Origin: Cyanidioschyzon merolae
Lineage: Eukaryota
DNA: 64,000 nt
Direction: 5' to 3' (one strand)
Assembly (NCBI GenBank): GCA_000091205.1
Contig: AP006493.2
Shown: one piece after another, positions 1-64,000 of the stretch
How the letters are laid out: every line of letters starts with the position of its first letter
How positions within the stretch are numbered: the first letter of the stretch is position 1
Translations under genes and position numbers: made by a program
The notes under the pieces: model-generated
Seen by the model: only the letters and a program-made list of their open reading frames with translations
Database searches by the model: none
What the model was told of the DNA's origin: nothing

Positions 1-239
1 GTTGTATTGTTCCAAGAGTGTCTGCTTTGAGCAGCAGCGATGGCAGCTATACCGTTGGTGCGGATGCAGCACGGAGACAGAACGGCGTTGCCATACCACT
101 GCGGGCGTCGGCTCGAGGCGTGGTTTAATCGACACGGGGTCGGAGTACATGACAAGTCTGGGAGCCAGGAAGCTGCACATACAGGCGTGCTATCTGCGGG
201 TGCGCGAAGCGATTTGCTGGGAGATAACTGCAGCATGGG

Positions 240-2945
240 CTGCGCCCGGACGCAGCCTAACTGCTCCGAGTCCCAGAATAAACAGCATTGCGGATGCGTT
301 GCTCAGATATCACTACAATGCCTGCCACTGGGGGAAGCATGAAGCATTAGTCTGGGAGACTCGTCCGGCACGCTGGACCTTACTCTATTACGGAAACTTT
401 TCCCCTTTTAACGTTGATCGTAGCGAAGAAAAGAAATTTTTATATCATTGCTTGGTAATGGTGGGTCTCTGCTCTTTGTTCTATGTAGCGCGCTCGATAC
501 GCGCATCTCCATATCTGGCAGGTATGGAACACGACGTGCATCTCGCTGCTAAAAGAGGAACGAGATCCTGACCGTTCGTGTGTAGCTCTAGCTTCCAAGT
601 TGTACGGGGGTTCAAGTCATAGCTGATTATATTCTTTCGATTCAATTGTGTTTCAACCCTCAAGCAAGTATGTTCAAGTGATTTTCCACGGTTTGCATCG
701 GACGCGTATGAAATGAGATCGTTTTCAAAACAAAAAAGGAAGGAAATGGGAATTGAAGCGGAGGATCCCGGAGGCGCATTGTCACCGGCTGGCGGAAAAA
801 AAACGAAAAACAGAGCCCAACGTAGAGACATAAGACAAGACGAAGAAGCAGAAGGCAGAGGCACGACGCCAAAGGCCGCAAGAAAGACGACAGTACGACG
901 AGATGGTGGTGAAAGCCGGTCTTCTTAAACATACCAAGGATCCGTACAAAAAAAGTTGCAAGAGGGCATCGGAAACCGTGTCGCAACCTACTCCACCAGT
1001 GTTTTTAAGGCTTCTCCAGGAATTATGCATTTCATGAGGGAGATGTATCGCGACGTGACGGACATCAACACAGTTGAGGTTCCCGAAGAATCGTTCGACA
1101 CGACCCTTATTCGCCACCTGACGCTTAGCATAGGGGAAACGTCGAGGAGAAATGAGCGAGTAAATGACCTCCACGAATATCACGCCGAATACCGCTTCAA
1201 CGATACTCGATGCAATGGTGACGCGGATATTTACGAATACAGTGCGATGACGTACCTCACGAGTCTGGAGAACAATATGATCATGATCTTGGAACGTTTC
1301 AAGTTATGCTCCTTCTTTGCGCTGTGTCCGGGCCATTCTCGCAAAGGGATATGGAGCATCATCAATCGCGCCACGAATGATTGTAGGAATCAACAGGAGA
1401 TCGAATTCGTTGACAAGAAGGCATCACGTAGGAGTAGGAATGAAGCTTCTGTGATCCGCGCGGCCATTCAAGAGCACCGTGCGGTCTTCGGGCTGCTCAA
1501 TCCGGAAGAAAAGTTATCAGAGATGAAAAAGAGGATGTTATCCACTCATTCTACGGTATTTCGTCTACCTGAACCGAGAACTCGAACGCAAGGCGGAGAT
1601 GGAGCTGGGTATGCGGAAAAATGCAGAGTCGTAGAAACGAAAGGCTGCGCTTCTGGGGAAGCGCTTCGATTTCGTTACGATATGCAACAGCAAGTCACAT
1701 TTTGTGGCAATCAACTCCAGCGTCCTTCATGGCATCATGAGCGAGATCTGTCCGGAGTTCAATGTCAGGAAGACAGAGATCATCGGCGTAAAACCGGGAC
1801 ACGTACAGGAAGAATATCTTCGAGTTCAAACGTCTCGAAATGAGCAAGCAAAAAGTATTTACTGGGATGATCAGAACCGATGGAGTATCCATATGTGCTC
1901 AGTATCCGCGCCTGAGGACGGATCGTCCTATTGTGTCTTTGATATCGCCCTCGGCGAAGCGTGAAGAAAACAACCACGGGGATCCTGTGACGCAGGAGGT
2001 GCAGGAGAACGACTTTGTCGTTGGCGCTGACCCCGGCAACACGAATATCGTCACAATCGCAGTACCCAAGAGTGCGGAAGATGGCATTGACGGCATCTTG
2101 CGTCAGAAAAACATGCATCTTTTAAAGTTCTCGATAGCGAGATACTATCGGGAATCGGGAATAATGAAAGCGAGGAAACAAAATAAGAAATGAAATTCAG
2201 GAATGAAGGCGCACCTGGAAGCGATCAGCAAAGTGACTTGCCGTGGAGCGAGCTTTCGATCCGTCCTGGAGTTCATGGAAGCTCGCGTTGCTCGTGACGA
2301 GTAGCTTTGAAAAGAGTATACAAAGCCCAGGTGGGCTCGTCAGTGTACGAACCTGCACTCTGGGAAACAGCGCGCATTCGCCGAATTGTTCACTGAGTTG
2401 AGCGCCCTCGAGGACCACTAGAGTCAGCGGCTCGTACTAGCATACCGTGCAGGGCGCTGGGCGTCCGAAAAGGGGACATATAAGCCCCATCGACAAGAGC
2501 GTACAGGAAGTTCGCTCGCAGTTTTTTCACGATACCGATACATGAGTTCCGAATATCGTATGTGCACCACGAGCTAATGTGCACACTTCAAAGGGTCGAG
2601 ATGGAAATCTCCCAGCGGATCCCGGAGGATATAGAACAGTATGGAGCGCTGGAGGAACAGCAAATGGAAAGAAGGGCGCAAGTTCGAGGACTCCTTGCAT
2701 TGGTGAGTACAATGAACGCGAAGAAACAGATGGAGTTCGTAAACCGGGACTTGAGCGCCGCCATCAATATCAGGAGACGTACCGTGCTGGACAAGAGACC
2801 CGCGGCGCTGACGCAAGCCAACCTTGTAGGGCAGCCCCTCAAGGTCGAATCACATAAAGACAAGTTGAAACCAGCAGTAGGTGGCCGGTCCAAAACGACT
2901 GAGAGGCGTCTGCACGTGGGCGTAGGGATATCCACGCTATCGGCG
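240..2945 (+). mobile_element. Fanzor/TnpB-like (OMEGA-family RuvC nuclease) element, copy A, degenerate; left boundary uncertain and may run off the window start
   Basis: Aligns by eye in long blocks to 51610-54542 and 32290-33761. Shares their non-coding leader, a K/R-rich NLS-like N-terminus, and RuvC-I/II/III-like motifs in TnpB order. Right boundary set by three-way alignment ending ...tatcggcg at 2945, after which all three copies diverge. Confidence 0.55.
746..2910 (+). pseudogene. Fanzor/TnpB-like RNA-guided endonuclease gene relic, broken by frameshifts and in-frame stops
   Basis: ORF fragments 713-928, 956-1843, 1704-1964, 1840-2193, 2203-2304 and 2562-2999 are co-linear with copy B. 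RuvC-I-like [16 protein letters not shown] at 2008-2055. Helix [20 protein letters not shown] with a candidate RuvC-II Glu. LEAISKVTCRGASFRSVLEFMEA resembles TnpB L-A-K-x-I-S-D-A-G-W-G-E-F-x-x-x-L-E-Y-K-A. Decayed zinc ribbon YRISYVHHELMC. RuvC-III FVNRDLSAAINIRR at 2736-2777. A 1-nt insertion relative to copy B near 1790 and stops at 929, 1632, 2191 and 2302. Confidence 0.55.
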
Positions 2946-3549
2946 TTATGTAGGTACGCATGTATGCCTGGTTTGCCGGCGGCATCGATGCTCTGGTAAT
3001 CTTCCAGGAACGCAGCTTCTAACCAAATGCCCCCTGGTGCGAACATGCCAGCGATAAGCGCGGGAGAGGGTTTACATCCTCGCGATACGCACATACATCC
3101 CATGCGTTTGGGTCTAGTCTTCGCCTCAAAAACAGATGCTTGATCGATACAATGCATCCCCGCGTATTGCGCCTCCAGCTGACACCCTCCGGGGACTGGG
3201 CGCTCGGACGATGCGTTTCTCGGGGCATCATCGCGAGAAATGCGCATCATTGCTGGACGCTGCGTCCGATCTGGTAATGCATGCGTGCCGACGCACCTGT
3301 TTACCCGTCGTCGCATGCGTGCACGCATGCGCCTCGCGGGAAAGAATGACACGCACGCAAGTGCACGCATCAACCCGAGCGTCTCGATGCGTTGTCTCTC
3401 TCTGGAATGACGCAGCGTCGTGTAGCGGCCCTGATGACATCGGCGCAGGGTACGCTGCTTGCACGCTACAGATATAGCAGACTACGCACAGAGACTGAAC
3501 AGTAGTCTTTACGAAGCAGACGAACGTACGATCCTCTGCGCCCCGCCGC

Positions 3550-6294
3550 ATGTCCCGTCTGGTCACAGGTAGTTCTCGCTCGTTGCGCACGCTTTCGAAG
3601 AGGAGCGGTACGTTCGCTTCACGCTCGACTCGGTTGACGTCAACCAACACGACCCGATCGCTTGTGCTTGCTGGAGTGCTCATCCAGGACAAGGGAAGGC
3701 GTGTCGGTGTGGCTGCATGCTTCGTCGATGCCTGTCGGGTCGAGCTGCGTCAGTTCACCGACAACTACGCATACGACCGCCTGGCTGTGGGCCTGGAGGT
3801 GCTGGACCCGTCAGAACTGGTGGTGCCTGATGGAATAGCGCTTTCCATTCTGGCGCCGATACTCCAGCGTGATCAAGGGGTCGCGACTACCAGCATATCG
3901 GGCGACGGCAGCGGTACAGTGCATGCGGACTCTCGTCGCGCTGTGCCGATCCCTCGACGATTATTCAACGAGCAAATCGGTCTGGAACTTATGGAACGAT
4001 TCGCCGTGGACGCAGCCGCGATACGTCTAAGCGCGTCACAGCCCGAGCGTGACCTCGCAACGGCAGCATGTGCCGCAGTGTTGCAGTATCTCGAGCACCG
4101 CGGAGAGTTGAGTTTTCGACCAAGGGCCGTTCAATTCGTGTTCACGAATTGTGAGGACGCGCTTTTCATGGACTCATGCACCGTGCATTGCTTGGAACTG
4201 GTGGAGCGCGGCGACTCGGAAAGCGGCACCGACGCAGACATATCTCTACAGCGTACGCTGCGTTTCACGCAGACCGCCGAGGGCGCGCGCGCCCTGCGAC
4301 GCGCGATCCTCGAACCACCCGCGAATCGGACCGTCATCGAGGAGCGCCTGGATGCCCTAGATTTCATGCTCAGCAATGATGCGATTTACTACGAGCTTAA
4401 AGAGGCGCTTCGACAGACGCCCTCGGTCGAAAGAACGATCGCGCAGATTTTCCATATCTATCCGCGAGCACGGGAATCGTTGGGCATGCAGGCGCAGTCC
4501 CATATTCGGGATGCGCGCGTTCATGGGGCGCAATCCATCGACCATGTCGTCGACTTCCGCTTTGTGCGTAGCGTCTGGCAACTGAGACGGGCACTCGACA
4601 GCCTCTTTCGCATACGCGAAGCGCTCGATGTGTTCCTGGAAGAGCGCTCGACCCAGACCGGTACAAGGACCTTACCAGTACTTCTGGAATGGTGCCGGAA
4701 CGTTGCCCGTCTCACTGCACTGACCGATTTGCACCATGAGCTGGGGCGCTGTCTCGCCTCTACGACAGAAGTAGAGCTCGAGCTCGGTTCAACCGAGCGA
4801 AATCGCTTGCATATTGCTTTTGCCCTGCGCGCTGGCGCCAATCCATTGCTCGACGCTGCGCGTCGTGCGCTGTCCGACACCGTATCGAGCGTACATCACC
4901 TCGCTGAGGCCACCAAGGGTCAGTTGCGATGCCCTCGTCTGCATGTCGCGTACAGCACGCTGCGCGGATACCACTTTGTTTTGCCTTTGCGAGACGCTGT
5001 GCAGCAATCGCTTACTCGCACGGAGATCGGCGGCGTTCTCTTACGGTATCCGGTACGTTCAGGAAAAAAACTCCTGTTCACAACCGATGCGCTGATTCGT
5101 TTGAACATGCAGTACCAGGAGACGCTGGCAGAAATCTGGCATTTGAGCAGCAAAGAACTTTCCAAGCTGGCGGAAATGGCAACGAGCACCGCTTCAGCGC
5201 ACGCGATCCACGAGTTTTGTGATTGCGTGGCTGCACTGGACGTCACCCTCGCGCTGGCGACATGTATTCGACGAGCGCGCGACCGCAGTTCGTGTCCGTG
5301 GGTGCGACCACAATTCCCCGACACCAATGTCATGGCCATGAAGGATGGACGCCATTTGCTCCTGTCCCATCTGTACGAGGCACAGCGGCGCGATCCACCA
5401 AGACCGAACGATGTCTATATAGATGACGCTCATAACGTGATGCTTCTCTTCGGTGCAAACGCGTCGGGCAAGTCCGTGTACATGAGACAGACAGCGCTCA
5501 TTGTGGTGCTCGCCCAGATGGGGTGCTTCGTACCAGCTGCTTTCGCCTCCATGCCTGTCTACAGCGTGCTTCTGGTGCGGAGTCGCTCTGATGACGCTCT
5601 GGAACATAATCTCTCCTCGTTTGCCATGGAGATGCGGGAAATCACAAGCGCGCTTCACTACATTGACGGAGAGGCGCTCTCCAGCGCATTAAATCCGTTA
5701 GACCAGGAGCGCCGCATTCACAAACTTGTCTTATTCGATGAAGTCGGACGCTCGACCGGCTCGCTTGATGGCAAATCCATCGCCTGGGCGATGCTCGAGT
5801 ACCTTTCTGATACGACCGCACATATCATCTTTGCCACACACTTCAGCGAGCTTGCGCGGACGCAAACGTACCTTCCTAACGTCCATGTGATGCACCTACA
5901 GTCACGAGTGGAGAATGGCACGCTCTATCATGATTACAAGCTTGTAGAGGGTGCGCCAGCGTCTTCTCGTTACGGGGCCGAAGTTGCTGCCCAAGCCGGA
6001 CTCCCCAGCGCTGTGGTCACACGCGCGTTGCAGTTTCGCGGAGTGTTCAGCGGAGATGCCTCCACCTCAACAACGACACCTACAGCAACAGATACTGGAA
6101 ATCAAGGATTCCTGAGTATCGACGACGAAACTTGGGCCCATTGCAGATGGTATACCAAAGCCAACACCCTACTCCAGCGACTTGTCATGCTCTCGTACGT
6201 GGCCACTTCACCTGAAGACCAGTGCGCAGGCGTAGCCGAACTGGCTTCGGTGTTCGCGGACTTGTTCGAGACGCCAACAGCGGTTACTCGCTAG
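3550..6294 (+). CDS. MutS homolog without an N-terminal mismatch-binding domain (MSH4/MSH5-type meiotic MutS); low-complexity S/R/T-rich N-terminus, so the true start may lie downstream
   Basis: Uninterrupted 914-codon frame. MutS domain V: Walker A LLFGANASGKSVYMRQTALIVVLAQMGCFVPA, SFAMEM, Walker B LVLFDEVGRSTGSLDGKSIAWAMLEYL, IIFATHFSELA. No Smr or GIY-YIG domain. Confidence 0.8.
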   Translation: MSRLVTGSSRSLRTLSKRSGTFASRSTRLTSTNTTRSLVLAGVLIQDKGRRVGVAACFVDACRVELRQFTDNYAYDRLAVGLEVLDPSELVVPDGIALSILAPILQRDQGVATTSISGDGSGTVHADSRRAVPIPRRLFNEQIGLELMERFAVDAAAIRLSASQPERDLATAACAAVLQYLEHRGELSFRPRAVQFVFTNCEDALFMDSCTVHCLELVERGDSESGTDADISLQRTLRFTQTAEGARALRRAILEPPANRTVIEERLDALDFMLSNDAIYYELKEALRQTPSVERTIAQIFHIYPRARESLGMQAQSHIRDARVHGAQSIDHVVDFRFVRSVWQLRRALDSLFRIREALDVFLEERSTQTGTRTLPVLLEWCRNVARLTALTDLHHELGRCLASTTEVELELGSTERNRLHIAFALRAGANPLLDAARRALSDTVSSVHHLAEATKGQLRCPRLHVAYSTLRGYHFVLPLRDAVQQSLTRTEIGGVLLRYPVRSGKKLLFTTDALIRLNMQYQETLAEIWHLSSKELSKLAEMATSTASAHAIHEFCDCVAALDVTLALATCIRRARDRSSCPWVRPQFPDTNVMAMKDGRHLLLSHLYEAQRRDPPRPNDVYIDDAHNVMLLFGANASGKSVYMRQTALIVVLAQMGCFVPAAFASMPVYSVLLVRSRSDDALEHNLSSFAMEMREITSALHYIDGEALSSALNPLDQERRIHKLVLFDEVGRSTGSLDGKSIAWAMLEYLSDTTAHIIFATHFSELARTQTYLPNVHVMHLQSRVENGTLYHDYKLVEGAPASSRYGAEVAAQAGLPSAVVTRALQFRGVFSGDASTSTTTPTATDTGNQGFLSIDDETWAHCRWYTKANTLLQRLVMLSYVATSPEDQCAGVAELASVFADLFETPTAVTR

Positions 6295-6695
6295 CGCTCA
6301 CTCCCTTGTTGACTTGCTGTGTGGTGCTTGGCGCTATCACCTTTGTCCTCGAGCGGTAATTCAAAGCTTCGCTTTAACGCTTCCTCTAACGTACGTTGCG
6401 CAGTGTACACTTTGGCCTGTAAGTATAGAGATCCACCGTTCTTTGGATCGTTCAAGGTATAAAGTCGCCTCAGTCGCTCCGCTATGTGCTCTGGTGAGGT
6501 TCCTGGTGTGGCACCTACTATTCGGTACGCCTCCTCGACGGTCATGCGCCCACGTCGTACTGCGTTCGCTGCAGCAGACTGTGCCGCACCCGTGGACTGT
6601 GCGTTTGCAAGCGCTTGTCGGTATGCTTCGGCCAAGCCTCTGAGAAGAAACTGTCCACCATATATAATAAGCTGTGCAACTATTTTCGATGCCAT
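6291..6695 (-). CDS. PAM16/TIM16 (Magmas-like) mitochondrial import motor subunit with a J-like domain
   Basis: 134 aa. N-terminal MASKIVAQLIIYGGQFLLRGLAEAYRQA matches the Pam16 N-terminus; the C-terminal GGSLYLQAKVYTAQRTLEEAL matches the conserved Pam16 GGSFYLQSKV-R-ERL motif. Stop overlaps the MSH stop within CTAG at 6291-6294. Confidence 0.7.
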   Translation of the reverse strand: MASKIVAQLIIYGGQFLLRGLAEAYRQALANAQSTGAAQSAAANAVRRGRMTVEEAYRIVGATPGTSPEHIAERLRRLYTLNDPKNGGSLYLQAKVYTAQRTLEEALKRSFELPLEDKGDSAKHHTASQQGSER

Positions 6696-6855
6696 GCAAG
6701 CGTTTCCGATTCACCTTAGTAGCTGCCCAGCGGAACGCTGTCGCACAGGGCACCTTTGTGACGAACGGATAATGCGTCGGTGTCCAGTGCAGCGTCGGAC
6801 AGGCGCCCATCGAAGCATGCGATGCGTTAGCGTACTGCTCGCCGGCCGGCAAGAC

Positions 6856-7337
6856 GTTGTTGTCGGGAGCCGACAACCCGCAGGTCAGCGGAACATCGTT
6901 TAACGGCAATCATGAGGGGATGGAGTGGAGCGGGTTGTTGTCGGGAGCCGACAACCCGCAGGTCAGCGGAACATCGCTTAGCGGCAATCATGAGGGAATG
7001 GAGTGGAGAGACGTTGTTGTCGGGAGCCGACAACCCGCAGGTCAGCGGAACATCGTTTAACGGCAATCATGAGGGGATGGAGTGGAGCGGGTTGTTGTCG
7101 GGAGCCGACAACCCGCAGGTCAGCGGAACATCGCTTAGCGGCAATCATGAGGGAATGGAGTGGAGAGACGTTGTTGTCGGGAGCCGACAACCCGCAGGTC
7201 AGCGGAACATCGTTTAACGGCAATCATGAGGGGATGGAGTGGAGAGACGTTGTTGTCGGGAGCCGACAACCCGCAGGTCAGCGGAACATCGTTTAACGGC
7301 AATCATGAGGGGATGGAGTGGAGCGGGTTGTTTTCAG
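6856..7337. repeat. Tandem minisatellite, 78-79 bp unit, about 6.2 copies, two alternating unit variants
   Basis: Units start at 6856, 6934, 7013, 7091, 7170 and 7249. Each carries the perfect hairpin gttgtcgg-gag-ccgacaac. Variants differ at tcgtttaacgg/tcgcttagcgg and gagcgg/gagagac. Confidence 0.9.
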
Positions 7338-10186
7338 ATTAATGAGGTTTACGTTGTATATAGATTGGGCTGCACTCTAACGCTATCAATATAGGCCTTT
7401 TGTGGGATTTCTCTGCGACGGATAACCTGTCCGTACGCTAAACCTCCAGCATAAAATATGCGGATATCTGTTCTGCCTTCATCTCCATCTTCGCAAGCAG
7501 ATGAATACTGATGGCAGCGTTCGTGTCCCGATTGCGCCGCTTCCCGCCTTTGTCGACGCTATTCATGCAGAGGCGCAAGTTGCGATCCGAGCTTCGCTTG
7601 CAATTTTCACTGTCTTTCTATGCAGCCTCCAGACGCACTTCGCAACGTTCATGCACGAATGCAGACAGGTGTGCCAGCGAGTGTCCACAGCAGCTCCTCG
7701 TCTGGCGGTCGCTCTTCCTTGGATGACCGTTTGAATCATCGCTCGGTACCAGCCATTGGCGGTTGCAGGAGGCATCCTGCGATACGCTGCTCCAAATCCG
7801 TGTCCGGTGCGGTGCACGACCAGTGAGGGTTGCTTCCGACTGGTCTAACCCCGATAAGCACACCGCTCCATTCCACAGAGGATATATGGAACGCCTCGTG
7901 CTCCACGGGGAAACGTGCAGCTGGAGCGAAATCTACGACGGAGAACACTTGGAGAGATTTCGCTTCGCCTAACTCATTCTTGCACAAACCGGTGATGCAG
8001 TTTTCACTCGAAGGAATCTCTGCGATGACTGAAGACAGAGCCCAGCACTCTTGTCCATGCGAATACAAGCGACGGGAGCCTCTGCGAGCTAATCACGTGA
8101 GAGCTACGAGTGTACTGTCGAATTACGAACCCTCGTCGACGACTGCAACGCCTGGAGCATACGTCGTTCGAGCGGAATCGAGCATCGGACGTGAAGAGTT
8201 CAGTGTGGCTTCCGCACACGCTCGGGAACAAATCGTCAACGCGCGACATCGCGTACGTTACCTCAGCAGTCCAGCAGCGCGAATAGCTGCGCCCCAGTCC
8301 ACTCTTGCATCCGAAAAATCGAACACATGAACCGTGCGCGATGTGCGGACACCTCGCCAACGGAAAGCAGAAGCGTCGAGGCTCGTACCTCTGAGTCGCG
8401 TAATGATCTCACTTGTTGTACGAACCGTTGTTTGAGCGCGTCGCGTACGCCTTTGATTCCGATACCGTTGCGAGTTCCAGCGCCGATGCGTCGAAAGAGC
8501 CACGCTGATCAAGAGACACCCGAGAATCCCAAAACGAATCATGAAACCGGAATCCATGAATCCCGCACACGCAACGTCGAATCTATACACCTATGAAAAT
8601 GGTTCGGAAAATACATCGAAGTCGAGGAAGAATGGAAGCGGTTCAGTGTTCCATGTTGATTCAACATGCTCTAGAGACGAGCAATGTTAGCGCGGATGCC
8701 TGCATTGCGACGATGGCAGTTTCGGGTACCAGGTGCGCAGGAGCTAAACATAAGCGTGCTAGTCGGCGTGCGCTCCATGACCAGCGTGCAGGACACGAGC
8801 GCACGTTCACGCTCTAGTGGGTATCGCGTGACGTATGCCTAAAGTCTGAAGGCGCAGCGGGCACCGGGGCCGACGACCTCGTGCGGCACGCCCCATGTAT
8901 CCCGATGGATGCATACGAGAAGCCTTCGGTGCGCTCTGCAATTGGATGCAATAGCGTCCATTGAAACCGCAACTGCACCGAATGGCTACATCTTCGACAC
9001 CTTGTAAGGGTTTTTCGTCCAACGTCCCTGGAGACCGGATCGCATGCCGAGCGACACTTTGCATGGATAGAATACGATGCACGATCCATTGCTGCAAACT
9101 CGAGCAACCTCTTTTCTCGCACAGAGGCGCGTTCGGTCCCATGAATATCCGTTTTTCATTTCTTGAGAAGCATCGGATAGGTTCCCGTGCATGCTTTCAA
9201 CATGAAATCCTGTATTGTTTCTCTGATAATTTCTTCTCCGTCGAGTCTCATGTACTGAAATCCCAGTGTTGGGGAGTTCGTGCGCTTGCACTGCGAAGCA
9301 TGCAGTGACGCCATCGGTGCGTGGGCGTCACTCCGAATTCTTCTGAAAGACCCAAAAGTCTTATGGAGCGAATCATTGGTTCTCAGTGGAATCCTCGGAT
9401 ACCCAATTGCTATCGTTCATGAAAGATACGCGATTCTCCGCGATACCCAGTTGTGACGCCGTTCCGCCACCTCCAGTCAACAGGTTTCAAATCTGCCTAC
9501 AACAGAAGCCTTACCGCTGGCCGTTACAGTCCAGTTCGAACGTCCCAGACCAAACCGTCGCTTCCAAGGAGTACCATCCTCAAACAGTTCCCTATCGATC
9601 CGTAGTGTCCACATCAGCCTGGTGCGCGTACGTTTACGAGCCCTCACAGCCCGACTCGCGAGCACCAGCGCACGTTTGCAGCGAGCGCAGCACCGACCAC
9701 CTCAATAAACCCGAGTGGAGCAACTGCCACCGAGGCAGACTGCGTCGCACTGTTATCAAATATGCTTCAATGAAAAAGTATTCGTGGCCTTAACGTTGAC
9801 AAGTCGCGAAATTGACAGCCTCTGCGACTCCCGAGCACGTACCCGATATGCGCATCGCAGCCGAGCGCCACGCTGTGCCGATGGCAGCACACGCACCGCG
9901 CATCATCGCCGGCAGCGCGGGCACCAGATCGATCCCGCCGCACGGGCCGGTGGACGGTGCCACGCGGTGCATAGGAGATCGTGCAAGCTCGCATTCCACC
10001 TGATTGCAGCGGCGCGTGACACACCATCAGTACGATGGCCATCGCGCGCGACACATGTGTGTCACGTCCCCGTGATGACTGTATCGAGTGGCATCCCCGT
10101 GGGGTTGATGTCGCCGGGCCCTGCAGCCAGTACGTGGCGCACGTTGGATCGGGGTTTGTGGCGACGCGTGCATACGGCACGTCACG

Positions 10187-11896
10187 TTGCGCTGCATCGT
10201 TTCCAATGCGCCCTCGCCGTCGAGAGGCTGGGCGAATGCACCCGCGATGACATGCCTTTGGATTGCGATCTGTCCACTGGCCCGCATCCGATTTGTCGTT
10301 CAACTTGCTTCGTGTCCCGTTACTGAAGTATTTACGGGAAACCGGAACGCGTGGGGCTGCATAGCTCTCTACGATCTTTCAAGAAGTTATTTAGATTTCT
10401 CTGTCCAACCGTCCTGCAAGAAACGACGAGCCGTCGGTCTTGTTTTGCTTGGGGTGGGTTCTACGAACTCTGGCGCTACCCTCGGTGCCTTGGTCCAGCC
10501 TCGAGGCCCGCAAAACCGTTGTCCTTCCCGTAAAAACATATCGTGCGACGCTTTTGTCGCGACTCTGGGAGAACGGCGCGGGTCCGGGCTTTGCCAGACT
10601 GAGACTAACGCCTCGACAGACGCGACGAGCTTGAGAAGCCACGACAAAGTCCACGCTGCTCCTTCAAGAAACTCGGAGGGAAATACGCTTGCTTACTTCA
10701 TGGACAACAGAAATCTGTATTCGAGTGCTCTGGGGACGCGAATTTCGATTGAGAGCAAGGGTTCAGGCACCAACAGAGAACAGCCAGTGATGATCATGGC
10801 TGGAAACCCCCTTCGAGTACATGTCATAGATGATGATAGAATACCAACAGCTTCGATGCCGGGCGGTTTTTCCGCGCACGACGCGCCCCCGGGCCGAGGA
10901 CTCGCGTCGCACTCGACGGAACCACAGGCCTCGAGAAGCGTGTTTGCTGAAGGCAAATCCATCGTCACACCCAGCGAACGATATCGGAACGGGCATCAGG
11001 GGTCACATGTAGCGACTGGTATCCATACGGGTGACACGTTCCGCAGTGCGACGGCTCCACTCAGCAGGGATGGTGCCGGGCTGCCTGCCACCCGACCATC
11101 GTTCCCCATGCAACAGTCGTGGAAGGCCGGACCGCTCCGGCCCGCCGTTGCCGTTCACGATGGAGGAGACGTTTTCGAGTGGACTCAGCCAGATGCCCGA
11201 CAATCAATCAGATCTAATCAGATATCGCCGGTTTCCACCAGTGCGGAGTTGTCACCACCTATGACGAGAGTACCGACGCCGATTCCGCCCCCAGATCATA
11301 TTGAATGGAAACCGCCTTCGATGGCGACGGGCTCGCCGGTGACAACGTCGTCGTCACCTTCAGAACGTGCGCTCGATCGCTCACGGGGGCAACAGCGGGT
11401 TGTGCCGCACTCAGGCTGGGTCTCATTGGAGAGCGCGCTTCGAGCATCAATAGTTCCTGAACATCTACGCCTTCCGCGACTGCTCACCGAACAGCCGGTG
11501 CGAGCGGATGCAACCCGTACCCGATTCCTTGTACGCCTGCGTGTACCGTCAGAACTCGACGCCTTTAAGATCGCATCTATTTGGCGGAAACGGCAGGAAA
11601 CACGGTTCTGCCTCAACTGTGGAGTCAATGACGCGCCGAGCTGGCATCGGATGGAAGACGACGAGCTTGGTCTCATCGAAATCGGGGAAGGCTGGCTCAA
11701 CTCTCCGACGCTTTTGGCTCAAATCGCGGGTAGCCCAGGCAGAAGATTGCAAAGGGCGCAGTGCAATGCCTGCTGGAAATACAGCTCGCGTCACGGCGGT
11801 GAACAGAGACCACCGCGCCTGTGGAAAGGCTCAGAATTGGATCGCCTCCTCGGCCTCAGGGTCATGGAAGCCCAGTTGCGACTGTTTCAGCGTTAA
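10187..11896 (+). CDS. Low-complexity protein with a C-terminal GATA-type zinc finger carrying an expanded loop; start uncertain
   Basis: C-terminus FCLNCGVNDAPSWHRMEDD ... CNACWKYSSRHG matches GATA CxNC...LWRR...CNACGLYxKxHG, but with roughly 40 residues between the Cys pairs. The rest is S/P/R-rich. Confidence 0.4.
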   Translation: MRCIVSNAPSPSRGWANAPAMTCLWIAICPLARIRFVVQLASCPVTEVFTGNRNAWGCIALYDLSRSYLDFSVQPSCKKRRAVGLVLLGVGSTNSGATLGALVQPRGPQNRCPSRKNISCDAFVATLGERRGSGLCQTETNASTDATSLRSHDKVHAAPSRNSEGNTLAYFMDNRNLYSSALGTRISIESKGSGTNREQPVMIMAGNPLRVHVIDDDRIPTASMPGGFSAHDAPPGRGLASHSTEPQASRSVFAEGKSIVTPSERYRNGHQGSHVATGIHTGDTFRSATAPLSRDGAGLPATRPSFPMQQSWKAGPLRPAVAVHDGGDVFEWTQPDARQSIRSNQISPVSTSAELSPPMTRVPTPIPPPDHIEWKPPSMATGSPVTTSSSPSERALDRSRGQQRVVPHSGWVSLESALRASIVPEHLRLPRLLTEQPVRADATRTRFLVRLRVPSELDAFKIASIWRKRQETRFCLNCGVNDAPSWHRMEDDELGLIEIGEGWLNSPTLLAQIAGSPGRRLQRAQCNACWKYSSRHGGEQRPPRLWKGSELDRLLGLRVMEAQLRLFQR

Positions 11897-12429
11897 ACCG
11901 TGACGATGCGAATGCACACCTGTTTGAATAGGCGTGGGGTTCCTTCTCGCGATCGAGCGTGTCGGGGCCGCGGACCGAACGCAACATCATTATGTATGCT
12001 TCTAGGATCCGGGCTAAGACTGCCAGCGCAGCAGGTGCCACTCAAGCGTCACATTTACGCTTGCTTCGTGCACTCGGAACTCGACACGAAAGCATCGCTT
12101 TCAAGGCATTGCGCTCAGGTGTGTGTCTGTGCATCCATATAGGTGCGCGCACGGCTTCCCGCCAGTGCGATGATCACCGAGATCGCTGCGCGCCATCGCC
12201 GGCAGGAGGCGCCCCAGCAACACAGAGCATGGCCATGCGTTGCAGCAGCGGCAGGAGGCGCGCGCGCAGCATGATGCGCTGAATGGCTGCCCGACGGCCA
12301 GTGGCGAGGCCTGTCACGATCGCGACGATGGTGTGACAACCTCGCCAAGTCCAGGGCTGCGATAACCGCGCGCTCGCTTCACCTATTGAACGTTGGTTGT
12401 ACACGCGGTATTGTTCACGTTCAGTTAAA

Positions 12430-13074
12430 ATGGCTTTCGTGGGTACTCGTGTCGTCGCAAGTCGCTTCTTTGGGGCAGCGTCCAAGTCAAGTCCTGCACG
12501 ACGGGCGCGTTGTTTACGGAGTTGTCCTACGGTGAGGCGACCGGCGCTACAAACCGCTCGCCACGATGGTGTGGCGCTCGTCCAGATGAGTGCAACCTCG
12601 GAGCCGTTGACACTCAGTGAGGCGTCCGTGGAAGTCGTTCTCGATGAGTTACGGCCGTATTTAATGGCAGATGGAGGGAATGTGTCTATAGTGGAGATTG
12701 ACGGAGCGACGGTGCGTCTCAAGCTGGAAGGTGCCTGCGGGTCGTGCCCGTCGTCCACGATGACGATGAAGATGGGCATCGAAAAACGGCTTCGAGAGCG
12801 AATACCCGAGATAGAGTCGGTTGTTGCTGTGGAGGACGCGGGTGAGCAGCCGTCTTCCGAGGGTGTGGAACAAGTCCTTGACCAAGTGCGCCCGTTCTTG
12901 AAAATCGCGGGTGGCTCTATCGAACTGGTGTCCATGACGAACATAGACGGACCTGCACCAGTGGTGAACCTGCGCCTCATGGGCACTGGAGCGGCGATTC
13001 AGTCCGTGAAAGTGGAGATTTCGAGTCGAATTCGCAGGCGGTTTCCGCGCATAGCACAGATCGTTTTCACCTGA
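12430..13074 (+). CDS. NFU/NifU-like iron-sulfur scaffold with two tandem Nfu domains (first with CxxC, second degenerate) and an N-terminal presequence-like region; plastid-type architecture
   Basis: First ATG at 12430 (the track start at 12397 is TTG). Domain 1 VLDELRPYLMADGGNVSIVEIDGATVRLKLEGACGSCPSS. Domain 2 VLDQVRPFLKIAGGSIELVS lacks CxxC. R/S/A-rich N-terminus. Confidence 0.75.
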   Translation: MAFVGTRVVASRFFGAASKSSPARRARCLRSCPTVRRPALQTARHDGVALVQMSATSEPLTLSEASVEVVLDELRPYLMADGGNVSIVEIDGATVRLKLEGACGSCPSSTMTMKMGIEKRLRERIPEIESVVAVEDAGEQPSSEGVEQVLDQVRPFLKIAGGSIELVSMTNIDGPAPVVNLRLMGTGAAIQSVKVEISSRIRRRFPRIAQIVFT

Positions 13075-15018
13075 ACAGAGGTTCGTGCGCATCGACACCC
13101 CTGATGTTTCTGATTCGTCACCTGAAGAGAAACACAGAGACGTCTTCGAAACCTGGCGTCGTCGTCGTCGTCAACAACAGCGCCCAGGAATTCGCTGCTT
13201 TAGTTTTACGTATAAACAAGCGGGTCGTTGCAGCGGGGCGCGCAACGCACCATGCCATCGAGCGAGACACGCTTCCGCGGAACACGCGCTACACATGCGA
13301 CTCAGAGTAAAAATGGAACAATGAACTGGTTGCGCTGTTGCTGCCGATCGAACTCTTTTACATATACAGCCTCAACATTTGAACTGCAGGCAAAAAGGCT
13401 TACGCGCACATATGTAGCTTTAGGATTTTCGGTCGTGTATTTTGGTGTGGATCCTTGGACGCCTTGCAACTGGAATTTGTTACGTCACCGGAATGGCGAT
13501 GATTCGCGACATTTTCGAACAAGGGTTTGTAAAATAAACGATGTCATTATTCCAACCATACATGCTAGACTCCATTCTTCTAACATCCCTATTTGTGGCA
13601 GGATGGAGCATGTATGCTTCAGGTTTCCGATCTGTCTGCCTCAAGTTCAATTGTGGGCGCAACCATTCGCGCCGCTAGACTCACGAGGAACGCAAAACTC
13701 GACGACGTCGTCGTCGCTTGAGGGCGTCCTCACGTGCTCATGCCGCAAGTCCATTTAAGTTGGCATATCGACGAAACGCCTCCAGCGGAGAGTGCGTCAT
13801 CGCATTGCTCGGAAGGAGCATGAACCGATCGAGATTTCTCAACTTGTTTTCCAGCCTGGATTCTAATTCGGATGCTTAATTCCCCATGGACCATATCACG
13901 TACCACAATACCTCCACCGAATGGAACAGCGTACTTGCCGGGGGCATCGCCAGTGAGAAGCACGTGATCGTAGCATACGACAGCGGGTGCGAAAACGGAA
14001 GAGGGTATCGACGGGAGCCTTCCATACCCGTCAATAGCGTGTAGGGACGGACACAGAAAGCCTTCACGCACCACAGGGTGACTCTCGGAGGCGAATGAGG
14101 TGCTGTGGACCTATGCAAACCCCTGAACGCCGTCAAGTGTCGCCGCTCCGAAAAGCGCACCGCAGCTGCATCCAAAGAAGATGGACATGAGAAGCGAAGT
14201 GTAGATCTCTATTTCCATCGGTCCATGAAATGCATCGACAACGGCCCGAATCTTCCACATTGGAGCTTGCACGCTGGGATCAATAGCGTTCGACCGCTGA
14301 CAAGCGGACTGGCGAGACCAGCGTACGTAAAGCCGGCGATAGCAAGTAGGACAAGGAAGCGATCGCGGAAATCGCTCGCAAAGGCTGCAGTTGATGACAC
14401 GGCGACGCTTCGCAAGCTTTTGTTTGTTCGCCCGTGTTGGCTGTGTGTGAGTTCATTCCACGCAAGTCTCGCATGTGTGTATCACGCTGCACGAGCGCGC
14501 CTCATTCGGTCAACAGGTATGCGATACCGTTGCTGAACGCTCGCTACATCCAAACCGTTCGCGGGTCCACGGGGCAATGATTTTCTTGACTCCATACCAA
14601 GCAAGTATTCGAGGCAGCCAGTACCGGGATGCTGTGCAAGTCTCCACGCCTGCCGTCGCGCCGCCTCAGCCGCTGATTTCTGTTCGTACGGTACCCTGGG
14701 ATGCACTGGTGCACGCTGTCAACCAAGGTCTGCGCAGCGTGTGCACCCATGCCACTTGTCAATCACCGGTTTGCAGCGCGTTGCAAATCCTTTCCAGCTG
14801 CACGCTGCAAAAAGCAGAACGATTCATTTACTCACAGCATACCCTTCGAGAAGAAATCTACTGAAACGGATACATACCGCTGCTGGCGGCTTCCAGATAA
14901 TACTATGGATGCAGCGGAGAAAAAAGGCACTCGCTGCCCGAAACGCGATTTCACCGACTCTGCCTCGCTACAGATGCCGAGTTACCGGGGGCATCGGCGC
15001 TCATGCGCTGCCGCCTGT

Positions 15019-16158
15019 CTATTGCGGATTCGCCTGAACCCCATCCACGTTGTAGAGCCGCTCCCAACTGATACCGAGCTCACCCAGGAGAAACGATGTC
15101 TGCGGATTCGGCGCCGTTTCATTTCCGTATCCCGGTGCTGGTGTCTCGGACGCTCGCTTCTGTCGAGTGCTTTCAAATACGCGCTGCAAAGCTGCCAGAC
15201 TGATCGAGCCGCTCGGTTCCCGCTCGCCTCGATAATGGCGCTGTACGCAACGAAGCCACCGCAGATCATATTCCATATCTGACACCGGATCAGCGGATTC
15301 GGCGCCCGGTAACTCAACGAACGTGAGGAACGGACACCCGGGAAGCGTCTGATCCAAAGCAGTAAAGGAGGTACCCTGTGGTGTTGATGCCGCAAACCGG
15401 CAGTGATGGTGCGCCGCAAACCAGTACCGGGGAGCGGCGCTGCTCTCCATGAGTTCCGCGAGGGCCGGCGACCCGTCTATACCGCGCTGGTGTGCCCGTT
15501 GCATCCACTGCTTGCGCGTCCACAGCGTGGAGCAGTCACCGTACGCCATGACACCACGCGGCCAATCATGAGATAGGAAGACATGGCACCGGTCCCGAGA
15601 AGCGATGTCGGTCTCCGGAGAAAACGAACCACCATAGAACGCGTTCCAGTGGAGTGCATGCAAAAGCAGACGCCATTCGGTCTTGCGCGTGTGATACACA
15701 GTGTGAATCTGTGAACCATGGAGAAGGACGCCTTCATCACGCGGTCGAAAATAATCTTTCGGGTAGTAAATGCCGCTGATACCGCCAATTCGATAGTCAT
15801 GACGGGCATTGCGCAGGATCCCCGCTCGACCGAGGTAGAAGATTCGCGGTGCAACCCAGCCTCCGAGCGGGATCTCCTGCAGATAACGCGAGGCCTCGTG
15901 ATTCCCGCCAATGAATATGGTAAGGCAGGGCGCGGTCTTCTCGCCGGAGTAGTATTTGGGAAAGTCCCCAAGTTCCCGATACTGACGCGGACATGACATG
16001 CTTTTGAGGTCCTCCTCATCGCGGATGCTTTGAAAGTCTCCGCAGCATAAAAGGAGCTTACATTGGATGCCCCGTGTGTGCGTTTCTTCGATAAACTGCT
16101 CGTAGAGAAAGTCCAGTCGTCCGTGGACGCAACCGGCAACACCGAGCCACACCATCAA
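15019..16158 (-). CDS. RNA lariat debranching enzyme DBR1 (metallophosphoesterase)
   Basis: N-terminal VAGCVHGRLD, LLLCCGDFQSIRDEEDL and TIFIGGNHEASRYL match the Dbr1 motifs GCCHGELD, CCGDFQ and GGNHEAS. Confidence 0.8.
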   Translation of the reverse strand: MMVWLGVAGCVHGRLDFLYEQFIEETHTRGIQCKLLLCCGDFQSIRDEEDLKSMSCPRQYRELGDFPKYYSGEKTAPCLTIFIGGNHEASRYLQEIPLGGWVAPRIFYLGRAGILRNARHDYRIGGISGIYYPKDYFRPRDEGVLLHGSQIHTVYHTRKTEWRLLLHALHWNAFYGGSFSPETDIASRDRCHVFLSHDWPRGVMAYGDCSTLWTRKQWMQRAHQRGIDGSPALAELMESSAAPRYWFAAHHHCRFAASTPQGTSFTALDQTLPGCPFLTFVELPGAESADPVSDMEYDLRWLRCVQRHYRGEREPSGSISLAALQRVFESTRQKRASETPAPGYGNETAPNPQTSFLLGELGISWERLYNVDGVQANPQ

Positions 16159-17439
16159 CGCGCTGTACGCGGCGGATACGCGTGTTGTACGAGTCGAAGC
16201 GTCCGCAGGTAGACGTCTTATCGAGAGCGCTGCCTTGTACCAGCGGGCGCTTTTGATGAAGCACGCGACCTTGGGTAGAGCGGCGGAGCTGCTGTAGCTG
16301 CCCGGGCCTTTGTCCTCCAGAGACAGCGTAGTGTGCGCGCAGGCTTGCGTGTCACGCTATGGTCCTCGACTCGAGCACCGTTGTGCTGCTTTCGAATCGG
16401 GCTCTGGTGGACGCTACGCCGTTCACTGACCTAAACAGCTAGCTACCTCGTCGGAAACCTGCTCGAATACGAGCGCTGACACTGCCAACTTGGAGGAGCC
16501 TGGTCCCCAGCTGACTCGAGGAGTCGCGGGCGACGTCCAAGGCACGTCTCTGTCAACTGTTTAGTCCGTTAAACGACGAGCCCGAACTTTCGTGAAGAGC
16601 CCTCGCGTTTTTTCTTGTCAACGAGCTTGGACGACAGATCTGGGGTACCTGAGCGCCCAGACCATGAGCAGAGCTGTACCTGCAGCGCCTCTGGCTACCA
16701 GCGGTTGACAGTGCAGCGAAAGCGAGTATCCAATGCCGTGCCGTACCGCACCGCACCGCACCGTTCTTTACCGAGTAGTGTAGTGCAGTGCTCTCTGACG
16801 CTCAGAGGAGAAGACTTTAGCGAAACTCACTGCTGATGCCGACGCTATGGTGTTCTGGGAAAGATGGTCAGGTCGTTGAGTTCGGTATGAGACGCGCTAG
16901 GCACTCGCGAAACTTTACTGAGAGCGTTCTGTGTTGCGGAGAGACCTGGTTCCAGCGAAAAGACCTCCGCGCTAGTCGAAATGGCTGGACTCGCGGGTGC
17001 ATCAAGGGAACACGATTTCAGAAGACGGTCGACTAAGAGACTATTTACCTGCACAGGTTTCTTTCGTTTGTGTATGCTTTCAGAGAACTGCAGCTTGCCT
17101 GCATCGCCACGTTTTCCAGGACACAGCGTTTTCAATTCGAGCAGCGAGTTTGAGAGTACTTGCACCAGCGAACCTTTTCTCTGTTTCTATTTTTCTCGCA
17201 GGAATCGAAGAATGGGACGCCACTTTCCCAGAGTGAAGAAGGTTTCCGGAAAGAGTTTTATTCTGCCACTTGAAGCTTGCGAAAAAACGGCAATACTTCC
17301 ATGATTCTGTCATTCTGAGGTCAGCGAGTGGATGGACCACCCTTTCCGTAGTCCCGTGTTCTGAGCATCATGCACCGGCATCAGAACTTTTTACATGTTA
17401 GCGACACGACTGTATCCTCGAAACCCCATTCCACATCAC

Positions 17440-17760
17440 ATGTTCTCGTAGAAAGATTATGGAGCATGCCACAGGGTCTGAAGTTTCTACACTCATGCTA
17501 CGAACCGCGGTTTGGAGACACGGAGGCACAATACGTCCGCCTCTGTTGAGGATTGTGATGCATTGACTACCCCGCTATCGATGACGTATGAAACGCGAAT
17601 GCTTCCAACAGCAGCGACGGGTGCTCGTCTTGCTCAGTCAAACTTCCTTCAGATGCAATGGTAGACCTGGATATGGGTACTCAAAAAAAGGGAAAACCGC
17701 TGTTTGTAAAGGAAAGACACGCGAAAATGCCGAGAATATCATCCGTCGCAGCCATTCCAT
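17440..17760 (+). repeat. Diverged dispersed repeat (family R2), copy 1; boundaries approximate
   Basis: Blocks such as cacagggtctgaagtttc and gatgcaatggtagacctggatatgggtactcaaa align with 28140-28440 (cacaggatgtgaagtttc and agaaatggtagacatggacatgggtactcaaa). Confidence 0.35.
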
Positions 17761-20478
17761 CGCATAGGCACCTCTGAATCGCCAACTAGATAGGATCCTT
17801 CAAGACATCATCCTTCGTTGAAGCATTCTTCGCGGCTTCTGCCTCGCACATACCTCTGTCCTGCTGTTGGACAACGTCGCCGTCCATCGCGAGAAAAAAC
17901 CCGGTCAAGGCATACGCAGCTGTGATTGGCGTTGAGCTGCTGATAGCACCAGCCTATGCTCTTTGGTTCAATTGAGTCGAAGGCGTCTCGTCGGTTGTCG
18001 AACGCAAGGTCAACGCGCACGGTCCAATAGACGAGTCGTTCGCATTCGCGTAAACGAATGGTGCGGGACGCCACCAGGGACCGTATAGCGTCGTACGCGA
18101 GGAGTTCTCGCCTAGCTTCTATCGCCCTGAAGCACCTCGGTAAGGAAACGTTCGTGAGCGTTACGGACGGAAGGCTGCACGCTGTGAATATTCCTATGGA
18201 ATTTTTGGATCGGCCCGACGTGCGACAGCACACTTGATGCAGGAAGTGAAGATGCGATGCAGTAGGGGGGTAGGACCAGGGATTGGCGCAGGTGCTTCCC
18301 AGAATAACTTGACACGTCACCACGCGACGTCGAAGATCGAAAAACCTAGAATGCATATGCGAAGTGCCATCAGACCAGGTTCAAGGATGCAAAGCGTATG
18401 CAGGTGAATCCGGAACGCTTCCCAATGCGCACTCTCTAAGCATTGTACGCGGTGGACCCTCATTATCGTATCGCGACAGAGAGGGCGACTGTCTGCAGGG
18501 ATCCCCAGCTTATCGATGGAGGCAAGCGACGGCCTGGTGATGTCTAAAGAGCTCGCGGTAGTACTGAGTTCTGGTTCGTATCGTCTGTGCTCATAGGGTT
18601 GCTCTCGACCTCGGACCGCCGCACATTGCATCCAAAGGACAGTGGAAACGTGATACCCACGTTTCGTGGATCTCGCGCAAATACGTTTTCCTGAACAAGG
18701 CTCCTCGACGCGATACAGACTTCCTCTCTCGATCCGAGCGTCGTATCCTCCTCAAATGACTATGCGATGTGGCCCATATTTCGGGAGATTAAGGCCCATT
18801 ATACCGCCGTAGGCGATTACCTACTGCACTGTGGAGCTTCCTCGATGGGGTACGGCCTGTCTCTGGGTATAACAATGCTGTGCTCGACCGAATTCGTCAA
18901 ATGCGGTAGCGAAGCGCGTTTATGGACGCTCGTATACTGAAAAGTATCGGAATGAATTGTACACGGACGATGAATACCAGAGAAATCTCAGTCTGAATAC
19001 AGTTCGTAAAACCAAGGCCTGACTAAAACAACAAGACTCAATTTTCAGCGGTAAGTGCAGGGAAAGACGTGGTGATACGCGTGGATCCCTGGTTGAAGAG
19101 CATCATGGCCGTCGTGGTACCTCTATATCAAGAGTGCGGTTCCAAAGACCCGGCAGACAAACAGATCAAGCTCCTCGACTTGTTCTGAGTTCAAACTGAT
19201 CGAGATTCGGGCATCACAGACGCCGTGGTGCATACCAACAACTAGAGTAAAGACTTGGCATTCATCTGGGCGGGGTCAGACCCGTGTCGAGCATCGGACG
19301 ATGCTTTGTGCGCTTCATTGCAAGAGTACGTGAGCGTGCATACGGTTCATGCAGACCATCCCTAGCACAAGTACACCAGACCGCCTTGAGGTCGCCAGCG
19401 GTTTCCGTTCTACGGAGGCATGAAGCGTGCTTTCGCGAACTTGTTCAATCAATTGGAAAACAAAATTACCGACGATTTGCTTCGTCTGGCGGCGGCTTCT
19501 CGCCCTTGACATGCTGCACTCCTGATCCTTCGACGAGAGCGTAGAGCGAATGCAGGACTCGATGCCCTACGTGTCCCGTCGAGGCATCACGACGACGTCA
19601 ACGCATCACGAGCACGGCTGCACGCTGAAACTGATGGGCGAGAACAGCATGAGAAAGAGACGGATACACGAGCTGGTGCACGTTGAGCAAGCCGAACGTC
19701 AGCTGGCGAGGTTATCGAATGTAAGCAGCTTGCTATGGCGTGATTCTACCAGCGACCGTGCGCGCAAGCACTTTCTGCCCCTGGACTTGAACACATCCCT
19801 CAACGTCTAGAAAAGCGTCGCGCTGCTGGAGCGTCCGGCGTTCTAGTGTCCAGCGAGCTTTTCAGACACGGAATCGTTTCGTCGTTTCTATAGACATTGT
19901 GCTGAAATGCCGGCGACTAGAAATGGAATAAACCAGTGTTCAGAAGAGAGGACACTGGCTTTCCGTATTGAGTAAGGCATTGGTGGGCCATGGTCCAGCG
20001 ATCGAGAAATGCTGAAGCGTGGTATACTTACTCCGGGAACATTTCTCCAAGGCAATTGATGAATGTTCATGATCTCCCGCGATTCGGTATTACTGAGTAG
20101 AGCATGCCCACGCGCTGGCGCTGTAGCTAGGTGCCTGTAACGAAGAGAGCGCCGTCGCTCCCGTTATCTTTGCCAGCGCTCCAGATCACCTGATACCCCT
20201 GATTTCCTGCATACCAATCTACAAAACGTCTCTTTTGGCGCAGAAACCTATTCGACTATATCGAGGTTTTGGTGTGGAAGCAAAACGTATCCGCGTCCAG
20301 AACTGACGCATGGACATCGATTGGGTTCCAAGCGTACGCGCAACACATGGACAGCGTTTCGTTGCTCAGGCACGATACGAATCCAAAACCGCGTACGCAT
20401 ACCGAGGATATCTTGGGGATGCGCGCTGAGGCAGCGGCTGCACTTAATGCACTCGGCACACATAACAGGAGGCTTCAA

Positions 20479-21798
20479 CTAGTCGCGCGGTATCCGAGTG
20501 TCCTCCGCCCAAGGCCGTTGAGTTTTGGTTGGTGTCGGCTGCACAACGAGCGCTTGCGTCCGATCCAGTACTCCAGCTCGCGACTGATTCCATGGATATG
20601 GCTCCTCCTCGAATGCCGCCCGTTGAAGTGTTTCGCGCTTGGGCAAGCGCTCCGCCGCTACGCATTGGAATCGAATCGCTGAGATGGCAAGCGGCGGACT
20701 GCAACGCCCATCATCGTATTCCAGTTGTACGGTATCGATCGGATGTCCCCAGACCCGTCGAATAGTTGCGTAGAACACGACTTGGCAGTCGTCATCCATT
20801 TGCAGGACTCGCGTATGCAGCCAATGACCGGTTTCAGCGCGCTCCGCCAGCATCAGCTTTCCAAGCGGGTCTTGGAAACCGCCGTTTGGGGACGGCTCCA
20901 CATTGGCCCAGAAGCCTTCGATTCCATCTGTGGTCCGTATCCAGAAGCGATTGCTTTCACGGTAAAAACCGCAAACGCAAAGGAATTGCGGGGCTTTTAG
21001 CGCCTCCGGAAACAGAAGCTGACTGCAAATGGCACTTTCGTTGCTGCTTGCGAACGTGTGGATCGTCACTGGTCCCCAAAACCGGATCCACGAACATTGC
21101 CAGTTCTTTCGACTCCACACCAAGCGAAAGCGTCTGGTACCATGGTGTGTGTCGTAAATGCGTTGCGCGGGCGGAGTGTTGCACATCGCGCCAGCTCCTG
21201 CTGAGTCATTTGCTCTTTGCTGCTGGGTTACTTCTCCGAACCGTCTCGGAGAGCAACCTGAAGGAGACTCGGGCACTGTCGACGCATGCTCCTCAGATGT
21301 CTGCAGCGCAACGGACTGCTGTGTGGGCTCAGCGCTGAGCGTGGTCGCGCTGCCGCTGTCGCTCTGGTCCGTCGCCTTGCTCGTGCCTGTCGCCGTCTCA
21401 GAAGCACTGTTCGGCGATAGGCTGGAGCATATCTGTGCCAGAGACCCCTCTACGTCGCGAACACGACAGTGAAGTTTTACCAGACTATTTTCTAGCGCTT
21501 GCACAAGCATCCACAGCTTCTGTTGCTGTTGCTCCAGCGCACGAAGGCCTTGGATGCGTACCACGTACTCATGAGGTACCTCAGACGCTGCACTATTCCC
21601 GCAAACGTCTGTAACTAGCTCGACTGGACACTCATGCGACGAGACCTTGTCGGCCGTAGGCGAGCCGTTTGCGATTTCAAAGAACGTAACCGCATCACGA
21701 GAGCGTTTGCGAGCGCTGACACCACGTCCCGGTCTCTGACGACGCACGACTGGAGTACGGTTCGCGATTAGCGGCTGCGGCTGCGCACCCGTCAACAT
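20479..21798 (-). CDS. Hypothetical protein with a Q-rich coiled-coil N-terminal half and a W/F-rich conserved-looking C-terminal domain
   Basis: 439-codon open frame. No family recognised by eye. Confidence 0.3.
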   Translation of the reverse strand: MLTGAQPQPLIANRTPVVRRQRPGRGVSARKRSRDAVTFFEIANGSPTADKVSSHECPVELVTDVCGNSAASEVPHEYVVRIQGLRALEQQQQKLWMLVQALENSLVKLHCRVRDVEGSLAQICSSLSPNSASETATGTSKATDQSDSGSATTLSAEPTQQSVALQTSEEHASTVPESPSGCSPRRFGEVTQQQRANDSAGAGAMCNTPPAQRIYDTHHGTRRFRLVWSRKNWQCSWIRFWGPVTIHTFASSNESAICSQLLFPEALKAPQFLCVCGFYRESNRFWIRTTDGIEGFWANVEPSPNGGFQDPLGKLMLAERAETGHWLHTRVLQMDDDCQVVFYATIRRVWGHPIDTVQLEYDDGRCSPPLAISAIRFQCVAAERLPKRETLQRAAFEEEPYPWNQSRAGVLDRTQALVVQPTPTKTQRPWAEDTRIPRD

Positions 21799-22160
21799 GC
21801 ACCTGGTGCGGCGCGTTCTAGCAACCGCCTGTAAGTCTGGCCCTGAACGCTGCTCACCGCCGAAACAGCTTCATAAGCATCCACGCGCCAGATACGCTTC
21901 CCGTCGATGATGCAGTCGGTGCATCGTCGGCTGTAGCATCGCCCGTGTGCATCTGGGGGCGGAGATGATAATGCCGCCAGGGCGCCTGCAGGATGCAGTG
22001 CGCACGGCTCCGGCAACGCGAAGGCTCTATATGCCGCCTCCGTGACGATTGCGCGCTGGAATCGCGGATCGCGCGCACCATCCGATCAACACGCGCTCGG
22101 GCGATATTTCTCATATATTGTCCGTTTAGTATAGAAAGGTATGAAATATGGTAGGCACGT

Positions 22161-23069
22161 TTGCTTCTGCGAGGTGTGTACTCCGCTCGCGGCAGGTGTC
22201 CATTTGCAATCCGGACATTGATGGACATCATTGGAATGGAGCGCTCCCCAGCTGTGCGGCGAGCGTGCCTGCATCCGGGAGCGGCTCCTGCGCCGACGCA
22301 CACCAATTCTCGACGGGTCTTTTGCCTATTCATCAACTCTGAACATCTGTATCGCTCCGTTTTGCAACACCGCGTCCCTAAAAGCGCACACTGCTTCGTC
22401 GACGCATTGGGTACTGCTTCGTTTGCGGTCACGGTCATGTTTGTCTCTGGACTTCCTGGCTCAATTGGTGTTCGCTGTTTTTCTCCAAGAAGGGAGCACC
22501 TGAGGCAGTGCTGCACCGTACGACGCCTACAGTGCGCAGCACAGGACCTCGTCCAGCCGAATGAGGAGTTCGAGCTCGTGGTTTCCGATGAGCCGCTCGG
22601 ACCACCTGATTCCGCGGACGAGGAGGCCACACCTGTTGCAGCCTCTGGTCGTGGCACCGGCTCGGAAGCCGTCGCTCCCGGGGAGGGCGGGCGCACCCGT
22701 GGCGAGCGTCGCCGCTCCCTTCGCTCGAGTGCAAGCTGGGCAAACATTTTTGTTGCACCGTTCGGACGCAAGGGTACCGGTAGTAGGCCGCACTTGGACT
22801 TGCGTCCTCCTAGTGTACAGACTCGCGGGGCCTCCGACGTCATCACCTGTCCGGACTGCAAGGGCACGGGCTTGAGCATCTGCTACATTTGCAACGGTTC
22901 ACACTTTTACAAACCAAACGGTGAGGTGATTGAGTGCCCCGCTTGCCACGGCAAAGGGAGGCGAACCTGCATTCATTGTTACGGACAAGGCAAAGTTGCC
23001 GAACTCGGTGGTGACTGGTGGAAGTACGGCGTGTTAAACTGGTTCAAACGCCGTGGGAAGGGAATGTAG
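22161..23069 (+). CDS. DnaJ-type zinc-finger protein (CxxCxGxG repeats), BSD2-like; N-terminal boundary uncertain
   Basis: C-terminus CPDCKGTGLSICYICNGSHF...CPACHGKGRRTCIHCYGQGKV has four CxxC(x)G(x)G units. The antisense ORF 21854-22879 has no recognisable domain. Confidence 0.45.
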   Translation: MLLRGVYSARGRCPFAIRTLMDIIGMERSPAVRRACLHPGAAPAPTHTNSRRVFCLFINSEHLYRSVLQHRVPKSAHCFVDALGTASFAVTVMFVSGLPGSIGVRCFSPRREHLRQCCTVRRLQCAAQDLVQPNEEFELVVSDEPLGPPDSADEEATPVAASGRGTGSEAVAPGEGGRTRGERRRSLRSSASWANIFVAPFGRKGTGSRPHLDLRPPSVQTRGASDVITCPDCKGTGLSICYICNGSHFYKPNGEVIECPACHGKGRRTCIHCYGQGKVAELGGDWWKYGVLNWFKRRGKGM

Positions 23070-24098
23070 CACTCGCGGAGCAGTCGCTATAGAGACGCGG
23101 ATGGCACGGATACATCGAGAGAGCGCAAGAGAGCAAGAGGGCGCCCTGCGTTATTTGCGATCTTGTAGTCTAGACTCATGTGAGCGTCAAATAGAACAGG
23201 TCCACTTTGTTAACTCGGGCGTGCACGTTACACTCATGCCAGCGTAAAATGGAACAGGTTTCCACACACGGGCGTGCACTTTCGGGCAAGAGTGTCCTCG
23301 CATTGTTATCAACAATACCAACCTTTTGCCGCTCTTTTTTGTTCTACGACGGATTCTGTTTCCTCGCGCATTCCTCAGGCTTTCATTACGCCGGTCTCTT
23401 CTTCCGTACCGGTACCCTTGTCAGCCGTTCGTAGGTATTGACGATAGCGTTTGCGTCCTATTTCTCAGCACCCGGCTGCGATCGACGCATTCGATGCGAA
23501 GACGAAGAATGCGATATACGCTTTGCTAGCCATCTCAATTTTCTTCGTTCACTGGCTCCGTGCGCCCTGGGCAGCGGTGCTCGTTGACGGTGCAGAGGTG
23601 TTGCCAGCTTTTACGACATCCGCTCCACCAAGCGCCATCCTGTGGCACGTGAACGCCCGCTTCAACGCTCGGTGCATATGGGTGACGGGTGCAGAAGGCT
23701 CCATTTCATGCATGGATCCGCTTCGGCGCCCGGTGCCGTATCCTACGCCCACGGGCATCTTCATGCGGTTGCCGCTCGACGACTACGCTGTGTGCTGCAC
23801 GTGCAAGTGCAAGATGTTCCATTTGATAAATGACTTGTTGACCAAGATGTTGTCCGCGATGATACAAGCTCTGGAAAGAGCATCCAGACCGGCGAACAAG
23901 TGGACTCCCAGCCCACGAACCTGTTCTATGCAAACAGGAGAGATGCGAGCCACTGGAAGCGTATTGCTTGAAAGGGCGCATGCTGCTGCGGCATGCTGTT
24001 GTCTAACTCTAACAACCTGACCTGGAAGCGCGCACTACATCCGAAACCCTCCAAACGAACCCGATTCTAATCCTTGATTATTCCCGGAGCAAGGGCTC

Positions 24099-27000
24099 TC
24101 AGAGGTCGGTCCCGAGTCCCCGTCGCATTCGTACGATGCGCACCAGCCAGGGTGCAAGGGTGTTTTCGGTTACGGTGCTGTCGTCCGAGGCAACAACTGC
24201 CTCTAGAGGTGGGCATTCCACACTGTCCGCATCACCTGGAACTGGAATCCAGCGGGCACTGCACGTCGGCATGACAGCTGGATCGACAGTTGCTTGCACA
24301 CTTGCCTGCCCGTGGCTCTGAAATCGCAACATCACTTCGAGGCCGGGAACAAGCACCCGCGCCGGAACATCACTGTCAACGATCACGAAACAGGTGCCTG
24401 GAATGGGCCACTGCTGCCGGATTTCGACAAGTTCAGAAGCCTTGCGCAAGCGACGGCAAATGAGCTCGGCTTTTTCGGCGCGCACCACGGCTTGCAAACG
24501 GAAGCAAGGCTCTAGAATCTGCATCTTGGCATCAAGAAGCGCCCTATGCGCTGCCTGTCGAGCTAGGAGCACCAGGCGAGTTCGCATCCGATGCCAAGCG
24601 GACCAACATGGAGGTGGTGCTTCCCAGGCAGAGCTCCCGCAAATGCACTCGAGAGCACGCACGTGGTAACGAACCCCAACGACAGGACCTTGAAGAAGCG
24701 GACCCCGCCGACTCGCCAACCGAAGACCTTCCCAGAGGGCCTGGAGTGTCACCGGCAGCCCAGACGGCGCTGTTGTCCCATCCAGATCGGCTGCAAATTC
24801 CACTTCGAGCGCTTCTGGCTGCACAGCGGCCTCAGCAGGTAGACTCCGTCGCTCAAAACGAACGCTATTCGGCAGTGGATGCAGGGCATGCACAACTACC
24901 GGGTGAGGCCCCGCGTTCGGCTCTCCTGCCTGCTGAGCTGGAGCCCGGCGCGAAGCGTGCACCGGTTCCACGTAAAGCACGACTCGCGGCTGATGAAATG
25001 CCGCGTCCTCGTTGTCGCTCCATTCGTTGGGCTCGGGAGAGAAGAATTCGTCTTCCGAAACCAAGAATGACTTTGGCGACGACCACAACGCAGTCTGGTC
25101 GCTCCGCGTGCGTCCATCACGGCCTCGCAAGCCTACTTGCACTTTTGCTGCACCGGCTTGGATCGTTTCCCGTAACGCATCCACAAAGGGTACCGGATTT
25201 GTACGCAGGCAACGCCATACCAGACTCAAATGCCGTTGCACCAAATATCGACGAAGCTCATGAAGTATAACATCCAGATAGAGTTCCCCTGGGCCGTAAA
25301 CAACACCAGCAGTTGAAGCTGTTCGAAAACCGTGTGCTGCATCACCATGAACGCTACCGTTACCATCAAATCCTGTGGCGGGATGTGTTCGAACAATAAT
25401 TGCCAAAGCTTGGCGAAGCTGCTCAGCGCTCGCTGTGCTGGTGCTGTACTGCGCAACCAAATCTGCCGTCAAGCTCTCTGCAGTTCTGTGCACCTCCGGC
25501 AAACACGGTGCAAGCGCTATACCGTAGATAGGCATTGCGTGATAGCCCAGCGCTCTGTGCAAGCGATAAACGCACGCGTCCAGCGTCTTGGAGTACGGTC
25601 CATCGGAACAACGGAGGCCAAAGCAGTAGGTTCCGCGTGATGGCGGATAAACCCTGGGCAGAAGCACTAAACCGCCGGCGGCGACTTGCTCAACGTCGTA
25701 CCAGACGCGTCCGAAAGCCACCTGCAATTGCGTGATCATTGTTGTTGTTGTTGTTGTTGTTACCGACGACGGCTTGCATCGGTCAGCGCCCGGTTGAACT
25801 GCAAACAGCTGATCAGCGCGTAGCGGTCGTGCACCGCAAACACGGCCCACAGCAACGGTATCGGTGCCGTCCAGCGAACGCCAGTGTGTCGCTACCAGCA
25901 CAGTGGTCTCCGTCTCAGCGCAGTGCTCCGGGAACCATTTCGAGTGGCGACGACGACGGGTCAGCGTTCCAAACAACGCTGTTGGCGAGCCCAGTACCAT
26001 GTCGAAGACAACACGGAGAAGAGCCCATGGGCCTGAGTCTGCCGCCTGCTGGAGCATCTCCAGATCCGTAGGCGCCTCTCGCTGACTCGATGCTGCTTGA
26101 GGCTCGAAAGCACGCGGAGTTCCCAGAGCTTGCACATTGACCAGCAGCTGCTCCAGCGATCCGCTCCCAGACTCATGGGTCGCACATAGTGCAATCGTCT
26201 TGTAGAGAGGCTCCAGAACAAACTCAACAAATGATCGCTTTGCCGTGCCCAGCGTCCAGGCGACAGCGGCTTTGCGTAGAAACAAGCCGGTGGGCTTGTC
26301 GTAGACCCGGTCGCCCCAGAGCGAGGCAGCGAGTGTTCGTTTCCTCGCTCGGCGCTTCCGGAGCGCGCCCTGAACGCCACCGGTCCACGAACGTTCACGC
26401 TGCACCTCCAAAGCCGAACCATACCACTTCTCGACAATGTCCATGAGGCTGAACGCTATGTTCAGCTTTGCAGACGTGAATAGGACATTGGCATGTGGTG
26501 GCCTTGGGTCAAAGTACGGGACCTTCTGAGGCTGCAAACGTTCAATAAGGCTGTTGAGCGCATCGATGATGCCTTTCAACTTAAGGTACACGGCATCAGG
26601 CGGATACCGCAACTCAAGTATCAAGCGGTCGAGCTGCGTCAACACCAGGATCAGCGGAAGCGACATCTCCAGCGCCAAGGCGACGACTCGCTCTGTACCT
26701 AGCAGGACGCCTTCGGCACTGTCGACCACCAGAAGCACTGCATCTGCGAGCGTTGCACCCACCACAACCTGATCGAAGAAGTCTGCATGTCCGGGAGCAT
26801 CCATCAGCGTCACCAGTTGAGATACACCGTGCTCGTCTGGTACCCAGAGCGGCATGAAAGCAAGCTGAAGCGACATTCCTCGGGAGAGTTCGTCCCGACG
26901 CGTATCCGTCCAGCGCGGTTGTTGCTGGTGTCGCCGCGGGCCTATCATGTAACGGGTTGCTGCAGCCGGATGCAGCTGGTGACTTACCAACAAGTCGATG

Positions 27001-27425
27001 AGGCTTGTTTTTCCATGATGGTAGTGACCCGCAACCAGAATGTTCCAGATACGCTCGGGACCGGCGTGTTTCGCAAGATGCAAAAGGTACCTTCGCGACA
27101 CCTTGAAGCGCAGTGGTCGCGCCTGGACATAGAACCCAGCGTCGCTCGGTGCCTGATGTCGCTTTGGTGCTCGCGTGCGTACGCGAGTGAGTGCAGGGAT
27201 TGGTTCAGGGGTTTGTGTCTCTTGGATGCGGTGACGTTTGCGCAACCTTCGACGCGGAATCGCTAGCGGTAAGCCGGGTGTGGTTGCTGTAAGCGTCTCG
27301 ATAGCTGGCACACATTCGTCGGAAGCTACGGCCTCCAGAGCGTCAGAACGTCCGTGTCGTGCGCCACCATGAACCAGGATACTGCCGACCTCATCAGTTT
27401 CGCCACCACGAAACGCTGAACTCAT
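24099..27425 (-). CDS. Snu114/EFTUD2-like EF-2-family GTPase (U5 snRNP GTPase candidate), divergent G motifs and low-complexity insertions
   Basis: G1 NILVAGHYHHGKTSLIDLLV (EFTUD2 [20 protein letters not shown]). G3 LMDAPGHADF. G4 region LTQLDRLILELRYPPDAVYLKLKGIIDALNSLI (EFTUD2 [33 protein letters not shown]), with NKID replaced by TQLD. N-terminal extension of about 130 aa. Confidence 0.75.
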   Translation of the reverse strand: MSSAFRGGETDEVGSILVHGGARHGRSDALEAVASDECVPAIETLTATTPGLPLAIPRRRLRKRHRIQETQTPEPIPALTRVRTRAPKRHQAPSDAGFYVQARPLRFKVSRRYLLHLAKHAGPERIWNILVAGHYHHGKTSLIDLLVSHQLHPAAATRYMIGPRRHQQQPRWTDTRRDELSRGMSLQLAFMPLWVPDEHGVSQLVTLMDAPGHADFFDQVVVGATLADAVLLVVDSAEGVLLGTERVVALALEMSLPLILVLTQLDRLILELRYPPDAVYLKLKGIIDALNSLIERLQPQKVPYFDPRPPHANVLFTSAKLNIAFSLMDIVEKWYGSALEVQRERSWTGGVQGALRKRRARKRTLAASLWGDRVYDKPTGLFLRKAAVAWTLGTAKRSFVEFVLEPLYKTIALCATHESGSGSLEQLLVNVQALGTPRAFEPQAASSQREAPTDLEMLQQAADSGPWALLRVVFDMVLGSPTALFGTLTRRRRHSKWFPEHCAETETTVLVATHWRSLDGTDTVAVGRVCGARPLRADQLFAVQPGADRCKPSSVTTTTTTTMITQLQVAFGRVWYDVEQVAAGGLVLLPRVYPPSRGTYCFGLRCSDGPYSKTLDACVYRLHRALGYHAMPIYGIALAPCLPEVHRTAESLTADLVAQYSTSTASAEQLRQALAIIVRTHPATGFDGNGSVHGDAAHGFRTASTAGVVYGPGELYLDVILHELRRYLVQRHLSLVWRCLRTNPVPFVDALRETIQAGAAKVQVGLRGRDGRTRSDQTALWSSPKSFLVSEDEFFSPEPNEWSDNEDAAFHQPRVVLYVEPVHASRRAPAQQAGEPNAGPHPVVVHALHPLPNSVRFERRSLPAEAAVQPEALEVEFAADLDGTTAPSGLPVTLQALWEGLRLASRRGPLLQGPVVGVRYHVRALECICGSSAWEAPPPCWSAWHRMRTRLVLLARQAAHRALLDAKMQILEPCFRLQAVVRAEKAELICRRLRKASELVEIRQQWPIPGTCFVIVDSDVPARVLVPGLEVMLRFQSHGQASVQATVDPAVMPTCSARWIPVPGDADSVECPPLEAVVASDDSTVTENTLAPWLVRIVRMRRGLGTDL

Positions 27426-28139
27426 GAACCCTCTATCGGGTCTCGGTGTCTGTCAGCAGCGCTCGTGACGGGTACACACGTTGAAGCGTACGCTCCTCGA
27501 GGCTGAGGTCCCTCGCACACAGAACTAAAAAACGCTACCAATGGAGTTCCGGAACTGTTCCGCGGTCGACGGACGCTTGCGAAGCGCTAACCAAGTTCTT
27601 AAAGTTGAAAATGAACCAGCATGAGCGCTGTGAAACAACGGGAAGCCCACTGGCCAGCCCTGGACTCGAACGAAGCCTAAACGCTACCGCAAGCACGTCG
27701 ATGCAGTTCGATCGCTACAGAAGTCGCTCCCGTTAACCCCAAACTCGACGGTTACTGCTATCCAGCTGGACTTTCTTGCGTTGGCGCAACGTGAGCTGCC
27801 TCATGAAGCGCAGCGTTTTGATTGGAACAGTCATTTCGGGAACTCTTGGATCAGCGTCCGCTTCTTGTTTGTTTTTTTTGCTCGCTGGTATTCGATTACA
27901 GGAATGTATCTCTATAGATTGGAGAAAAAGTTGCGAGAATACTTAACGCTGTTATGGCGAGCGCATGGAAAGCGGCATGATTGGAACAAGTCCGGTATGC
28001 TAGGGTGACCATGGGGCTGAACCACGCTTCGTAATGCCCTAATCCTGAAAGTGATGCGCCCTGAACAGCGCTTGTACGACACAATCTACATCAAGCTGCC
28101 CTTATCAATCCATCGCATATCACAAGTTCACTAAGAAAT

Positions 28140-28440
28140 ACGATCAAAGAAGGCACAGGATGTGAAGTTTCCGTTCCGTTGATGCAAACGTCGATGAAGA
28201 GCCGCGGGTTGTCGACGAATCAAGCACGATTGTATGAAATACCGTCGCGCGTTGAACAGTACTCTGTCGATTTCGTCATGAGACAGGAACGCTTATTACA
28301 GAAGGAACAGCTTCCGTTTCACTCGATGGGACTTTATCCAGAAGAAATGGTAGACATGGACATGGGTACTCAAAGAGCGGCAGCACGCTGCTCGAAGAGA
28401 CGAGGCAATCGAGGATTCCGACGACATCTGCACGAGCTGC
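28140..28440 (+). repeat. Diverged dispersed repeat (family R2), copy 2; boundaries approximate
   Basis: See copy 1 at 17440-17760. Confidence 0.35.
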
Positions 28441-29036
28441 GATGCGATCGTGTGGTCGCCTCCAAGTCGCCAAAAGAACAGGATTGATCGAGGCCTTGTC
28501 GTTCCTCGAAGAACCCCTCGTGGCATGCCCTTCCCATATTCTTCCGTCTAGCGCTTAGACATCGTCGCGTTCCATCACTAAAAAACGATAAGAGAGCAAG
28601 CGACTGAGATTGACGCTGAGAAGCTCTGTGCCAGCGTATGCTCTCAGTTTCAGTGCAGTTGAAGGCGGCTTTACTGTTGTCTAACACGATTTCCATACGC
28701 ACTGACCCATAACGAGGTCTTTCGCGTCCGTAACACCGCTCTTTGACAACGTGTTCTTCGGCAGGTTTTCCTCTACATTCACCGCCCGTAAATTGCTTTG
28801 TTGCTTGACTGGACGTGGGCGGAAGGCAACGGAGAGGCGTGCTGGGGTTCATTGGCCTCTTGGCGATAGATTAGGTGATGGTAATGTACTTGACGAATCG
28901 TAGATACGTATGTGGAAAAATCGAGTTTCAGTGCCATCGTGCATTCGTATGCGTCAGAGTCGCTGGGAAAACAAACGTAGAGAGAGCCTAGCGGCCGTAA
29001 ATCTTCGATCCCGCCACATAAGTAAAGACGCGAAGA

Positions 29037-29478
29037 TTGAGCTAGTCTCTGAGAGCAAGTATGAGACGTTCAAGCTACCTCACGACGATACTTGGCGGAG
29101 ATCGTGCAAGGTGCCTGGGTCACGCGGTGGAGTAAATACGAAATCTCATGGACGATAAAGACTGGTAGAACCTCAAGATGTATGCACTCTGTGAGACCTC
29201 GGAGAGTGCCCAGCAACCAGGCACATTTTCAACCGATCAACAAGACGAGGAAAATCGAGCGCATTGCATAGCACTCAGTGTAGGCATTGCGCTGAAATGC
29301 TCCAGACATGCGATTCAAATGAGTTGCTAGAGCAGAGCCGCCACAGGCTTCGCGCCTCAAGCAGGACACTAGTAAAGAACGGTTCAGCAATCTAGAACAG
29401 CTCGAGCGTCGCGTACCTACTCCGGAAAGGGTTTCTTATGCGATAAGCAGTCGGCCATGGTGCTCCACGATTCTATAC
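29037..29478 (+). repeat. Left arm of a ~445-bp inverted repeat pair
   Basis: Reverse complement matches 37953-38395 with about 10 mismatches by eye, from gctagtctctgagagcaagtatgagacg to gtgctccacgattcta. Similarity ends abruptly on both sides. Confidence 0.85.
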
Positions 29479-29904
29479 GACTGAATGTAGCAGGGAAGCA
29501 CATGCTACCAGGGAAAGCTCCAAAGTCCAATGAAACGATCATTACGAGCGCTGCCGCGTTCGCTCAGAACATTTCCCAAACGTGGTTCGAATGAGCTGCC
29601 GCTCCCCCGTAGCTGACCCCAACAAGCCGTCCTCAGTTGCCGCGAGAGCAGGACCTCGCGCTCACGCAGATATATGTATGACAATCAAGATGAAGATGGA
29701 GCCTCTGAACCTGTCCAATTCAGACGCTCGTGAGAAATTCCAAGTCAGATGATAGCAAAGCGTTTTCCTTGGGATATGCAGCCGGTTCCATCATAGCACC
29801 AGCCGCTTCTTGCTCGCGAAACCGTGTAATCGTTGTTGAAGATACTGGTACACGCTAGATTGCGGCAGTTTGTATATACAAGTTCATACCAGTGCGCATG
29901 CTCA

Positions 29905-31968
29905 TCAACGATCGTTATCGTCGGCTCGAACAGGATCGATCCACCAGCGGCTCGCATTGTCTTTGCGATCCTCGATGTGAATCGCACCTAGTCGAAACAA
30001 AATATCATCGCGCAACATATCACTCAAACCGTAGAGTGCCTCGGTGGCCTTCTGCGTTGGCTGTGCTGTATCCTGCCGTAGCTGCTTTGCGAGGTTGCGA
30101 ATACGCATACGAAAGTCAACCAGTGCCGCGATAAACGCTGTCGGCACGCGTGATGCAGATGCCTGCGCGTTTGCACTTGAAACTCCCGGAATGCTCTGAA
30201 AGCCCAGGAGACGCAAGATACTCGCGAGGTACTCGCTAGCGACAAGCACTGCGTTGTGCTCTACAGCGTCCATGCGATCAAGGCGACGTCCGCTTTCGAA
30301 ACGATACAATTGGTTGGTGAATTCTACAAGAGCCCGCACAGCTCGCGGAAAGTCGAGGTCATCCGCAAAGGCTTCTGCGAGTGCCCGGTGACATCTCTGA
30401 GACCATTCCGCGAGTTGTGCTGGGACTTTGCGTCCGGTTGGATTCCTCGGAATCGCAGCTTGTGTATGACTCGAGCTAAAGACATCCGGCACTGCGTCAA
30501 CATCGGCAACATGTTCACCAGAAGCTACAGCGAACGACGGCTGCCAGTGCGTGCTCGGAATGTCTCCCTCTATGGATGCGTCCGCAGTTGCAATGGACTC
30601 TTGACCAGCGACACTGAGAGCTCTAGATGACTCTTTGCGAGACTGCGAACGCGCGTCATTGGCTATTCGAGCCAACCAGCCAGTCAGTCGATCCCAGATA
30701 CGTGCCGCCTGCAGTCGCTGCGTGTCACCGAACTCAACCGGAGTGCTGTGTCGATGCATTGCACAGAACATTCGAAATACGTCCGCTTCTCTGCGTATGC
30801 GCATCAAGTCATTCGGGCCTTGTTCGCTCCATCCCAAATAATCCCTAATGCGCCTGGAGTTGCCACGTGATTTGGCCATTTTCTCTCCTCGAATCAGGAG
30901 CGTGCCTGTGTGCATCCATTTTCGGCACCAGGGGCGTACCCGGTGATAACACTCGCTCAGATGCAATTCATTCTCATGATGAGGAAATCGCAAGTCCATA
31001 CCGCCGCTATGCAGGTCGAGATGTGTACCGAACACATGGGCACACATTGCGCTGCACTCAATGTGCCAACCTGGTCTGCCGTAACCAATGCGTTTCTGAT
31101 CATCATTGGCACCATCTGGTACGTAAAAAGGCCAACCAGGCTCCTCGTCCGTTGCTGAGACGGCCTTCCAGAGCGCAAAGTCAGCAGGATGGCGTTTGCC
31201 AGGGACGTTGTCGGCCGCTGGTGTGTTTGCGGCGGTTTCAGTGGCGGTACCGGCATGACTCGCGTCAAGCGCCCGACTGGCATCAAGAACGCCGTACCGA
31301 GACTGGACACGACTAGTATCAAAGCAAACGTCTCCTGATGTGGTTACATAGGCGTATTCCGTATCGAGTAGCCGCCTTGTAAAGGCGCAGATCACCGGTA
31401 TATGCTCGCTAACCCGCAGAATATGAAGCGGCCGCAGTACTCCAAGCAAGTCGAGATCTTCGAAGAAACGCTTTTCAAAAATAGCGGCAATTCTTGAACA
31501 CGTTTGTCCAATGGACTCGTTCGGTAGTCGTTGCTGGCGAGCCCGCTCGATGATCTTATCATCGACATCCGTCACACTCATTGCAGTTATTGGCAAACAC
31601 TGGTACCATTCCCGGATGACACGACGCACCATATCGAAGGTAACATAGGTTCGAGCGTGTCCTAAGTGAGCGTCATCGTATACAGTCGGGCCGCACTGAT
31701 ACCAGTAGAGCGGTTCACCGAGAGCTGGCAGCCACTGCAGGCGTCGCTCACCTGGCAGCGTGGATGCCGCGCTCGTGCCAAGTGGGGTGTTTGTCGGGCT
31801 GAAGCGCCGCACCAACGTCAAGTGGTACGGCTTTCGATGCCACAGGCGGGGAACTCGCACACGGGGCATTGCTCGTAAGCAGATGACGACGACGACGACG
31901 ACGCGGGAACGGCTTCCAGCGTGAAGCTCACTCCGCCTGAGCGCCGTTGCCAGCCTCGACGAATGCAA
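29905..31968 (-). CDS. Cysteinyl-tRNA synthetase (class I) with an N-terminal extension
   Basis: HIGH region WYQCGPTVYDDAHLGHARTYVTFDMVRRV. Zinc/Cys-binding GWHIECSAM. KMSKS as KMAKSRGN. N-terminal ~90 aa are R/S-rich and include VVVVVV encoded by a (GAC)n repeat at 31889-31909. Confidence 0.9.
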   Translation of the reverse strand: MHSSRLATALRRSELHAGSRSRVVVVVVICLRAMPRVRVPRLWHRKPYHLTLVRRFSPTNTPLGTSAASTLPGERRLQWLPALGEPLYWYQCGPTVYDDAHLGHARTYVTFDMVRRVIREWYQCLPITAMSVTDVDDKIIERARQQRLPNESIGQTCSRIAAIFEKRFFEDLDLLGVLRPLHILRVSEHIPVICAFTRRLLDTEYAYVTTSGDVCFDTSRVQSRYGVLDASRALDASHAGTATETAANTPAADNVPGKRHPADFALWKAVSATDEEPGWPFYVPDGANDDQKRIGYGRPGWHIECSAMCAHVFGTHLDLHSGGMDLRFPHHENELHLSECYHRVRPWCRKWMHTGTLLIRGEKMAKSRGNSRRIRDYLGWSEQGPNDLMRIRREADVFRMFCAMHRHSTPVEFGDTQRLQAARIWDRLTGWLARIANDARSQSRKESSRALSVAGQESIATADASIEGDIPSTHWQPSFAVASGEHVADVDAVPDVFSSSHTQAAIPRNPTGRKVPAQLAEWSQRCHRALAEAFADDLDFPRAVRALVEFTNQLYRFESGRRLDRMDAVEHNAVLVASEYLASILRLLGFQSIPGVSSANAQASASRVPTAFIAALVDFRMRIRNLAKQLRQDTAQPTQKATEALYGLSDMLRDDILFRLGAIHIEDRKDNASRWWIDPVRADDNDR
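31889..31909. repeat. (GAC)7 microsatellite, in-frame within the CysRS N-terminal extension (poly-Val on the minus strand)
   Basis: gacgacgacgacgacgacgac. Confidence 0.8.
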
Positions 31969-32289
31969 CGAGCAACCAGGAGCGCGACCTCTGCAACTAG
32001 AGAAACACGAGCTTTTAACGTTTCAACGGCAGAATATGAACATAAGCAGCGTGAATGTGAGTGTTAGGCAGTACAAGTCTGTGTGCTCGCAGAGACAGCC
32101 TCAGCTGAAACAGCGCCTTTGAATAAGCAGGTAAGTTGCATCTCATCAACGCGTCGTATCTGCGAAGTCTCATCCGGCGATGTACACCTGGTTCATCGTA
32201 TCCTTCGGCAGCGTTCTTGTTATCGCCAGTGCATAATCCATCTAAACAGATATTTTAGTCAATGGGTTCCCCACCTGGGCACATGCAGT

Positions 32290-33761
32290 AGTCATTGTAT
32301 ATGTCATTCTCATGCGTTTTTTACTTCCATCTGCGACATGTATCGTCTTTCAACTTAGTTTCGCGTCAACCCCCGCTGCAGTATACAGCAGGAGATCGGT
32401 ATCGGGATGCAATGTATCTTAGCGGTCCAATATGCGTCGTCTATCGCATATATCCTTTACGGAACAGTACCGGAATGACTGCATTCCTTATTCAGGTCAG
32501 TCATACCTCAATATTCTTATGATTGAGGAACACCTATAGAAACAAGTACATGCTTCTCATGTCAAAACCGATATTCTCATAGCTTGCTTGCGGTCTCTGG
32601 TATATAAACGACTCGTTGATCACCGTGCGGAAAACAAAAGCGACGATCGTAGCCACTAAAGGCGTCTCTGTTTCTCAACAGTACGTTCGCGTGGTCCTGA
32701 AAACACTGGGGTACAGTTGCAAAAAAGGGTTCTAGTTCTTGCACAGCCATCCCTAACCGAAATCGGTACTACTGCAGTATTCTTGGAACGTCACGATCGT
32801 TCTGAAGAAGAGAAGATTCGGTTTATTTTTCAGTCGACGAGACCTTCTTCGAACGAGACAGTTGGAGCTTGTATGGGTATTCGCGGAGTAGGAAGCCCGT
32901 TCTACGTACAATCGAGCTCGACGAGAACGACGGCATTCTCTGTTCTAGCTGTAGTGAGCTCATTTGGCCGCCTCAGTTTCGCTAGTAGAGAAGGCTCATA
33001 CACCAGCATCAACCCCTTTGTCGCATCATTGAAGACTTTTCCCCGACGCTCGGCGACGTCCTCTCACAGGACACCGTGCATTTGAGAATTCTCGTTGCGT
33101 TCGAGCGTTCACCGATGGTATCGGGGCAGAGCTGCGTATCATGCCCCCGTACATGCCGTGCTTCATTCCTATCAAAGGAGTCTTTTCGATCGTTGCATTT
33201 CATGATAGCTGCACTCTTCGATTCGCTGAAGCGTTCAGCACACAATGCCACACTAGGGCGCATTTCGTGTTTCTTCCGCACGTTCATCTACCTCAGGGAA
33301 CGTCCTCACCTAAGGCCATAACAGAGAACGTTTATTTCCAAATAAAAAAATCCAAGGAACGAGTTAGAGTGTGCACCTCAGAAAGTCGACATGGAGAGAA
33401 GGCCGCCGAACGCTTCGGGGATAGAAAAGCACAGAGAGCTGACACAGTCGCAAATGCCCCAGAGGGCCCGAGTTCGAGGATTCCTTTCATCGGAGCGTTC
33501 CACCAGCTGCAATGAATGCATCAAGTTCGTGAACCGAGACTTGTAGCTGCTTTCAATATCAGACGATATGCGGTGCTGAAGACGAGGCCCGTAGAGCTGA
33601 CGAGATACAAATCTATGGAGCAGCTTCTCATGCTCGAAGCTAACAAGGAGAAGCCCAAACAGATAGCAAACGGCCAGTCCAAAATGACGCGGGGGTGTCT
33701 GTACGTCGGTATTCATTTACTACCCACCATCGTAGGATGATCATTCGTTTTATCGATGACG
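32290..33761 (+). mobile_element. Fanzor/TnpB-like element copy C, an internally deleted (non-autonomous-like) derivative that keeps the leader and the 3' part
   Basis: 32290-33000 aligns to the copy B leader (51610-52330). 33170-33761 aligns to copy A 2230-2945, including a RuvC-III remnant KFVNRDL / VAAFNIRR split by a frameshift at 33523-33570. About 1.4 kb of the nuclease core is missing. Ends ...tatcgatga at 33759. Confidence 0.55.
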
Positions 33762-33807
33762 TTCTTCGCCGCCAGAAAACCTCTGCCTCTGTTGCCGTCC
33801 AGTGGCG

Positions 33808-34884
33808 ATGACCAGTTCCACTGAAAAGTTACAATCAACAGAGCAACCGGGGCAAGCAAAGCTCCGCGTACAAAAGCGAGAACTGGGTCAGACTGGCTTA
33901 CGAGTTTCTGTTGTAGGCTTCGGAGCATCGCCGCTCGGTGGCGTTTTCCGTGAGGACATCGACGAAACAGACGCCTGCGCTGCCGTGTACCAGGCTCTGC
34001 ACGACTTTGGCATTAACTTTTTCGACACTTCTCCGTACTATGGAAGTACTCGGTCGGAACGTGTCCTCGGAAAAGCGCTCGCACAACTCGGTGAACGAGA
34101 CGACTACGTTCTCGCGACAAAGGTAGGCAGGTACGGCCCGAACAACTTCGACTTTTCCAAGGAACGTGTTCGGCGCAGCGTGGAGGAATCCATGGAACGC
34201 CTTGGTGTTCGGCGCTTGGACCTGGTTCAGTGTCACGATGTAGAGTTCGCACCGTCCAGACGTTTAATCGTGGAGGAAGCGCTCCCGGCCCTGTGCCAGC
34301 TGAAACAAGAGGGGGTTATCGGCGCACTCGGCGTAACGGGTTATCCTTTAGCTATCTATCGCGACATTATCGAGGCCAGTACCGTGGAGCTTGATGTCGT
34401 GCTAAGTTACTGCCATGGATGCCTCTGTGATACGTCGTTACGCGATAGCGGCGTGCTCGCGTACCTCCGAGAGCAGAACATTGGTGTCCTGAATGCATCT
34501 CCGCTTAGTATGGGGTTATTGACGCCGGACGGTCCACCTGCATGGCATCCGGCACCACCTGAACTCAAAGCGTGTTGCCGAACTGCTGCAGCGTGGTTAG
34601 CAAGTCAGCAAGTGAATGCGGGTATATCCACAGACCTGGCAGAGGTTGCGTTGCAGTTCGCGGTCCAGCGATTCGCTCAGGACGACGTGGCGAGCACCCT
34701 CGTGGGCATCGATGGCACGATAACACTGAGGAAGAACATGCAGGCCTTGGCAAAGCCTCTAGACGATATGCTCCTGAAGGGCGTCCAGGAGATCCTCAAA
34801 CCAGTTCGGAACGTTGGGTGGGAGTCTGGACGACCGCGTTCCGAGTGGCTGGAAGCTGCACCAGGGGTCCGAGAGTCTGCCTAG
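33808..34884 (+). CDS. Aldo-keto reductase closely resembling plant L-galactose dehydrogenase
   Basis: LGQTGLRVSVVGFGASPLGGVF, INFFDTSPYYGST, QCHDVEFAPS, VLSYCH, NASPLSMGLLTPDGPPAWHPAPPELKAAC, TLVGI and ILKPVRNVGWESG track the L-GalDH sequence motif by motif as I recall it. First ATG at 33808 (the track start at 33802 is GTG). Confidence 0.7.
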   Translation: MTSSTEKLQSTEQPGQAKLRVQKRELGQTGLRVSVVGFGASPLGGVFREDIDETDACAAVYQALHDFGINFFDTSPYYGSTRSERVLGKALAQLGERDDYVLATKVGRYGPNNFDFSKERVRRSVEESMERLGVRRLDLVQCHDVEFAPSRRLIVEEALPALCQLKQEGVIGALGVTGYPLAIYRDIIEASTVELDVVLSYCHGCLCDTSLRDSGVLAYLREQNIGVLNASPLSMGLLTPDGPPAWHPAPPELKACCRTAAAWLASQQVNAGISTDLAEVALQFAVQRFAQDDVASTLVGIDGTITLRKNMQALAKPLDDMLLKGVQEILKPVRNVGWESGRPRSEWLEAAPGVRESA

Positions 34885-35135
34885 CGAGCTCAAAATCCGA
34901 CTCAATGTTTGATGGTGAGGTCGCGTTACGCAGGCCAAGGAGCTCACATGAGAAGGCTCGCTTCGTTCCCATACGAACATTCAAGGGTCTCGTTCGACGC
35001 GAGCGCTTCCAGCAGGCTCCTGGAACCCAAATGCATGTATAACATGCTCGAATAGAGCGAAGGCAATGCGTTTACGGGATCAGAGGGGGTTCAAAAGCGG
35101 CCTCTAAGGTCGGGCTCGCAGTGCGCGTCAGCACA

Positions 35136-37652
35136 CTAGTATTCGTCCCCATCGCTGGTGAGCGACTGCTCCGTAGAACTTTCATCGCTCCCGTTCATTT
35201 CATACTGGGGAGTGGCGGGCATCATGGCGTTTGCATGGTCATGGATACTCATCGAACTACCTCCGTCCAGAGCGGTTGTTGCTGTTGCTGCAGGGTATGG
35301 CGCTTCGAGTCCACCACTCTGGGCATACGGCATCGTGGACGGGTGCCCCGAAGCCGGTACTCCAGCGCCGTTGTAGAGCGTACGCCCCTCGGTACTACCA
35401 GCGGCGAAATACGGAGAGGACGCTGCACCAAGGTGCTCCACGTCCCGTTGCCGTTGCGCGTTTGCTGCAGCTTTCCGGGCGCGCTCCAGTTCGTGATTCA
35501 ACTTGAGCAGCATTCGGTTGATCGACGCGACGCGTGCACCCGCTGCCGTAGGGCTCATCGTTCGCAGCGGATCCAGGTCTCGACCGACAGGGCGCAAGCA
35601 TTCATTACAGAACGCCTGCAACTCACGCAAAGTCTCATTGCTGGCCTGTTGAATATTCATTTCATACTCGCCGGAGCTCGCGCGCGTCAAGAGACCGGGT
35701 CGAGAACCGAATAGCTCGACAAGACGACGCAGCTGCTGGCCATCGAGGCGTCCTATGTCTTCAGCCAACTGCGCCATTTCCTGTTGAGTGACTGGCACTT
35801 TGGCGAGACTCGCAATAGCATCGCGGCTCGGTAAGCCGCCCGCGGAAACCGGAGGAGATGCGGCGACACCGCGTCCGCTTGTCGACGCCGTTGATAGCAA
35901 CGCTTCGGCTTCGCGTTTCTCTTTCTGCAAGGCGGCCAGTCGCTGCTCGAGCTCTCGAACTCGCTCGAATGGATCCATTCGCTTCCTAGATCGACGCACG
36001 GGCGTGCCTTCATGAGGGCCCCGCTCGTTGGCTCCGCTAACGTAGGATCCATATCCTGGGGCCTCGCCAGTGTACGGTCTTTGGGAAGCATTTCGGCCGG
36101 TCGAACGCCGTCTGCGTTCTGTGTTGCGTGCGAGTGCGCTATCAACTCCTCCTCGTCGCGCCTTTGCCGCATGGCTGCCTTGCCGAAAAGCCGCTGCCAA
36201 GCCGCGCTGTCGTTTCCTGGCTGCAGCTTGTGAGACGGCATGGTGACTCGTACTGTGCGTTGACTGTATTTCTCCGGGCGGTGGCAAAAACTGCATTTTG
36301 CGTTCGAATGCTTCGTTCAGCATTTTGGCGATGTTATAATACTCCGAGTCTGGGGGGTTGTAAGTCATAGCATTCGACCAAACGAGACGGACGTCCCGTC
36401 GAAAAGCCTCCGGATCGGTGCCGTACTCGCCGCTCTCTAACTTTTGGCGAACTGTCCCCAAATCCATGGGCTGCTTAATGATCTCGAAATAGTCCGGGAT
36501 GGCATCCGGATTCCAGAGCTTATCAACTGGAAGCAGAAAAGCACGCGCCTCTTTCATTTTCATAATTTCTTTGAGGACCCGAGCACAGAATCGCATTTGA
36601 GGGAACCGTCGCAAAATCGTCGTACCATCGAGCCGCTCGCCTGGTTGTTGCGAAAACCGCTGACTCGGGGTGCGCAATCGTCCCGATGAGGATATTGTCG
36701 GAGAGCCCAGGGTTCCACCAACGACTCCTTGGCCTCCTGTACTGGGACGCGGCCCCTCTGAGGCAGCATCGGTCGAGTGCACTTGAGAATGCGCACCTTC
36801 ATTCTGCTGAACCGCTGTGTCGAATGAGGACGTTTTGCCTTTCGAGCGGTTGGTATCAGAATCAGTAGGCATGTATACTGCGCCGGCTTGGTGCCGAGCC
36901 AGCACAGCTGCCATAATTTGGCGGCTGTGGATATCGATAATCCGCCGTCGCTCCTCTTGGAGCGCTTCCATACGTTGGAGAAGTTCGTCGTGCAGTTTCG
37001 CTCGTTCTTCCCGGTCAGCCGGGACAAAGTCCGCGGATAGCGTGCTCTGCTCCCCTGCGTCCTTCTTAGAGGTCGACACCGGCTTGTTCGGTAACGACGG
37101 TGCTGCAGCGCGCTTGGGACGGGGGCGCAACGAAATCCCGCTGTGCTCCTCGGGTGTGGAGCCGTCCGGAAGCACGGGCGCCACGCTCGGCGTCCTCGTC
37201 TTTGCCGTCCCGATGTTGGGGTCTGCGGCCTGCAACTGGTTGGTTATGTCGCTCTGGTTGCCGTGGTTTTCCGCTGCGTGGCTTTGGCCAGTGGGCTTGC
37301 CATTCACGTCAGTGCGCTCGCTGCCTTGTACTTGCGCAGGGTCTACCAGGCCCTCTTTCAACTCTTTAGAGACAGCTTCTGTTTCGCTCGCTACCGTTTC
37401 GTGAAGCCCTGGCCTCACCGGTGGATTCAGTGCGTTGGGGACGGAAGCTAGCGCAGAAGATTCCGAAAACGATGATGAGGCGTCCTCCGACTCCGTGGAC
37501 GGGGTGCCTTGCGCGCGCACAGCCTGTGCGGTTTGCGGCGCGGCGTTCTGCTGTTCCCCCAACCCAACCATGCTACTCTTCCCCTGTGCCCCGTCTTCCA
37601 TCCTGCGGGAGAGCAAGCGATCTTGACCGCTCTGCGTCCCAGAACTGCGCAC
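35136..37652 (-). CDS. BET/GTE-like chromatin reader: one bromodomain plus a C-terminal ET domain, long low-complexity flanks
   Basis: Bromodomain LLPVDKLWNPDAIPDYFEIIKQPMDLGTVRQKLESGEYGTDPEAFRRDVRLVWSNAMTYNPPDSEYYNIAKMLNEAFE. ET-like EYEMNIQQASNETLRELQAFCNECL. Confidence 0.75.
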   Translation of the reverse strand: MRSSGTQSGQDRLLSRRMEDGAQGKSSMVGLGEQQNAAPQTAQAVRAQGTPSTESEDASSSFSESSALASVPNALNPPVRPGLHETVASETEAVSKELKEGLVDPAQVQGSERTDVNGKPTGQSHAAENHGNQSDITNQLQAADPNIGTAKTRTPSVAPVLPDGSTPEEHSGISLRPRPKRAAAPSLPNKPVSTSKKDAGEQSTLSADFVPADREERAKLHDELLQRMEALQEERRRIIDIHSRQIMAAVLARHQAGAVYMPTDSDTNRSKGKTSSFDTAVQQNEGAHSQVHSTDAASEGPRPSTGGQGVVGGTLGSPTISSSGRLRTPSQRFSQQPGERLDGTTILRRFPQMRFCARVLKEIMKMKEARAFLLPVDKLWNPDAIPDYFEIIKQPMDLGTVRQKLESGEYGTDPEAFRRDVRLVWSNAMTYNPPDSEYYNIAKMLNEAFERKMQFLPPPGEIQSTHSTSHHAVSQAAARKRQRGLAAAFRQGSHAAKARRGGVDSALARNTERRRRSTGRNASQRPYTGEAPGYGSYVSGANERGPHEGTPVRRSRKRMDPFERVRELEQRLAALQKEKREAEALLSTASTSGRGVAASPPVSAGGLPSRDAIASLAKVPVTQQEMAQLAEDIGRLDGQQLRRLVELFGSRPGLLTRASSGEYEMNIQQASNETLRELQAFCNECLRPVGRDLDPLRTMSPTAAGARVASINRMLLKLNHELERARKAAANAQRQRDVEHLGAASSPYFAAGSTEGRTLYNGAGVPASGHPSTMPYAQSGGLEAPYPAATATTALDGGSSMSIHDHANAMMPATPQYEMNGSDESSTEQSLTSDGDEY

Positions 37653-37952
37653 CGCAGTCCGCTACAAAGCGAAAGTTACTGTAAGCGTTAAAGATGCACA
37701 AGCACGGACGCCGCTGAGGGCATGTGCGCGAACCCTGTCTGCTTTATACATAAAATTCAAGGATCAATGCTTGGACTCGGCGCGCGATCCTGCGATCACC
37801 CGGCGATGAGGGCGGGAAGCACACTATTTGTGACAAGATAGAACACATATGTATATACCAACCCTGTGGAGAGTCTCCGCAAAGCATTCAGGTACGGCCA
37901 CGCTCCCCCAGCGACAGCTAAAGTATATGCTTGTTGCACGTATATACCGTTG

Positions 37953-38395
37953 TGTAGAATCTTGGAGCACCATGACCGACTGCTTATCGCATAAGAAACC
38001 CTTTCCGGAGTAGGTGCGCGACGCTCGAGCTGTTCTAGATTGCTGAACCGTTCTTTACTAGTGTCCTGCTTGAGGCGCGAAGCCTGTGGCGGCTCTGCTC
38101 TAGCAACTCATGTGAATCGCATGTCTGGATCATTTCAGCGCAATGCCTATACTGAGTGCTATGCAATGCGCTCGATTTTCCTCGTCTTGTTGATCGGTTG
38201 AAATTGTGCCTGGTTGCTGGGCACTCTCCGAGGTCTCACAGAGTGCATACATCTTGAGGTTCTACCAGTCTTTATCGTCCATGAGATTTCGTATTTACTC
38301 CACCGCGTGACGCAAGCACCTTGCACGATCTCCACCAAGTATCGTCGTGAGGTAGCTTGAATGTCTCATACTTGCTCTCAGAGACTAGCCGTAGC
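37953..38395 (-). repeat. Right arm of the ~445-bp inverted repeat pair (partner of 29037-29478)
   Basis: Reverse-complement identity with the left arm; see that feature. Confidence 0.85.
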
Positions 38396-40411
38396 TCACA
38401 GTGACGGTCGCGCACGACACAAGTGCCTGCGGTATTATAATGGGCCCTATTCGGACATATAGGGACAACGTTCTATTGACGCTTGAGAGGGGTGGAGCGT
38501 TCGGATTCGGGCTGCGCTTTTGCTTGTCTCTGGCATGTATACTTTAGGAACACATAGAAGCGCAAGACGCAAGGCAGACAGGGAGACATTCACTGTGTTT
38601 CGGGCATGCGATGGATACGTTGTCCGTCGGCTCGTGTCCGAGAGCAACTCGATATGTCTGGATGATATAAAGCGAGTCTCGCTCTCATTTGCGGATATCG
38701 TCCGAACTCGTTACCAAATCAATCTCTTCCGCCGACACCTCGTTATTTGTCCCGATCGACAGCCCATGAATGCCTTCCATCCGTCCCAAATTTTCTGCGC
38801 CCGTCCGGATAGGCCACAACGGATGCAACGCCCATAGAATGCGCTCGACGTTGACCCACACATGGTTGAGGTTTCTGAGGTTCATCTGATAGCTTCTGTC
38901 ACCTGTGCAATAGATTTTTGGGGTCGCAAATGTGGTACGGCGACCTGCCGAGGTATGTTGGGAATCTTGCAGGTAACACGCTGGCCCTATAATCAGACGG
39001 CCTCGCGTCTGCTATCCCGCGCATCAGTTGTGTTGTTGTACTAGGCTTGGATCCAAAAATCTCTGAGGAATATGCTCAGCCGGCTGCCCTGCATCTGGTA
39101 CCCGTGTGAACACTTGCTTACGAGATTTTCCAAGACGAGAAGAGCTAGGGGAGCCTTCCTGGCATCATGTGGTTTACGATCCCCAACGACGTCCTGCGTT
39201 TTGCTCTTTGAAACATTCACCCCGTTGACCTGTTTCATTAATGAAGGTCTTCACTGCGGTTCAGACCGATCTTTCCGCTCCGTGTGTCTTCGCTCCCTGT
39301 TCTTCCTAGTTCGCTTTTCGGGGGAATTTTTCTCTTCTTCGACCGATGGTTTCCGTTTCTTCTCCTTTAGCTCGCGGGGTGGCATGAGTGGGTTCGCTTA
39401 ACACCATACCCATTTTGTTTCCCCGACGGATTCATACGCATTGCGTGGAAAGCACAACGGAAGCTCACATTGTCTGTATACGTACACATCAACTATTCGT
39501 TGCGTCCCCTTTGATTATCTTCTCTGTCGCGAGCACGCTCCGGCACCGGGACGCGCTTTTCCGCTCTCTCCCGCACATGCGCAGAGCATCAGCAGAGTAG
39601 TTCAGGGTTGTCGACGACAGAGTACGATTTCCGGAACACCAGTGTCACGCATGTGAACAACTCGTCTAATGATACTTGAGCGAAAATATCGAGATTCACA
39701 GTGCTGAGGACGCCTTCGACGAGGCTGAACTAGGGAGAACAGACCGGCAAGAAGAACAGCTTTCCGCCAGTCTCATCTGCGTCATACTCGACCATTTTCT
39801 ACACAAAAAAGTCAGTGCCGGCTACAATCAGGACTCAAACGTATGGGAAGGGGCTGCCACGAAGTGCTTCCAGGTAGGCTGAGGTGTCAAGCGATCCTAT
39901 TCGTCCAGCACTTCGTGGGCGAGCACACGATCGCATCACAGCTCTGACTCGTGTCGTTGTCCTTCTCGATAGTCTCTTCTTCACCAACAGCGGGTTGTCT
40001 CTCTACGAATACGCATATGCGTCTCTGCCGTGTTTCCCAAACCAAGTTGCACGGGAGCACAACGTCCCTGCTTGGGCTTTCTGTAACAGCTACGCTACAA
40101 GAATCAATTCGGTGGCACTGCATCCCAGGCTTCAACCCGAAATCTTCAAAGAATTGAAGAGTCTTCTACCTGCGACCATGTGTTTCCAGATAATCCTACA
40201 GTTTTCGTTTCCACCTTCGCTGGCACCAGAGCCCGAGTTCTCCGCATGGCACCCACTGAAGACCCTATGAGCATCGAAACCGTTCTTCGCTTGAGAGTGA
40301 GCGCGCGCGAGTACGCCATACAGCGTCCACAGTCTCGTACTGTCTTTTGCAACTGGCTTCCGCTGCGACCTCTGTTGGCTAGGAACGAGCGTCACGAGTT
40401 TTATGTACTGA

Positions 40412-43400
40412 ATGCCCAATGAAACTCCGTTGAGTATCGTGCAGACTCTCTTCCTAGAACGTTTTCGATGTGTGGTCGAAGGCATCAAGCAGCTCTATGA
40501 TGTACGTGGAGGACGTCAAGCAGCGAGCGCTTCGGCCTCCAACGAAAGCAGCGACGGTACGCCACCAGGCTGCTACGGTTGGTTGCTGTGGTTGTCCGGT
40601 ACAGGTATTCCTAAAGTCTTGCCGGCACTGAAGTGGCACGTGGGGCTTCGCCAGTTTGCTATGCAGACTCTCTGCGACGACCACTTGATGCCTTTGGTGC
40701 TCTCCCTCGAGGCAACACAGCCACGAGACTGCGGTTGTCCTACGCACCCCGATGCGAGCAGCGCAATGGATTGCTGCTCCTGCTGCTATTGCTGGATAGG
40801 TGCTGTGGTTAGCATTCTGGACTGCTTTGCAACTGGTCAGGTGGCGCTCTCAGTGCGCCCTGAAAAGAATGAGAAACGTCGCTCGCCGGATATCCGGGGC
40901 CCTCTCATGTGCCCGCATCGAGAGCCTTCAACGCCATGGCCGCTCTCAGAATGCGCGGCCTCGTATGCAACATTCTGGCAGAGCATGATACGACATGTGG
41001 AACGAGCCCTGGTTCAAGTTGAAAGCGTCACTGACAAGGCAACGCTCGCAGGCGAGGAGCACGAGGCTCTCCCCCAGCGTCTGTTTCACCAGACCCAGGA
41101 TGATTCCGTGACGCTGTATGCGTCCCATGGAACAGCTCCCGTGGGTCGTTCCAAAAGAATGAAGTACGCTGGGGCGTCTCATGAAGATGAGGCGGCAGGC
41201 GATCAGACCATTGCACCGGATTCTTCAGATCTCGCAGTGACGGGACGGACATTCACCACGTCCGGACATGATCAACTCGCATGCTCGATTCAGGAGACAA
41301 CCTATCTTGACTGCCTTCCAGACACTGCTCGTCGCCGCACTAGCCCTGGGACGCATCACCGCGATGCGCTCCAACCTGAGCCCGATCAGCAGCGCCACAA
41401 TATATATCTAACCTGGGAGCCTATCTCTCACGAATACGTGGCCGATGATAGACCAGCAGTGCACTCTGGCGGGTCAGTGAGCGAGCCCAGCTGCCCTCGA
41501 GCTGAGCGCTCATGGCTCTCTGGGCGTGCGACTGGAACGGGAACATGTTCCGCGGATGCTTGGTCAGCCATCAGCGCTGCGTCGAGTCCAGGGCGAGCGT
41601 CCAGTACGACTCGAGAAAGGTTGCACCCGATCATTGGGGCACTCATCTGGCGCCTTGTTACGAGTACAGCGACGCCGATGAAGAGCAACAAGTTCCCGGC
41701 AAGGCGTGAGAATGTTGCTCCAGCATTTAGGGCTTCTCGATTCGGTGCAGAGCAGCATCGTGCATGTAGCGCGCGCTCATCTCATAATCGATCCGCAAAA
41801 AGCATTCACGAGGGCGTCTCTTCTCTGCAGGCGATAACGGATCCATCCAAACGACTGGGAAGCGATCCGCTCAAAAGTCGCTCGAGGAAAACAGCACAGT
41901 CGCTGGATCCGACGCTGGTTTCGGATCCATCGATTCAGCAAATGTCGACGCAGAAACTGAGCATCGTTTCCGTAGAGCGATCTATGTATGCGCGTGTTGC
42001 GGCATTGGTTGCGCTTTTAGAGTGTCTGCAGGATAGGGATCACGTGTTGGTCTCAGGTGCAATGCATCCCAAAGTATACCCGCTCATCAACAGCTTCCTG
42101 TGCGAACTCGTAACAAGCTGGGAACGTTCGGGTAACCGGGTGGGATTGACGGCGCTCGTGCCGTACCAGGCAGCGCTGCAACAGAAACCAAGCTGCGATC
42201 CGGCTGGTCCGTTTTCCAGAAAGCTGTTTTTGTCCATTATCGCTGCAATCTTGCGGGGCACTGTACAAGATCTGCGGCAAACCGTACATCAGTTCCTGGA
42301 TTCTTCTGGTGATACGCAAGCCCTCCGTCTGGAACGGGGTAAGCAAGTCATCCAGGATGTCCGATTTCTGCAACAGTCTCTGGAGCATATTCGCTGCAGA
42401 ATGGTTGACCTGGAAGCGACTCCAAAGGCACCAAACGAGACGCTTATGGAACCGCGCTTGTCAGAGAGCACGCCGACTATCGCATCGCTTCTGGAGGCCG
42501 ACATCCACTGCTTGATGACGCTCTGGGAGCAACTTGAGACGCGTCACCAGCAAGTGCTTTGTGCTGACAGCCACTCAGCTCTGGATATCGGTACACGCCT
42601 GACCTCGTTCGGGGAAACAGGTACTCGCAACCAGCACAGTCGTAGCCATGAGGACGATGGCGACTGTGTGGGCATCAGCATCAGCAGCAGCAGCAGCGGT
42701 GAACGTCGGATAGGCTGCGCTCCTTGCGGGAAGCCGGCGCGCTCGCTTCCCGGATCTGTTGCTCAACGTGTCGCCCAGTTGCTGTTTGAGGTTGCACAAC
42801 GTCGGGGCCTAGATGCCTCCATGACGGCGCTGCATCGGTTTGCCTCCAGATCAGGGGCGCCTTGGCTGGAAACGCTCGAGGTTTTACTCCGGGGACCGCA
42901 ACGCATTGCATCAAGCCCAGAGTCATGGACATTGTGGTATAAGATGTGCTTCGAGCTGCCACGCGTCTTCAATTCTGTCGAGCGACTTGCTGGCAAATTG
43001 CTCTTGGACAAGTTCCTCAAGCGTTGCTCAGCTGAACTTGTGATCGACGAGCAGCAGGAGCCGGCTCTCGTGTTGAATTCACTGCGGAGGTATCTCGAGG
43101 CTTTTCGTCGAGCGGAATCGAGCTCATCGGTATCTGGGCAGCGAGACCTGCCCAGTCAAATGGACGGTATGTTGCCGGATCTCGAGCGCTTAACAGCGGT
43201 CGTAGTGCGCGGAAGCTTCGCTGCGGCGCAAGGATGCGCGAGCAAACCACCGGAGATGACTTGGTCCGTGGCAGAGACGCTCTTTGTGAATGTGCTCACG
43301 CCGACGCTGCAGCCTCTACCATGCTGGACCCCGCTAGAGCCCGTGGCAGGCTCAGCGGTGCTGTCCTCGACGCAGCAAACCTCTTGCGAGGCATTTCAGC

Positions 43401-45046
43401 TCTGGTTGACAGCGCTTGAGGAACTGGCACCGTGGATGCCGCTGTATGTTCTCGCCCGGCGGTTTCAGGACGTGTTTCGACAGCGACTTTCGACCGTCAT
43501 GGAGATGCAGTGTGCCATAAGCGTCGCCAAGCGACTCGTTGACTCGCTGCTTGCCATACTGCAGGCGCTGGACCGAGGCCTCGCCGCAGCCCAGTCCTTG
43601 AAAGAGCAACCGGAACAGCAGCAGCACCAGCGACAAGTAGGTTATGCGATGGAGCCTCAGGCTTTATCGCTTTTCCGCGGCACGCTCTTGAATATGCTGC
43701 TCTGCGGATGTGTGCCCATTCCGAGCAAGGATACTCCTGACACTCCAGTTGATTCATATGCACCGCATCGACACGCTTCAGCTGAGCAGCGCAGCGCTCG
43801 TTGCCAAAGCCTGCGTAGTGCCCTCCTCGTTCTGGTGGATGGCTTGCAACCGCTGGAGAGCGCTGGACCCCCGATATTCTTTGGCAGCCACTTTGCTGCC
43901 ACGAACAGACCGCAGTATGCTGCCTTGGGATCGGACGCAGCCGGCCCAGTACCGGACCTGAGCCCTGCCCTGTACCTCGATACGCGTCTTGTTCGGCAGC
44001 GCCTCCTGTGGGTCTATATGCGGGCGCTCTGCATCTGGCCTCGAACAGCATCGAATGAAACGCTGCGGAGCCGCTTGCTCGACACACTTTCCCGTCTCTT
44101 CGCCGAAGCTGGGACCGGTTTGCAGCTTGAACCGACTGCTGTGAACGGGCTGTCGTCATCCCGCGGTTCCATTGTGAACAGTGCGTTGCAGAGTCTGCTG
44201 GAAATTGAGCAGCGACTTGAGCGTCATGCACTGGGATCGGTTGCCGCGGACCCCTGCGCGCTATCCAGGGCCTGTGACGCTGCCTACGTCCTTTGGCTCG
44301 TAGACGAGCGGGAACATGCACCACAGGACGAAGCGGTGCAACGGAGCAACTTGCGAAAGCGTCTCTGGCGCTGGGAGCTGAACGCTTGGCATTGCGAACA
44401 GCGAGCCGCTACAGCGCTGAATGATCTAAGAGACCTCGAGTCGTTGCATTTGTTTTCCCAGTACCTGCGGTGTCTGGTGAGTGGGGATCACCAACGAATA
44501 TCCCTGATCGAGTACCTGGATGGCACTCTTGGTGAGCAGCTACGCGAAGCCCTGGACGAACCAAATACACAGGCGCTACTCCCGATTATATTACCAGCGA
44601 GTCTGGTACCGGATTTTTGCGCTTGTATGTCGCAGGATGCTCATCGTCGAGCGCTGTTGATGCTCTTTTGGCAGCACCTCTACACGGCAACTGTTGCTGG
44701 TGGTGCCTCTATCCACCTGGAGGGGCTTCCTAATCCCGCGTACTGTGAACACGTTCTCCTTACCTACGGGATGATATTGGAGACAATTGAGCCTCAGTCT
44801 GGGCTGTCCTGGCCCGAACATAACGGCTCTCTAGAACTGGCGCTTGGCCAGTGGGTAGCAGACGGCCTACCATCAGGTGTGACCACGAACGCACTCGTGG
44901 CGATACTTTCCGAAGAGCTGCAGCGACTCGTGCGCAGGATTCATCAGCGCTTGGCTCATGGTGACCAGACGCCTTTGGTAGCATCCGCTTGTGCTCGAGA
45001 CACCGTCCATCCGCAGGGACAAGAGCACCAGTCGGGTGGTTCATAA
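40412..45046 (+). CDS. Large hypothetical protein (1544 aa), no family recognised
   Basis: Uninterrupted 4.6-kb frame in GC-rich DNA. Cys cluster CCSCCYCWIG. In-frame (CAG)n at 42668-42690 encoding poly-Ser. Confidence 0.5.
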   Translation: MPNETPLSIVQTLFLERFRCVVEGIKQLYDVRGGRQAASASASNESSDGTPPGCYGWLLWLSGTGIPKVLPALKWHVGLRQFAMQTLCDDHLMPLVLSLEATQPRDCGCPTHPDASSAMDCCSCCYCWIGAVVSILDCFATGQVALSVRPEKNEKRRSPDIRGPLMCPHREPSTPWPLSECAASYATFWQSMIRHVERALVQVESVTDKATLAGEEHEALPQRLFHQTQDDSVTLYASHGTAPVGRSKRMKYAGASHEDEAAGDQTIAPDSSDLAVTGRTFTTSGHDQLACSIQETTYLDCLPDTARRRTSPGTHHRDALQPEPDQQRHNIYLTWEPISHEYVADDRPAVHSGGSVSEPSCPRAERSWLSGRATGTGTCSADAWSAISAASSPGRASSTTRERLHPIIGALIWRLVTSTATPMKSNKFPARRENVAPAFRASRFGAEQHRACSARSSHNRSAKSIHEGVSSLQAITDPSKRLGSDPLKSRSRKTAQSLDPTLVSDPSIQQMSTQKLSIVSVERSMYARVAALVALLECLQDRDHVLVSGAMHPKVYPLINSFLCELVTSWERSGNRVGLTALVPYQAALQQKPSCDPAGPFSRKLFLSIIAAILRGTVQDLRQTVHQFLDSSGDTQALRLERGKQVIQDVRFLQQSLEHIRCRMVDLEATPKAPNETLMEPRLSESTPTIASLLEADIHCLMTLWEQLETRHQQVLCADSHSALDIGTRLTSFGETGTRNQHSRSHEDDGDCVGISISSSSSGERRIGCAPCGKPARSLPGSVAQRVAQLLFEVAQRRGLDASMTALHRFASRSGAPWLETLEVLLRGPQRIASSPESWTLWYKMCFELPRVFNSVERLAGKLLLDKFLKRCSAELVIDEQQEPALVLNSLRRYLEAFRRAESSSSVSGQRDLPSQMDGMLPDLERLTAVVVRGSFAAAQGCASKPPEMTWSVAETLFVNVLTPTLQPLPCWTPLEPVAGSAVLSSTQQTSCEAFQLWLTALEELAPWMPLYVLARRFQDVFRQRLSTVMEMQCAISVAKRLVDSLLAILQALDRGLAAAQSLKEQPEQQQHQRQVGYAMEPQALSLFRGTLLNMLLCGCVPIPSKDTPDTPVDSYAPHRHASAEQRSARCQSLRSALLVLVDGLQPLESAGPPIFFGSHFAATNRPQYAALGSDAAGPVPDLSPALYLDTRLVRQRLLWVYMRALCIWPRTASNETLRSRLLDTLSRLFAEAGTGLQLEPTAVNGLSSSRGSIVNSALQSLLEIEQRLERHALGSVAADPCALSRACDAAYVLWLVDEREHAPQDEAVQRSNLRKRLWRWELNAWHCEQRAATALNDLRDLESLHLFSQYLRCLVSGDHQRISLIEYLDGTLGEQLREALDEPNTQALLPIILPASLVPDFCACMSQDAHRRALLMLFWQHLYTATVAGGASIHLEGLPNPAYCEHVLLTYGMILETIEPQSGLSWPEHNGSLELALGQWVADGLPSGVTTNALVAILSEELQRLVRRIHQRLAHGDQTPLVASACARDTVHPQGQEHQSGGS

Positions 45047-48000
45047 TGGTGCAGCCGGTCCTGGTTCGCGCCAAAGCGTAGCTAGATCTTTTGCATTCAC
45101 AGGACTGGTATGCTTCAGCTCATCGCGAGGTTTGCGCAGTGCTCAAGGACCACAGAGGACCTTGGTGTGCGTTAGTGATGCTTTGCGTGCATCTCGTCTT
45201 TTGGACTGGAGCCTTTTTCTGGGACGGACAGCCTCGCTGCATCAATGTTGCTGTTGAGCGGAGCAATCCGTGGCACACTCTGGTCTTGTATGATCGACGC
45301 TTGTAGGCAGGTCTCCTCTCGTGGTGCCAGCACGATCGCCGAGGGCACTTCAGCAACAAGGTCGTCTATTTCGTGGCGGTATTCTCGAGCACTCGACAGG
45401 ACCCGATAACTTGTTCCTGATACCGACACCCTGCTTTCCTTAAGCACATGCTCGTTTTTGAGAATGCGACATCTGCGTCTCTGGTGCTTTTTCGTGCAAT
45501 GTAGAATCTATGCATCTGTCGATAATTTTGCTCTGGAAATGCGCGCTCCGGCGTGGTGTTGATGCTGGTTAACAGGATCCGGTTTTTTATGTTGCAAAAT
45601 AAATGAGTCTGACCAGAACTCCACGAAGGTGCAATTGCTATTGCTAATCAGGCTAGACAACAGTGTCGCTCGTCAGGCACGCCCACCTTACCCAAACCCA
45701 GACCTGGATTTTCGTCGGGATTAGAGACGAGAACGATACCGTAATTCTTCGGATGCATGGTTACGTCCAGTGCGTGACGCTGTAATAGCAGTTTTATCTG
45801 GGTCCGCCTAGTCTCCTGCAGTCAACATCCGCTCACAGGGACCTGGTGTTCACCATCGCTCGCTCATTGCCCGAGACGCTCCGAGTGTATTGGCGAGCAG
45901 GTTTCCCCAGCATACATGTGCCAACCGCAATGCTCGTGAATCCACCGCCACAAGTAGATCAAGTGCAGCGACCTGGAGATCATCCTGCTCGATGAGCGAT
46001 GCTCCATTTTCAAGCTGATGGATCGCGATGGCTTGCTTTCTCGTTTCTTCAAAAATGTTAGGGATCGCTCGCATCTCGCTTTTGTTCAAACGAATGCCGT
46101 ATGCTCTGCATTATCCCGGATGAGCTAAGACGGGTTCCAAGCAGTCGGGTAGGCGCGTGTGCGTCTCCTGGGGTCCTTGGAAGATGCAAAGGCGCAAAAT
46201 CGCTCCTGCAGCGAAGCACGGTTGGTGACATTCATGTCCTTGCGCACGAAAGAGACGCACAAACCTGCAACGCCCTGGATACAACCCTGCTGCACAATGC
46301 TGAAACGTCCTGCTCTTGAACTCGAGCCGATTTCGTTGTGGCAATTGGCAACCCGGGTCCGCCTGAACGCAAGCAGCATTGTTGTTTCTCGACACTGCGG
46401 GATCAAGCTTCGAGTCGTGCTTGATCGACCATTCGGAAGAGCACAATGAGTGCGAACCAATCTGGCTGCTTGTTATCGAATCTATCGATCTGGGCATTCT
46501 ATCCAGGTCGTGCTTCGATTCGCAACCTGAGCGATTTGCTGAAAGAAAAGCGTCAGTTTCAGCGCACCGAACGAGAAGGGCAACGCATCCCAGATGCTTT
46601 ATACACACGGAATAATATCGAATAACGGAACACCGTTGTCGATCAGGTATTGCCCAGGAAACCCGTTCCAGGAGTGTTGATAAATAGACAACATTCGAGC
46701 CTTTCTGAATTTCCGGACAGTGCCACATCAGCTCCTGCGCTCATTCATGAAGCCAATACCCTCTATCCTGGCCACGAACGTTTCTCTCGCAAAGCTTCAG
46801 ATTTTCAGGGCAATGCCTGTGCTGCGTACGAAACCATTGCATGGAAAGTTCGCTCGACACAAAACTTCTGGACGCTCCGGACGCAAGAGATACTTCCAGA
46901 TATTGATTGAGGCATTCAAGTACAGGTGCAGAAAGTGCTTGTGTGCTTGGTTACTAGATGAATCACTACGTAGCAAGCCTCTCACTATCGTTTTCACCGC
47001 CATTTGACGTTAGCTCACATTACTGGACACCATACCTCGCATCCATCGCTATCTCACGCTTCCCTGTTCTACCAGTTTCAACATGCACCCGTGCTCTTGC
47101 TGCGTGTATGTCGTCTTGAAGCCATTGACGGCACTCGAGCGATGCCGATTCCCGCATTCGTTGTATGCTCTCGTCGATAGCGGAGGAGGTTTTGCTAGCA
47201 CGTTACAAAACGTCCAGTTCCATAGATTACTTTAAAAAAGACATGATTCATACCTCATTTCCATTTCAAAATCATTACAGGAAACGGAGAATAATCGGTT
47301 CTCGCCTCTGTACAACTGTAACTAGTGACGACACAGACACCGTCGTACGCTCTCCTGCCCGAGATCACCTGCATGAGCTATTTGAACACTCAAGTACATC
47401 CGGGATGAAGTACACAACGCACTTATCTCTGCTTGATAAGCTGCCCAGAGTTTCTAAATCGGCCTTGAAGTCGTCATACCGCCAGGCGGTATGCCTCCTG
47501 GCAACCAGAATGACCGACTCCAGATGATACAACGCTTTGGAACAAGAGCGCTGCTTCATCTGCTGTACATTCAGGTTGATGGATCGGTCCTCATGCGTTA
47601 TCGCGTTGGCGACGGTCGTGGTATTCATAGTCCCGGGATCCACGCTCATAACAAGTCGTTCTCTTGATCTGGATTCAACCCTTTTGAAAATGAGTCTTCG
47701 TGCTCAATTCAGACCTAGATTTTACAATGAATATGTAGAACGATATTCCATCCGCCCCTATGGTCCATGTAAACAAGAAAACTAAAACGAAATTCACCCA
47801 CGCGCTTCGCGAACTTGTGCCAATGCTTCGTGCTCGCTCGTCGAAACGAACACCCTCTTCTTTCCCTTTGCTCGGCCGGATGGTATGGATTTGGTCGTCG
47901 TACCTTTTTTTCCGTATGTTTGCCTTGTGATTCAGATGCACGAGACCAACGGTGGCAATGAACCTTGCCTTTTCTACGTATGTTTGTACCTGCAACGATT

Positions 48001-49257
48001 CCAGTGCATTTTCATCAACTTCCGCTACCCGCGCACGCGCACACAGACCGATACGCCCCCTTTCGCATGCTCCCGCACACGAACTGACGAGGAACATACC
48101 AGGATAAGGCTGTCGAAGGCAGAGAAAGCCTTGGCGTAGAACAGTGTCAAAGATGTGAACCGCTCTTTGCCTGCGCGTCGAGCACGAAAATGGCGTAACG
48201 GTAACAGCGGAGACACCTTCGACTGGATGGAGTCACGGGGGAATACACTGGCACGAATAGCACCGCATTGGTACTCTAAGCTGCGCACTCCTCATCCTCT
48301 TACGCGTCACGGAAAGCTACAATATCTAGCAGTAGGATAGGAGGAGACGAGAACGAAAAAGGTCATGAAGCGTGCTTCGATAGAGGATGATGTATTGATC
48401 GATCCTGCCGGTTTGTTCATTTTATTCGTGTCCACAAAATTGAATCGTCGCATCGGCGGACGTTTCTGGAATGCTTGCATGTTCCTTCTTTACGAAGAGC
48501 AGCTCGAGCATGTTTAAACACCTGTACACATCTCTAGCATGTGTGCCAAATTAGATGTCATCAAAAGTGAGAAACACGTGTACCACTTGATAAGAGCAGT
48601 CGTGTTTTCGTTCGAAATCTGGAGTGTGTTATTCAATGCCCAGGGCGCTCCCGCAGAAGTGTGCTTTTTCCGCAATGCGTCCGTGTCTCTTCATCGCCAT
48701 CCATATAAACGGCACGAACTTGCACAACCTGTTTCAATTTCACTAGATTTTTTTCATAGAGAACGTATGTAGTGGAAGGGATGGACCAGGACACAATCGT
48801 ACAATTAGACTTTTACATGTTCTAGTTTCGGTGCACAACGTCCAGGATATGGGCTGCGATAGCCTGGTGTTTCATGCACCCGCTAAGCATAGAATGAACG
48901 ACTTGCACAAGGAAGGCCGCTATTCCGCCAGCTACCAGCTGGCAGCATAACGTCTCCCCACGACAAATCTCTAATTTCCGGGATAAATGTTTACTGCAGA
49001 ATACATGCAAGAAAAACAAGAGAAAACAAAAAGTTCGTGCACATACCTGTATTTCATGATTGAATGCCCTGCGTAGAACGACCAAGTGTCATGCTCCGTA
49101 CGCCACGCGAAACAACCCAATACCCCGGGCGCCAAAGTGAAAACAGCATCATCCAAGCGAAGCAAGACGTTTCCGTGTTCTCTCACCAGACGCTAAATCC
49201 CAGCATCCTGGCAAGAAAGTAGAGCAACACTTTTACACTGATGTTGCTTGCGAAAAA

Positions 49258-51279
49258 CTAGCGCCAAATGCGCCGGCACGCCTGCCCAACACTACGGAGT
49301 ACCTTTCGGGCCTCGGTGATTTCCCACTGGACGCTGTGGCGTGCAATGTCAAGTGTCTCAACCACAAGGCTCCAAAGATGCAACCAAAAACGCAGCACAT
49401 ATGCAATATAATCTACACGTTTGTTCAGCCAGCTAAGAACGAAGCTGATACATCCAACGAGCAGCACCAATAACCCGAGTGCCACGAGACGGACGACGAG
49501 GCCTTGGCAGCGCTCTAGGACCGCACTCCACATGGTTGAACGCTGTGCGTGCTTCTCGCCGCGCCCCGAAGCGCTCGCTGGCAGCGAAAGCCAAAGTTTC
49601 TGCACGGAACGCCTCCGCTGCAGGCCACGGAGCGCCTGACAAGCCGGTACACCCGGTATATGCGTTGACCGATCGATCCAGCTGGGGACCGAATCCAGCG
49701 GATGACGCTGTGTCACCTCTATGTCCGCTTTGCATAGAACCTCTTCTGCGATGCTCGGTAGCTTCCGGGTCGAAATGCGTTCTAGTTGTTTGCGAACAAG
49801 GAATGCCAGCATTTCTTGGCGGTGCTCTCGAAACTTGGGGCTCACTTGGTGTCGTTTCAAAAAGCCATCCCAGTTGGTCTCAATGAGTCCAATGCGTCGA
49901 GCGATTAGGTGCTTGACGCGTGCAGCAAAAGCTGCTGGGGTTTCTTCGGGACGCCGCTGCTGCGGCTCCAGATAATATACATCGCAGACAACTGCCCAGG
50001 ACGTCATGAGCGCGAAGAGATGCGTAAGGAACACCTGCCTGGCGCTGTTCCAGAATACATCAGCGTATGCTTTGTTGTACTTGATCGCAACTGGGTACAC
50101 AAGTGCACCAAGCTCGAAACTACCCTTCTTAAACATGATGCAGTACTCGTTGTTGACACAGGTGCCCTCAGGAAAGACCAGCACTGGTTCATGCTCACCA
50201 TTTTGAACGTGTTCTTGAAGTAAGCGCTGTACAATACGACGATCATGGCCTTCCTCGCGATCGAACCAAATGTGATTCTGTACGAGGCTCATGAGATCTT
50301 GGATGCGACCGGCGAGTCCCCCATGACGTTGTCCGATTGTAGAGAACGGATAATCCTTGATCATGATCGCCAAATCAATCAGAGACGTGTGATTTGCGAC
50401 GTAGATCTGGTTAGGTCGGCGACGAGGACGCTCACCATGGTAACGTACGAGCCCGCTCCATGAGGCGACCAGCGTCGAAGCGAGGAAGCGAATCAGCTGC
50501 TTCTGGAGGTAGACCTTGAACCGCGTCCGCCTTCGCAACAGCAAGTGCACGAGCGTGAATCCAGTTGAAAAAATGGACACGCCAACGATGAGGATGCCCA
50601 GTCGCAGAGGAAATAGGATCCCATAGCGAATGAAGATACTAAACAACCAGATCGGCCAAAGAATGATAGGAACTGGAGTTGAACGTGTACGTGTCATGAG
50701 GTTCCATACTCTGGGTGCACTGGACTCGAAGCACTTTGTCAGCGAGTCACCAGCCATGGCACCGACGGCCTCGGCGAGCGGCGGCACCACGGCAATAAGC
50801 GGCAGAACAGCACGTTGTTGTCGAGCACCGGCAGCGTGGGTGCGTATGCGCGTGTTTGTGTACTCCTCAGTCCGATCGGTGAGGCAGGCCTCGTCGCCGA
50901 TTACATCGAACAGACCTCGGATAGCGTCGTAGGATTCCCACTCGCCTAGTCCGCCGAGCTCGAGCTCGGAGTGCAGCCGCGAGAGTCTCCGCTGGAGGTC
51001 ACCCTGTGGGCCGCTTTCACGGTGCAAAGATACCGAACTTGTGTCTGATTGGCCAGCGTTCTGGTAGTTAGAAGCTGTACCACTCTCAGCGGCAGCAGCA
51101 GCAGGGCCCCTGTCTGAAGCGAATTCGGAGACGCATCGGCTAGGATCAGTTTCTAGCTCCTGCTGATGCTGCTGCCAACGCCAACCGGCTGCACGCTCGC
51201 CATAGATAACCCTTGATGTCAAGTCGAGCCCCCAGATATACAGCTGTCGGATCAACGACCAGTTGCGTACAAAAAGCAT
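49258..51279 (-). CDS. Glycerol-3-phosphate / lysophospholipid acyltransferase (ER GPAT3/4-like, LPLAT family), N-terminal TM region
   Basis: Acyltransferase motif I VANHTSLIDL, motif III VFPEGTCVNNEY, motif IV region GALVYPVAIKYN. Hydrophobic N-terminal segments. Confidence 0.8.
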   Translation of the reverse strand: MLFVRNWSLIRQLYIWGLDLTSRVIYGERAAGWRWQQHQQELETDPSRCVSEFASDRGPAAAAAESGTASNYQNAGQSDTSSVSLHRESGPQGDLQRRLSRLHSELELGGLGEWESYDAIRGLFDVIGDEACLTDRTEEYTNTRIRTHAAGARQQRAVLPLIAVVPPLAEAVGAMAGDSLTKCFESSAPRVWNLMTRTRSTPVPIILWPIWLFSIFIRYGILFPLRLGILIVGVSIFSTGFTLVHLLLRRRTRFKVYLQKQLIRFLASTLVASWSGLVRYHGERPRRRPNQIYVANHTSLIDLAIMIKDYPFSTIGQRHGGLAGRIQDLMSLVQNHIWFDREEGHDRRIVQRLLQEHVQNGEHEPVLVFPEGTCVNNEYCIMFKKGSFELGALVYPVAIKYNKAYADVFWNSARQVFLTHLFALMTSWAVVCDVYYLEPQQRRPEETPAAFAARVKHLIARRIGLIETNWDGFLKRHQVSPKFREHRQEMLAFLVRKQLERISTRKLPSIAEEVLCKADIEVTQRHPLDSVPSWIDRSTHIPGVPACQALRGLQRRRSVQKLWLSLPASASGRGEKHAQRSTMWSAVLERCQGLVVRLVALGLLVLLVGCISFVLSWLNKRVDYIAYVLRFWLHLWSLVVETLDIARHSVQWEITEARKVLRSVGQACRRIWR

Positions 51280-51609
51280 CCCAAACTTTTCCAGAAGCGA
51301 GGCGTGTCTCGCTACTCAAGCCTAGACTGACTATGATCTCCAAAACCCCACCAAAGCCGCGTTATCTACGAAGAGCGCAGTGATAAGAAACTAGTAAAAG
51401 ACGGTTTCGGTTGAGCCAACAGACTAGAAAGAAAACGCAACAAAGTCGAGGACGCGGCGTCTCAAAGCAGCAACAACGGGGTCTTCCAGCGCCACCGAGA
51501 AGGCCCTGCCTAAGTGCGCTGTCTTTCCAAAACACCCGCAGTCGCTACCTGAGCACCAAAAGAAAACAGTCCCGAAAGAGTTGATGTGGATCTGTGTGTA
51601 GAAGCAGGC

Positions 51610-54542
51610 GGTATCGTCTAGGGAAAGAAAAACGGAATTCGATGACGCGATTTGTCCAGCGTTGCGCGCGAGTCGCGAAACGTCGTCCTTCAGCTGAATT
51701 CCGTTCCATACCCGCTGCGTTGTATCACAGGAGATCGAAATCCGGATGCAATGTACTCTATAGATCGTGGACGAATTGCCTGAAGGACATATATTCCTTA
51801 CTGTACAGTGCAGGGGCGACTCTATTTCTCCTCCGGGTGAGCCTTAACACAGTATTCAGATGCGTGAGGAACGCGAAAAGAAAGAATCAGATGTGCTCCG
51901 CGTCGAAAACTAACATTCTCAGAGCGTGCTTGCGGTCAATGGTAGAAAACGGACCATTGATCACCGCATGGAGACCAAAAGCGACGAAAGCAGCTACCAT
52001 GGGTGTCTCTGTTTCTCAACAGCTTGTTCGCGTGGTCCTGAAATCACCCGGATAAAGTCGTAAAAATGTCCAATCTCATTCATAGCTATCATCTACCGAA
52101 ATTGCAGCGACAGCGTTCCTCGAACGTCGCTGTCGGTATAGAGCACAGGGACGTCGATTTGTTTATTCAGTCGATGATGGCTCCTTCGGATGACACGGTC
52201 GGAGCGTAGACGGGTATTCGCAGAGAAGGTGCCCGTTGAATGTGCGGTGGAACTCGAACAGAACGACGACATCAACTGTTCTGACTGCAGTGGATTCTTT
52301 TCCCAGCCTGAGTGTCGCTCATAGAAATGGATATGCAAGTCGAGGATCCCAGAGGCCCGGTGTCGCCTGCTGCCGGAAAACGGAAAGCTGTACCTAGCAA
52401 AGGGGAACAGGAGAAGACCAAGATGCAGAAGTAGGATGCGAAGCGTCAAAAGCAATTCGAAAGAAGACTGTATGACTAGACGGTGGTGGGAGCCTTGCTT
52501 CTAGGCGCTATCAAGGACCACTACCAGCGAGACTTGTAGGAGGCCATGAGAAACGTTTTCGTGTCTTACTCCAAGAAATGTATGTAACGCTTGTTTAGAA
52601 ATGAGGCATTTGGTCGAGTTTTACAATGACTCACGGACATCAACACAGTCGCGGTTCCGAAGGGATTTTTCAGCAGGATCTTCATTCGTCACCTGATGCT
52701 TGGAACAGGGAAATCTTCGACGAAAAATGAGGGAGTACATGCTCTCCAGCAAAATTACGCCCAATACCGCTTCAGCGGCATTCGAGACAGGGACGACTCA
52801 GATACTTACACGGATGATGCAATGAGGAACCTCACGCACCCGAGGAACTATATGATCGTGAAACTCGTAAGTTTCATGATACGCTGCATCATTGCGCTGT
52901 ACCCGGGCCTCTCTTGCAGTGGGATCCGGGCCATCATCAACGACATAGTACACGATCTCCGGAATGAACGGAAGATCGAAGTAGTCGACAAGAAAGACAT
53001 CACGCAGGAGAAGGAATGAAGCATCTGTTTCTCGTGCGACTATTCAAAAGTACCGTGCGGTTCTGGGGCTGGCGAATCCAGCAGAAAAGGTATCAGGTAT
53101 GAAAAAGGATGGTATCATCTCATCCTAAGCTACTTCGGATACCTGAACTGAGAACGAGTACGCCAGACAGAGATGGAGCTGAGTTCGGCGAAAAAATGAG
53201 TTGGAGAAACGGAAGGCTGCGCTTCTGGGGAAGCGCTTCAACGTCGTTCCGTTGTGCACCGTCAAGTCACACTCTGTGACTATCGACTCCAGAGTCCTTC
53301 ACGGCATCATGAAGAAAGAACGTTTCGAGCTCGATGTTAGCAACAAGGAATTCACGGGTGGAAACCAGGAGACGTACTGGAAGAGTATTTTCGATTTCAG
53401 ACGTCTCAAAATGAGCAAGAAAGAGGTACTCACTGGAGTAATCGAAATCGATGGAGCAGCCATGTGTGTACACTATCGGTGCTTCAAGGAGGCGGATCGT
53501 CCTGATCTGTCTTCGATATCGCACTTGGTGGAGCTTGAAGAAAACAAAGAGACGGATACTGCGACGCAGAAGGTACAGAAGAACGACTTTGTCATTGGCG
53601 CTGGTCCCGGGAACACGCAAATCGTTACCACGACTGCTCCCAAGTATGAGGAAGATGGCGCTGGTGGCAACTTGCGTCAGAAAGACATGCGACTTTTGAG
53701 GTTCTCAACAGCGAGATATTATCGAGAATCGGAAAAATGAATGTGAGGAAACAATTTGAGACATGGAATGCAGGAGTGAAAGCGCATTTGAGGCGATCAG
53801 CCAGGTGACTAGCCGTGGAGCGAGCTTTGGAGCTTTTCGGGTATTCATGAAAGTTAGCGTTCCTCACTGGAGAGCGCTGTAAAAAGAGTATACAAAGCCC
53901 CAGTGGGCTCGTCTGCGTGTGAATCTGTACTATGGGAAGCAGCGTACATTTGCCAACTTTTTCAATGAGTTGAGCGCCTTTAACAAGCACAAGGGTCAGA
54001 GGCTCGTAGTATCACAGCGAGCATGATGCTGGATGGCCCAAAAAGGGACTACGCCAGCTCCAACGTCAAGAACGTACAAGGAGTGTGCACGGCGTTTTGT
54101 CAGGATACCGATATGTGAGTACCGAACGTCATACGTGCACCATGAGCTGGGGTGTACACTTCAGAGGGTCGAGCGGGAAAAGTGCCAGCGGGCCCTGAGG
54201 ATCTGCTCAAGTACGGAGTGCTGACGGGGCAGGAAATGGCACGGATGGCATGTGTTCGAGGACTACTTGCATTGGTGATTACAACCAATGGCAAGAAACG
54301 TGTGGAGTTCTTGAACAGAGACTTGAACGCTGCTATCAATATAAGGAGATGTGCGGTGATGGAGAAGAGACCTGCAGCTCTAACAAGAGAGAATTTTGTG
54401 GGAGAACCTCTCAAGGTGGAATTATATTTGAAAAAGTTGAAACTAGAAGTAGGCGGCCGGTCCAAAAAGGCTGAAAGGCGTCATCGCATGGACGTCCATT
54501 TACTCTCCATGGTTATGATACATATTTGCTGCACTATCGGCG
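51610..54542 (+). mobile_element. Fanzor/TnpB-like element, copy B, degenerate
   Basis: Leader 51610-52326 aligns to copies A and C. ORF fragments 52327-52431, 52630-53019, 53201-53740, 54033-54224 and 54152-54679 are co-linear with copy A. Ends ...ctatcggcga at 54543. Confidence 0.55.
52327..54480 (+). pseudogene. Fanzor/TnpB-like RNA-guided endonuclease gene relic
   Basis: RuvC-I-like [16 protein letters not shown] at 53582-53629, with the catalytic Asp replaced by Gly. ARYYRESEK then stop. AFEAISQVTSRGASFGAFRVFMKVS. Zinc-ribbon remnant YRTSYVHHELGC. RuvC-III FLNRDLNAAINIRR at 54308-54349. 1-nt deletion relative to copy A near 54190; multiple stops between 53020 and 54030. Confidence 0.55.
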
Positions 54543-54665
54543 ACCGGGCAGCTTGTGATAGCTTACGTCTCAGAGAGGCTTGTGAAGGTTGTAATACTGT
54601 TTTAAACTTTTTACTGGAAAGGTTTTCGGGGATCACTTGCGCAGTGCTTCGTTTTACGTGGAGCG

Positions 54666-55570
54666 ATGAGTGCTTCTAGTGATCTCAGCCCCGAGCAGAT
54701 CGCAGAGTAAGTTGAATGGAAACCGCTGCCATAGGTACCGCTCCAGGCCGCACTACACTCTCGTCGCTTGGACTTGAGACTAGATTTACATCGAGGTTGT
54801 TCTTGTCTCCATGCACTTGGCTTCAGGGGCCTTTATCTTGATCGCAGCAAATGAACGACGTGTGGGCCCCAGCCCAGAAGACACCGGGGCCTGCGACTCG
54901 CGGCCGCTTTTACGAGGTAGCTTGGATTCGAGCTGCGTGCTCTCCGCTACGCTCCACTGCACAACTTGGACCCAGAACTGGGTAGAAAGCTAGCGCCCCG
55001 TTGTTGGTGTTCGCTTGGTTGCGCAGCAGGCACCTGAGGCAAGCGGCAGCAGTTCGTTCGGAGCACGACCTGTGTTTGGGATGCAAGCGCGACGGCTAGA
55101 AACAGAGCAATGACTAACCTTCCCATCGATCACGAAACGGCTGTAGGTTTGAGGAGGCATTCAAACTTTTTGACAAGGATGGTGACGGCAAAATCACCAC
55201 GAAGGAGTTAGGAACGATCATGCGCTCGTTAGGCCAGAACCCTACGGAAGCCCACTTACGCGAGATGATCGCCGAGGTTGATCAAGACGGATCAGGCACT
55301 ATCGATTTTGATGAATTCCTTGCGCTGATGGCAAGCAAGATGAAAGACATCGATACCGAGCAGGAAGTGCGGGAGGCATTTGCGGTTTTCGATAAGAACA
55401 ATGACGGCAAAATCAGCGCTGATGAGTTACGGGCGGTCATGCTGAAGCTGGGTGAGCGACTCACAGACGAAGAGATCGATGAAATGATTCGCGAAGCGGA
55501 TGCCGATGGAGACGGCTATATTGACTACCAGGAATTTTCGAACTTATTGCAATGGGATCAGCACACCTAA
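54666..55570 (+). CDS. Calmodulin, two exons (54666-54706 and 55147-55570) separated by a 440-nt intron
   Basis: Exon 1 [14 protein letters not shown] then donor GTAAGT at 54707. Branch-like tgACTAACc at about 55112-55119. Acceptor tag at 55144-55146. Exon 2 (E)[37 protein letters not shown]... with four EF hands through [18 protein letters not shown]. An in-frame stop at 55115-55117 excludes an unspliced reading. Confidence 0.8.
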
Positions 55571-58318
55571 TCCACCGTCATTGATACAAGAGCCCTCTCG
55601 CCGGTGAAGACCATTGGTGACTGCATTGCGCAACACGCCATTCTCGCGTGACCATGGCATCTGGGCGCCAATCGGATTCCTTGTAGTGGGTGCTTATGCT
55701 TTATGTATGACTAGAATGGTGCTCGAGCGCTCCCGTGGTTACGCTGCGACACTAACCCCACCAGAGAGGGCGCCGAGCGCATACAGAGGTCACGCTGCTT
55801 ACTGTGCGCATTGGAGTCCTTGAACAAGGCCGCCTGCCACGCGATGAACACAGCGAAACGGTGTGTGAATTCTTCGTATCGTAAGACACGGTCAAACTAC
55901 CATGGTGCATCGAACATCGTGCTGAGCATGTTAAACTTCGGTAGAGACGGCGTCGAATGCATGGTTGATTCGAAAGTCGGCTGTTCCCGAATGCATCAAC
56001 GAGCAGTAGCAGCGCCTAAATGCGCCCAAAAGCGCTTGTTAGTCTACTTTGTGGTCTCAGTGTGAAGCATGGTGTCCCTAAACAATGATTGCTTTTATTG
56101 CTCTGACCTTTTTGTACGTTTCAACAACCAGGACCGTGCCCGCTTGCGGTACTGATCAGCAAAATTTCCTAATACAATGACCTGTGCCCAACGTGACAAC
56201 CTATTTGTTGTAGAGAGTCTGTAAATCGAACCCGGATGCTGTGGATGCACGAGTGCCGTCACGAAATGTGGAGGTTATAAACGTTCCCCCGTGCACTCGT
56301 TGACGTGTCTGGAGCTTCACAACGGGCGGCAACATCCCGAGTCTGTGCAGATGCCCGTCCGATTCGAAGAGCAGTTGCGACGCTGTGCGCTGCTCTTTGA
56401 ACATTCAGAATCTTAAAGACACGTAGAAGGAGTTTTTCGAGACTGCATGCCCGGAATGTGAGGAAAAACTCTTCAGCATTGAATTAGCAGGTCGACTAGA
56501 AATCAGAATAAAAGCGCTGCAAGTTCTTCCTGATGTGGAAAATCCCGAGATGCAGACAGGCAGCGACGTGGCCCATACTCCAACAACCAGCAGTGCATCT
56601 CGAAAGATTTCTGGTTTGATTCGTCCGCTCCATTTCATTGAAAGGGAAGGAGAGAGCTGAAGCATCCAAGCATGTGCGTTCTGTGACCGACTGCCGCATG
56701 GGGCCATCCTTCTGTCCTATATCCGTGATCTATTGGAAAGGCACATCGGACTGCACGCTTTGTTCATGCCCTGAGCGTTCTCTTCCAAAGTATCATTCGA
56801 TGTATCGTTGTGCTATTCAGAATTTGTAATGAGAGCTTACGGAATTTCGTGTGCAGTTGCAGGATTCTCGGTTGGTTTCCCGGGATGACGACTGCGATCC
56901 TCGGCAGACGGACTTTCTTATGTCGCTGGAATCCAGATGGATCGCGGCGTTTTACAACATGAGCTCCCTCCATAACCCTTATCAATAACATGTCCATACG
57001 AGAGAGTCTTCGCTCGTGTGCCTGCTCTCCGCTTTCCATGCTCAATCCACGCACTGTTCACCGTTTCGATCATGCTGTTTGACGGCAGATCGTCGGTGCT
57101 GCGCAACCGCACCGCTGCATGGTCAAGCGAGAATCCTCAAGGTCGACCTCCAACGATTCCTCCACAAGCTCATACGGGAACCGCTGTGAACTCGTCACGC
57201 CCATTGATCGATTCCGTTCCACATTCGAGTACGCTGCTCGTTGTAGCCAGACATGAGACAACGTTCGAGTGCAACATGATACCTGTCGCAGGATATGTAT
57301 CTAGAGGCTCCCTGTCGCTTCCGTCTGTACGCAGACGGATCTCGGACTCGGACGTCAAGCATCGCAGTGATCGCTTCCAGTGGAGCGTGCGTCACCGCTC
57401 AGTACGACAGGTGCAGTGACGCACCCGAGTTTCCCGGCCAGCGTACATGCCTGCTTTTTGGTTCCGCTGCTTGTCTCATCATGGACAAGAGCGCGGTCCA
57501 TAGATCCTTCACCGACGATGACGTCGAGCGGTTGTCTATGCAGCGGACATCGTCGTCGCTGCGGGAATCGCATATAGGGAGCACATGCTCGTGAGGCAAG
57601 GTACCTGGTGTGGACCCGGAGGCGTGCATTCGCGGAAGCCTTCTGTACCGGTCAACGGTACGCATCGTGCGATGAAGAAGGTGTTACCCTGCTCCAGTAC
57701 AGCGCGATGGAAGCGGAATACTGGCCAATATACTTAGAATGCGTGAATAGCCTCCAATTTCATGACGAAGAAGGTCACACACTGAGACTGTATACGAAGA
57801 AGATGCGAATGGCATGCGAAGCATAGATCGTTACGTTTTCCTGTGCGTGAAACGTTTGTACAGCAGCCAGGAGCAACGCCATGCGGCCTAGGACGCTGCC
57901 ATGAACACCCCTCGACGTCCTGAAACATATCTGGCGGGAGAAAGAAGACCGATCCATTTCAGGCTCGGAGATAAGAGGGAGCGATCGAGAGCAGTCGCAT
58001 GAAAAGCCCACAATGGTCAGTACTGATTACATCAGGAACTGTCCCAAGAATCCTTTTTTTGTTTTCGTCCTGGAGCACCCTTTGCATTTTAGTCTGACAT
58101 CGATATAGTAAACCAGAGACAGCAGGTTCACATACACAAAATGACATGACACGATACCCCTAGATGACGCATTGGGCTGCGACACTTCGCCAATGTTGCG
58201 CAGACGCTTCGCACGCTGCGCCTGTCGAAACCGACGTTTCGTCGTTGTCTGACGCAACGTCTCCCGAACCTGAGCAGCTCGCGCAGCTTATTCAAACTTG
58301 AGGGTGCGCTGACCGGCG

Positions 58319-59497
58319 ATGCGAGTTCCACGGTCTCAAGCCAGTGTTATCCGGCGCTGCTGGGTCACATTCTGGCCAGAGCGAGTTTTGCCTCACGCGC
58401 GGAGCGGCTGCGACGCGTGCGTCCAGCGCAGTGCTTTGCCCGTCTGGGGCAGACGAAGCATCTGGAACGCGCGACTCGGTCCCGCTGCTGCTTCTGCGTC
58501 TGCGTCACTATCGACGCTGGCGCGACGTCGCGTGCCTTCGCACTTTGGCTTCGTTATTGTGCCCCAGCAGTACGCTTATATTGTTCAGCGGTTCGGCCGC
58601 TTTAGTCGAGTGCTCGATCCAGGTCTACACTTTCTCATCCCGTTTGTGGACAAAATTGCTTACGTGCATTCTCTGAAAGAAGAGGCGGTATCGATCAACT
58701 CGCAGACGGCGATCACTCGAGACAACGTTACCATCGCAATCGATGGCGTCCTCTATGTTCGTGTCGTTGATCCGGCGAAAGCTTCCTACGGGGTCGAGGA
58801 TCCCTATATGGCTTTAACGCTACTAGCGCAAACAACCATGCGCTCCGAGCTCGGTAAGCTCTCCCTCGACAAGACCTTTGAGGAACGCGAAATGCTCAAT
58901 GCACGCATTGTGGACAGTATCAACGAGGCTGCTGCCGCCTGGGGTATGCAGTGTCTGCGGTACGAAATACGGGACATCAATCCGCCAGCGAACGTTCGCA
59001 AAGCTATGGAGTTGCAAGCGGAGGCAGAGCGTCGGAAGCGCGCTCAAATCTTGGACTCTGAGGGGGAAAAGGAATCCGAAATTAATGTCGCAGAGGGCCA
59101 AAAACGATCCAAAATTTTGAATTCAGAGGCGTTGCAACTGGAACAGATCAATCGCGCGCACGGTGAAGCAGAGGCAATACTCGCTAGAGCACGTGCAACC
59201 GCCCAGGCCATACGTATCGTAGCAGCCGAGATGCAACAGAAAGGTGGACGGGATGCAGTAGCACTGCGCATTGCCGAACAATACGTGCAAGCCTGGAGTA
59301 AGCTCGCCAAGGAAGGAAATACATTGATCATTCCAGCGAATATCAGCGATGTTCGTGGCATGATAGCACAAGCTTTTTCAGTCTGGGAAACCATGGGGAC
59401 GCAAACGTCGAATGCACGTGCAGCTCGTGCTGTGGTGTCCCCGGCGGCGGAGGATAAGGCCGCCCTAGTGGCCTCGTCGGAGCAGTCCGATAGCTAG
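58319..59497 (+). CDS. Stomatin-like protein 2 (SPFH/band-7 family), mitochondrial type
   Basis: VPQQYAYIVQRFGRFSRVLDPGLHFLIPFVDKIAYVHSLKE ... GVEDPYMALTLLAQTTMRSELGKLSLDKTFEEREMLNARIV ... CLRYEIRDINPPANVRKAMELQAEAERRKRAQILDSEGE tracks STOML2 closely. R-rich presequence-like N-terminus. Confidence 0.85.
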   Translation: MRVPRSQASVIRRCWVTFWPERVLPHARSGCDACVQRSALPVWGRRSIWNARLGPAAASASASLSTLARRRVPSHFGFVIVPQQYAYIVQRFGRFSRVLDPGLHFLIPFVDKIAYVHSLKEEAVSINSQTAITRDNVTIAIDGVLYVRVVDPAKASYGVEDPYMALTLLAQTTMRSELGKLSLDKTFEEREMLNARIVDSINEAAAAWGMQCLRYEIRDINPPANVRKAMELQAEAERRKRAQILDSEGEKESEINVAEGQKRSKILNSEALQLEQINRAHGEAEAILARARATAQAIRIVAAEMQQKGGRDAVALRIAEQYVQAWSKLAKEGNTLIIPANISDVRGMIAQAFSVWETMGTQTSNARAARAVVSPAAEDKAALVASSEQSDS

Positions 59498-60905
59498 GAG
59501 GAGGATCTGTCCGAGGTGTGCTCTGCGCTGTCGCCGCGCCGTCTTGGATTCAAGCATGTGCTCGGTGCACTGGCGCCGGTCGATGGCAAATACGGGGAGA
59601 TGGCTGGCGCGAACAAGGACGCACGGACGTCTCTTACCGATTATGTCGTACCGCAGCGAGATATCTGACACGAGCGAATCTCGCTGTAAGGGTACTCCCC
59701 AGAGCGTACAGAACAATTTCTTCCAAAGTAGCTTAAAAAATTCAAAGGATAACGTACAGGACGCAAAGAAAAGGCTTTAGGCCTGTATAGATTGACAAGC
59801 TCATCGCATGGTATTGGATACGCAGGCGATGTTCGGTCTATAGAGCTAGGTCATTAGATAGATGTGTGAACGCGCCTCGAGTTCCACGCTGACGTGCGCA
59901 AGTGGATACGTGCAAGACCGCGCACATGATTCTCATGATATTGTGGGTTTTTATGCGTATTTCCGGGAGCTGGTTATGCTCAGCTCTGTACCTTGTTATA
60001 CTATGAATCACGCTCACGTAGCGCCCACTTTCGCAAAACATGTGGAGCACAGTGGCATTCTCAAGGGGCGACGCAGATCCAGCTGAATGATTTGTCTGCG
60101 AAATGGACATGGATTTCGAGAGTCACATGTCTTTATGACACGAGATTCCGGTATTGACGCTAGACCCATCGTTCTGCCAAGTTCTGAGGACTGCGCTCTA
60201 CGTGGCGTACACTTTCTCGGTGGGCGAAACGCATGTTGCATCGTCGTTGATGATGTCAGTTTCATCCGGCGAGCGATCCGCCACTTGCACAGGCCCTGGA
60301 CCGTACACAACTCACGAAAGGGATTCTCGCGCTCTACCCGTATCCGCCTGAAAACTCTGGTTCTCGACTTGGGGGCCGTTTTTGTCGTCTGCGTACGTGC
60401 GCTGCTCCACACGGGTCCAGTATCTTCGTAAAAGACGAGACCGCCAGGTCTTGTTTCACCGTCGTAGTTGAATGCATCTTGAGTTTTCGTCTAGTTCTCC
60501 TGGGGCATGAACGCTCACTTAATCATCCCGCGGGATTCCCGCCGAACCGCAACCTGTCCATGTTTCGCGGCTACTCAGATGTAATGCCTTCAAGTGCTGC
60601 AGAGAACGCAGAAGCTGGTCCCAGTTGAGCGCCACCGCACGTCATGTTACGAAATCTAATGCTTGGTATCAAAGTCTTTCGACGTCACACTATTCATCGC
60701 TTCGGAGCAGCTGGTGCTGGGGATTCTATACGACGGAGTGCGCTTCAAATGTGTCGACGCTGCTGCATGCAGTTTCCAAGTTACGTGCTGCGTTGCCTGG
60801 GCAGTATCGACCTGGTGCGCAGCGTCGGCGCATCTGGCGTACATTGCCGCGCAGGAACGCACGCACACAAACGCACGCACGCATGCACAGAAGCACGCAT
60901 CCGCC

Positions 60906-60957
60906 GCATGCGTGCGTGCGTGCGTGCGTGCGTGCTCACACATCCACACACACACAC
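60906..60957. repeat. Alternating purine-pyrimidine microsatellites, (GCGT)n followed by (CA)n
   Basis: gcatgcgtgcgtgcgtgcgtgcgtgcgtgc then cacacatccacacacacacac, inside a wider AC/GT-rich low-complexity stretch around 60830-60960. Confidence 0.8.
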
Positions 60958-61317
60958 TCCTAAAGCATTGTTTTTTAGGGCTCTTCTCATTGTTATCCAG
61001 CTTAAACTCGTGTTTCTGCACAGCGGGCCAGGTTGTATCCGTGAACAAGTCCTCCCAGTTGTTCGTATCGTTTTGGGTGTACTAGTTCTGCTGCAAGTCC
61101 CTGGTCACGTGCTCGGACCGTGTTGGACGGATCGGGACGATGCGCAGTTTTTGGTATAAAGGGAGTTGCTCGCGAACCGCAGTACTTTATCTATCTCGGA
61201 AAGACTACACAGAGGGGGACTCGTTTTTGTTTCTGGGTTTATTATAGGACGATAGTGCCCCGCAAACCTCTCGTTTCACGGTGTTGCGTGTGCAGGCTGG
61301 GTTCTGCATCACCAGGG

Positions 61318-64000
61318 ATGACTCCGGAAACCTCAACGCAACGCGCACACACAGAGGGCCGTTCCCCTGCGGAGGTCGTTAGTGGAGATGACGGAAACGG
61401 ATGCCCAGGTAATAATAGTTCGGCGTCTGTGTTTGAGGAAGCTATCCGTGTCGAGAAACCGCCTGCGCCTTTCGAAGCGCTCGAAACAGCAGCAGCCTCT
61501 CGCGGTTTAGGCGCGCTGACCACGGGGACCAGCACTGAGACTCCGTCAACGGCACCCGCGGGAGCTGGCCGTCCGGAAGAACACTCGGGCACCGCCTCTC
61601 GAGTAGGGGCGCTCGGGGAACGCCAGAGTTGGCCGGCTCGCGGTCCCGGGGTTCCCAACGCTCGTGGCGTCGTAGGCGCTGGCACGACCACGGCGGCACG
61701 AATGCACACCCTGGGACGCGGCGGTCGTGTTGTTGTCCAGCAGCCATCGTCATCCGCTGAACAGAATGCCAAACCCGATGTTCGCTCGGAGAGCGCTGAC
61801 ACCCCCAAAGCGACCACGGCTGTAGCTGCAGCCGCTATGCTCAAAGCATCTCGGAATGACACTGGTGACCGCACAGCGATCCCTTCCACGGGGCCTGTTG
61901 TTCGCAGCGCTCAACAGGCCGCATGGAGCAGACAACGCTCTGTCCCGGACCCGGCAAGAAATGCTACCGGAAGGATATTCTCGAGAGCTACGCAAGGCGC
62001 GTCGGCGCGATCTGCCACACCGACTAGTGATTTCCCTGCGCTTGTGCGGGAGAACCCTACGCAATCGAAGCCGTCTGCAATGCAACAGCGGAAACCTGAT
62101 GAGAGTGCTGCGCAGCTGCGACCTGTCGCTGCTGCACAGGATTCAGCACGGCGAGGGCAGCATCCGCTGGGTACTGTGTCACGAAATCACACCGAATCGG
62201 GGCACGTTCCAAAGGCGATTCCATCGCCCCTACAGCTCACGGACTGGAGTGAGGATCCAGATGAGGAAATGAACTTTAGTGTCCCATTGGACCAACGTCT
62301 CGCTGTACCTGGAATGAAACCGCTGACGCGTCCGGCACAGAAGGACTCTCTGAGAGAAGCGCAGTCCCCCACGACCGATAGTGCAACCATTTCAACACGT
62401 GCGATCGGTGGATTCGACTGGACTGATTCGGACAATGACGAAGGAAAGGCGGTGCCATCGGACGACAATGAGGCATCGAAAAATGACATTGCATCTGAGG
62501 TTGCGACGGGAACAGCAACAACAGCGAATGTGGAGAACGCGGACGGACGTCAGGGTGCTGCGTTCGTTGAGTCGGACGAGTACCAACAGCAGCACCAGCA
62601 GCAGCAGTCGCAACCGATCGCAGTGGGTACAAGGCGTCCAAATATTCAACCGAGTCTGTCCAAAGAAAAGATGCAAGTCGATTTGGAGGAAATCTCGAGA
62701 GAATTGCACCTCCTTGAAGAGCAGCGCGAGCTTGCGAAACAGAAAGCCGCCGAACGTGCTCGGCAACGTAGAGAAGAAGAAGAGCGTATGGAGAGGGAAC
62801 GCAAGGAAAGGGCAGCACTCAAACTTCGCCAGCTCGAGGAACGAATTGCAGCGAAGAAGGCAGAAAAGGCGACTGTGAAGGAGCGGACCACTCCAGAGCA
62901 TCAAGCTGCTAGAACAGATTCAGTCAAAGCCGCTGACCTTGGCAAAGATCGAAAGCTGCCAGCCGCTCGAATTGACCGAGCAATCGCTTCCGCCCAGAGT
63001 GGAGGGCCTGCCTCCTCCGCATCAGCGTCGGAGAAACCATATCCGCTCGAGCAGGTGCGACGAGATGATGCGTCTGCGGGTGATACGCGAATAACCCGAA
63101 CGGAGCATGCTACCGAAGCGGGATCACGCTCGGCAGCGCGCAATACACAGCAAAGAGTACGACGCGCGCCGCTCACGGAAACCTGGTCCCAAGAAGAGCA
63201 GCACACACGCGGACGTGCCACTGCCTCAGCAGGTGTGAGAGGCACCGCTTCTGCTGTCCCCGCATGTGATCGGTCCTCGCTGGATCGTAGCAGAGCCACG
63301 GCATCTGGCGCATCCAGTACGAATTTGGATCAGAGCAGACGGCAACGCCGCCAGGGCGCACCTCGCGGGCAACTCAGCAAGAGTGATGAACCAAGAGAAC
63401 GCAGTGACTCAGCTTCTGCTTCAGGGTCGACGAGCCGAGACAAGACGGCGACTGAGCCAGAGGGTCCAAAGATCGAATCATCGGTGCGCGGGAGCCGGTC
63501 TCGAACGAGCGCCCCATGGGGGCGTGCAGGCCCTGCCTCGAAGCCTGGCAAGCGGAACGATCGCGAAGGGGCTCCTTCAGAAGCAGCCCTGTCGGAGCAC
63601 GTGCAGCCTCTATCGCTGGAGGACGCTTCGCTGCCTTCGAGCCCGCCACCGACGTGGTTCACCATGCCCGATACCATGGCGGACGAGGAAGAACCGACGG
63701 TGAGATCGCCCTGGGCAGCGTCAAGTCCCGCTCTGACACCAGCGGCAAGTGCGACCGGTGTTGCACCAAAGTCCGCCGACGAACTGGACAAGTGGCAGCT
63801 GCCGAGCTACCCGAAACCGTCGTTCGAGGATATCTCGCGAGCATTTGCTGCTGCAGGGCCGGTGGTTGCAAGCCCTGCTTCGACCGCATACGGCTTGGCG
63901 GAGCTTTACGGATCGAGCGTTTCATCCCAGAGAGTCCCAGTGGAATCGAAAGCGTCGCTGGTGTCAGCACGGCGCCCCGGCGCGCTCCAAGACGAGCGAG
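61318..64000 (+). CDS. Partial CDS (5' end present, runs off the window): S/A/R/T-rich low-complexity protein with a charged coiled-coil segment
   Basis: I translated frame 1 codon by codon from the ATG at 61318 to 64000 and found no stop (about 894 codons). Upstream in-frame stop at 61246. Coiled-coil-like EERMERERKERAALKLRQLEERIAAKKAEKA around 62770-62880. Not in the ORF track because it has no stop. Confidence 0.5.
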   Translation, partial: MTPETSTQRAHTEGRSPAEVVSGDDGNGCPGNNSSASVFEEAIRVEKPPAPFEALETAAASRGLGALTTGTSTETPSTAPAGAGRPEEHSGTASRVGALGERQSWPARGPGVPNARGVVGAGTTTAARMHTLGRGGRVVVQQPSSSAEQNAKPDVRSESADTPKATTAVAAAAMLKASRNDTGDRTAIPSTGPVVRSAQQAAWSRQRSVPDPARNATGRIFSRATQGASARSATPTSDFPALVRENPTQSKPSAMQQRKPDESAAQLRPVAAAQDSARRGQHPLGTVSRNHTESGHVPKAIPSPLQLTDWSEDPDEEMNFSVPLDQRLAVPGMKPLTRPAQKDSLREAQSPTTDSATISTRAIGGFDWTDSDNDEGKAVPSDDNEASKNDIASEVATGTATTANVENADGRQGAAFVESDEYQQQHQQQQSQPIAVGTRRPNIQPSLSKEKMQVDLEEISRELHLLEEQRELAKQKAAERARQRREEEERMERERKERAALKLRQLEERIAAKKAEKATVKERTTPEHQAARTDSVKAADLGKDRKLPAARIDRAIASAQSGGPASSASASEKPYPLEQVRRDDASAGDTRITRTEHATEAGSRSAARNTQQRVRRAPLTETWSQEEQHTRGRATASAGVRGTASAVPACDRSSLDRSRATASGASSTNLDQSRRQRRQGAPRGQLSKSDEPRERSDSASASGSTSRDKTATEPEGPKIESSVRGSRSRTSAPWGRAGPASKPGKRNDREGAPSEAALSEHVQPLSLEDASLPSSPPPTWFTMPDTMADEEEPTVRSPWAASSPALTPAASATGVAPKSADELDKWQLPSYPKPSFEDISRAFAAAGPVVASPASTAYGLAELYGSSVSSQRVPVESKASLVSARRPGALQDER

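Follow-up and report, generated by a model that had tools for sequence, protein, structure and literature searches.

Organisation of the locus

The window, by which we mean the whole 64-kb stretch of Cyanidioschyzon merolae DNA analysed here, opens inside a degenerate transposable element (hereafter copy A). The MSH4 ORF (3550-6294) and the calmodulin ORF (55220-55570) match exactly BAM80563.1 and BAM80576.1 of C. merolae 10D, which confirms the host, and copy A sits among C. merolae nuclear genes.

CMe-1A and its protein CMe-1 were named in C. merolae as Fanzor1 by Bao & Jurka (2013, Mobile DNA 4:12; PMC3627910), who described about 150 copies without TIRs, all of them some 80% identical to a consensus of ~3 kb, the 5' 635 bp of which are 95% identical to a separate repeat, TE-N2_CMe. 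Using the 3169-bp CMe-1A consensus and the CMe-1 protein taken from the supplement of that paper (PMC3627910), we found by blastn that consensus positions 141-3088 correspond to window positions 1-2917 in a single alignment of 2953 columns with 80.2% identity, a length and identity that far exceed chance resemblance. Consensus positions 1-140 fall outside the window, the start of which cuts copy A. We consider it very probable (about 95%) that a single CMe-1A copy, old and dead, occupies positions 1 to about 2990, CMe-1A being a transposable element that encodes Fanzor1. Copy A shares with the published family the order of its parts (a presumably TE-N2_CMe-like 5' module, a leader and a single ORF of 734 codons) as well as the level of divergence, the value of about 80% along the consensus being found both in copy A and in a second copy of the window, copy B (79.9%).

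All parts of copy A lie on the + strand. The 5' module (1-495) aligns by blastn with consensus 141-635, the segment of CMe-1A reported as TE-N2_CMe-like, and the non-coding leader (496-745) with consensus 636-905, immediately before the Fanzor1 start codon. The degenerate CMe-1 ORF extends from 746 to approximately 2930, as delimited by codon projection, tblastn and six-frame hmmsearch; its counterpart in the consensus starts at position 906 and is a single gene. The ORF of copy A is recovered by tblastn as four frame-shifted pieces, and pieces of it reach E = 3.6e-53 with the family profile in the six-frame hmmsearch. The 3' tail (2931-2990) is of an older-subfamily type, unlike the terminal 80 bp of the CMe-1A consensus as published, and is homologous by blastn to three copies from metagenomes (L019, L021 and L045) up to about position 2946 and to a fourth (L061) up to about 2990, so that the 3' end of the element falls between about 2946 and 2990. 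The first-pass annotation of this DNA, which was made from the letters alone, had given the element a span of 240-2945: its end was roughly right, whereas its start has to be replaced, since homology to the consensus runs from the first base of the window and the ORF begins only at 746.

Decay of copy A and other relics in the window

Projection onto the published consensus ORF reveals six frameshifting indels in copy A, near positions 797, 950, 1531, 1790, 2478 and 2923, together with eight in-frame stops, and the protein obtained by this projection agrees with the CMe-1 consensus at 501/734 residues (68% identity). Copy A therefore offers no intact ORF for an RNA-guided DNA endonuclease and is dead, in agreement with its early description as a relic riddled with frameshifts and stops. 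All three catalytic codons (2029-2031, 2544-2546 and 2748-2750) are retained, though in a broken frame. Copy A is incapable of RNA-guided cleavage and is neutral genomic debris.

The gene was also said to recur twice more in the window with the same non-coding flanks. Further copies do exist, but the flanks are not shared, and the count of three has to be raised, as three older remnants bring the total to six Fanzor1 relics in the 64-kb window. Copy B (52327-54495, + strand) comprises the ORF part alone (consensus 906-3081), is 73% identical to copy A and carries nine frameshifts and six stops, as well as a change of the RuvC-I Asp to Gly (GAGPG). Its match to copy A begins at the ATG and breaks off about 10 codons short of the stop; nothing that precedes the ATG is present, and the flanks are unrelated. 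Copies A and B both belong to an older subfamily, their last 60-80 bp being unlike the published CMe-1A tail. The next-best copy is a 3' fragment of ~350 bp (33358-33710, + strand; consensus 2739-3092, about 69% identity) that includes the RuvC-III region. Among the three older relics, the longest (18577-19837, + strand) is strongly diverged, covering profile positions 147-583 with 29-34% amino acid identity by tblastn and a best piece at E = 6.7e-12. A short one (38323-38685, - strand) covers profile positions 175-268 at E = 1.6e-4, and the RuvC half is found in the remaining one (46842-47666, - strand; profile positions 332-602), with pieces at E = 8e-11, 4.9e-9 and 2.4e-11. Copy B and the four fragments are relics of the same or of older bursts.

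Intact members of the family had been expected elsewhere, and near-intact relatives indeed occur in hot-spring metagenomes. In metagenome contigs, 359 relatives were confirmed by tblastn and 80 loci were kept, many of them CMe-1A copies with common ends; copies in hot-spring metagenomes number in the hundreds and have a sharp common 3' end. The family is thus a multi-copy mobile element in a eukaryotic nuclear genome, in keeping with Fanzor1, which is encoded in such elements of eukaryotic nuclear genomes or eukaryotic viruses.

Motifs and catalytic core

The peptide motifs quoted in the first-pass annotation were all found on the + strand where it had placed them. The K/R-rich N-terminal stretch (785-900, + strand; consensus AAGKKRKT...KTKKQKREARRQRLQERRQY) is readable in the translation as GKKRKT...KTKKQKREARRQR, as had been noticed, and resembles the NLS-like N-termini of other Fanzors, so that it may be regarded as a putative NLS by analogy with the Fanzor literature (PMC10530073). 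Further downstream, a WED-like segment, KRKAALLGKRFDFVTICNSKSHFVAINSSVLHGIM (1639-1740, + strand), pairs with QRFSAIPLRRSLIQSHVRIDTIILYQ of SpuFz1 in the profile-to-8GKH alignments and in the projection.

The three catalytic residues were located by alignment with SpuFz1 and followed through 93 members of the family. The 11-residue RuvC-I motif (2023-2055, + strand) contains the first Asp (codon 2029-2031), which pairs with SpuFz1 D383 and is invariant in 93/93 members (family motif GADPG). The canonical RuvC-II strand, QRLVLAYRAG (2432-2461, + strand), aligns with ...VVMGD... of SpuFz1; at the ancestral Glu position all 93 members have Gly (consensus VVAYGAG), and the codon of copy A has mutated further, from Gly to Arg. 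The catalytic Glu (codon 2544-2546) lies instead in a shifted RuvC-II motif, IPIHEFRIS (2532-2558, + strand; consensus IPVDEFRTS), where it pairs with SpuFz1 E541 and is again found in 93/93 members (DEFRTS). The RuvC-III motif, FVNRDLSAAINIRR (2736-2777, + strand), supplies the last Asp (codon 2748-2750), which pairs with SpuFz1 D606 and is kept in 92 of the 93 members (NRD). The family columns therefore spell out the Asp...Glu...Asp triad of Fanzor1, and the distance between the two Asp is 242 aa in the consensus, very near the 240 aa estimated earlier from RuvC-I to RuvC-III.

In the rearranged RuvC-II described for Fanzors, Gly or Pro replaces the canonical Glu and an alternative Glu is found ~35-50 residues downstream, beside [TS][TS] (PMC10530073, PMC11832414). 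The invariant Gly of the CMe-1 family, with the alternative Glu of VDEFRTS 33 residues downstream of the canonical position, is this Fanzor-type 'rearranged' RuvC site. Two earlier proposals about this region do not hold. YYRES (about 2140-2154, + strand), which had been put forward as RuvC-II, has a conserved 'ES', yet it lies only about 42 residues past RuvC-I, and the alignment of the SpuFz1 catalytic residues, which places the Glu in IPIHEFRIS, contradicts this role. Similarly, the 'LEAISKV...' helix, carried by LEAISKVTCRGASFRSVLEFMEA on the + strand within 2203-2304, had been taken as the equivalent of TnpB LAKSISDAGWGEF, but it precedes the canonical RuvC-II strand and does not follow it.

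Absence of the zinc ribbon

The zinc ribbon is usually regarded as defining TnpB and Fanzor, and in copy A it had been described as decayed. The remnant of the NUC/zinc-ribbon region (2559-2735, + strand) has no CxxC pairs, and the same holds for the consensus and for all 93 relatives. For the C4 zinc finger that Fanzor1 carries between [TS][TS] and RuvC-III, 0/93 members have two CxxC motifs, and this segment has a median of 1 Cys and a median length of 48 aa. The SpuFz1 zinc ligands C942, C945, C980 and C985 (chain numbering) face non-Cys columns, except for one vestigial Cys in 67 of the 93 members. The missing zinc ribbon is thus a loss across the clade and not decay of copy A. The C4 zinc ribbon belongs to the defining motif given by Bao & Jurka (PMC3627910). 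From TnpB to SpuFz1, the NUC domain otherwise keeps a CCCC zinc finger.

Assignment to Fanzor1

We compared the 93-sequence family profile with the whole PDB (177,635 sequences) and obtained matches to Fanzor1 chains only: PpFz1 (9CF0, E = 6.6e-25), SpuFz1 (8GKH, E = 1.8e-18) and GtFz1 (9CER, E = 9.6e-12). A profile of 10 sequences, the corrected copy A among them, finds SpuFz1 (8GKH) at E = 5.4e-5, colinearly across WED and RuvC, and the corrected copy A matches the Volvox Fanzor1 VCa-2 by BLASTP (E = 4e-5, computed for a database of 1e9 residues). From these profile and BLASTP matches across WED and RuvC, the family can be assigned to Fanzor1. Together with the 80% identity to CMe-1A, they bear out the original idea of a degenerate eukaryotic TnpB-like (Fanzor) element.

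The check that had been proposed for it, a search of the corrected protein with the Pfam OrfB and zinc-ribbon models, gave no significant match and would have wrongly rejected the finding. Pfam returned nothing significant for eight raw ORF fragments, for the frame-corrected copy A or for the CMe-1 consensus protein, for which the best model was PF07282 (E = 0.52; 11 bits, where the cut-off is 26.3), matched at the RD.NAA.NI motif only. Among six homologues the best was again PF07282, under threshold (E = 0.019), and precomputed PF26935 on homologues gave only 'DUF8286 (weak)'. As Pfam is blind to the CMe-1 clade, a Pfam-based check rejects a true positive here and a family profile is needed. 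A phmmer search of the PDB with the single consensus protein found nothing but a chance match to angiogenin (E = 2.6). The AlphaFold2 model of an intact relative (P0027, from a 17-sequence alignment) has a mean pLDDT of 50, with the RuvC half below 50, and therefore provides no independent evidence on the fold. When this low-confidence model was submitted to Foldseek, SpuFz 9CEY was ranked first (E = 7e-3) and 8GKH second (E = 2e-2), with a TM of about 0.3, a ranking that may lend weak support to Fanzor1 membership.

3' end and proposed mode of action

CMe-1A is a multi-copy element of roughly 3.2 kb, described as TIR-less, whose single gene encodes Fanzor1, a eukaryotic relative of bacterial TnpB. 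As suggested by SpuFz1, GtFz1 and PpFz1, an intact CMe-1 protein would bind an omega-RNA for which the 3' end of its element serves as template, the flank-derived guide portion of this RNA would direct it to a matching DNA site beside a short transposon-adjacent motif, and the DNA would be cut by its single RuvC site. Cleavage presumably aids the persistence or spread of the element.

The younger CMe-1A copies have a conserved, sharply defined 3' terminus with a terminal hairpin preserved in two sequence variants, which pair in different registers. Helitron-like ends, considered for this hairpin, were rejected, as the ends are not 5'-TC...CTRR-3'. A search of Rfam gave no match, and the 3' regions fold no better than shuffled sequences (z-scores: consensus -1.2, copy A +0.4, copy B +0.1). 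When 34 3' ends were compared with RNAalifold, almost no consensus structure emerged, the invariant part being a stem of only 3 bp.

Alternative readings

Three other explanations of copy A were considered. It could be a gene that is dead but whose 3' end is still transcribed to an omega-RNA, used in trans by intact Fanzor1 proteins encoded elsewhere. Such a use has been proposed for 'ghost' Spu-1 elements, which are ORF-less, reduced to their ends and known for SpuFz1 (PMC10432273), and the sharp 3' end of the younger CMe-1A copies, with its hairpin kept in two versions, would fit such a use. The tail of copy A itself, however, is that of an old subfamily and has diverged from the younger consensus tail, it folds like shuffled sequence (z = +0.44), and the overall divergence of about 20% is what neutral decay predicts; we therefore judge a role in trans to be very improbable, and a simple dead CMe-1A copy remains our reading.

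The likeness to TnpB and Fanzor could also be superficial, copy A then stemming from a family of host genes in decay or from some other kind of transposon protein that carries DPG and RD..NAA..NI-like motifs by chance, as the silence of Pfam, the absent zinc ribbon and the poor structure model might suggest. This is next to inconceivable given the colinear alignments, in which each of the three catalytic residues determined by experiment in SpuFz1 meets an invariant column of the family, the significant BLASTP match to a Volvox Fanzor1 and the publication of the family as Fanzor1 (PMC3627910); the search of 177,635 PDB sequences, with matches to Fanzor1 chains only and E-values down to 6.6e-25, has effectively refuted it already. 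Hardly any more credit can be given to a Fanzor2 or a prokaryotic-type TnpB borne by IS607 or IS605, acquired by recent horizontal transfer or present as contamination, even if the ends, described as TIR-less, and the subterminal or terminal hairpin recall IS200/IS605. Neither Fanzor2 (9B0L) nor TnpB (8H1J) nor Cas12 chains are matched by the profile at E <= 1, the Pfam TnpB models reach no better than the PF07282 value given above for the consensus protein, and no TnpA-like ORF is present. The protein of 734 aa has the long helical N-terminal half typical of Fanzor1, the phylogeny of Bao & Jurka places CMe-1 within Fanzor1 (PMC3627910), and copy A lies among nuclear genes and, being about 20% diverged, is old, which argues against a recent transfer. 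A dead CMe-1A copy encoding Fanzor1 is accordingly retained.

Significance

The CMe-1A family has been known since 2013, of which the first-pass annotation was unaware, and nothing in copy A itself is novel: it is a typical dead member of a known family and carries little weight as a discovery, but it is a real Fanzor relic that was recognised from its motifs alone, by a reading of the sequence only. Fanzors in Rhodophyta are also listed by later surveys. A wider claim, which we regard as unlikely, is that the CMe-1 lineage forms a large zinc-finger-less Fanzor1 clade with an invariant D-E-D site, to which the literature has not drawn particular attention, and that its 3' end, if the proteins are active, marks the omega-RNA. 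Among proteins clustered at 50% identity, 3,334 clusters are matched by the CMe-1 family profile, and Cyanidiales living in acidic hot springs have near-intact members. Should the proteins of these members be active, they would represent RNA-guided nucleases that lack a zinc finger and are adapted to heat and acid; the omega-RNA and the target-adjacent motif would then be indicated by the sharp 3' end (...GAAAGGCGTTTGTT), its hairpin and a 5' flank rich in T (TTTTTC). As the clade lacks the zinc ribbon, the intact relatives from hot-spring red algae could interest those who seek compact or thermostable genome editors.

Comparison with known systems

Bacterial TnpB is a single RuvC nuclease with a guide RNA from the transposon 3' end. 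It represents the ancestral family (IS200/IS605, for example ISDra2; PF07282 Cas12f1-like TNB / OrfB_Zn_ribbon), with which CMe-1 has in common the RD.NAA.NI of RuvC-III. By contrast, CMe-1 gives no significant direct match to TnpB, its catalytic Glu is shifted C-terminally, and it has neither a zinc ribbon nor a TnpA partner; it is encoded in a eukaryotic nuclear genome, has roughly double the length of TnpB and carries an NLS-like N-terminus.

SpuFz1 (8GKH; Saito et al. 2023, PMC10432273) resembles CMe-1 in its helical N-terminal half and in its WED and RuvC regions, which are colinear. Its D383, E541 and D606 (PMC10432273) correspond to the D, E and D of the CMe-1 family, and the replacement of the canonical RuvC-II Glu by Gly is common to both. 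Sequence similarity is low, the match being obtained by the profile (E = 1.8e-18) and not by a single sequence. The NUC domain of SpuFz1 carries a CCCC zinc finger, of whose four Cys no more than one is left in the CMe-1 clade, and SpuFz1 elements have 30-nt inverted repeats, which CMe-1A is reported to lack. The activity and the omega-RNA of SpuFz1 have been demonstrated, those of CMe-1 being putative.

Of all PDB chains, PpFz1 of Parasitella parasitica (9CF0) is matched best by the family profile, and GtFz1 of Guillardia theta (9CER) comes third. Both share the motifs ...TDGV..., DPGR and IDEFRTS...NRD with the CMe-1 family, but they are larger than CMe-1 and keep the zinc-finger cysteines (the PpFz1 alignment shows CPKC...C...C). 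The closest published relatives among those compared are VCa-1 and VCa-2 of the green alga Volvox carteri (Bao & Jurka 2013), which are about 25-30% identical to CMe-1 (E = 1e-14 for VCa-2 and 1e-7 for VCa-1) and have in common with it the motifs VVGxDPGxTNI, QYYxESG, RLRLYG, VAYG and VDEFR.

Copy A is a member of the published CMe-1A family

Our reference sequences, the CMe-1A consensus (3169 bp) and its protein CMe-1 (734 aa), come from the supplement of Bao & Jurka 2013 (PMC3627910). Window positions 1-2917 align with consensus 141-3088 in a single alignment at 80.2% identity. The element is therefore already known: it is CMe-1A, a Fanzor1 described in 2013. As the match to consensus 141-3088 runs from window base 1, copy A, the relic noted at 240-2945, begins upstream of the window start; on the + strand, the TE-N2_CMe-like module occupies 1-495 and is followed by a leader (496-745), and the ORF begins at 746. 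C. merolae has one Fanzor1 family, CMe-1A, with some 150 copies, each sharing about 80% identity with a consensus of about 3 kb; TIRs are absent, no target-site duplication could be established, the 5' 635 bp are 95% identical to the repeat TE-N2_CMe, and some copies still code for intact proteins (PMC3627910).

The peptide motifs quoted in the first-pass annotation are all present on the + strand of 240-2945 in translation: RuvC-I at ~2023-2055, YYRES at ~2140-2154, LEAISKVTCRGASFRSVLEFMEA within 2203-2304 and FVNRDLSAAINIRR at 2736-2777. They are spread over several frames, and projection onto the consensus codons gives six frameshifting indels, eight stops and 68% amino acid identity to CMe-1, so the broken reading frame that had been described is real.

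Evidence for membership of Fanzor1

The Pfam search suggested in the first-pass annotation failed: neither the raw fragments nor corrected copy A nor the consensus protein gave anything significant (best result PF07282, E = 0.52, limited to NRDFNAAINI), and phmmer against PDB gave no significant match. A 10-sequence profile including corrected copy A has Spizellomyces punctatus Fanzor1 (SpuFz1, 8GKH) as its top match (E = 5.4e-5), colinear from a WED-like 'KRF..VP....SH..ID..VL.G' segment to the C-terminus. An exhaustive HMM search with a cut-off of E <= 1e-3 collected 3,334 cluster representatives, from which a 93-sequence profile was built; against PDB it returned three matches only, all Fanzor1, namely 9CF0 from Parasitella parasitica (PpFz1, 6.6e-25), SpuFz1 (1.8e-18) and 9CER from Guillardia theta (GtFz1, 9.6e-12). 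By BLASTP, corrected copy A finds the Volvox Fanzor1 VCa-2 at E = 4e-5 (for a database of 1e9 residues), and the CMe-1 consensus protein finds VCa-2 at 1e-14 and VCa-1 at 1e-7. AlphaFold gave a poor model for an intact relative (pLDDT 50); Foldseek with this model ranks SpuFz entries first and second, which lends weak support to Fanzor1. The family is a multi-copy Fanzor1 with a conserved RuvC triad and defined ends; the initial reading of a degenerate Fanzor/TnpB-like element is upheld in substance, with several details wrong.

Active site

The SpuFz1 active site consists of D383, E541 and D606, plus N385 (Saito et al. 2023, PMC10432273); the triad is numbered 777, 935 and 1000 in the 8GKH MBP-fusion chain. 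In the profile alignment these residues fall on the family's DPG Asp, VDEFRTS Glu and NRD Asp, conserved in 93/93, 93/93 and 92/93 members, and all 93 have Gly at the canonical RuvC-II position. This Gly with a shifted Glu is the arrangement that PMC10530073 and PMC11832414 describe as the 'rearranged' catalytic site of Fanzor/TnpB2. The catalytic D, E and D codons of copy A align at 2029-2031, 2544-2546 and 2748-2750 (+). YYRES, previously proposed as RuvC-II, is a conserved motif ~42 residues past RuvC-I but is not RuvC-II; the catalytic Glu is in the VDEFRTS column. The 'LEAISKV...' helix had been equated with the TnpB 'LAKSISDAGWGEF' helix; as the helix precedes the canonical RuvC-II strand, this equivalence fails.

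Other relics and host genes

Window self-comparison identified copy B, a second relic of the family, at 52324-54495 (73% identical to 743-2923; 79.9% to CMe-1A consensus 906-3081). In the A/B alignment, similarity sets in at the ATG, give or take a few bases, and breaks off ~10 codons short of the stop codon. It had been claimed that the gene recurs twice more with the same non-coding flanks; the flanks of A and B are in fact unrelated, and the third copy is a 3' fragment of ~350 bp (33358-33710), found by self-comparison at 33359-33709 and with 33361-33710 matching consensus 2739-3092. The copy B ORF has nine frameshifts, six stops and 66% amino acid identity to CMe-1 by codon projection, and its RuvC-I catalytic Asp is replaced by Gly (GAGPGNT, 53613-53627), whereas copy A, though its frame is broken, retains all three catalytic codons. 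Copies A and B are pseudogenes.

Three much older Fanzor1-like relics, absent from the first list, were found by tblastn and the family HMM at 18577-19837 (+), 38323-38685 (-) and 46842-47666 (-), with 25-34% amino acid identity to CMe-1; tblastn with the published protein placed them at 19066-19837, 38323-38685 and 46845-47402. A total of six in 64 kb is confirmed by the six-frame family-HMM search.

Host genes between the relics are intact and without introns, and GC is ~0.49-0.51 at relics versus ~0.55-0.58 in genes. A 914-aa MSH4 ORF (3550-6294, +) and a calmodulin ORF (55220-55570, +) match BAM80563.1 and BAM80576.1/XP_005536612.1 of C. merolae strain 10D exactly; by eye only, two further ORFs are cysteinyl-tRNA-synthetase-like (29905-31968, -) and aldo-keto-reductase-like (33802-34884, +). 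An identical calmodulin is present on hot-spring metagenome contigs. On Ga0078972, Ga0123519, ERZ27247235 and ERZ27249350 (L001-L004 against window 52300-55600), the copy B relic and the adjoining calmodulin gene are nearly identical, and because the same relic stands beside calmodulin there, the insertion is common to natural Cyanidioschyzon populations.

Relatives in metagenomes

Homologues recovered from a large protein collection number 32, all from metagenomes or raw-read assemblies, and include intact proteins of 626-676 aa. We fetched 80 metagenome loci, and in many of them CMe-1A copies share 77-89% identity with the consensus. Some loci have long ORFs with all three motifs (L005 and L077, 722 aa counted from an internal Met; L006-L008, 699 aa), and P0027 (676 aa) is apparently intact from start to end, in accordance with the remark in PMC3627910 on copies remaining intact.

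Many hot-spring copies (L005, L011, L012, L017, L070, L072, L078 and others) carry 1-4 extra tandem copies of an 80-bp segment (75 bp in some) at consensus 2117-2196, just 5' of RuvC-I, which insert repeated in-frame 'ATQEV.DND..VD' peptides (P0001, 752 aa). Many copies begin at consensus ~648-687 and so lack the TE-N2_CMe module (L005, L015, L016, L018, L027, L028, L082 and others), often with an inverted piece of consensus 84-255 directly upstream; at L051, L054, L078 and L080 a TE-N2_CMe-like unit directly follows the CMe-1A 3' end. What was published as 'CMe-1A' may combine two elements that tend to be neighbours.

Element ends and candidate guide RNA

The 3' ends of metagenome copies fall into three classes, at consensus ~3082-3092, 3145 and 3169. 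The oldest class, whose tail is unlike the published consensus, includes copies A and B; for copy A, tail homology to similar copies extends to 2946-2990. Younger copies (L010, L039, L043, L068, L074 and others; consensus 3140-3169) have a sharp terminus, ...GAAAGGCG, with TTTGTT after it, and the published consensus may be ~6 bp too short here. The 5' flank of younger full-length copies is T-rich (TTTTTC immediately before CGATGAC...), which could reflect a target or TAM preference.

In younger copies the last ~25 nt fold into a hairpin of 9-11 bp. Its two sequence versions pair in different registers: ACGTTTTTC-TTTT-GAAAGRCGT in one, GCGTCGTTCGA-CTT-TCGAACGGCGT in the other; an upstream GCCGCC/GGCGGC stem has apparently compensatory variants in an alignment read by eye. 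Hairpin and stem would suit either an omega-RNA scaffold or a signal at the transposon end. RNAalifold on the 3' ends gave almost no consensus structure, Rfam gave no match, and the 3' ends did not fold more stably than shuffled sequence, with z-scores of -1.2 (consensus), +0.4 (copy A) and +0.1 (copy B). Because these tests give no strong support, we infer the guide-RNA step from the characterised SpuFz1, GtFz1 and PpFz1: an intact protein would bind an RNA made from the 3' end of the element and would cut guide-matching DNA beside a short motif. Being unable to make the protein, copy A is an inert relic; the idea that it serves as a 'ghost' donor of guide RNA is unsupported and seems to us most improbable.

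Clade-wide loss of the zinc finger

The defining motif of Bao & Jurka includes a C4 zinc finger (PMC3627910), the sole defining Fanzor1 feature tested that is lacking here. The stretch between the shifted Glu and RuvC-III has a median length of 48 aa over the 93 members and holds a single Cys (median); two CxxC motifs occur in 0/93, and a vestigial Cys seen in 67/93 lines up with one of the SpuFz1 ligands. The ribbon of copy A had been called decayed, but since no member has two CxxC motifs, the absence is a clade trait and not decay of this copy. Despite the missing finger, the family is within Fanzor1 on all remaining evidence.

No description of this clade-wide loss was found in the Fanzor literature searched; together with the end structures of younger copies it is mildly new, outside copy A itself. 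The CCCC finger, conserved from TnpB to SpuFz1, is missing from the whole clade in family alignments A1 and A3 (window 2559-2735), the D-E-D triad still being invariant. The CMe-1 clade thus differs from SpuFz1, which has a CCCC finger (PMC10432273).

What the first reader, a model, noticed from the sequence alone, without database searches (positions are those of the whole stretch)
29037..38395. About 445-bp near-identical inverted repeats bracketing an 8.5-kb block with CysRS, Fanzor-like copy C, L-GalDH and BET genes
The arms 29037-29478 and 37953-38395 are reverse complements with only about 10 mismatches by eye and sharp edges. No ORF lies in the arms. They could be two copies of a dispersed non-autonomous element in opposite orientation, the TIRs of a large composite transposon that captured host genes, or a substrate for inversion of the block. 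The high identity implies recent origin or gene conversion.
Basis: seen in the sequence. Interest (0 to 1): 0.55.

Follow-up and report, generated by a model that had tools for sequence, protein, structure and literature searches.

The report
Homogenised tips of two transposon relics

Summary
Arms 29041-29489 and 37941-38389 are 449-nt reverse complements (96.4%; 97.5% over the 435-nt core), with no ORF longer than 59 aa lying wholly inside an arm. The window is Cyanidioschyzon merolae 10D.

The 8.5-kb block was not captured. Two related cyanidiophytes have the same gene order and orientation (GTPase, CysRS, L-GalDH, BET, 1,500-aa gene), with short spacers and no arms.

Each arm is the 3'-terminal part of a decayed 1.7-3 kb transposon relic. 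Four relics lie in the window (c1-c4) and a fifth (c5) lies elsewhere in the genome. They are about 58-62% identical to each other. Some retain remnants of a Fanzor1 ORF distantly related to the published CMe-1A element.

Only the stretch that is collinear between c2 and c3 is near-identical. It runs from a 1-kb indel to about 20 nt before the element's end. c2 also shares a separate 495-bp, 98.8% tract with c5.

In 26 arm sequences (8 left, 18 right; 24 from metagenome contigs, some from the same contig) the arms differ by only two fixed sites. Four sites are polymorphic in both arms.

Best explanation: ectopic gene conversion between old relics. No convincing inversion was seen. Interest is low.

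The parts
29041..29489 (+). Left arm: the 3'-terminal part of relic c2. It consists of segment D' (29041-29281, shared at high identity only with c3) and segment E (29281-29492, shared by all family members at about 60%). The high-identity core is 29041-29475.
37941..38389 (-). Right arm: the 3'-terminal part of relic c3, same D'+E structure. The high-identity core is 37955-38389.
27811..29494 (+). Relic c2, a decayed Fanzor1-type element with segment structure A+B+D'+E. It lacks segment C (the N-terminal half of the Fanzor ORF) and most of D. It fills the GTPase-CysRS spacer, which is 2.5 kb here and 0.6-0.9 kb in the relatives.
28126..28620 (+). Second high-identity tract inside c2. It is 98.8% identical to relic c5, which lies at another locus (NFACT-PSD...HisG; L025 6665-7159). 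The neighbouring parts of c2 and c5 are only about 57% identical.
37941..40064 (-). Relic c3, structure A(part)+B+C+D'+E. It retains N-terminal Fanzor remnants (CMe-1 aa 14-78, 162-258 and 245-359; the best tblastn hit has E 4e-07). It fills the spacer between BET and the 1544-aa gene, which is 2.8 kb here and 0.38 kb in the relatives.
17124..20104 (+). Relic c1, the longest copy, structure A+C+D+E. It carries a decayed Fanzor ORF (CMe-1 aa 68-123, 425-568 and 606-689; E 2.5e-15).
46613..49033 (-). Relic c4, structure A+B+D+E. It carries the decayed C-terminal half of the Fanzor ORF (CMe-1 aa 426-697; E 3.8e-18).
29905..31968 (-). Cysteinyl-tRNA synthetase host gene, in ancestral synteny.
   Evidence: PF01406
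32360..33734 (+). Internally deleted CMe-1A (Fanzor1) copy C. The 3' part (33361-33710) is 69% identical to consensus positions 2739-3092. The 5' part (32360-32900) resembles the sequence upstream of copy B.
33808..34884 (+). L-galactose dehydrogenase-like aldo/keto reductase, 100% identical to C. merolae 10D BAM80572.1.
35136..37652 (-). BET-family bromodomain protein host gene, in ancestral synteny.
   Evidence: PF00439, PF17035

Best explanation
The two arms are the in-register 3'-terminal segments of two ancient, decayed copies (c2 and c3) of a Fanzor1-type transposon family. The two copies inserted independently, in opposite orientation, into two intergenic spacers of the Cyanidioschyzon merolae lineage, on either side of a block of host genes that was already there.

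The copies have otherwise diverged to about 58% identity. The arms are near-identical because sequence has been copied non-reciprocally between them by ectopic, intrachromosomal gene conversion, recently and probably repeatedly.

The identical tract covers exactly the stretch over which c2 and c3 are collinear. On the outside it stops where c3 carries a ~1-kb segment (C) that c2 lacks. On the inside it stops about 20 nt before the end of the element.

Shown: the family, the synteny, the in-register position, the tract boundaries, a second such tract with a different partner, and the population pattern. Inferred: that the mechanism is homologous gene conversion, and that identity persisted in an 'island' that never escaped conversion while the rest diverged.
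For: 1) Synteny. The same gene order and strands occur in two relatives, only coding DNA aligns, the spacers are 0.4-0.9 kb instead of 2.5-2.8 kb, and there is no family or Fanzor sequence there.

2) Family. Copies c1-c4 in the window are 57-62% identical pairwise, with E-values down to 1e-69. They share a common 3' end. Fanzor ORF remnants relate them to the published CMe-1 protein.

3) Step in identity. c2 and c3 are 58.6% identical over 638 nt (c2 28349-28975, ending 66 nt outside the arm), against 96.4% inside the arm.

4) In register. The motif at the arm start, GCTAGTCTCTGAGAGCAAGTATGA, recurs at the homologous place in c1 and c5. It follows segment C in c1 and c3 and segment B in c2 and c5. 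D' aligns collinearly with c1 18855-19105 (z about 3). Segment E of the arms is only about 60% identical to E of c1 and c4, so there is no family-wide constraint.

5) The last ~20 nt of the element (29476-29494) are only about 62% identical between c2 and c3, and the differences there are constant in all contigs read. Each copy therefore kept its own tip, which a fresh insertion would not do.

6) c2 is a mosaic. A separate 495-bp tract (28126-28620) is 98.8% identical to c5 at another locus, with about 57% identity on either side.

7) Population. In 8 left and 18 right arm sequences there are only 2 fixed differences in 435 nt. Mean identity is 99.0% within left arms, 98.7% within right arms and 97.8% between arms. 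Four sites are polymorphic in both arms where 0.38 are expected. All four allele combinations occur at pairs of right-arm sites.

8) The arm has no TIRs, no TSDs and no RNA-structure signal. Only the two loci were found by a 23-mer scan of metagenomes and by an ORF search.
Against: Homologous conversion cannot start between sequences that are 60% identical. The model therefore needs either uninterrupted conversion since the copies were young or a single unusual founding event, and neither is shown.

c2 and c3 share the ~790-bp internal deletion (D to D'), yet they belong to different structural subgroups (c2 groups with c4 and c5 in lacking C). This requires that the deletion itself was transferred.

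The population haplotypes come from metagenome assemblies, which can blend strains or the two arms. Contig L021 shows that mis-joins at these repeats do happen.

Most right-arm polymorphisms with one left-arm-like allele are also expected after a simple recent duplication.

The complete 10D genome could not be searched, so further copies of the arm are not excluded.
Confidence: 0.68

Rival explanations
1. Recent transposition. c2, c3 and c5 are young insertions of mosaic non-autonomous elements that share a young 3' module. On this reading the arms are two independent recent insertions that happen to face each other.
For: Bao and Jurka (PMC3627910) report module sharing between C. merolae elements: the 5' 635 bp of CMe-1A is 95% identical to TE-N2_CMe. 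Internally deleted derivatives exist, such as copy C. The inner edge of each arm lies close to the element's 3' terminus.
Against: The last ~20 nt of the two elements differ at the old family level. Each high-identity module was found at only two loci. All sampled strains carry both copies. CMe-1A, the youngest family described, is about 80% identical to its consensus, so no recently active family is known.
Confidence: 0.12
2. A single microhomology-mediated template switch or DSB-repair event (MMBIR or SDSA plus end joining) copied about 435 bp from one relic into the other. No ongoing homologous conversion is involved.
For: Short identical strings sit at both edges: TGAGCTA outside and GATTCTA inside. 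This avoids the problem of homologous recombination at 60% identity. Two fixed differences are compatible with one event slightly older than the sampled population.
Against: A random templated copy would not be expected to land exactly in register at both ends. The same kind of tract occurs a second time with another partner. Four sites are polymorphic in both arms where 0.38 are expected.
Confidence: 0.12
3. The arm is a functional sequence, such as a regulatory element or non-coding RNA (for example a Fanzor guide-RNA scaffold), kept similar by purifying selection.
For: Segment E is the 3' end of a Fanzor-type element, which is where omega-RNA scaffolds are encoded in characterised TnpB and Fanzor systems (general knowledge). 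The right arm lies in the upstream region of BET.
Against: There is no Rfam match. Folding energy is no better than for shuffled sequence (z -0.03 and -0.68). E is only about 60% identical to E of c1 and c4. The right arm has high nucleotide diversity (pi 0.013, against 0.003-0.007 in the adjoining parts of c3). The Fanzor ORFs of this family are all decayed. The two arms sit in non-equivalent gene contexts: 3' of CysRS and 5' of BET.
Confidence: 0.04
4. The arms are the terminal inverted repeats of an 9.3-kb composite transposon that captured CysRS, L-GalDH and BET.
For: Geometry only: near-identical inverted repeats bracket the genes.
Against: The block and its neighbours are in the same order and orientation in two relatives without the arms. 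There is no TSD. The arms are internal parts of larger relics that extend outwards by 1.2 and 1.7 kb.
Confidence: 0.01

Closest known systems
CMe-1A, the Fanzor1-carrying transposon of C. merolae (Bao and Jurka 2013, Mob DNA 4:12; PMC3627910)
   Same: Same host. Similar size of about 3 kb. A single TnpB-like Fanzor1 ORF occupies most of the element. No TIRs. Internally deleted derivatives exist. Relics c1, c3, c4 and c5 give significant tblastn matches to the CMe-1 protein, in the same order along the element.
   Different: Nucleotide similarity to the CMe-1A consensus is limited to patches of 57-69%, and protein identity is 24-40%. This is an older, separate lineage, not CMe-1A. Genuine CMe-1A copies in the window (1-2917 and 52327-54482) are 80% identical to the consensus. 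No member of the old family seen here has an intact ORF.
Concerted evolution by ectopic gene conversion between dispersed or inverted repeats (for example yeast Ty and delta elements, palindrome arms of sex chromosomes, duplicated genes with conversion islands)
   Same: A patch of near-identity with abrupt borders is embedded in otherwise diverged paralogous sequence. The borders coincide with structural heterology. One copy is a mosaic with different partners. Polymorphisms are shared between the paralogues.
   Different: Here the partners are non-functional transposon relics in a very compact, haploid algal genome, and the surrounding divergence is extreme (about 58%). Conversion itself was not observed directly.
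Invertible segments or inversion polymorphisms bounded by inverted repeats
   Same: A 449-bp inverted repeat at 96-99% identity, 8.5 kb apart, is a plausible crossover substrate.
   Different: All contigs spanning both arms show one orientation, which is also the ancestral one. There is no site-specific recombinase nearby.

Membership tests
Fanzor1 / CMe-1-type transposon (relics c1-c5) | Encodes, or retains remnants of, a TnpB-like Fanzor1 protein in the element's own orientation | tested here: met
   tblastn with the CMe-1 protein gave: c1 E 2.5e-15, c4 E 3.8e-18, c3 E 4e-07 for the N-terminal half, c5 E 5.5e-10. c2 has no significant remnant because it lacks those segments.
Fanzor1 / CMe-1-type transposon (relics c1-c5) | Belongs to the described family CMe-1A (about 80% identity to the consensus) | tested here: not met
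   Only patches of 57-69% identity to the 3169-bp consensus were found. This is a distinct, older lineage.
Fanzor1 / CMe-1-type transposon (relics c1-c5) | No terminal inverted repeats and no recognisable target-site duplication, as reported for CMe-1A | tested here: met
   There are no TIRs in or around the arms. The copies share a 3' end but no shared flank motif was evident. The 5' ends are poorly defined.
Composite transposon with captured genes | The bracketed block is absent from, or differently placed at, the orthologous site in relatives | tested here: not met
   Order and strands are identical in L001 (Cyanidiococcus yangmingshanensis) and in L002-L004.
Composite transposon with captured genes | Target-site duplication immediately outside both arms | tested here: not met
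   The flanks are ...GAAGATTGA| on the left and |CGTAGCTCAC... on the right (+ strand). They are not a direct repeat.
Young non-autonomous element (MITE-like) present as independent insertions | Own termini (TIRs or TSD) and many dispersed near-identical copies | tested here: not met
   No TIR or TSD was found. The 23-mer scan of metagenome contigs hit only the right-arm locus. In the natural strains read, the left arms carry a SNP at 29158 inside that 23-mer. The arm-ORF search found one cluster, all at the known loci or on the chimeric contig L021. The complete 10D genome was not searchable.
Ectopic gene-conversion tract | Near-identity confined to an in-register homologous stretch, with abrupt borders at structural heterology | tested here: met
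   The outer border lies at the indel of segment C. The inner border lies about 20 nt before the element's end.
Ectopic gene-conversion tract | One copy is a mosaic with different donor copies | tested here: met
   c2 28126-28620 matches c5 at 98.8%. c2 29041-29475 matches c3 at 97.5%. The rest is about 57-60%.
Ectopic gene-conversion tract | Polymorphisms shared between the paralogues in a population | tested here: inconclusive
   Four sites are polymorphic in both arms (two with the same allele pair) where 0.38 are expected. There are only 2 fixed differences. However, the haplotypes come from metagenome assemblies and are not phased isolates.
Inversion-mediating inverted repeat | Both orientations of the block exist | tested here: not met
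   Six contigs span both arms (L009-L012, L035, L036). Every other contig that spans one arm with both of its flanks, except L021, is also collinear with the window. L021 alone has an inversion-type junction, and it also switches locus inside the other repeat.

The most novel reading that the evidence does not exclude
The arms are an active recombination substrate in wild C. merolae. Besides converting each other, they occasionally cross over and flip the 8.5-kb CysRS-GalDH-BET block. On this reading contig L021 (c2 outer flank, then arm, then BET-side flank) reflects a real inverted allele in a divergent strain and not an assembly chimera. That would be a rare structural polymorphism in a genome regarded as exceptionally simple and clonal.
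Probability: 0.07. Interest if true: 0.4.

Novelty: new member of a known kind. Interest (0 to 1): 0.2.

Why it matters
It matters little beyond C. merolae genomics.

It shows that the 'unusually simple' C. merolae genome carries, besides the described CMe-1A family, an older and very decayed Fanzor1-type family. Together the two families make up roughly a quarter of this 64-kb window.

It also suggests that ectopic gene conversion can keep short islands of such relics 96-99% identical while the rest falls to about 58%.

For annotation, the practical lesson is that a striking inverted repeat around essential genes need not be a composite transposon. For people engineering C. merolae by homologous recombination, such islands are potential off-target or rearrangement sites.

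Tried and rejected
- **Known RNAs.** Rfam (E-value mode on 27000-40500, gathering mode on the whole window) and ARAGORN found no known RNA or tRNA.
- **RNA folding.** Folding the arm on both strands gave no excess stability.
- **TIRs and TSDs.** A search in and around the arms found nothing meaningful.
- **C. merolae 10D in the gene-position index.** Look-ups of the L-GalDH product (358-aa, P0001 and 360-aa forms) found nothing on record. A genome-wide copy count in 10D was therefore impossible. I used metagenome populations instead.
- **Is D' a foreign insertion?** I first suspected that the outer 240 bp of the arm (D') was foreign or unique, because local alignment to c1 and c4 was not significant. 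Semi-global alignment and the conserved start motif showed it is in register with c1 and c5.
- **Is the arm secondary in c2?** I first read the arm's junction with segment B in c2 as a novel junction, which would make c2 the recipient of a fragment. c5 showed that B followed by D is a normal structure in this family.
- **Excess diversity as evidence of conversion.** I considered using the excess diversity of the right arm. The adjacent unique spacer is equally diverse, so I dropped that argument.
- **Contig L021.** I considered it as evidence for a third arm copy or for an inversion. The genuine c5 locus (L025) lacks a near-identical arm and continues to HisG (its own E segment matches c1 and c4 only at 57-59%), so L021 is best read as a double mis-join at two repeats.
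- **RuvC-like match in c2.** A weak match just outside the left arm (E 0.21) was judged spurious, because that stretch aligns to the non-coding 5' region of c4.
Full report
**Observation**

The window contains one long inverted repeat: 29041-29489 and 37941-38389, 449 nt, 96.4% identical, 8451 nt apart. Reading both copies shows a sharp outer edge; both copies begin GCTAGTCTCTGAGAGC.

The inner edge is fuzzy. Identity is 97.5% over 29041-29475 (11 mismatches). It then drops to about 62% over the next ~20 nt. No ORF lying wholly inside an arm exceeds 59 aa; an 82-aa ORF (28910..29158) starts outside the left arm and runs 118 nt into it. No other repeat above 90% identity exists in the window apart from a tandem array at 6777-7335.

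**Organism and context**

The L-GalDH-like ORF (33808-34884) is 100% identical to a protein of Cyanidioschyzon merolae 10D (BAM80572.1), on a record of 852,849 bp. C. merolae genes are almost intron-less, so long ORFs serve as a gene map:
- GTPase, 24099-27425 (-)
- CysRS, 29905-31968 (-)
- L-GalDH, 33808-34884 (+)
- BET bromodomain protein, 35136-37652 (-)
- a 1544-aa protein, 40412-45046 (+)
- an acyltransferase, 49258-51279 (-)

**Synteny test**

Contigs carrying the L-GalDH orthologue were fetched from Cyanidiococcus yangmingshanensis (L001) and from another cyanidiophyte known from metagenomes (L002-L004; about 70% protein identity). They show the same genes in the same order and on the same strands. 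At the DNA level only the coding regions align, all collinear.

The GTPase-CysRS spacer is 0.6-0.9 kb in the relatives and 2.5 kb here. The spacer between BET and the 1,500-aa gene is 0.38 kb there and 2.8 kb here. Neither the repeat family described below nor any Fanzor remnant is present in those loci.

The block was therefore not brought in by a transposon and is not inverted relative to the ancestral state. The arms lie inside lineage-specific insertions in two spacers. There is also no direct repeat outside the arms. The composite-transposon reading is refuted.

**What the insertions are**

Sensitive self-comparison shows that similarity continues outward from both arms at much lower identity. 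It also shows four copies of one old repeat family in the window, all intergenic:
- c1: 17124-20104 (+)
- c2: 27811-29494 (+)
- c3: 40064-37941 (-)
- c4: 49033-46613 (-)

Pairwise identities are 57-62%, with E-values down to 1e-69. The copies share a common 3' end.

Bao and Jurka (2013; PMC3627910) describe about 150 copies of a ~3.2-kb Fanzor1 element, CMe-1A, in C. merolae. It has no TIRs and no determined TSD. I took the consensus from their supplement.
- Window 1-2917 and 52327-54482 are CMe-1A copies at 80% identity, and 33361-33710 is a 3' fragment.
- The CMe-1 protein also hits c1 (aa 68-123, 425-568, 606-689; E 2.5e-15), c4 (aa 426-697; E 3.8e-18) and c3 (aa 14-78, 162-258, 245-359; best hit E 4e-07). 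All hits are in the elements' own orientation and order.
- The c family is thus an older, very decayed lineage of Fanzor1-type elements, distinct from CMe-1A (only patches of 57-69% nucleotide identity).

In terms of segments:
- c1 = A+C+D+E
- c4 = A+B+D+E
- c3 = A+B+C+D'+E
- c2 = A+B+D'+E

C and D carry the Fanzor ORF. D' is the first ~240 bp of D, followed by a ~790-bp deletion. E is the 3'-terminal ~210 bp. Each arm is D'+E.

**The step in identity**

Between c2 and c3, segments A and B are 58.6% identical and the arm is 96.4% identical. Segment E of the arms is only about 60% identical to E of c1 and c4. The near-identity therefore reflects recent common ancestry of the two arms, not family-wide constraint.

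The arm is in its native register in both relics. Its first bases (GCTAGTCTCTGAGAGCAAGTATGA) recur at the homologous point of c1 (18855) and of a fifth copy, c5 (L025 7840). D' aligns collinearly with c1 18855-19105 (z about 3; 2-3 of 300 shuffles score as well).

In c3 and c1 this point is preceded by segment C. In c2 and c5 it is preceded by segment B. So the outer edge of the arm is exactly where c2 and c3 become collinear. The inner edge lies about 20 nt short of the element's end, and those last bases differ at the old family level. A freshly inserted fragment would have brought its own tip.

**A second tract with another partner**

A search with a small ORF from c2 led to a genuine fifth relic, c5, at an NFACT-PSD...HisG locus, seen in many samples (L025-L034). 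c5 is about 57% identical to c2 except for one 495-bp tract (window 28126-28620) at 98.8%. c2 is therefore a mosaic of old sequence with two short near-identical patches shared with two different relics. This is the classical picture of ectopic gene conversion.

**Natural populations**

A 23-mer from the arm found four metagenome contigs, and look-ups through L-GalDH variants found many more. All are 99.2-99.6% identical to the window.

Six contigs span both arms (L009-L012, L035, L036). Every other contig that spans one arm with both of its flanks, except L021, is also collinear with the window.

Across 8 left and 18 right arm sequences (435-nt core; two of the 26 are the reference arms and some loci come from the same contig):
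- Only 2 sites are fixed differences (29068, 29414).
- 24 sites vary.
- Four sites are polymorphic in both arms (29096 and 29158 with the same alleles; 29118 and 29280 with a third allele), where 0.38 are expected by chance.
- All four allele combinations occur at pairs of right-arm sites such as 29096/29300 and 29300/29468.

Mean identities are 99.0% within left arms, 98.7% within right arms and 97.8% between arms, ranging from 96.3% to 99.1%. The 10D right arm is simply the most diverged allele.

There are caveats. These are metagenome assemblies. Most right-arm polymorphisms with one left-arm-like allele are also expected after a plain recent duplication. The diversity of the right arm (pi 0.013) is matched by the adjacent unique spacer (0.016).

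**Contig L021**

L021 joins PSD-side sequence to c2 and then to the BET-side flank. It switches locus once inside the 495-bp tract and once inside the arm. The true c5 locus continues to HisG. I read L021 as a double mis-join at the two repeats. It is nevertheless the only sequence with the junction that an inverted block would produce.

**Other checks**

There is no Rfam family or tRNA, no excess RNA folding stability and no TIR or TSD. A functional-RNA or regulatory reading has no support.

**Mechanism**

I conclude, at about 0.7 confidence, that the arms are a gene-conversion island. Two independently inserted, inverted relics of an old Fanzor1-type family have exchanged sequence non-reciprocally over the only stretch where they are collinear, recently and probably repeatedly. 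That stretch is bounded by a 1-kb indel on the outside and by the element's end on the inside.

The weak point is how conversion operates between sequences that are otherwise 58% identical. Either the island has been converted continuously since the copies were similar, or a single microhomology-mediated copying event founded it. The second possibility is kept as a rival, alongside recent transposition of mosaic elements.

**Verdict**

The feature is real and of an ordinary kind. It is a new instance of concerted evolution between transposon relics, plus recognition of an old Fanzor1-type lineage in C. merolae. Interest is about 0.2.

Noticed in passing
window 17124-20104, 27811-29494, 37941-40064, 46613-49033: Four decayed copies (57-62% identical) of an old Fanzor1-type element family, distinct from the published CMe-1A. 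They are arranged + + - - around the gene block. Together with three CMe-1A copies, they make roughly a quarter of this 64-kb window transposon-derived.
   Followed up: yes
window 28126-28620; L025 6665-7159: A 495-bp tract of relic c2 is 98.8% identical to a fifth relic (c5) at an NFACT-PSD...HisG locus elsewhere in the genome. The flanking parts of the two relics are about 57% identical. This is a second conversion-like island.
   Followed up: yes
L021 (JGI 3300050748, Ga0506615_00508) 4672-6584: This contig joins the c5 locus to c2 and then to the BET-side flank of the right arm. The last junction is the one expected if the 8.5-kb block were inverted. It is most likely a double assembly mis-join at the two repeats, but a real rearranged strain is not excluded. 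Its c2-specific part carries 7 private differences in 420 nt.
   Followed up: partly
window 1-2917 and 52327-54482: Two CMe-1A (Fanzor1) copies, each 80% identical to the published consensus, both with frameshifted ORFs. The window starts inside copy A, at consensus position 141.
   Followed up: partly
L025 7246-7495; window 59-117: Relic c5 carries a nested fragment matching positions 4-255 of the CMe-1A consensus. This is the region that Bao and Jurka say is shared with TE-N2_CMe.
   Followed up: no
window 6777-7335: Tandem array with a unit of about 79 bp (about seven units; copies 61-98% identical). It overlaps a 182-aa ORF on the minus strand (6361..6909) and lies downstream of the 914-aa gene.
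   Followed up: no
L005-L020, L022-L044: Many JGI, ENA and Logan metagenome contigs are 99.2-99.6% identical to C. merolae 10D over more than 20 kb. Close relatives of the laboratory strain are therefore well represented in environmental data sets and could be used for population genetics.
   Followed up: partly
window 29096, 29118, 29158, 29280 (and mirror positions in the right arm): These four sites are polymorphic in both arms across natural haplotypes. Two of them are tri-allelic overall, which could also indicate mutation hot spots and not exchange between the arms.
   Followed up: partly
window 55153-55442: An internal 71-nt direct repeat (72% identity, spacing 219 nt) lies within what looks like an EF-hand (calmodulin-like) coding region.
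   Followed up: no

What the first reader, a model, noticed from the sequence alone, without database searches (positions are those of the whole stretch)
31968..33808. All three copies sit just upstream of, and co-oriented with, host genes
Copy C fills the divergent promoter gap between CysRS (minus strand, start 31968) and L-GalDH, and ends 46 bp before the ATG at 33808. Copy B lies between GPAT (minus strand, start 51279) and calmodulin, ending 123 bp before its ATG. Copy A ends about 600 bp before the MSH ATG at 3550. All three are on the plus strand. This suggests an insertion preference for gene 5' regions or open chromatin, or selection for retained copies that supply promoter or 5'UTR sequence.
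Basis: inference. Interest (0 to 1): 0.5.

Follow-up and report, generated by a model that had tools for sequence, protein, structure and literature searches.

The report
Fanzor transposon relics abutting gene starts
The three repeats are decayed copies of a known Fanzor (TnpB-like) transposon of the red alga Cyanidioschyzon merolae, and across about 72 independent copies the 3' end of this element sits directly upstream of, and in the same direction as, a host gene far more often than chance allows, so that host transcripts appear to start in or at the element's end.

Summary
The window is C. merolae 10D chromosome 11. Copies A (1-~2990), B (51683-~54544) and C (32343-~33760) are all on the plus strand. 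They are pseudogenised members of the known CMe-1A / "WSV486-like" Fanzor1 repeat family, which makes up about 5% of the genome and was published as "randomly distributed".

Three copies alone prove nothing: B and C lie in divergent gaps, where co-orientation with the downstream gene is automatic.

- The gene next to the element's 3' end shows its 5' end in 53/72 cases (p=6e-7 against a length-weighted null of 0.44).
- A start codon lies within 150 bp of the 3' end in 35/72 cases, against 5/47 for the element's 5' end.
- The bias is at least as strong in the least-diverged copies.

A spliced RNA contig puts the calmodulin-like 5' end about 20 nt past B. Probable RNA contigs for L-GalDH, SMC1 and cytosolic CysRS start inside the element's last 60-210 nt. 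The sister genus has an empty 441-bp site where B sits.

The family is known. Its polar, promoter-proximal distribution appears unreported. The cause, targeting or retention, is unresolved.

The parts
1..2990 (+). Copy A, a full-length type element cut by the window edge. It has a 5' module 'W' (1-488, the last ~490 of ~650 bp), a Fanzor1 pseudogene body (489-2920) and a type-3 3' tail (2921-~2990).
   Evidence: Searches give the boundaries. One search shows frameshifts and stops, with motif remnants [14 protein letters not shown] and NRDLSAAINI. One search gives a longest open stretch of 304 aa.
3550..6294 (+). MSH4 (BAM80563), the gene downstream of copy A.
   Evidence: Contig L093 maps to 3378-6881, so the probable transcript 5' end lies about 390 nt after copy A ends.
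29905..31869 (-). Organellar cysteinyl-tRNA synthetase (BAM80571, 654 aa). It lies upstream of copy C and is divergent from it.
   Evidence: The ATG is at 31869, not 31968.
32343..33760 (+). Copy C, a ~1.4-kb non-autonomous subfamily member. It has a 5' module 'X' (32343-32994), a family-specific middle (32995-33358), a Fanzor 3' fragment (33359-33709) and a type-2 tail (33710-~33746/33762).
   Evidence: The same architecture recurs at other loci: L013, L045, L056 (twice), L065 and L078. C is present at the same site, at 99.3-99.4% identity, in four environmental contigs.
33808..34884 (+). L-galactose dehydrogenase-like aldo/keto reductase (BAM80572), downstream of copy C.
   Evidence: Contigs L091 and L092 start at 33656 and 33691, inside copy C.
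49258..51279 (-). GPAT-like acyltransferase (BAM80575). It lies upstream of copy B and is divergent from it.
51683..54544 (+). Copy B. It has a 5' module 'X' (51683-52325), a Fanzor1 pseudogene (52324-54495) that is 5'-truncated at the position equivalent to A 743, and a type-2 tail (54496-~54529/54544).
   Evidence: The RuvC-I Asp is replaced (GAGPGNTQ). The longest open stretch is 185 aa. The syntenic gap in Cyanidiococcus is 441 bp and has no element.
54562..55570 (+). Calmodulin-like gene. The transcript 5' end is at or upstream of 54562. The ATG is at 54666, exon 1 is 54666-54706, the intron is 54707-55146 and exon 2 is 55147-55570.
   Evidence: The spliced RNA contig L090 (SRR29605858) maps to 54562-54708 plus 55147-56055. 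The 154-aa product is an exact match.

Best explanation
The repeats are old, mostly dead copies of the C. merolae Fanzor1 element (CMe-1A, the 'WSV486-like' repeat). Each has three parts: a subfamily-specific 5' module of about 650 bp, a ~740-aa TnpB-like RuvC nuclease gene, and a non-coding hairpin-rich stretch of about 135 nt after the stop codon, which runs about 87-95 nt (type 1) or about 40 nt (type 2) past my alignment anchor.

The family is laid down in a polar way. The 3' end lies a few tens of bases upstream of a host start codon, in the host gene's orientation.

Most likely mechanism: integration favours the TSS-proximal leader of genes, in an oriented manner. The element's 3' terminal ~100-200 nt reads outward, probably from the ancestral promoter of its guide RNA, which must be transcribed across the element's right end. 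The host gene is therefore transcribed from within, or immediately after, the relic, which now serves as its core promoter and part of its 5'UTR.

Shown: the identity of the element, the polar association, the short distances, the empty site in the sister genus, and one RNA 5' end. Inferred: promoter activity, its guide-RNA origin, and targeting rather than filtering.
For: Identity of the element.
- RuvC motifs are visible in the three-frame translation.
- There are 29 close homologues carrying DUF8286.
- hhalign of the family against a protein positive for PF07282 gives probability 99.8% and E=1e-27, with D/E/D aligned.
- The published description matches.

Polarity.
- 53/72 downstream neighbours show their 5' end, against 27/47 upstream.
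- p=6e-7 against the length-weighted null.
- An ATG lies within 150 bp of the 3' end in 35/72 sites, against 5/47 for the 5' end (Fisher p=1e-5). In divergent gaps the 3' end is the nearer one in 16/20 (p=0.012).

The neighbours are real genes with correct starts. They include SMC1, alpha-tubulin, KTI12-like and DDX56, with Pfam domains beginning at residues 1-4 in three of them (SMC1, tubulin, KTI12-like), and they match 10D proteins.

Targeting.
- The least-diverged half of copies shows 16/18 against 9/16 for the older half. Distance to the ATG does not correlate with copy age.
- Cyanidiococcus has a 441-bp empty gap where C. merolae has ~530 bp plus copy B. No post-insertion trimming is therefore needed to explain the proximity.

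Promoter use.
- L090 (spliced RNA) starts at 54562.
- L091 and L092 start inside copy C.
- SMC1 contigs start at -150 to -211 from the ATG; the element's end is at about -49.
- Cytosolic CysRS contigs start at -52 to -124; the element's end is at about -18.
Against: - In tandem gene contexts, the only ones where orientation is informative by itself, co-oriented copies outnumber anti-oriented ones 12-13 to 5-6. This is not significant (p about 0.14-0.17).
- The tail is not more conserved than the decayed ORF. Divergence from the consensus is 0.18-0.22 in the tail against 0.10-0.15 in the body.
- The tail hairpins show no significant covariation, so a guide RNA is not demonstrated.
- Only L090 is certainly RNA. 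One DNA (megahit) assembly also breaks inside an element, so the other contig ends could be assembly breaks.
- Copy A lies ~560 bp from the MSH4 ATG and ~390 nt from its probable TSS.
- Genes were called as ORFs. The sample is the best 80 of 163 matches from environmental strains, not the 10D assembly itself.
- No transposase, TSD or target motif was found.
Confidence: 0.55

Rival explanations
1. Insertion is random and selection does the filtering. The element inserts anywhere. Only copies that happen to land in the sense orientation in front of a gene survive, because the 3' end reads outward and can replace the promoter. Other insertions near genes are lost. Genome compaction then trims the spacers.
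For: All copies are old (about 10-15% from the consensus) and most are pseudogenes (5 of 61 keep 550 aa or more open), so there has been ample time for filtering. The genome is extremely compact. The data on promoter use fit this rival equally well.
Against: Purifying selection on random insertions should deplete positions a few bases from start codons, not enrich them. The bias is strongest in the least-diverged copies, and distance does not shrink with age. The non-element DNA around copy B (~530 bp) is not shorter than the empty Cyanidiococcus gap (441 bp), so no trimming is evident.
Confidence: 0.25
2. Guide-target constraint. As a homing element, a Fanzor copy persists best when the flank that supplies its guide (immediately 3' of the element) is a sequence the host cannot change, such as a 5' leader or start codon. 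Copies whose 3' end abuts a gene start were therefore favoured.
For: In several sites the first 20 nt after the element include the start codon, for example L061 and L067. This reading explains why the polarity concerns the 3' end only.
Against: No guide RNA is demonstrated. Gene 3' ends would serve equally well but are not favoured (19/72). Nearly all copies have lost the nuclease, and copy B lacks the RuvC-I Asp.
Confidence: 0.1
3. Chance, geometry or method artefact. Three copies in one window, two of them in divergent gaps, look co-oriented by necessity. The wider pattern comes from ORF calling or from where contigs break.
For: The window alone gives p of about 0.1, and co-orientation of B and C is automatic. 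Genes were inferred from ORFs.
Against: The bias is stable for ORF cut-offs of 100 to 300 aa. Neighbours are distinct bona fide genes with correct N-termini. The element's own 5' end serves as an internal control and shows no bias. Locus retrieval used only the protein match.
Confidence: 0.07

Closest known systems
CMe-1A / TE-N2_CMe (Bao & Jurka 2013, PMC3627910), also the 'WSV486-like' interspersed repeat of C. merolae (Nozaki et al. 2007, PMC1955436)
   Same: Same organism. About 3-3.2 kb long. Contains a truncated TnpB/Fanzor1-like ORF. No TIRs and no detectable TSDs. A ~635-650-bp 5' module also exists as a separate repeat. Copies are about 80% identical to the consensus, and a few ORFs are intact. 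These are the elements in the window.
   Different: The papers call the classification unknown and the distribution 'random'. Neither reports the polar placement in front of genes, the several alternative 5' modules and 3' tails, or the ~1.4-kb non-autonomous subfamily to which copy C belongs.
Characterised Fanzor1/TnpB RNA-guided nucleases (the Spizellomyces punctatus Fanzor1 of the Nature 2023 paper, PMC10432273, listed but not opened; details from my own knowledge)
   Same: A split RuvC D/E/D triad in the C-terminal half, and a non-coding region at the 3' end of the gene that reaches the element's right end.
   Different: The canonical C4 zinc ribbon is replaced (HH..C..C and LALVST in place of two CxxC). 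Pfam PF07282 is not detected directly. No sequence match to any solved structure. The guide RNA is unproven. The window copies are pseudogenes.
Transposons that target the 5' side of genes: Ty3 and Dictyostelium TRE5-A (upstream of Pol III genes), S. pombe Tf1 and Drosophila P elements (Pol II promoters) (my own knowledge)
   Same: Insertions concentrate within tens to hundreds of bases upstream of transcription units in compact genomes, which avoids coding DNA.
   Different: Those are retroelements or DDE transposons with known tethering factors. Here the element is Fanzor-bearing with no known transposase. The association is polar (3' end only) and lies in front of protein-coding genes.
TldR, domesticated TnpB acting at promoters (PMC10705468)
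   Same: A TnpB relative whose biology has become linked to promoter regions.
   Different: TldR is a nuclease-dead protein guided to promoters as a repressor. Here the DNA of the dead element itself appears to serve as the promoter or leader, and no protein function is implied.

Membership tests
TnpB/Fanzor (OMEGA) nuclease gene | Split RuvC catalytic triad D...E...D in conserved motifs | tested here: met
   Intact relatives carry [15 protein letters not shown] and NRDFNAAINI. These align with the corresponding motifs of P0030 (hhalign probability 99.8%, E=1e-27). Window copies keep remnants only. Copy B has D->G in RuvC-I.
TnpB/Fanzor (OMEGA) nuclease gene | C4 zinc ribbon (Pfam PF07282 OrfB_Zn_ribbon / Cas12f1-like TNB) between RuvC-II and RuvC-III | tested here: not met
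   Pfam finds nothing on the repaired ORF or on P0001-P0004. The cysteines are replaced (THHELGC...KC...LALVST) and there is a ~40-aa insertion. Only the bridging homologue P0030 hits PF07282 (E=2.4e-8). The fold may persist with other ligands. The AF2 model was unusable (pLDDT 35).
TnpB/Fanzor (OMEGA) nuclease gene | Guide RNA (omegaRNA) encoded at the 3' end, running across the element's right end | tested here: inconclusive
   A conserved ~135-nt non-coding stretch after the stop codon has four or five possible hairpins. 85% of cells pair, against 34-56% in slid controls, but covariation is no better than shuffles (157/500). There is no Rfam match. No small-RNA data are available.
CMe-1A / WSV486-like repeat of C. 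merolae | C. merolae origin; ~3-3.2 kb; Fanzor1 ORF; no TIR or TSD; 5' ~635 bp shared with a separate short repeat | tested here: met
   The organism is identified by exact protein matches. Element lengths are 2.9-3.2 kb. 5' modules W and X (~650 bp) also occur alone. No TIRs or TSDs were found. The Repbase consensus itself was not available for alignment.
Helitron | 5'-TC...CTRR-3' ends with a 3' hairpin, insertion between A and T, and a Rep/helicase gene | tested here: not met
   The 5' ends read TAGTC or TCGTC with varied flanking bases. The 3' end reads ...GAACGGCGTT(TGGTG), not CTRR, although it is preceded by a ~10-bp hairpin. No Rep/helicase appeared among the called genes of the loci; this was not searched exhaustively.
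Non-LTR / SINE-like retroposon mobilised by a resident LINE | 3' tail shared with a partner reverse-transcriptase element, poly(A) or simple-repeat end, 5' truncation, variable TSDs | tested here: not met
   5'-truncated and 3'-only copies exist. There is no poly(A). The tail-1 sequence occurs only next to Fanzor 3' ends (60 of 64 hits; the other four lie inside composite 5' modules), never on RT elements in 1 Mb of loci. TSDs are not detectable.
Promoter-targeting transposons (functional class) | Significant excess of insertions close to gene 5' ends relative to the available intergenic space | tested here: met
   53/72 against a null of 0.44 (p=6e-7). The median distance from element end to ATG is ~95 bp, against a median divergent gap of 618 bp. 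Whether this reflects targeting at integration is not testable with these tools.

The most novel reading that the evidence does not exclude
Fanzor1 elements of C. merolae integrate in an oriented way at the transcription start region of protein-coding genes. Their outward-reading right end, ancestrally the guide-RNA transcription unit, has been co-opted as the core promoter and 5' leader of on the order of a hundred host genes, including essential ones such as SMC1, alpha-tubulin, CysRS and eIF4G, in one of the most reduced free-living eukaryotic genomes.
Probability: 0.35. Interest if true: 0.75.

Novelty: new variant of a known kind. Interest (0 to 1): 0.58.

Why it matters
C. merolae is a model "minimal" eukaryote. 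Its largest repeat class, about 5% of the genome, has been described as randomly scattered and of unknown function.

If these Fanzor relics sit in a polar way at gene starts and carry the transcription start sites, three things follow:
- A few per cent of the organism's promoters are transposon-derived, which matters for promoter choice in genetic engineering of this alga.
- Fanzor/TnpB elements would gain a documented insertion or retention bias in a eukaryote. That gives a handle on how elements with no known transposase move.
- The outward-reading guide-RNA end of an OMEGA element would be shown to be a ready-made promoter for host co-option.

The work also corrects one gene model: the calmodulin-like gene has an unannotated first exon and intron.

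Tried and rejected
- Pfam on individual ORF fragments, on a frameshift-repaired 737-aa protein and on intact homologues gave no hit.
- PDB sequence and profile searches gave nothing significant.
- AlphaFold2 on the 29-sequence alignment gave pLDDT 35, so it was unusable and no fold search was run.
- Rfam and tRNA scans of the window found nothing.
- RNAalifold on 33 tails returned only one long-range stem. My hand-drawn five-helix structure pairs well but shows no covariation above shuffles.
- The search for TSDs, TIRs and a 5' target motif at X-module ends found none.
- Testing whether the 3' tails belong to reverse-transcriptase elements gave a negative result.
- The constraint test of copy C against environmental strains failed because they are 99.3-99.4% identical, too close to be informative.
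- The tail shows no excess conservation over the ORF body.
- Looking up the 10D chromosomes directly was not possible, because NCBI-only proteins were not on record.
- Aligning the empty Cyanidiococcus gap to the flanks of copy B to pinpoint the insertion site failed, because the intergenic DNA is too diverged.
Full report
**What is in the window.** Ten long ORFs give exact matches to annotated proteins of Cyanidioschyzon merolae 10D on the 852,849-bp chromosome: MSH4, CMK206C, a U5 snRNP-like protein, an L-GalDH-like reductase, CMK215C, a GPAT-like acyltransferase, Band 7 and others. This genome is famous for having almost no introns, so long ORFs are good proxies for genes.

Self-comparison finds three related plus-strand repeats.
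- B (51683-~54544) is the fullest within the window.
- A (743-2923) aligns with B 52324-54495 at 73% identity.
- C consists of a 5' piece (32343-32994, matching B 51683-52330), a 3' piece (33359-33726, matching B 54144-54509) and 364 bp between them.

**What the repeats are.** Three-frame translation of A and B shows a decayed ORF of about 740 aa, with stops and frameshifts at different places. It carries the three RuvC motifs of TnpB/Fanzor nucleases: [12 protein letters not shown], (V)DEFRTS-like, and NRDLNAAINI. Pfam and PDB sequence searches on fragments or on a repaired ORF find nothing.

A search of the large protein collection finds 29 close homologues (47-65% identity, precomputed DUF8286). 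It also finds one more distant protein, P0030, which carries the Cas12f1-like TNB zinc ribbon PF07282. A profile comparison of the family with P0030 gives probability 99.8% and E=1e-27 over 511 columns, with the catalytic D, E and D aligned. The family has replaced the canonical zinc-ribbon cysteines.

The literature settles the name. Bao & Jurka (PMC3627910) describe CMe-1A in C. merolae. It is a Fanzor1 family with about 150 copies, about 3 kb long, without TIRs or detectable TSDs. Its 5' 635 bp also exists as a separate repeat, TE-N2_CMe. Nozaki et al. (PMC1955436) describe the same repeats as 253 "WSV486-like" elements averaging 3.2 kb. They report them as about 5% of the genome, "distributed randomly" and transcribed. 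The element itself is therefore already known.

**Anatomy from 80 related loci.** A scan of metagenome contigs returned 80 loci. Their flanking genes cluster with 10D proteins from many chromosomes, and alpha-tubulin is identical. The window's own CysRS-C-L-GalDH region is 99.3-99.4% identical in four such contigs. These loci are therefore a genome-wide sample of C. merolae populations.

- All copies share a sharp junction at the position equivalent to A 489, but they carry different 5' modules. W is about 650 bp, as in copy A, which runs off the window's left edge. X is 646 bp, as in B and C. There are at least three other modules.
- There are at least three kinds of 3' tail. Most copies have a type-1 tail. 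It runs about 87-95 nt past the alignment anchor, which lies about 45 nt after the stop codon, so the non-coding stretch is about 135 nt. B and C have a type-2 tail of about 40 nt. A has type 3.
- The divergence profile places the 3' boundary sharply at about +82 to +90 from my alignment anchor.
- Copy C is not a one-off deletion. The same architecture of X, a 365-bp middle, a 370-bp Fanzor 3' end and a type-2 tail recurs at several other loci, so it is a non-autonomous subfamily.
- Most copies are dead. Only 5 of 61 keep 550 or more codons open, and the window copies keep 304, 185 and 160.

**Checking the observation.**
- The organellar CysRS starts at the ATG at 31869 (BAM80571, 654 aa). Position 31968 is only the upstream limit of the ORF.
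- The calmodulin-like ATG is at 54666 and is followed by an intron (54707-55146). GenBank annotates only the 116-aa second exon. The 154-aa spliced product exactly equals a Logan contig and matches the 154-aa Cyanidiococcus orthologue.
- Element-end-to-ATG distances are about 46-62 bp (C), about 122-137 bp (B) and about 560 bp (A).
- C occupies about 73% of the 1938-bp gap.

The logic needs a caveat. B and C lie between divergent genes, and there any orientation makes the element "co-oriented with the downstream gene". With a per-copy null of 0.44-0.5, three out of three gives p of about 0.1. The window alone proves nothing.

**The family-wide test.**
*Method.*
- I located 109 element 3' ends and collapsed allelic contigs by flank similarity to 78-81 sites.
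- I masked all dispersed repeats.
- I called non-overlapping ATG-to-stop ORFs as genes.
- I recorded the nearest gene on each side.

*Results.*
- The gene next to the element's 3' end presents its 5' end in 53 of 72 sites (74%; p=7.6e-5 against 0.5).
- The result holds for ORF cut-offs of 100, 150, 200 and 300 aa (57/74, 53/72, 52/70, 48/66).
- A null weighted by repeat-free intergenic lengths in the same loci is 0.44, which gives p=6e-7.
- The element's 5' end is an internal control and faces a gene 5' end in 27 of 47 sites, which is not significant.
- A start codon lies within 150 bp of the element's 3' end in 35/72 sites, against 5/47 for its 5' end (Fisher p=1e-5).
- Within divergent gaps the 3' end is the nearer one in 16/20 (p=0.012).
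- Distances from the alignment anchor to the ATG pile up at 81-260 nt. That places start codons roughly 0-170 nt beyond the type-1 tail.

*Validity of the gene calls.* The neighbours are different, genuine genes with correct N-termini: SMC1, alpha-tubulin, cytosolic CysRS, DDX56, KTI12-like, a DnaJ/zuotin-like protein, eIF4G and an RsmB-like methyltransferase.

*Weak point.* In tandem contexts alone, co-oriented copies outnumber anti-oriented ones only 12-13 to 5-6, which is not significant.

**Where host transcripts start.**
- The spliced, and therefore RNA-derived, contig L090 maps to 54562-54708 plus 55147-56055. This puts the calmodulin-like 5' end about 20-30 nt beyond copy B, so the core promoter lies in B's tail.
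- Contigs from the same run series and from one JGI sample have both ends 136-186 nt upstream of the ATGs of convergent gene pairs, as merged transcripts would. They start at 33656 and 33691, inside copy C. One starts at 3378, about 390 nt after copy A.
- For cytosolic CysRS, eight short contigs begin 52-124 nt upstream of the ATG. The element ends at about -18.
- For SMC1, four Logan contigs begin at -150 to -211. The element ends at about -49.
- A caveat applies to all of these except L090. They are not proven to be RNA, and one DNA assembly also breaks inside an element.

**Targeting or filtering?** Two results lean towards oriented insertion near the transcription start.
- The bias is stronger in the least-diverged half of copies (16/18 against 9/16, p=0.05), and distance does not correlate with copy age.
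- The syntenic GPAT-calmodulin gap in Cyanidiococcus yangmingshanensis is 441 bp and contains no element. C. merolae has about 530 bp of non-element DNA plus copy B, split roughly 3:1. Proximity to the calmodulin-like gene therefore did not arise by later trimming.

Against a selected promoter role, the tail is no better conserved than the dead ORF. Its hairpins show no covariation. No target motif, TSD or transposase was found.

**Conclusion.** The element is known. Its polar placement at gene starts contradicts the published "random" distribution and seems not to have been reported: four full-text searches and four papers read turned up no mention of it.

My preferred model is oriented, TSS-proximal integration combined with an outward-reading 3' end, plausibly the old guide-RNA transcription unit, that now drives the neighbouring gene. 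Random insertion followed by selective retention remains a serious rival. A full analysis of the 10D assembly together with TSS mapping would decide between them.

Noticed in passing
window 54562-55570: The calmodulin-like gene has an unannotated first exon (54666-54706) and a 440-nt intron (54707-55146). GenBank BAM80576 starts at 55220 and is 116 aa. The 154-aa spliced product equals an RNA contig and matches the 154-aa Cyanidiococcus orthologue. This adds an intron to a genome reported to have only ~26 intron-containing genes.
   Followed up: yes
window 29041-29489 and 37941-38389: A pair of 449-nt inverted repeats, 96% complementary. They bracket an 8.45-kb block that holds CysRS, copy C, L-GalDH and the bromodomain gene. 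They are not part of the Fanzor family and are not multi-copy in the sampled loci.
   Followed up: no
window 6777-7335: A tandem array of about seven 79-nt units (up to 98% identical) in the gap after MSH4, beside the Pam16-like gene. Contig L093 ends inside it.
   Followed up: no
window 17613-18048, 28331-28725, 19522-19856, 46842-47177, 39842-40029, 13356-13581: Other dispersed repeats, 65-70% identical to each other and also present in several metagenome loci. All are intergenic. Their family was not identified.
   Followed up: no
window 1952-2027 (copy A); loci such as L013 11278-11499 and P0001 residues ~385-470: A 75-nt (25-aa) unit inside the Fanzor ORF, just upstream of the RuvC-I motif, is tandemly repeated one to four times in different copies. 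It is a variable-number coding repeat.
   Followed up: partly
L012 389-458, L030 4394-4455, L043 468-516, L053 1253-1306: One long 5' module (~1.25 kb) contains an internal copy of the type-1 3' tail about 750 bp upstream of the Fanzor body. This suggests that a tail-to-head composite of two elements was itself propagated.
   Followed up: partly
L069 5423-11340: Two Fanzor copies lie back to back around a shared region. Each has its 3' end pointing at a different 646-aa ORF; the one at 11367-13307 is cytosolic CysRS. The organellar CysRS in the window also has a copy (C) in its upstream gap, but there the element's 5' end faces CysRS.
   Followed up: no
L114 4878-5576 versus window 45047-49257: The convergent CMK215C-GPAT gap is 699 bp in Cyanidiococcus but 4.2 kb in C. 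merolae. In C. merolae it holds a conserved but NCBI-unannotated 205-aa ORF (46111-46728, minus strand) and a dispersed repeat.
   Followed up: no

What the first reader, a model, noticed from the sequence alone, without database searches (positions are those of the whole stretch)
32290..33761. Internally deleted derivative (copy C) keeps both ends of the Fanzor-like element
Copy C keeps about 700 bp of leader and about 600 bp of the 3' part, including the RuvC-III remnant and the terminal non-coding tail. It lacks about 1.4 kb of nuclease core. Non-autonomous transposons typically keep only the cis-required ends in this way. For OMEGA systems the retained 3' end is also where the guide-RNA scaffold lies.
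Basis: partly seen in the sequence, partly recalled or inferred. Interest (0 to 1): 0.65.

Follow-up and report, generated by a model that had tools for sequence, protein, structure and literature searches.

The report
Fanzor-deleted Tc1-like transposon relic
Copy C is a decayed 1.4 kb transposon that keeps a Tc1/IS630-type transposase gene and only the last ~120 codons of a Fanzor nuclease gene; the same deletion occurs at four other loci, so it is an ordinary old deletion subfamily of a known kind of Fanzor-carrying transposon.

Summary
C (about 32342-33761) shares 652 bp at its 5' side with copy B and about 370 bp at its 3' side with copies A and B. The 364 bp between these is not Fanzor sequence.

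The "leader" plus that middle piece is a pseudogene of a DD34E IS630/Tc1-type transposase. An 11-copy consensus scores NCBIfam IS630 E 3e-30 and Pfam DDE_3 E 2.5e-18.

A and B belong to the published Fanzor1 family CMe-1A of Cyanidioschyzon merolae (80% identity to its consensus). C is collinear over its whole length with paralogous 1.4 kb copies at unrelated loci in metagenome contigs of the same species. Five loci share exactly the same deletion junction. A second deletion type occurs at three loci.

Intact transposase-then-Fanzor1 transposons exist on other contigs, one with 28-nt terminal inverted repeats.

C is therefore a dead member of a propagated subfamily. That subfamily arose when a Tc1-like/Fanzor1 composite lost Fanzor codons 1 to about 610 but kept the transposase gene and the right end.

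Nothing shows that the retained tail is maintained as a guide-RNA gene: it decays as fast as the rest. This is a new member of a known kind, of modest interest.

The parts
32342..32405 (+). Left end / 5' untranslated region of element C. Family consensus: GTCTTTCAACTCAATTTCGTTCCAC...
   Evidence: Conservation among paralogous copies rises from background (0.45-0.5) to about 0.8 at C 32342-32350. Upstream flanks are unrelated (pairwise identity 0.35).
32406..33310 (+). Pseudogene of an IS630/Tc1-type DD34E (DDE_3) transposase. HTH part about 32457-32753. First D in FSVDETFF at about 32830-32850. IMPPYMPCFIPIKG at 33138-33179, with the catalytic E changed to K.
   Evidence: tblastn of the consensus transposase: aa 12-109 at 32457-32753 and aa 48-296 at 32564-33310. 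C alone gives HTH_33 E 6e-4, NCBIfam IS630 E 4e-4 and a collinear DDE_3 match at E 0.13. The family consensus gives IS630 105.5 bits (cut-off 100, E 3.4e-30) and DDE_3 66.8 bits (cut-off 28.6). At least four frame changes and several stops.
33311..33359 (+). Spacer with an A-run: transposase 3' UTR plus the remnant of the Fanzor 5' UTR (GTTTATTTCCAAATAAAAAAATCCAAGGAA), ending at the deletion junction (33359|33360).
   Evidence: The same GCGTTC.TTT.CAAAAAAA..AAGGAA stretch lies 45 bp upstream of the Fanzor ATG in solo Fanzor units and in L011/L012. The junction is shared by C, L025, L027, L030 and L035b.
33360..33707 (+). Remnant of the Fanzor1 C-terminus (CMe-1 residues about 611-728), from HELGC..VEME onwards.
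   Evidence: tblastn of CMe-1 Fanzor: aa 611-673 at 33358-33543 and aa 675-728 at 33546-33707. 68.8% identical to CMe-1A consensus 2739-3092.
33526..33566 (+). Disrupted RuvC-III motif (FVNRDL, TAG stop, AAFNIRR in the next frame).
   Evidence: Read directly from the sequence and compared with the consensus FVNRDFNAAINIRR.
33708..33761 (+). Terminal non-coding tail with a predicted hairpin (33728-33758). The 3' boundary lies between about 33726 and 33761.
   Evidence: Conservation is 0.62 from about 33705 to 33760, then background. Pairwise identity is only 0.43 among the five same-junction copies. The hairpin appears in the MFE fold.
51662..52330 (+). Copy B, transposase N-terminal part (aa 11-191), joined at AGAAATGG to the Fanzor start codon.
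52327..54533 (+). Copy B, Fanzor1 pseudogene (CMe-1A 906-3081, 79.9%) with a v1-type 3' end.
1..2920 (+). Copy A, a CMe-1A unit (consensus 141-3088, 80.2%) cut by the window start. It has a TE-N2-like leader, no transposase, and a Fanzor pseudogene.
17609..19837 (+). Copy D, an older decayed composite: transposase aa 129-282, then Fanzor aa 70-689.
38323..40047 (-). Copy E, a decayed composite on the minus strand: transposase aa 140-284 (40047-39625), then Fanzor aa 245-360 (38685-38323).

Best explanation
Copy C (about 32342-33761, + strand) is a decayed copy of a 1.4 kb DNA-transposon subfamily. Its parent was a composite Tc1/IS630-like transposon with this layout: left end, a DD34E transposase gene of about 300 codons, a short spacer, a Fanzor1 gene of about 734 codons (the CMe-1 family of Cyanidioschyzon), and the right end. 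A single deletion with ATG/ATGAG microhomology removed the stretch from the Fanzor start codon to about codon 610, roughly 1.83 kb. What remained was the transposase gene, the Fanzor 5' UTR, the last ~120 Fanzor codons including RuvC-III, and the right terminus. Shown: this shorter element then spread to at least five loci. Inferred: it spread by cut-and-paste using its own or a sister copy's transposase, and the 3' tail survived because the right end is needed in cis. All copies, including C, have since decayed neutrally to about 80% identity with their consensus. C now has frameshifts, stop codons and an E-to-K change at the third catalytic residue, so it is immobile and non-coding.
For: (1) C is collinear over its entire length with L025 (68%), L027, L030 and L035:11619-12971, whose flanks are unrelated.
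(2) The consensus of 11 copies restores a transposase. It scores NCBIfam IS630 at 105.5 bits (E 3.4e-30), above the cut-off, and DDE_3 at 66.8 bits. It matches intact ~300-aa DDE_3 proteins at 46-50% identity (E down to 6e-73).
(3) The junction is identical in C, L025, L027, L030 and L035b.
(4) L011, L012-15 and L038 keep the Fanzor region from -45 to about codon 45 between the transposase and the tail. L023 is a third variant. These are independent deletions of a composite parent.
(5) Copy B is transposase aa 11-191 fused at the Fanzor ATG to a full Fanzor. Window copies D and E show transposase followed by Fanzor.
(6) Intact composites exist. L036 has a 300-aa transposase and a 702-aa Fanzor1. 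L037 has 298 aa and 627 aa. hhalign gives probability 100% with E 1e-157 and 2e-172. L037 has 28-nt TIRs.
(7) The nuclease family is Fanzor1. Its profile hits solved PpFz, SpuFz and GtFz (E 1e-19 to 6e-6), and the fold search gives TM 0.70 to SpuFz. A and B are 80% identical to the published CMe-1A consensus.
(8) Decay looks neutral: pairwise identity is 0.66 in the transposase and 0.68 in the tail, and differences are equal at all three codon positions.
Against: No terminal inverted repeats reach significance in C, its paralogues or their consensus (p 0.07-0.97), and no TA target duplication could be established. Mobilisation by the DDE transposase is therefore inferred from family membership, not shown. 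No intact full-length composite was recovered from this species itself, only decayed ones (B, D, E). Four of the five same-junction copies share a +2 frameshift at an A-run in the transposase, so the subfamily may already have been transposase-defective when it spread. Assigning the paralogous contigs to one genome rests on their coming from the same samples as contigs 99% identical to the window.
Confidence: 0.8

Rival explanations
1. One reading: C is a non-autonomous, MITE-like internal-deletion derivative of the A/B-type Fanzor element, keeping only a non-coding leader and the 3' end needed in cis.
For: Both flanking parts match B. The same deletion recurs at other loci. Four of the five copies share a frameshift in the transposase, so spread may have needed transposase supplied in trans.
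Against: The 'leader' and the 364 bp unique to C encode a DDE_3/IS630 transposase. Copy A and all solo Fanzor units (CMe-1A) lack this module and carry a different leader of at least 740 bp. C shares no 5' end with them.
Confidence: 0.1
2. C-type elements are chimeras, not deletion products. An independent Tc1-like element acquired a 3' fragment of a CMe-1A unit by nested insertion, 5'-truncated insertion or ectopic recombination.
For: Bao and Jurka (PMC3627910) note that Fanzor elements are often chimeric. Two 3'-end variants exist, and L030 carries a C-type body with the CMe-1A-type (v2) end, which shows recombination between the families.
Against: C-type copies keep the Fanzor 5' UTR right up to the start codon, next to the tail. 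L011, L012 and L038 keep both the first ~45 and the last ~90 Fanzor codons. Intact and decayed transposase-then-Fanzor composites exist with the same gene order and spacing.
Confidence: 0.07
3. The tail is kept because it still encodes a working omega RNA. C-type elements would then be guide-RNA carriers that exploit Fanzor protein supplied in trans by the many CMe-1A copies.
For: In Fanzor and TnpB systems the guide RNA is transcribed from the transposon's right-end region (PMC10432273, PMC10530073). Three independent deletion types all keep at least ~270 bp of the 3' end. The tail RNA folds somewhat better than shuffles: z -2.3 for C and -2.8 for the consensus.
Against: The tail is no better conserved than the dead transposase gene (0.68 against 0.66). 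The last 54 bp are poorly conserved (0.43). RNAalifold finds only 12 weak pairs at -4.2 kcal/mol. There are no Rfam matches. Keeping the right end is what any cut-and-paste element must do anyway.
Confidence: 0.08

Closest known systems
CMe-1 / CMe-1A Fanzor1 elements of Cyanidioschyzon merolae (Bao and Jurka 2013, Mobile DNA 4:12; PMC3627910)
   Same: Window copies A and B are 80.2% and 79.9% identical to the published 3169-bp CMe-1A consensus, the divergence that paper reports for its ~150 copies. C's tail matches consensus 2739-3092 at 68.8%. Like CMe-1A, C shows no detectable TIRs or TSDs.
   Different: CMe-1A has a 5' part of about 900 bp, of which the first 635 bp match the element TE-N2_CMe (PMC3627910). 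It has no transposase, and its class was left 'unknown'. C carries an IS630/Tc1-type transposase gene instead, lacks Fanzor codons 1 to about 610, and has a different last ~60 bp (v1 against v2 end).
Mariner/Tc1 transposons that carry Fanzor1 (PUl-1, PUl-2 and PGv-1 in Bao and Jurka 2013; the Fanzor1c-Mariner/Tc1 association in Jiang et al. 2023, PMC10530073)
   Same: A transposase gene comes first and Fanzor1 follows downstream on the same strand inside one element. This is seen intact in L036 and L037 and decayed in window copies B, D and E. L037 has 28-nt TIRs beginning with TA.
   Different: C has lost almost the whole Fanzor gene. TIRs and TA duplications cannot be demonstrated in this old family.
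Internal-deletion derivatives of cut-and-paste DNA transposons (non-autonomous elements, MITE precursors)
   Same: One microhomology-mediated internal deletion, both ends kept, then amplification of the shortened element.
   Different: The deletion removed the passenger nuclease gene, not the transposase gene. The derivative therefore kept the transposase gene when it formed.
IS200/IS605 and IS607 OMEGA elements (TnpB plus an omega RNA at the right end)
   Same: The retained segment corresponds to the 3' end of the nuclease gene plus the right end, where omega RNAs are encoded.
   Different: The mobility gene here is a DDE transposase, not a Y1 or serine recombinase. No omega RNA has been demonstrated for this family.

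Membership tests
IS630/Tc1-mariner (DDE_3) transposon | Transposase with a DDE_3 catalytic domain above the curated thresholds | tested here: met
   The family consensus scores NCBIfam IS630 at 105.5 bits (cut-off 100) and Pfam DDE_3 at 66.8 bits (cut-off 28.6). C alone is below threshold (E 4e-4 and 0.13) but collinear.
IS630/Tc1-mariner (DDE_3) transposon | DD34E catalytic triad | tested here: met
   The consensus has D (SVDET), D (LLLDNV) and, 35 positions later, E (FIPIEG), read. In C the E is K (PIKG) and the frame is broken, so C itself is inactive.
IS630/Tc1-mariner (DDE_3) transposon | Terminal inverted repeats | tested here: not met
   Local alignment of the ends against 500-1000 shuffles gives p 0.86 for C, 0.07-0.94 for the paralogues and 0.97 for the consensus. 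The positive control L037 gives p<0.001. A gapped match (GTC..CTCAAT..CGTTCCAC against GTGGGACG..ATTGAC..GAC) is only post hoc.
IS630/Tc1-mariner (DDE_3) transposon | TA target-site duplication | tested here: inconclusive
   TA lies immediately 5' of the element in three of eight copies. The 3' boundary is too uncertain to pair it with, and no empty site was available.
Fanzor1 (the parent gene of C's tail) | RuvC-I D, RuvC-II E and RuvC-III D motifs, with sequence and fold similarity to solved Fanzor1 | tested here: met
   Family motifs are [15 protein letters not shown] and FVNRDFNAAINIRR. The profile hits 9cf0, 8gkh and 9cer at E 1e-19, 4e-11 and 6e-6. Foldseek gives TMt 0.70 and E 4e-16 to SpuFz. 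C keeps only the RuvC-III part, and it is disrupted.
CMe-1A (Repbase-type family of C. merolae) | About 80% identity to the 3169-bp consensus, including its 5' TE-N2-like region | tested here: not met
   A and B meet it (80.2% and 79.9%). C matches only consensus 2739-3092, at 68.8%, plus 27 bp of the Fanzor 5' UTR. It has none of the leader.
Non-autonomous (transposase-less) deletion derivative | No transposase coding region, only cis ends | tested here: not met
   About 900 bp of C are a transposase pseudogene.
Non-autonomous (transposase-less) deletion derivative | The same deletion present in several dispersed copies | tested here: met
   The junction is identical at five loci with unrelated flanks.
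OMEGA-type guide RNA (omega RNA / fRNA) locus | A conserved, structured non-coding RNA at the 3' end of the nuclease gene and the right end | tested here: inconclusive
   z-scores are -1.85 to -2.8. RNAalifold gives -4.2 kcal/mol with 12 pairs. There are no Rfam hits and no excess conservation.
OMEGA-type guide RNA (omega RNA / fRNA) locus | Expression and loading of the RNA into the nuclease | not testable with these tools
   This needs small-RNA sequencing or RNP pull-down.

The most novel reading that the evidence does not exclude
The Fanzor-less subfamily kept the right-end segment because it still produced an omega RNA. Transposase-bearing elements would then 'borrow' Fanzor protein from the ~150 CMe-1A copies for RNA-guided homing or maintenance. 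At the same time this would reveal that the unclassified CMe-1A family of Cyanidioschyzon descends from, and was once mobilised with, a Tc1/IS630-type transposon.
Probability: 0.08. Interest if true: 0.6.

Novelty: new member of a known kind. Interest (0 to 1): 0.3.

Why it matters
Practically, it corrects an annotation trap. The '5' leader' of some Fanzor copies in this red-alga-like genome is a transposase pseudogene, and the region is a graveyard of one old transposon lineage.

Scientifically, it gives a plausible class for the CMe-1 Fanzor family, which its describers left unclassified: it was once the passenger of a Tc1/IS630-type DD34E transposon. It also provides a natural experiment showing that elements spread after losing the Fanzor gene, provided they kept the right end.

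That is consistent with Fanzor being dispensable for the transposition step itself, and it delimits at most ~270-400 bp as the retained 3' region. None of this is surprising to a transposon specialist, and every copy examined is dead.

Tried and rejected
1. Pfam on single reading-frame pieces of A, B and C gave almost nothing. Only frameshift-corrected and then consensus sequences were informative.
2. A word-indexed protein search with C's own pseudo-protein found nothing.
3. tblastn against plasmids gave only a weak (E 0.3) but collinear hit to an annotated IS630 transposase.
4. phmmer and a shallow profile of the Fanzor family against the PDB found nothing. The first AlphaFold run with 11 close sequences was useless (pLDDT 33). 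A 43-sequence alignment fixed both.
5. TIR searches with the repeat finder and with shuffle-controlled local alignment were negative for this family.
6. RNAalifold on 15 tails gave no convincing shared structure, and Rfam gave nothing.
7. I tried to decide whether the transposase was intact when the subfamily spread by comparing shared indels. The result is ambiguous because the key indel sits in an A-run.
8. I first considered that B and C arose by independent nested insertions of Fanzor units into a transposase element. I rejected this after finding intact composites and copies that keep both Fanzor ends.
9. Exact-protein look-ups of two long window ORFs to name the organism failed. Identity with Cyanidioschyzon rests on the CMe-1A match.

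Full report
**Observation.** A self-comparison of the window confirms three related copies. A (1-2920) and B (52324-54495) align over 2.2 kb at 73% identity. C aligns with B at 32343-32994 = B 51683-52330 (68.5%, E 3.5e-89). C also aligns at 33359-33726 = B 54144-54509 (64%) and A 2569-2920. Two things did not fit a simple internal deletion. First, C carries 364 bp (32995-33358) that neither A nor B has. Second, the A-B homology starts exactly where the B-C 5' homology stops, at B 52324-52330. All three copies are broken by frameshifts and stops at different places, so all are pseudogenes.

**What the 'leader' is.** By eye, C contains remnants such as GVSVSQQYVRVVLKTLGYSCKK, FSVDETFF and IMPPYMPCFIPIKG. 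A frameshift-corrected translation of C gave weak but collinear matches: HTH_33 (E 6e-4), NCBIfam IS630 transposase (E 4e-4) and DDE_3 (E 0.13).

I then scanned metagenome contigs with the B and C pseudo-protein alignment, which returned 25 loci. L007 and L017 lie on one contig and are the window's own C and B. They and L008-10, L016, L018 and L024 are 99.0-99.3% identical to the window over 1.1-9 kb, so they come from the same species. The remaining loci are paralogues.

A majority consensus of 11 copies restores the protein. It scores NCBIfam IS630 family transposase at 105.5 bits (cut-off 100, E 3.4e-30, profile positions 17-280 of 299) and Pfam DDE_3 at 66.8 bits (cut-off 28.6). It has a DD34E arrangement. 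It also matches intact ~300-aa DDE_3 proteins at 46-50% identity (E down to 6e-73). So the 'leader' plus the 364 bp unique to C is a transposase gene. In C that gene has several frame changes, stops and E-to-K at the third catalytic residue.

**What the nuclease is.** A frameshift-corrected Fanzor from copy A finds 53 metagenomic relatives. A profile search finds 1457. A 43-sequence profile hits solved Fanzor1 proteins: Parasitella E 1e-19, Spizellomyces 4e-11 and Guillardia 6e-6. An AlphaFold model (pLDDT 80) has SpuFz as its best structural match (TMt 0.70, E 4e-16).

The family is already described. The CMe-1A consensus from the supplement of Bao and Jurka 2013 (PMC3627910) matches A at 80.2% (consensus 141-3088) and B at 79.9% (consensus 906-3081, starting at the Fanzor ATG). 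C's tail matches consensus 2739-3092 at 68.8%. That paper reports about 150 copies at ~80% identity to the consensus in Cyanidioschyzon merolae, with no TIRs, undetermined TSDs and unknown class. The window therefore comes from C. merolae or a very close relative.

**C is a family member, not a one-off.** C is collinear over its whole length with L025 (3687-5055, 68%), L027, L030 and L035:11619-12971. Column conservation rises from background (0.45-0.5) to about 0.8 at C 32342-32350. It stays there to about 33705, drops to 0.62 up to about 33760, and then returns to background. Flank identity is 0.33-0.35, which is random.

The junction is identical in C, L025, L027, L030 and L035b. The Fanzor 5' UTR (GCGTTCATTTTCAAAAAAA..AAGGAA) is joined to (AT)GAGCTGGGGTGTGCAC, which is Fanzor codon ~611 (HELGC), with ATG/ATGAG microhomology.

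L011, L012-15 and L038 carry a different deletion that keeps the Fanzor region from -45 to about codon 45. L023 is a third variant. In B, transposase residue ~131-191 is joined at AGAAATGG to the Fanzor start codon.

**The parent architecture.** Two contigs from other sources carry an intact transposase followed on the same strand by an intact Fanzor1. L036 has 300 aa then 702 aa. L037 has 298 aa then 627 aa. hhalign to the family profile gives probability 100% with E 1e-157 and 2e-172. L037 is bounded by 28-nt TIRs, TACACTCAG...TGTTACA.

Inside the window, older remnants show the same gene order. D (17609-19837) has transposase aa 129-282 followed by Fanzor aa 70-689. E (40047-38323, minus strand) has transposase followed by Fanzor.

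Fanzor1 inside Mariner/Tc1 elements is a known association (PMC3627910; PMC10530073). Solo CMe-1A units share with the composite only the stretch from 45 bp upstream of the ATG to the end. They have their own leader and a different last ~60 bp.

**Mechanism.** Shown: there was one deletion event and it was dispersed to at least five loci. The transposase gene and right end were retained. Decay has been neutral and equal across parts (pairwise identity 0.66 in the transposase and 0.68 in the tail; differences of 0.32/0.32/0.33 at the three codon positions).

Inferred: the element moved by cut-and-paste using the DD34E transposase, and the tail is there because the right terminus is needed in cis.

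Not shown: TIRs (p 0.07-0.97) and TSDs. It is also unclear whether the transposase was intact during the burst, because four of the five copies share a +2 indel in an A-run.

**Guide-RNA idea.** The literature places Fanzor guide RNAs at the right-end region. For this tail the evidence is thin. RNAalifold gives only 12 pairs at -4.2 kcal/mol. Rfam gives nothing. Folding z-scores are modest, from -1.85 to -2.8. The tail is no better conserved than the dead transposase gene, and the last 54 bp are poorly conserved. The idea is neither supported nor excluded for the time when the elements were active.

**Verdict.** Interest is modest.

Noticed in passing
window 17609-19837 (+): A further, much older composite copy ('D'): transposase aa 129-282 (17609-18071) runs directly into Fanzor aa ~70 (18057) and continues to aa 689 (19837). 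Identities are 29-34% at the protein level.
   Followed up: partly
window 29041-29489 and 37941-38389; also 28317-28519 and 38323-40047: A 449-nt inverted repeat (96% complementary) brackets the 8.4 kb segment that contains the CysRS gene, copy C and the aldo-keto reductase gene. One arm lies just downstream of a transposase remnant (F, 28317-28519), and the other arm lies within decayed composite E. At 96% the two arms are far more alike than any other pair of copies, which suggests gene conversion or a recent inverted duplication.
   Followed up: partly
window 46845-47666 (-): Another decayed Fanzor remnant ('G'; CMe-1 aa ~420-697). The 64 kb window therefore holds at least seven relics of this lineage (A-G).
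   Followed up: no
L004 5900-5990, L006 8330-8420, L032 7575-7665, L035 7280-7370, L030 1460-1540; CMe-1A consensus 3090-3169: The elements have two alternative 3' ends after GGCGTCTGCACGTCGG. v1 (TATTCATTTACTC...) is found in Tnp-linked copies and B. v2 (TTGGAGACGTTTCGTCTAGGGCGCGGTTGCCGCCACTACTGTACAC, with two small hairpins whose loops vary) is found in solo CMe-1A units. L030 has a C-type body with a v2 end, so it is a recombinant.
   Followed up: partly
window 33745-33761 against CMe-1A consensus 1-24: The first bases of the published CMe-1A consensus (CGATGACAAAACGTTTACATTGAC) resemble, in direct orientation, the last bases of the v1 3' end (consensus GGGACGTTTTCGTTTCATTGACGAC; C: CGTTTTATCGATGACG). 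This may be a shared terminal motif or a preferred insertion next to an existing end. It is unexplained.
   Followed up: no
L033 1824-4751 (-) and 4917-7353 (+): Two CMe-1A units lie head-to-head, abutting within about 6 bp at their 5' ends.
   Followed up: no
window 6777-7335: A tandem repeat of a ~78-79 bp unit (6 overlapping 166-nt copies; the last ones are 95-98% identical), downstream of the MutS-like ORF (3550-6294).
   Followed up: no
L004 814-2710 (-): A reverse-transcriptase (RVT_1) ORF and a 474-aa ORF lie just upstream of a solo CMe-1A unit. This is probably an unrelated retroelement neighbour.
   Followed up: no
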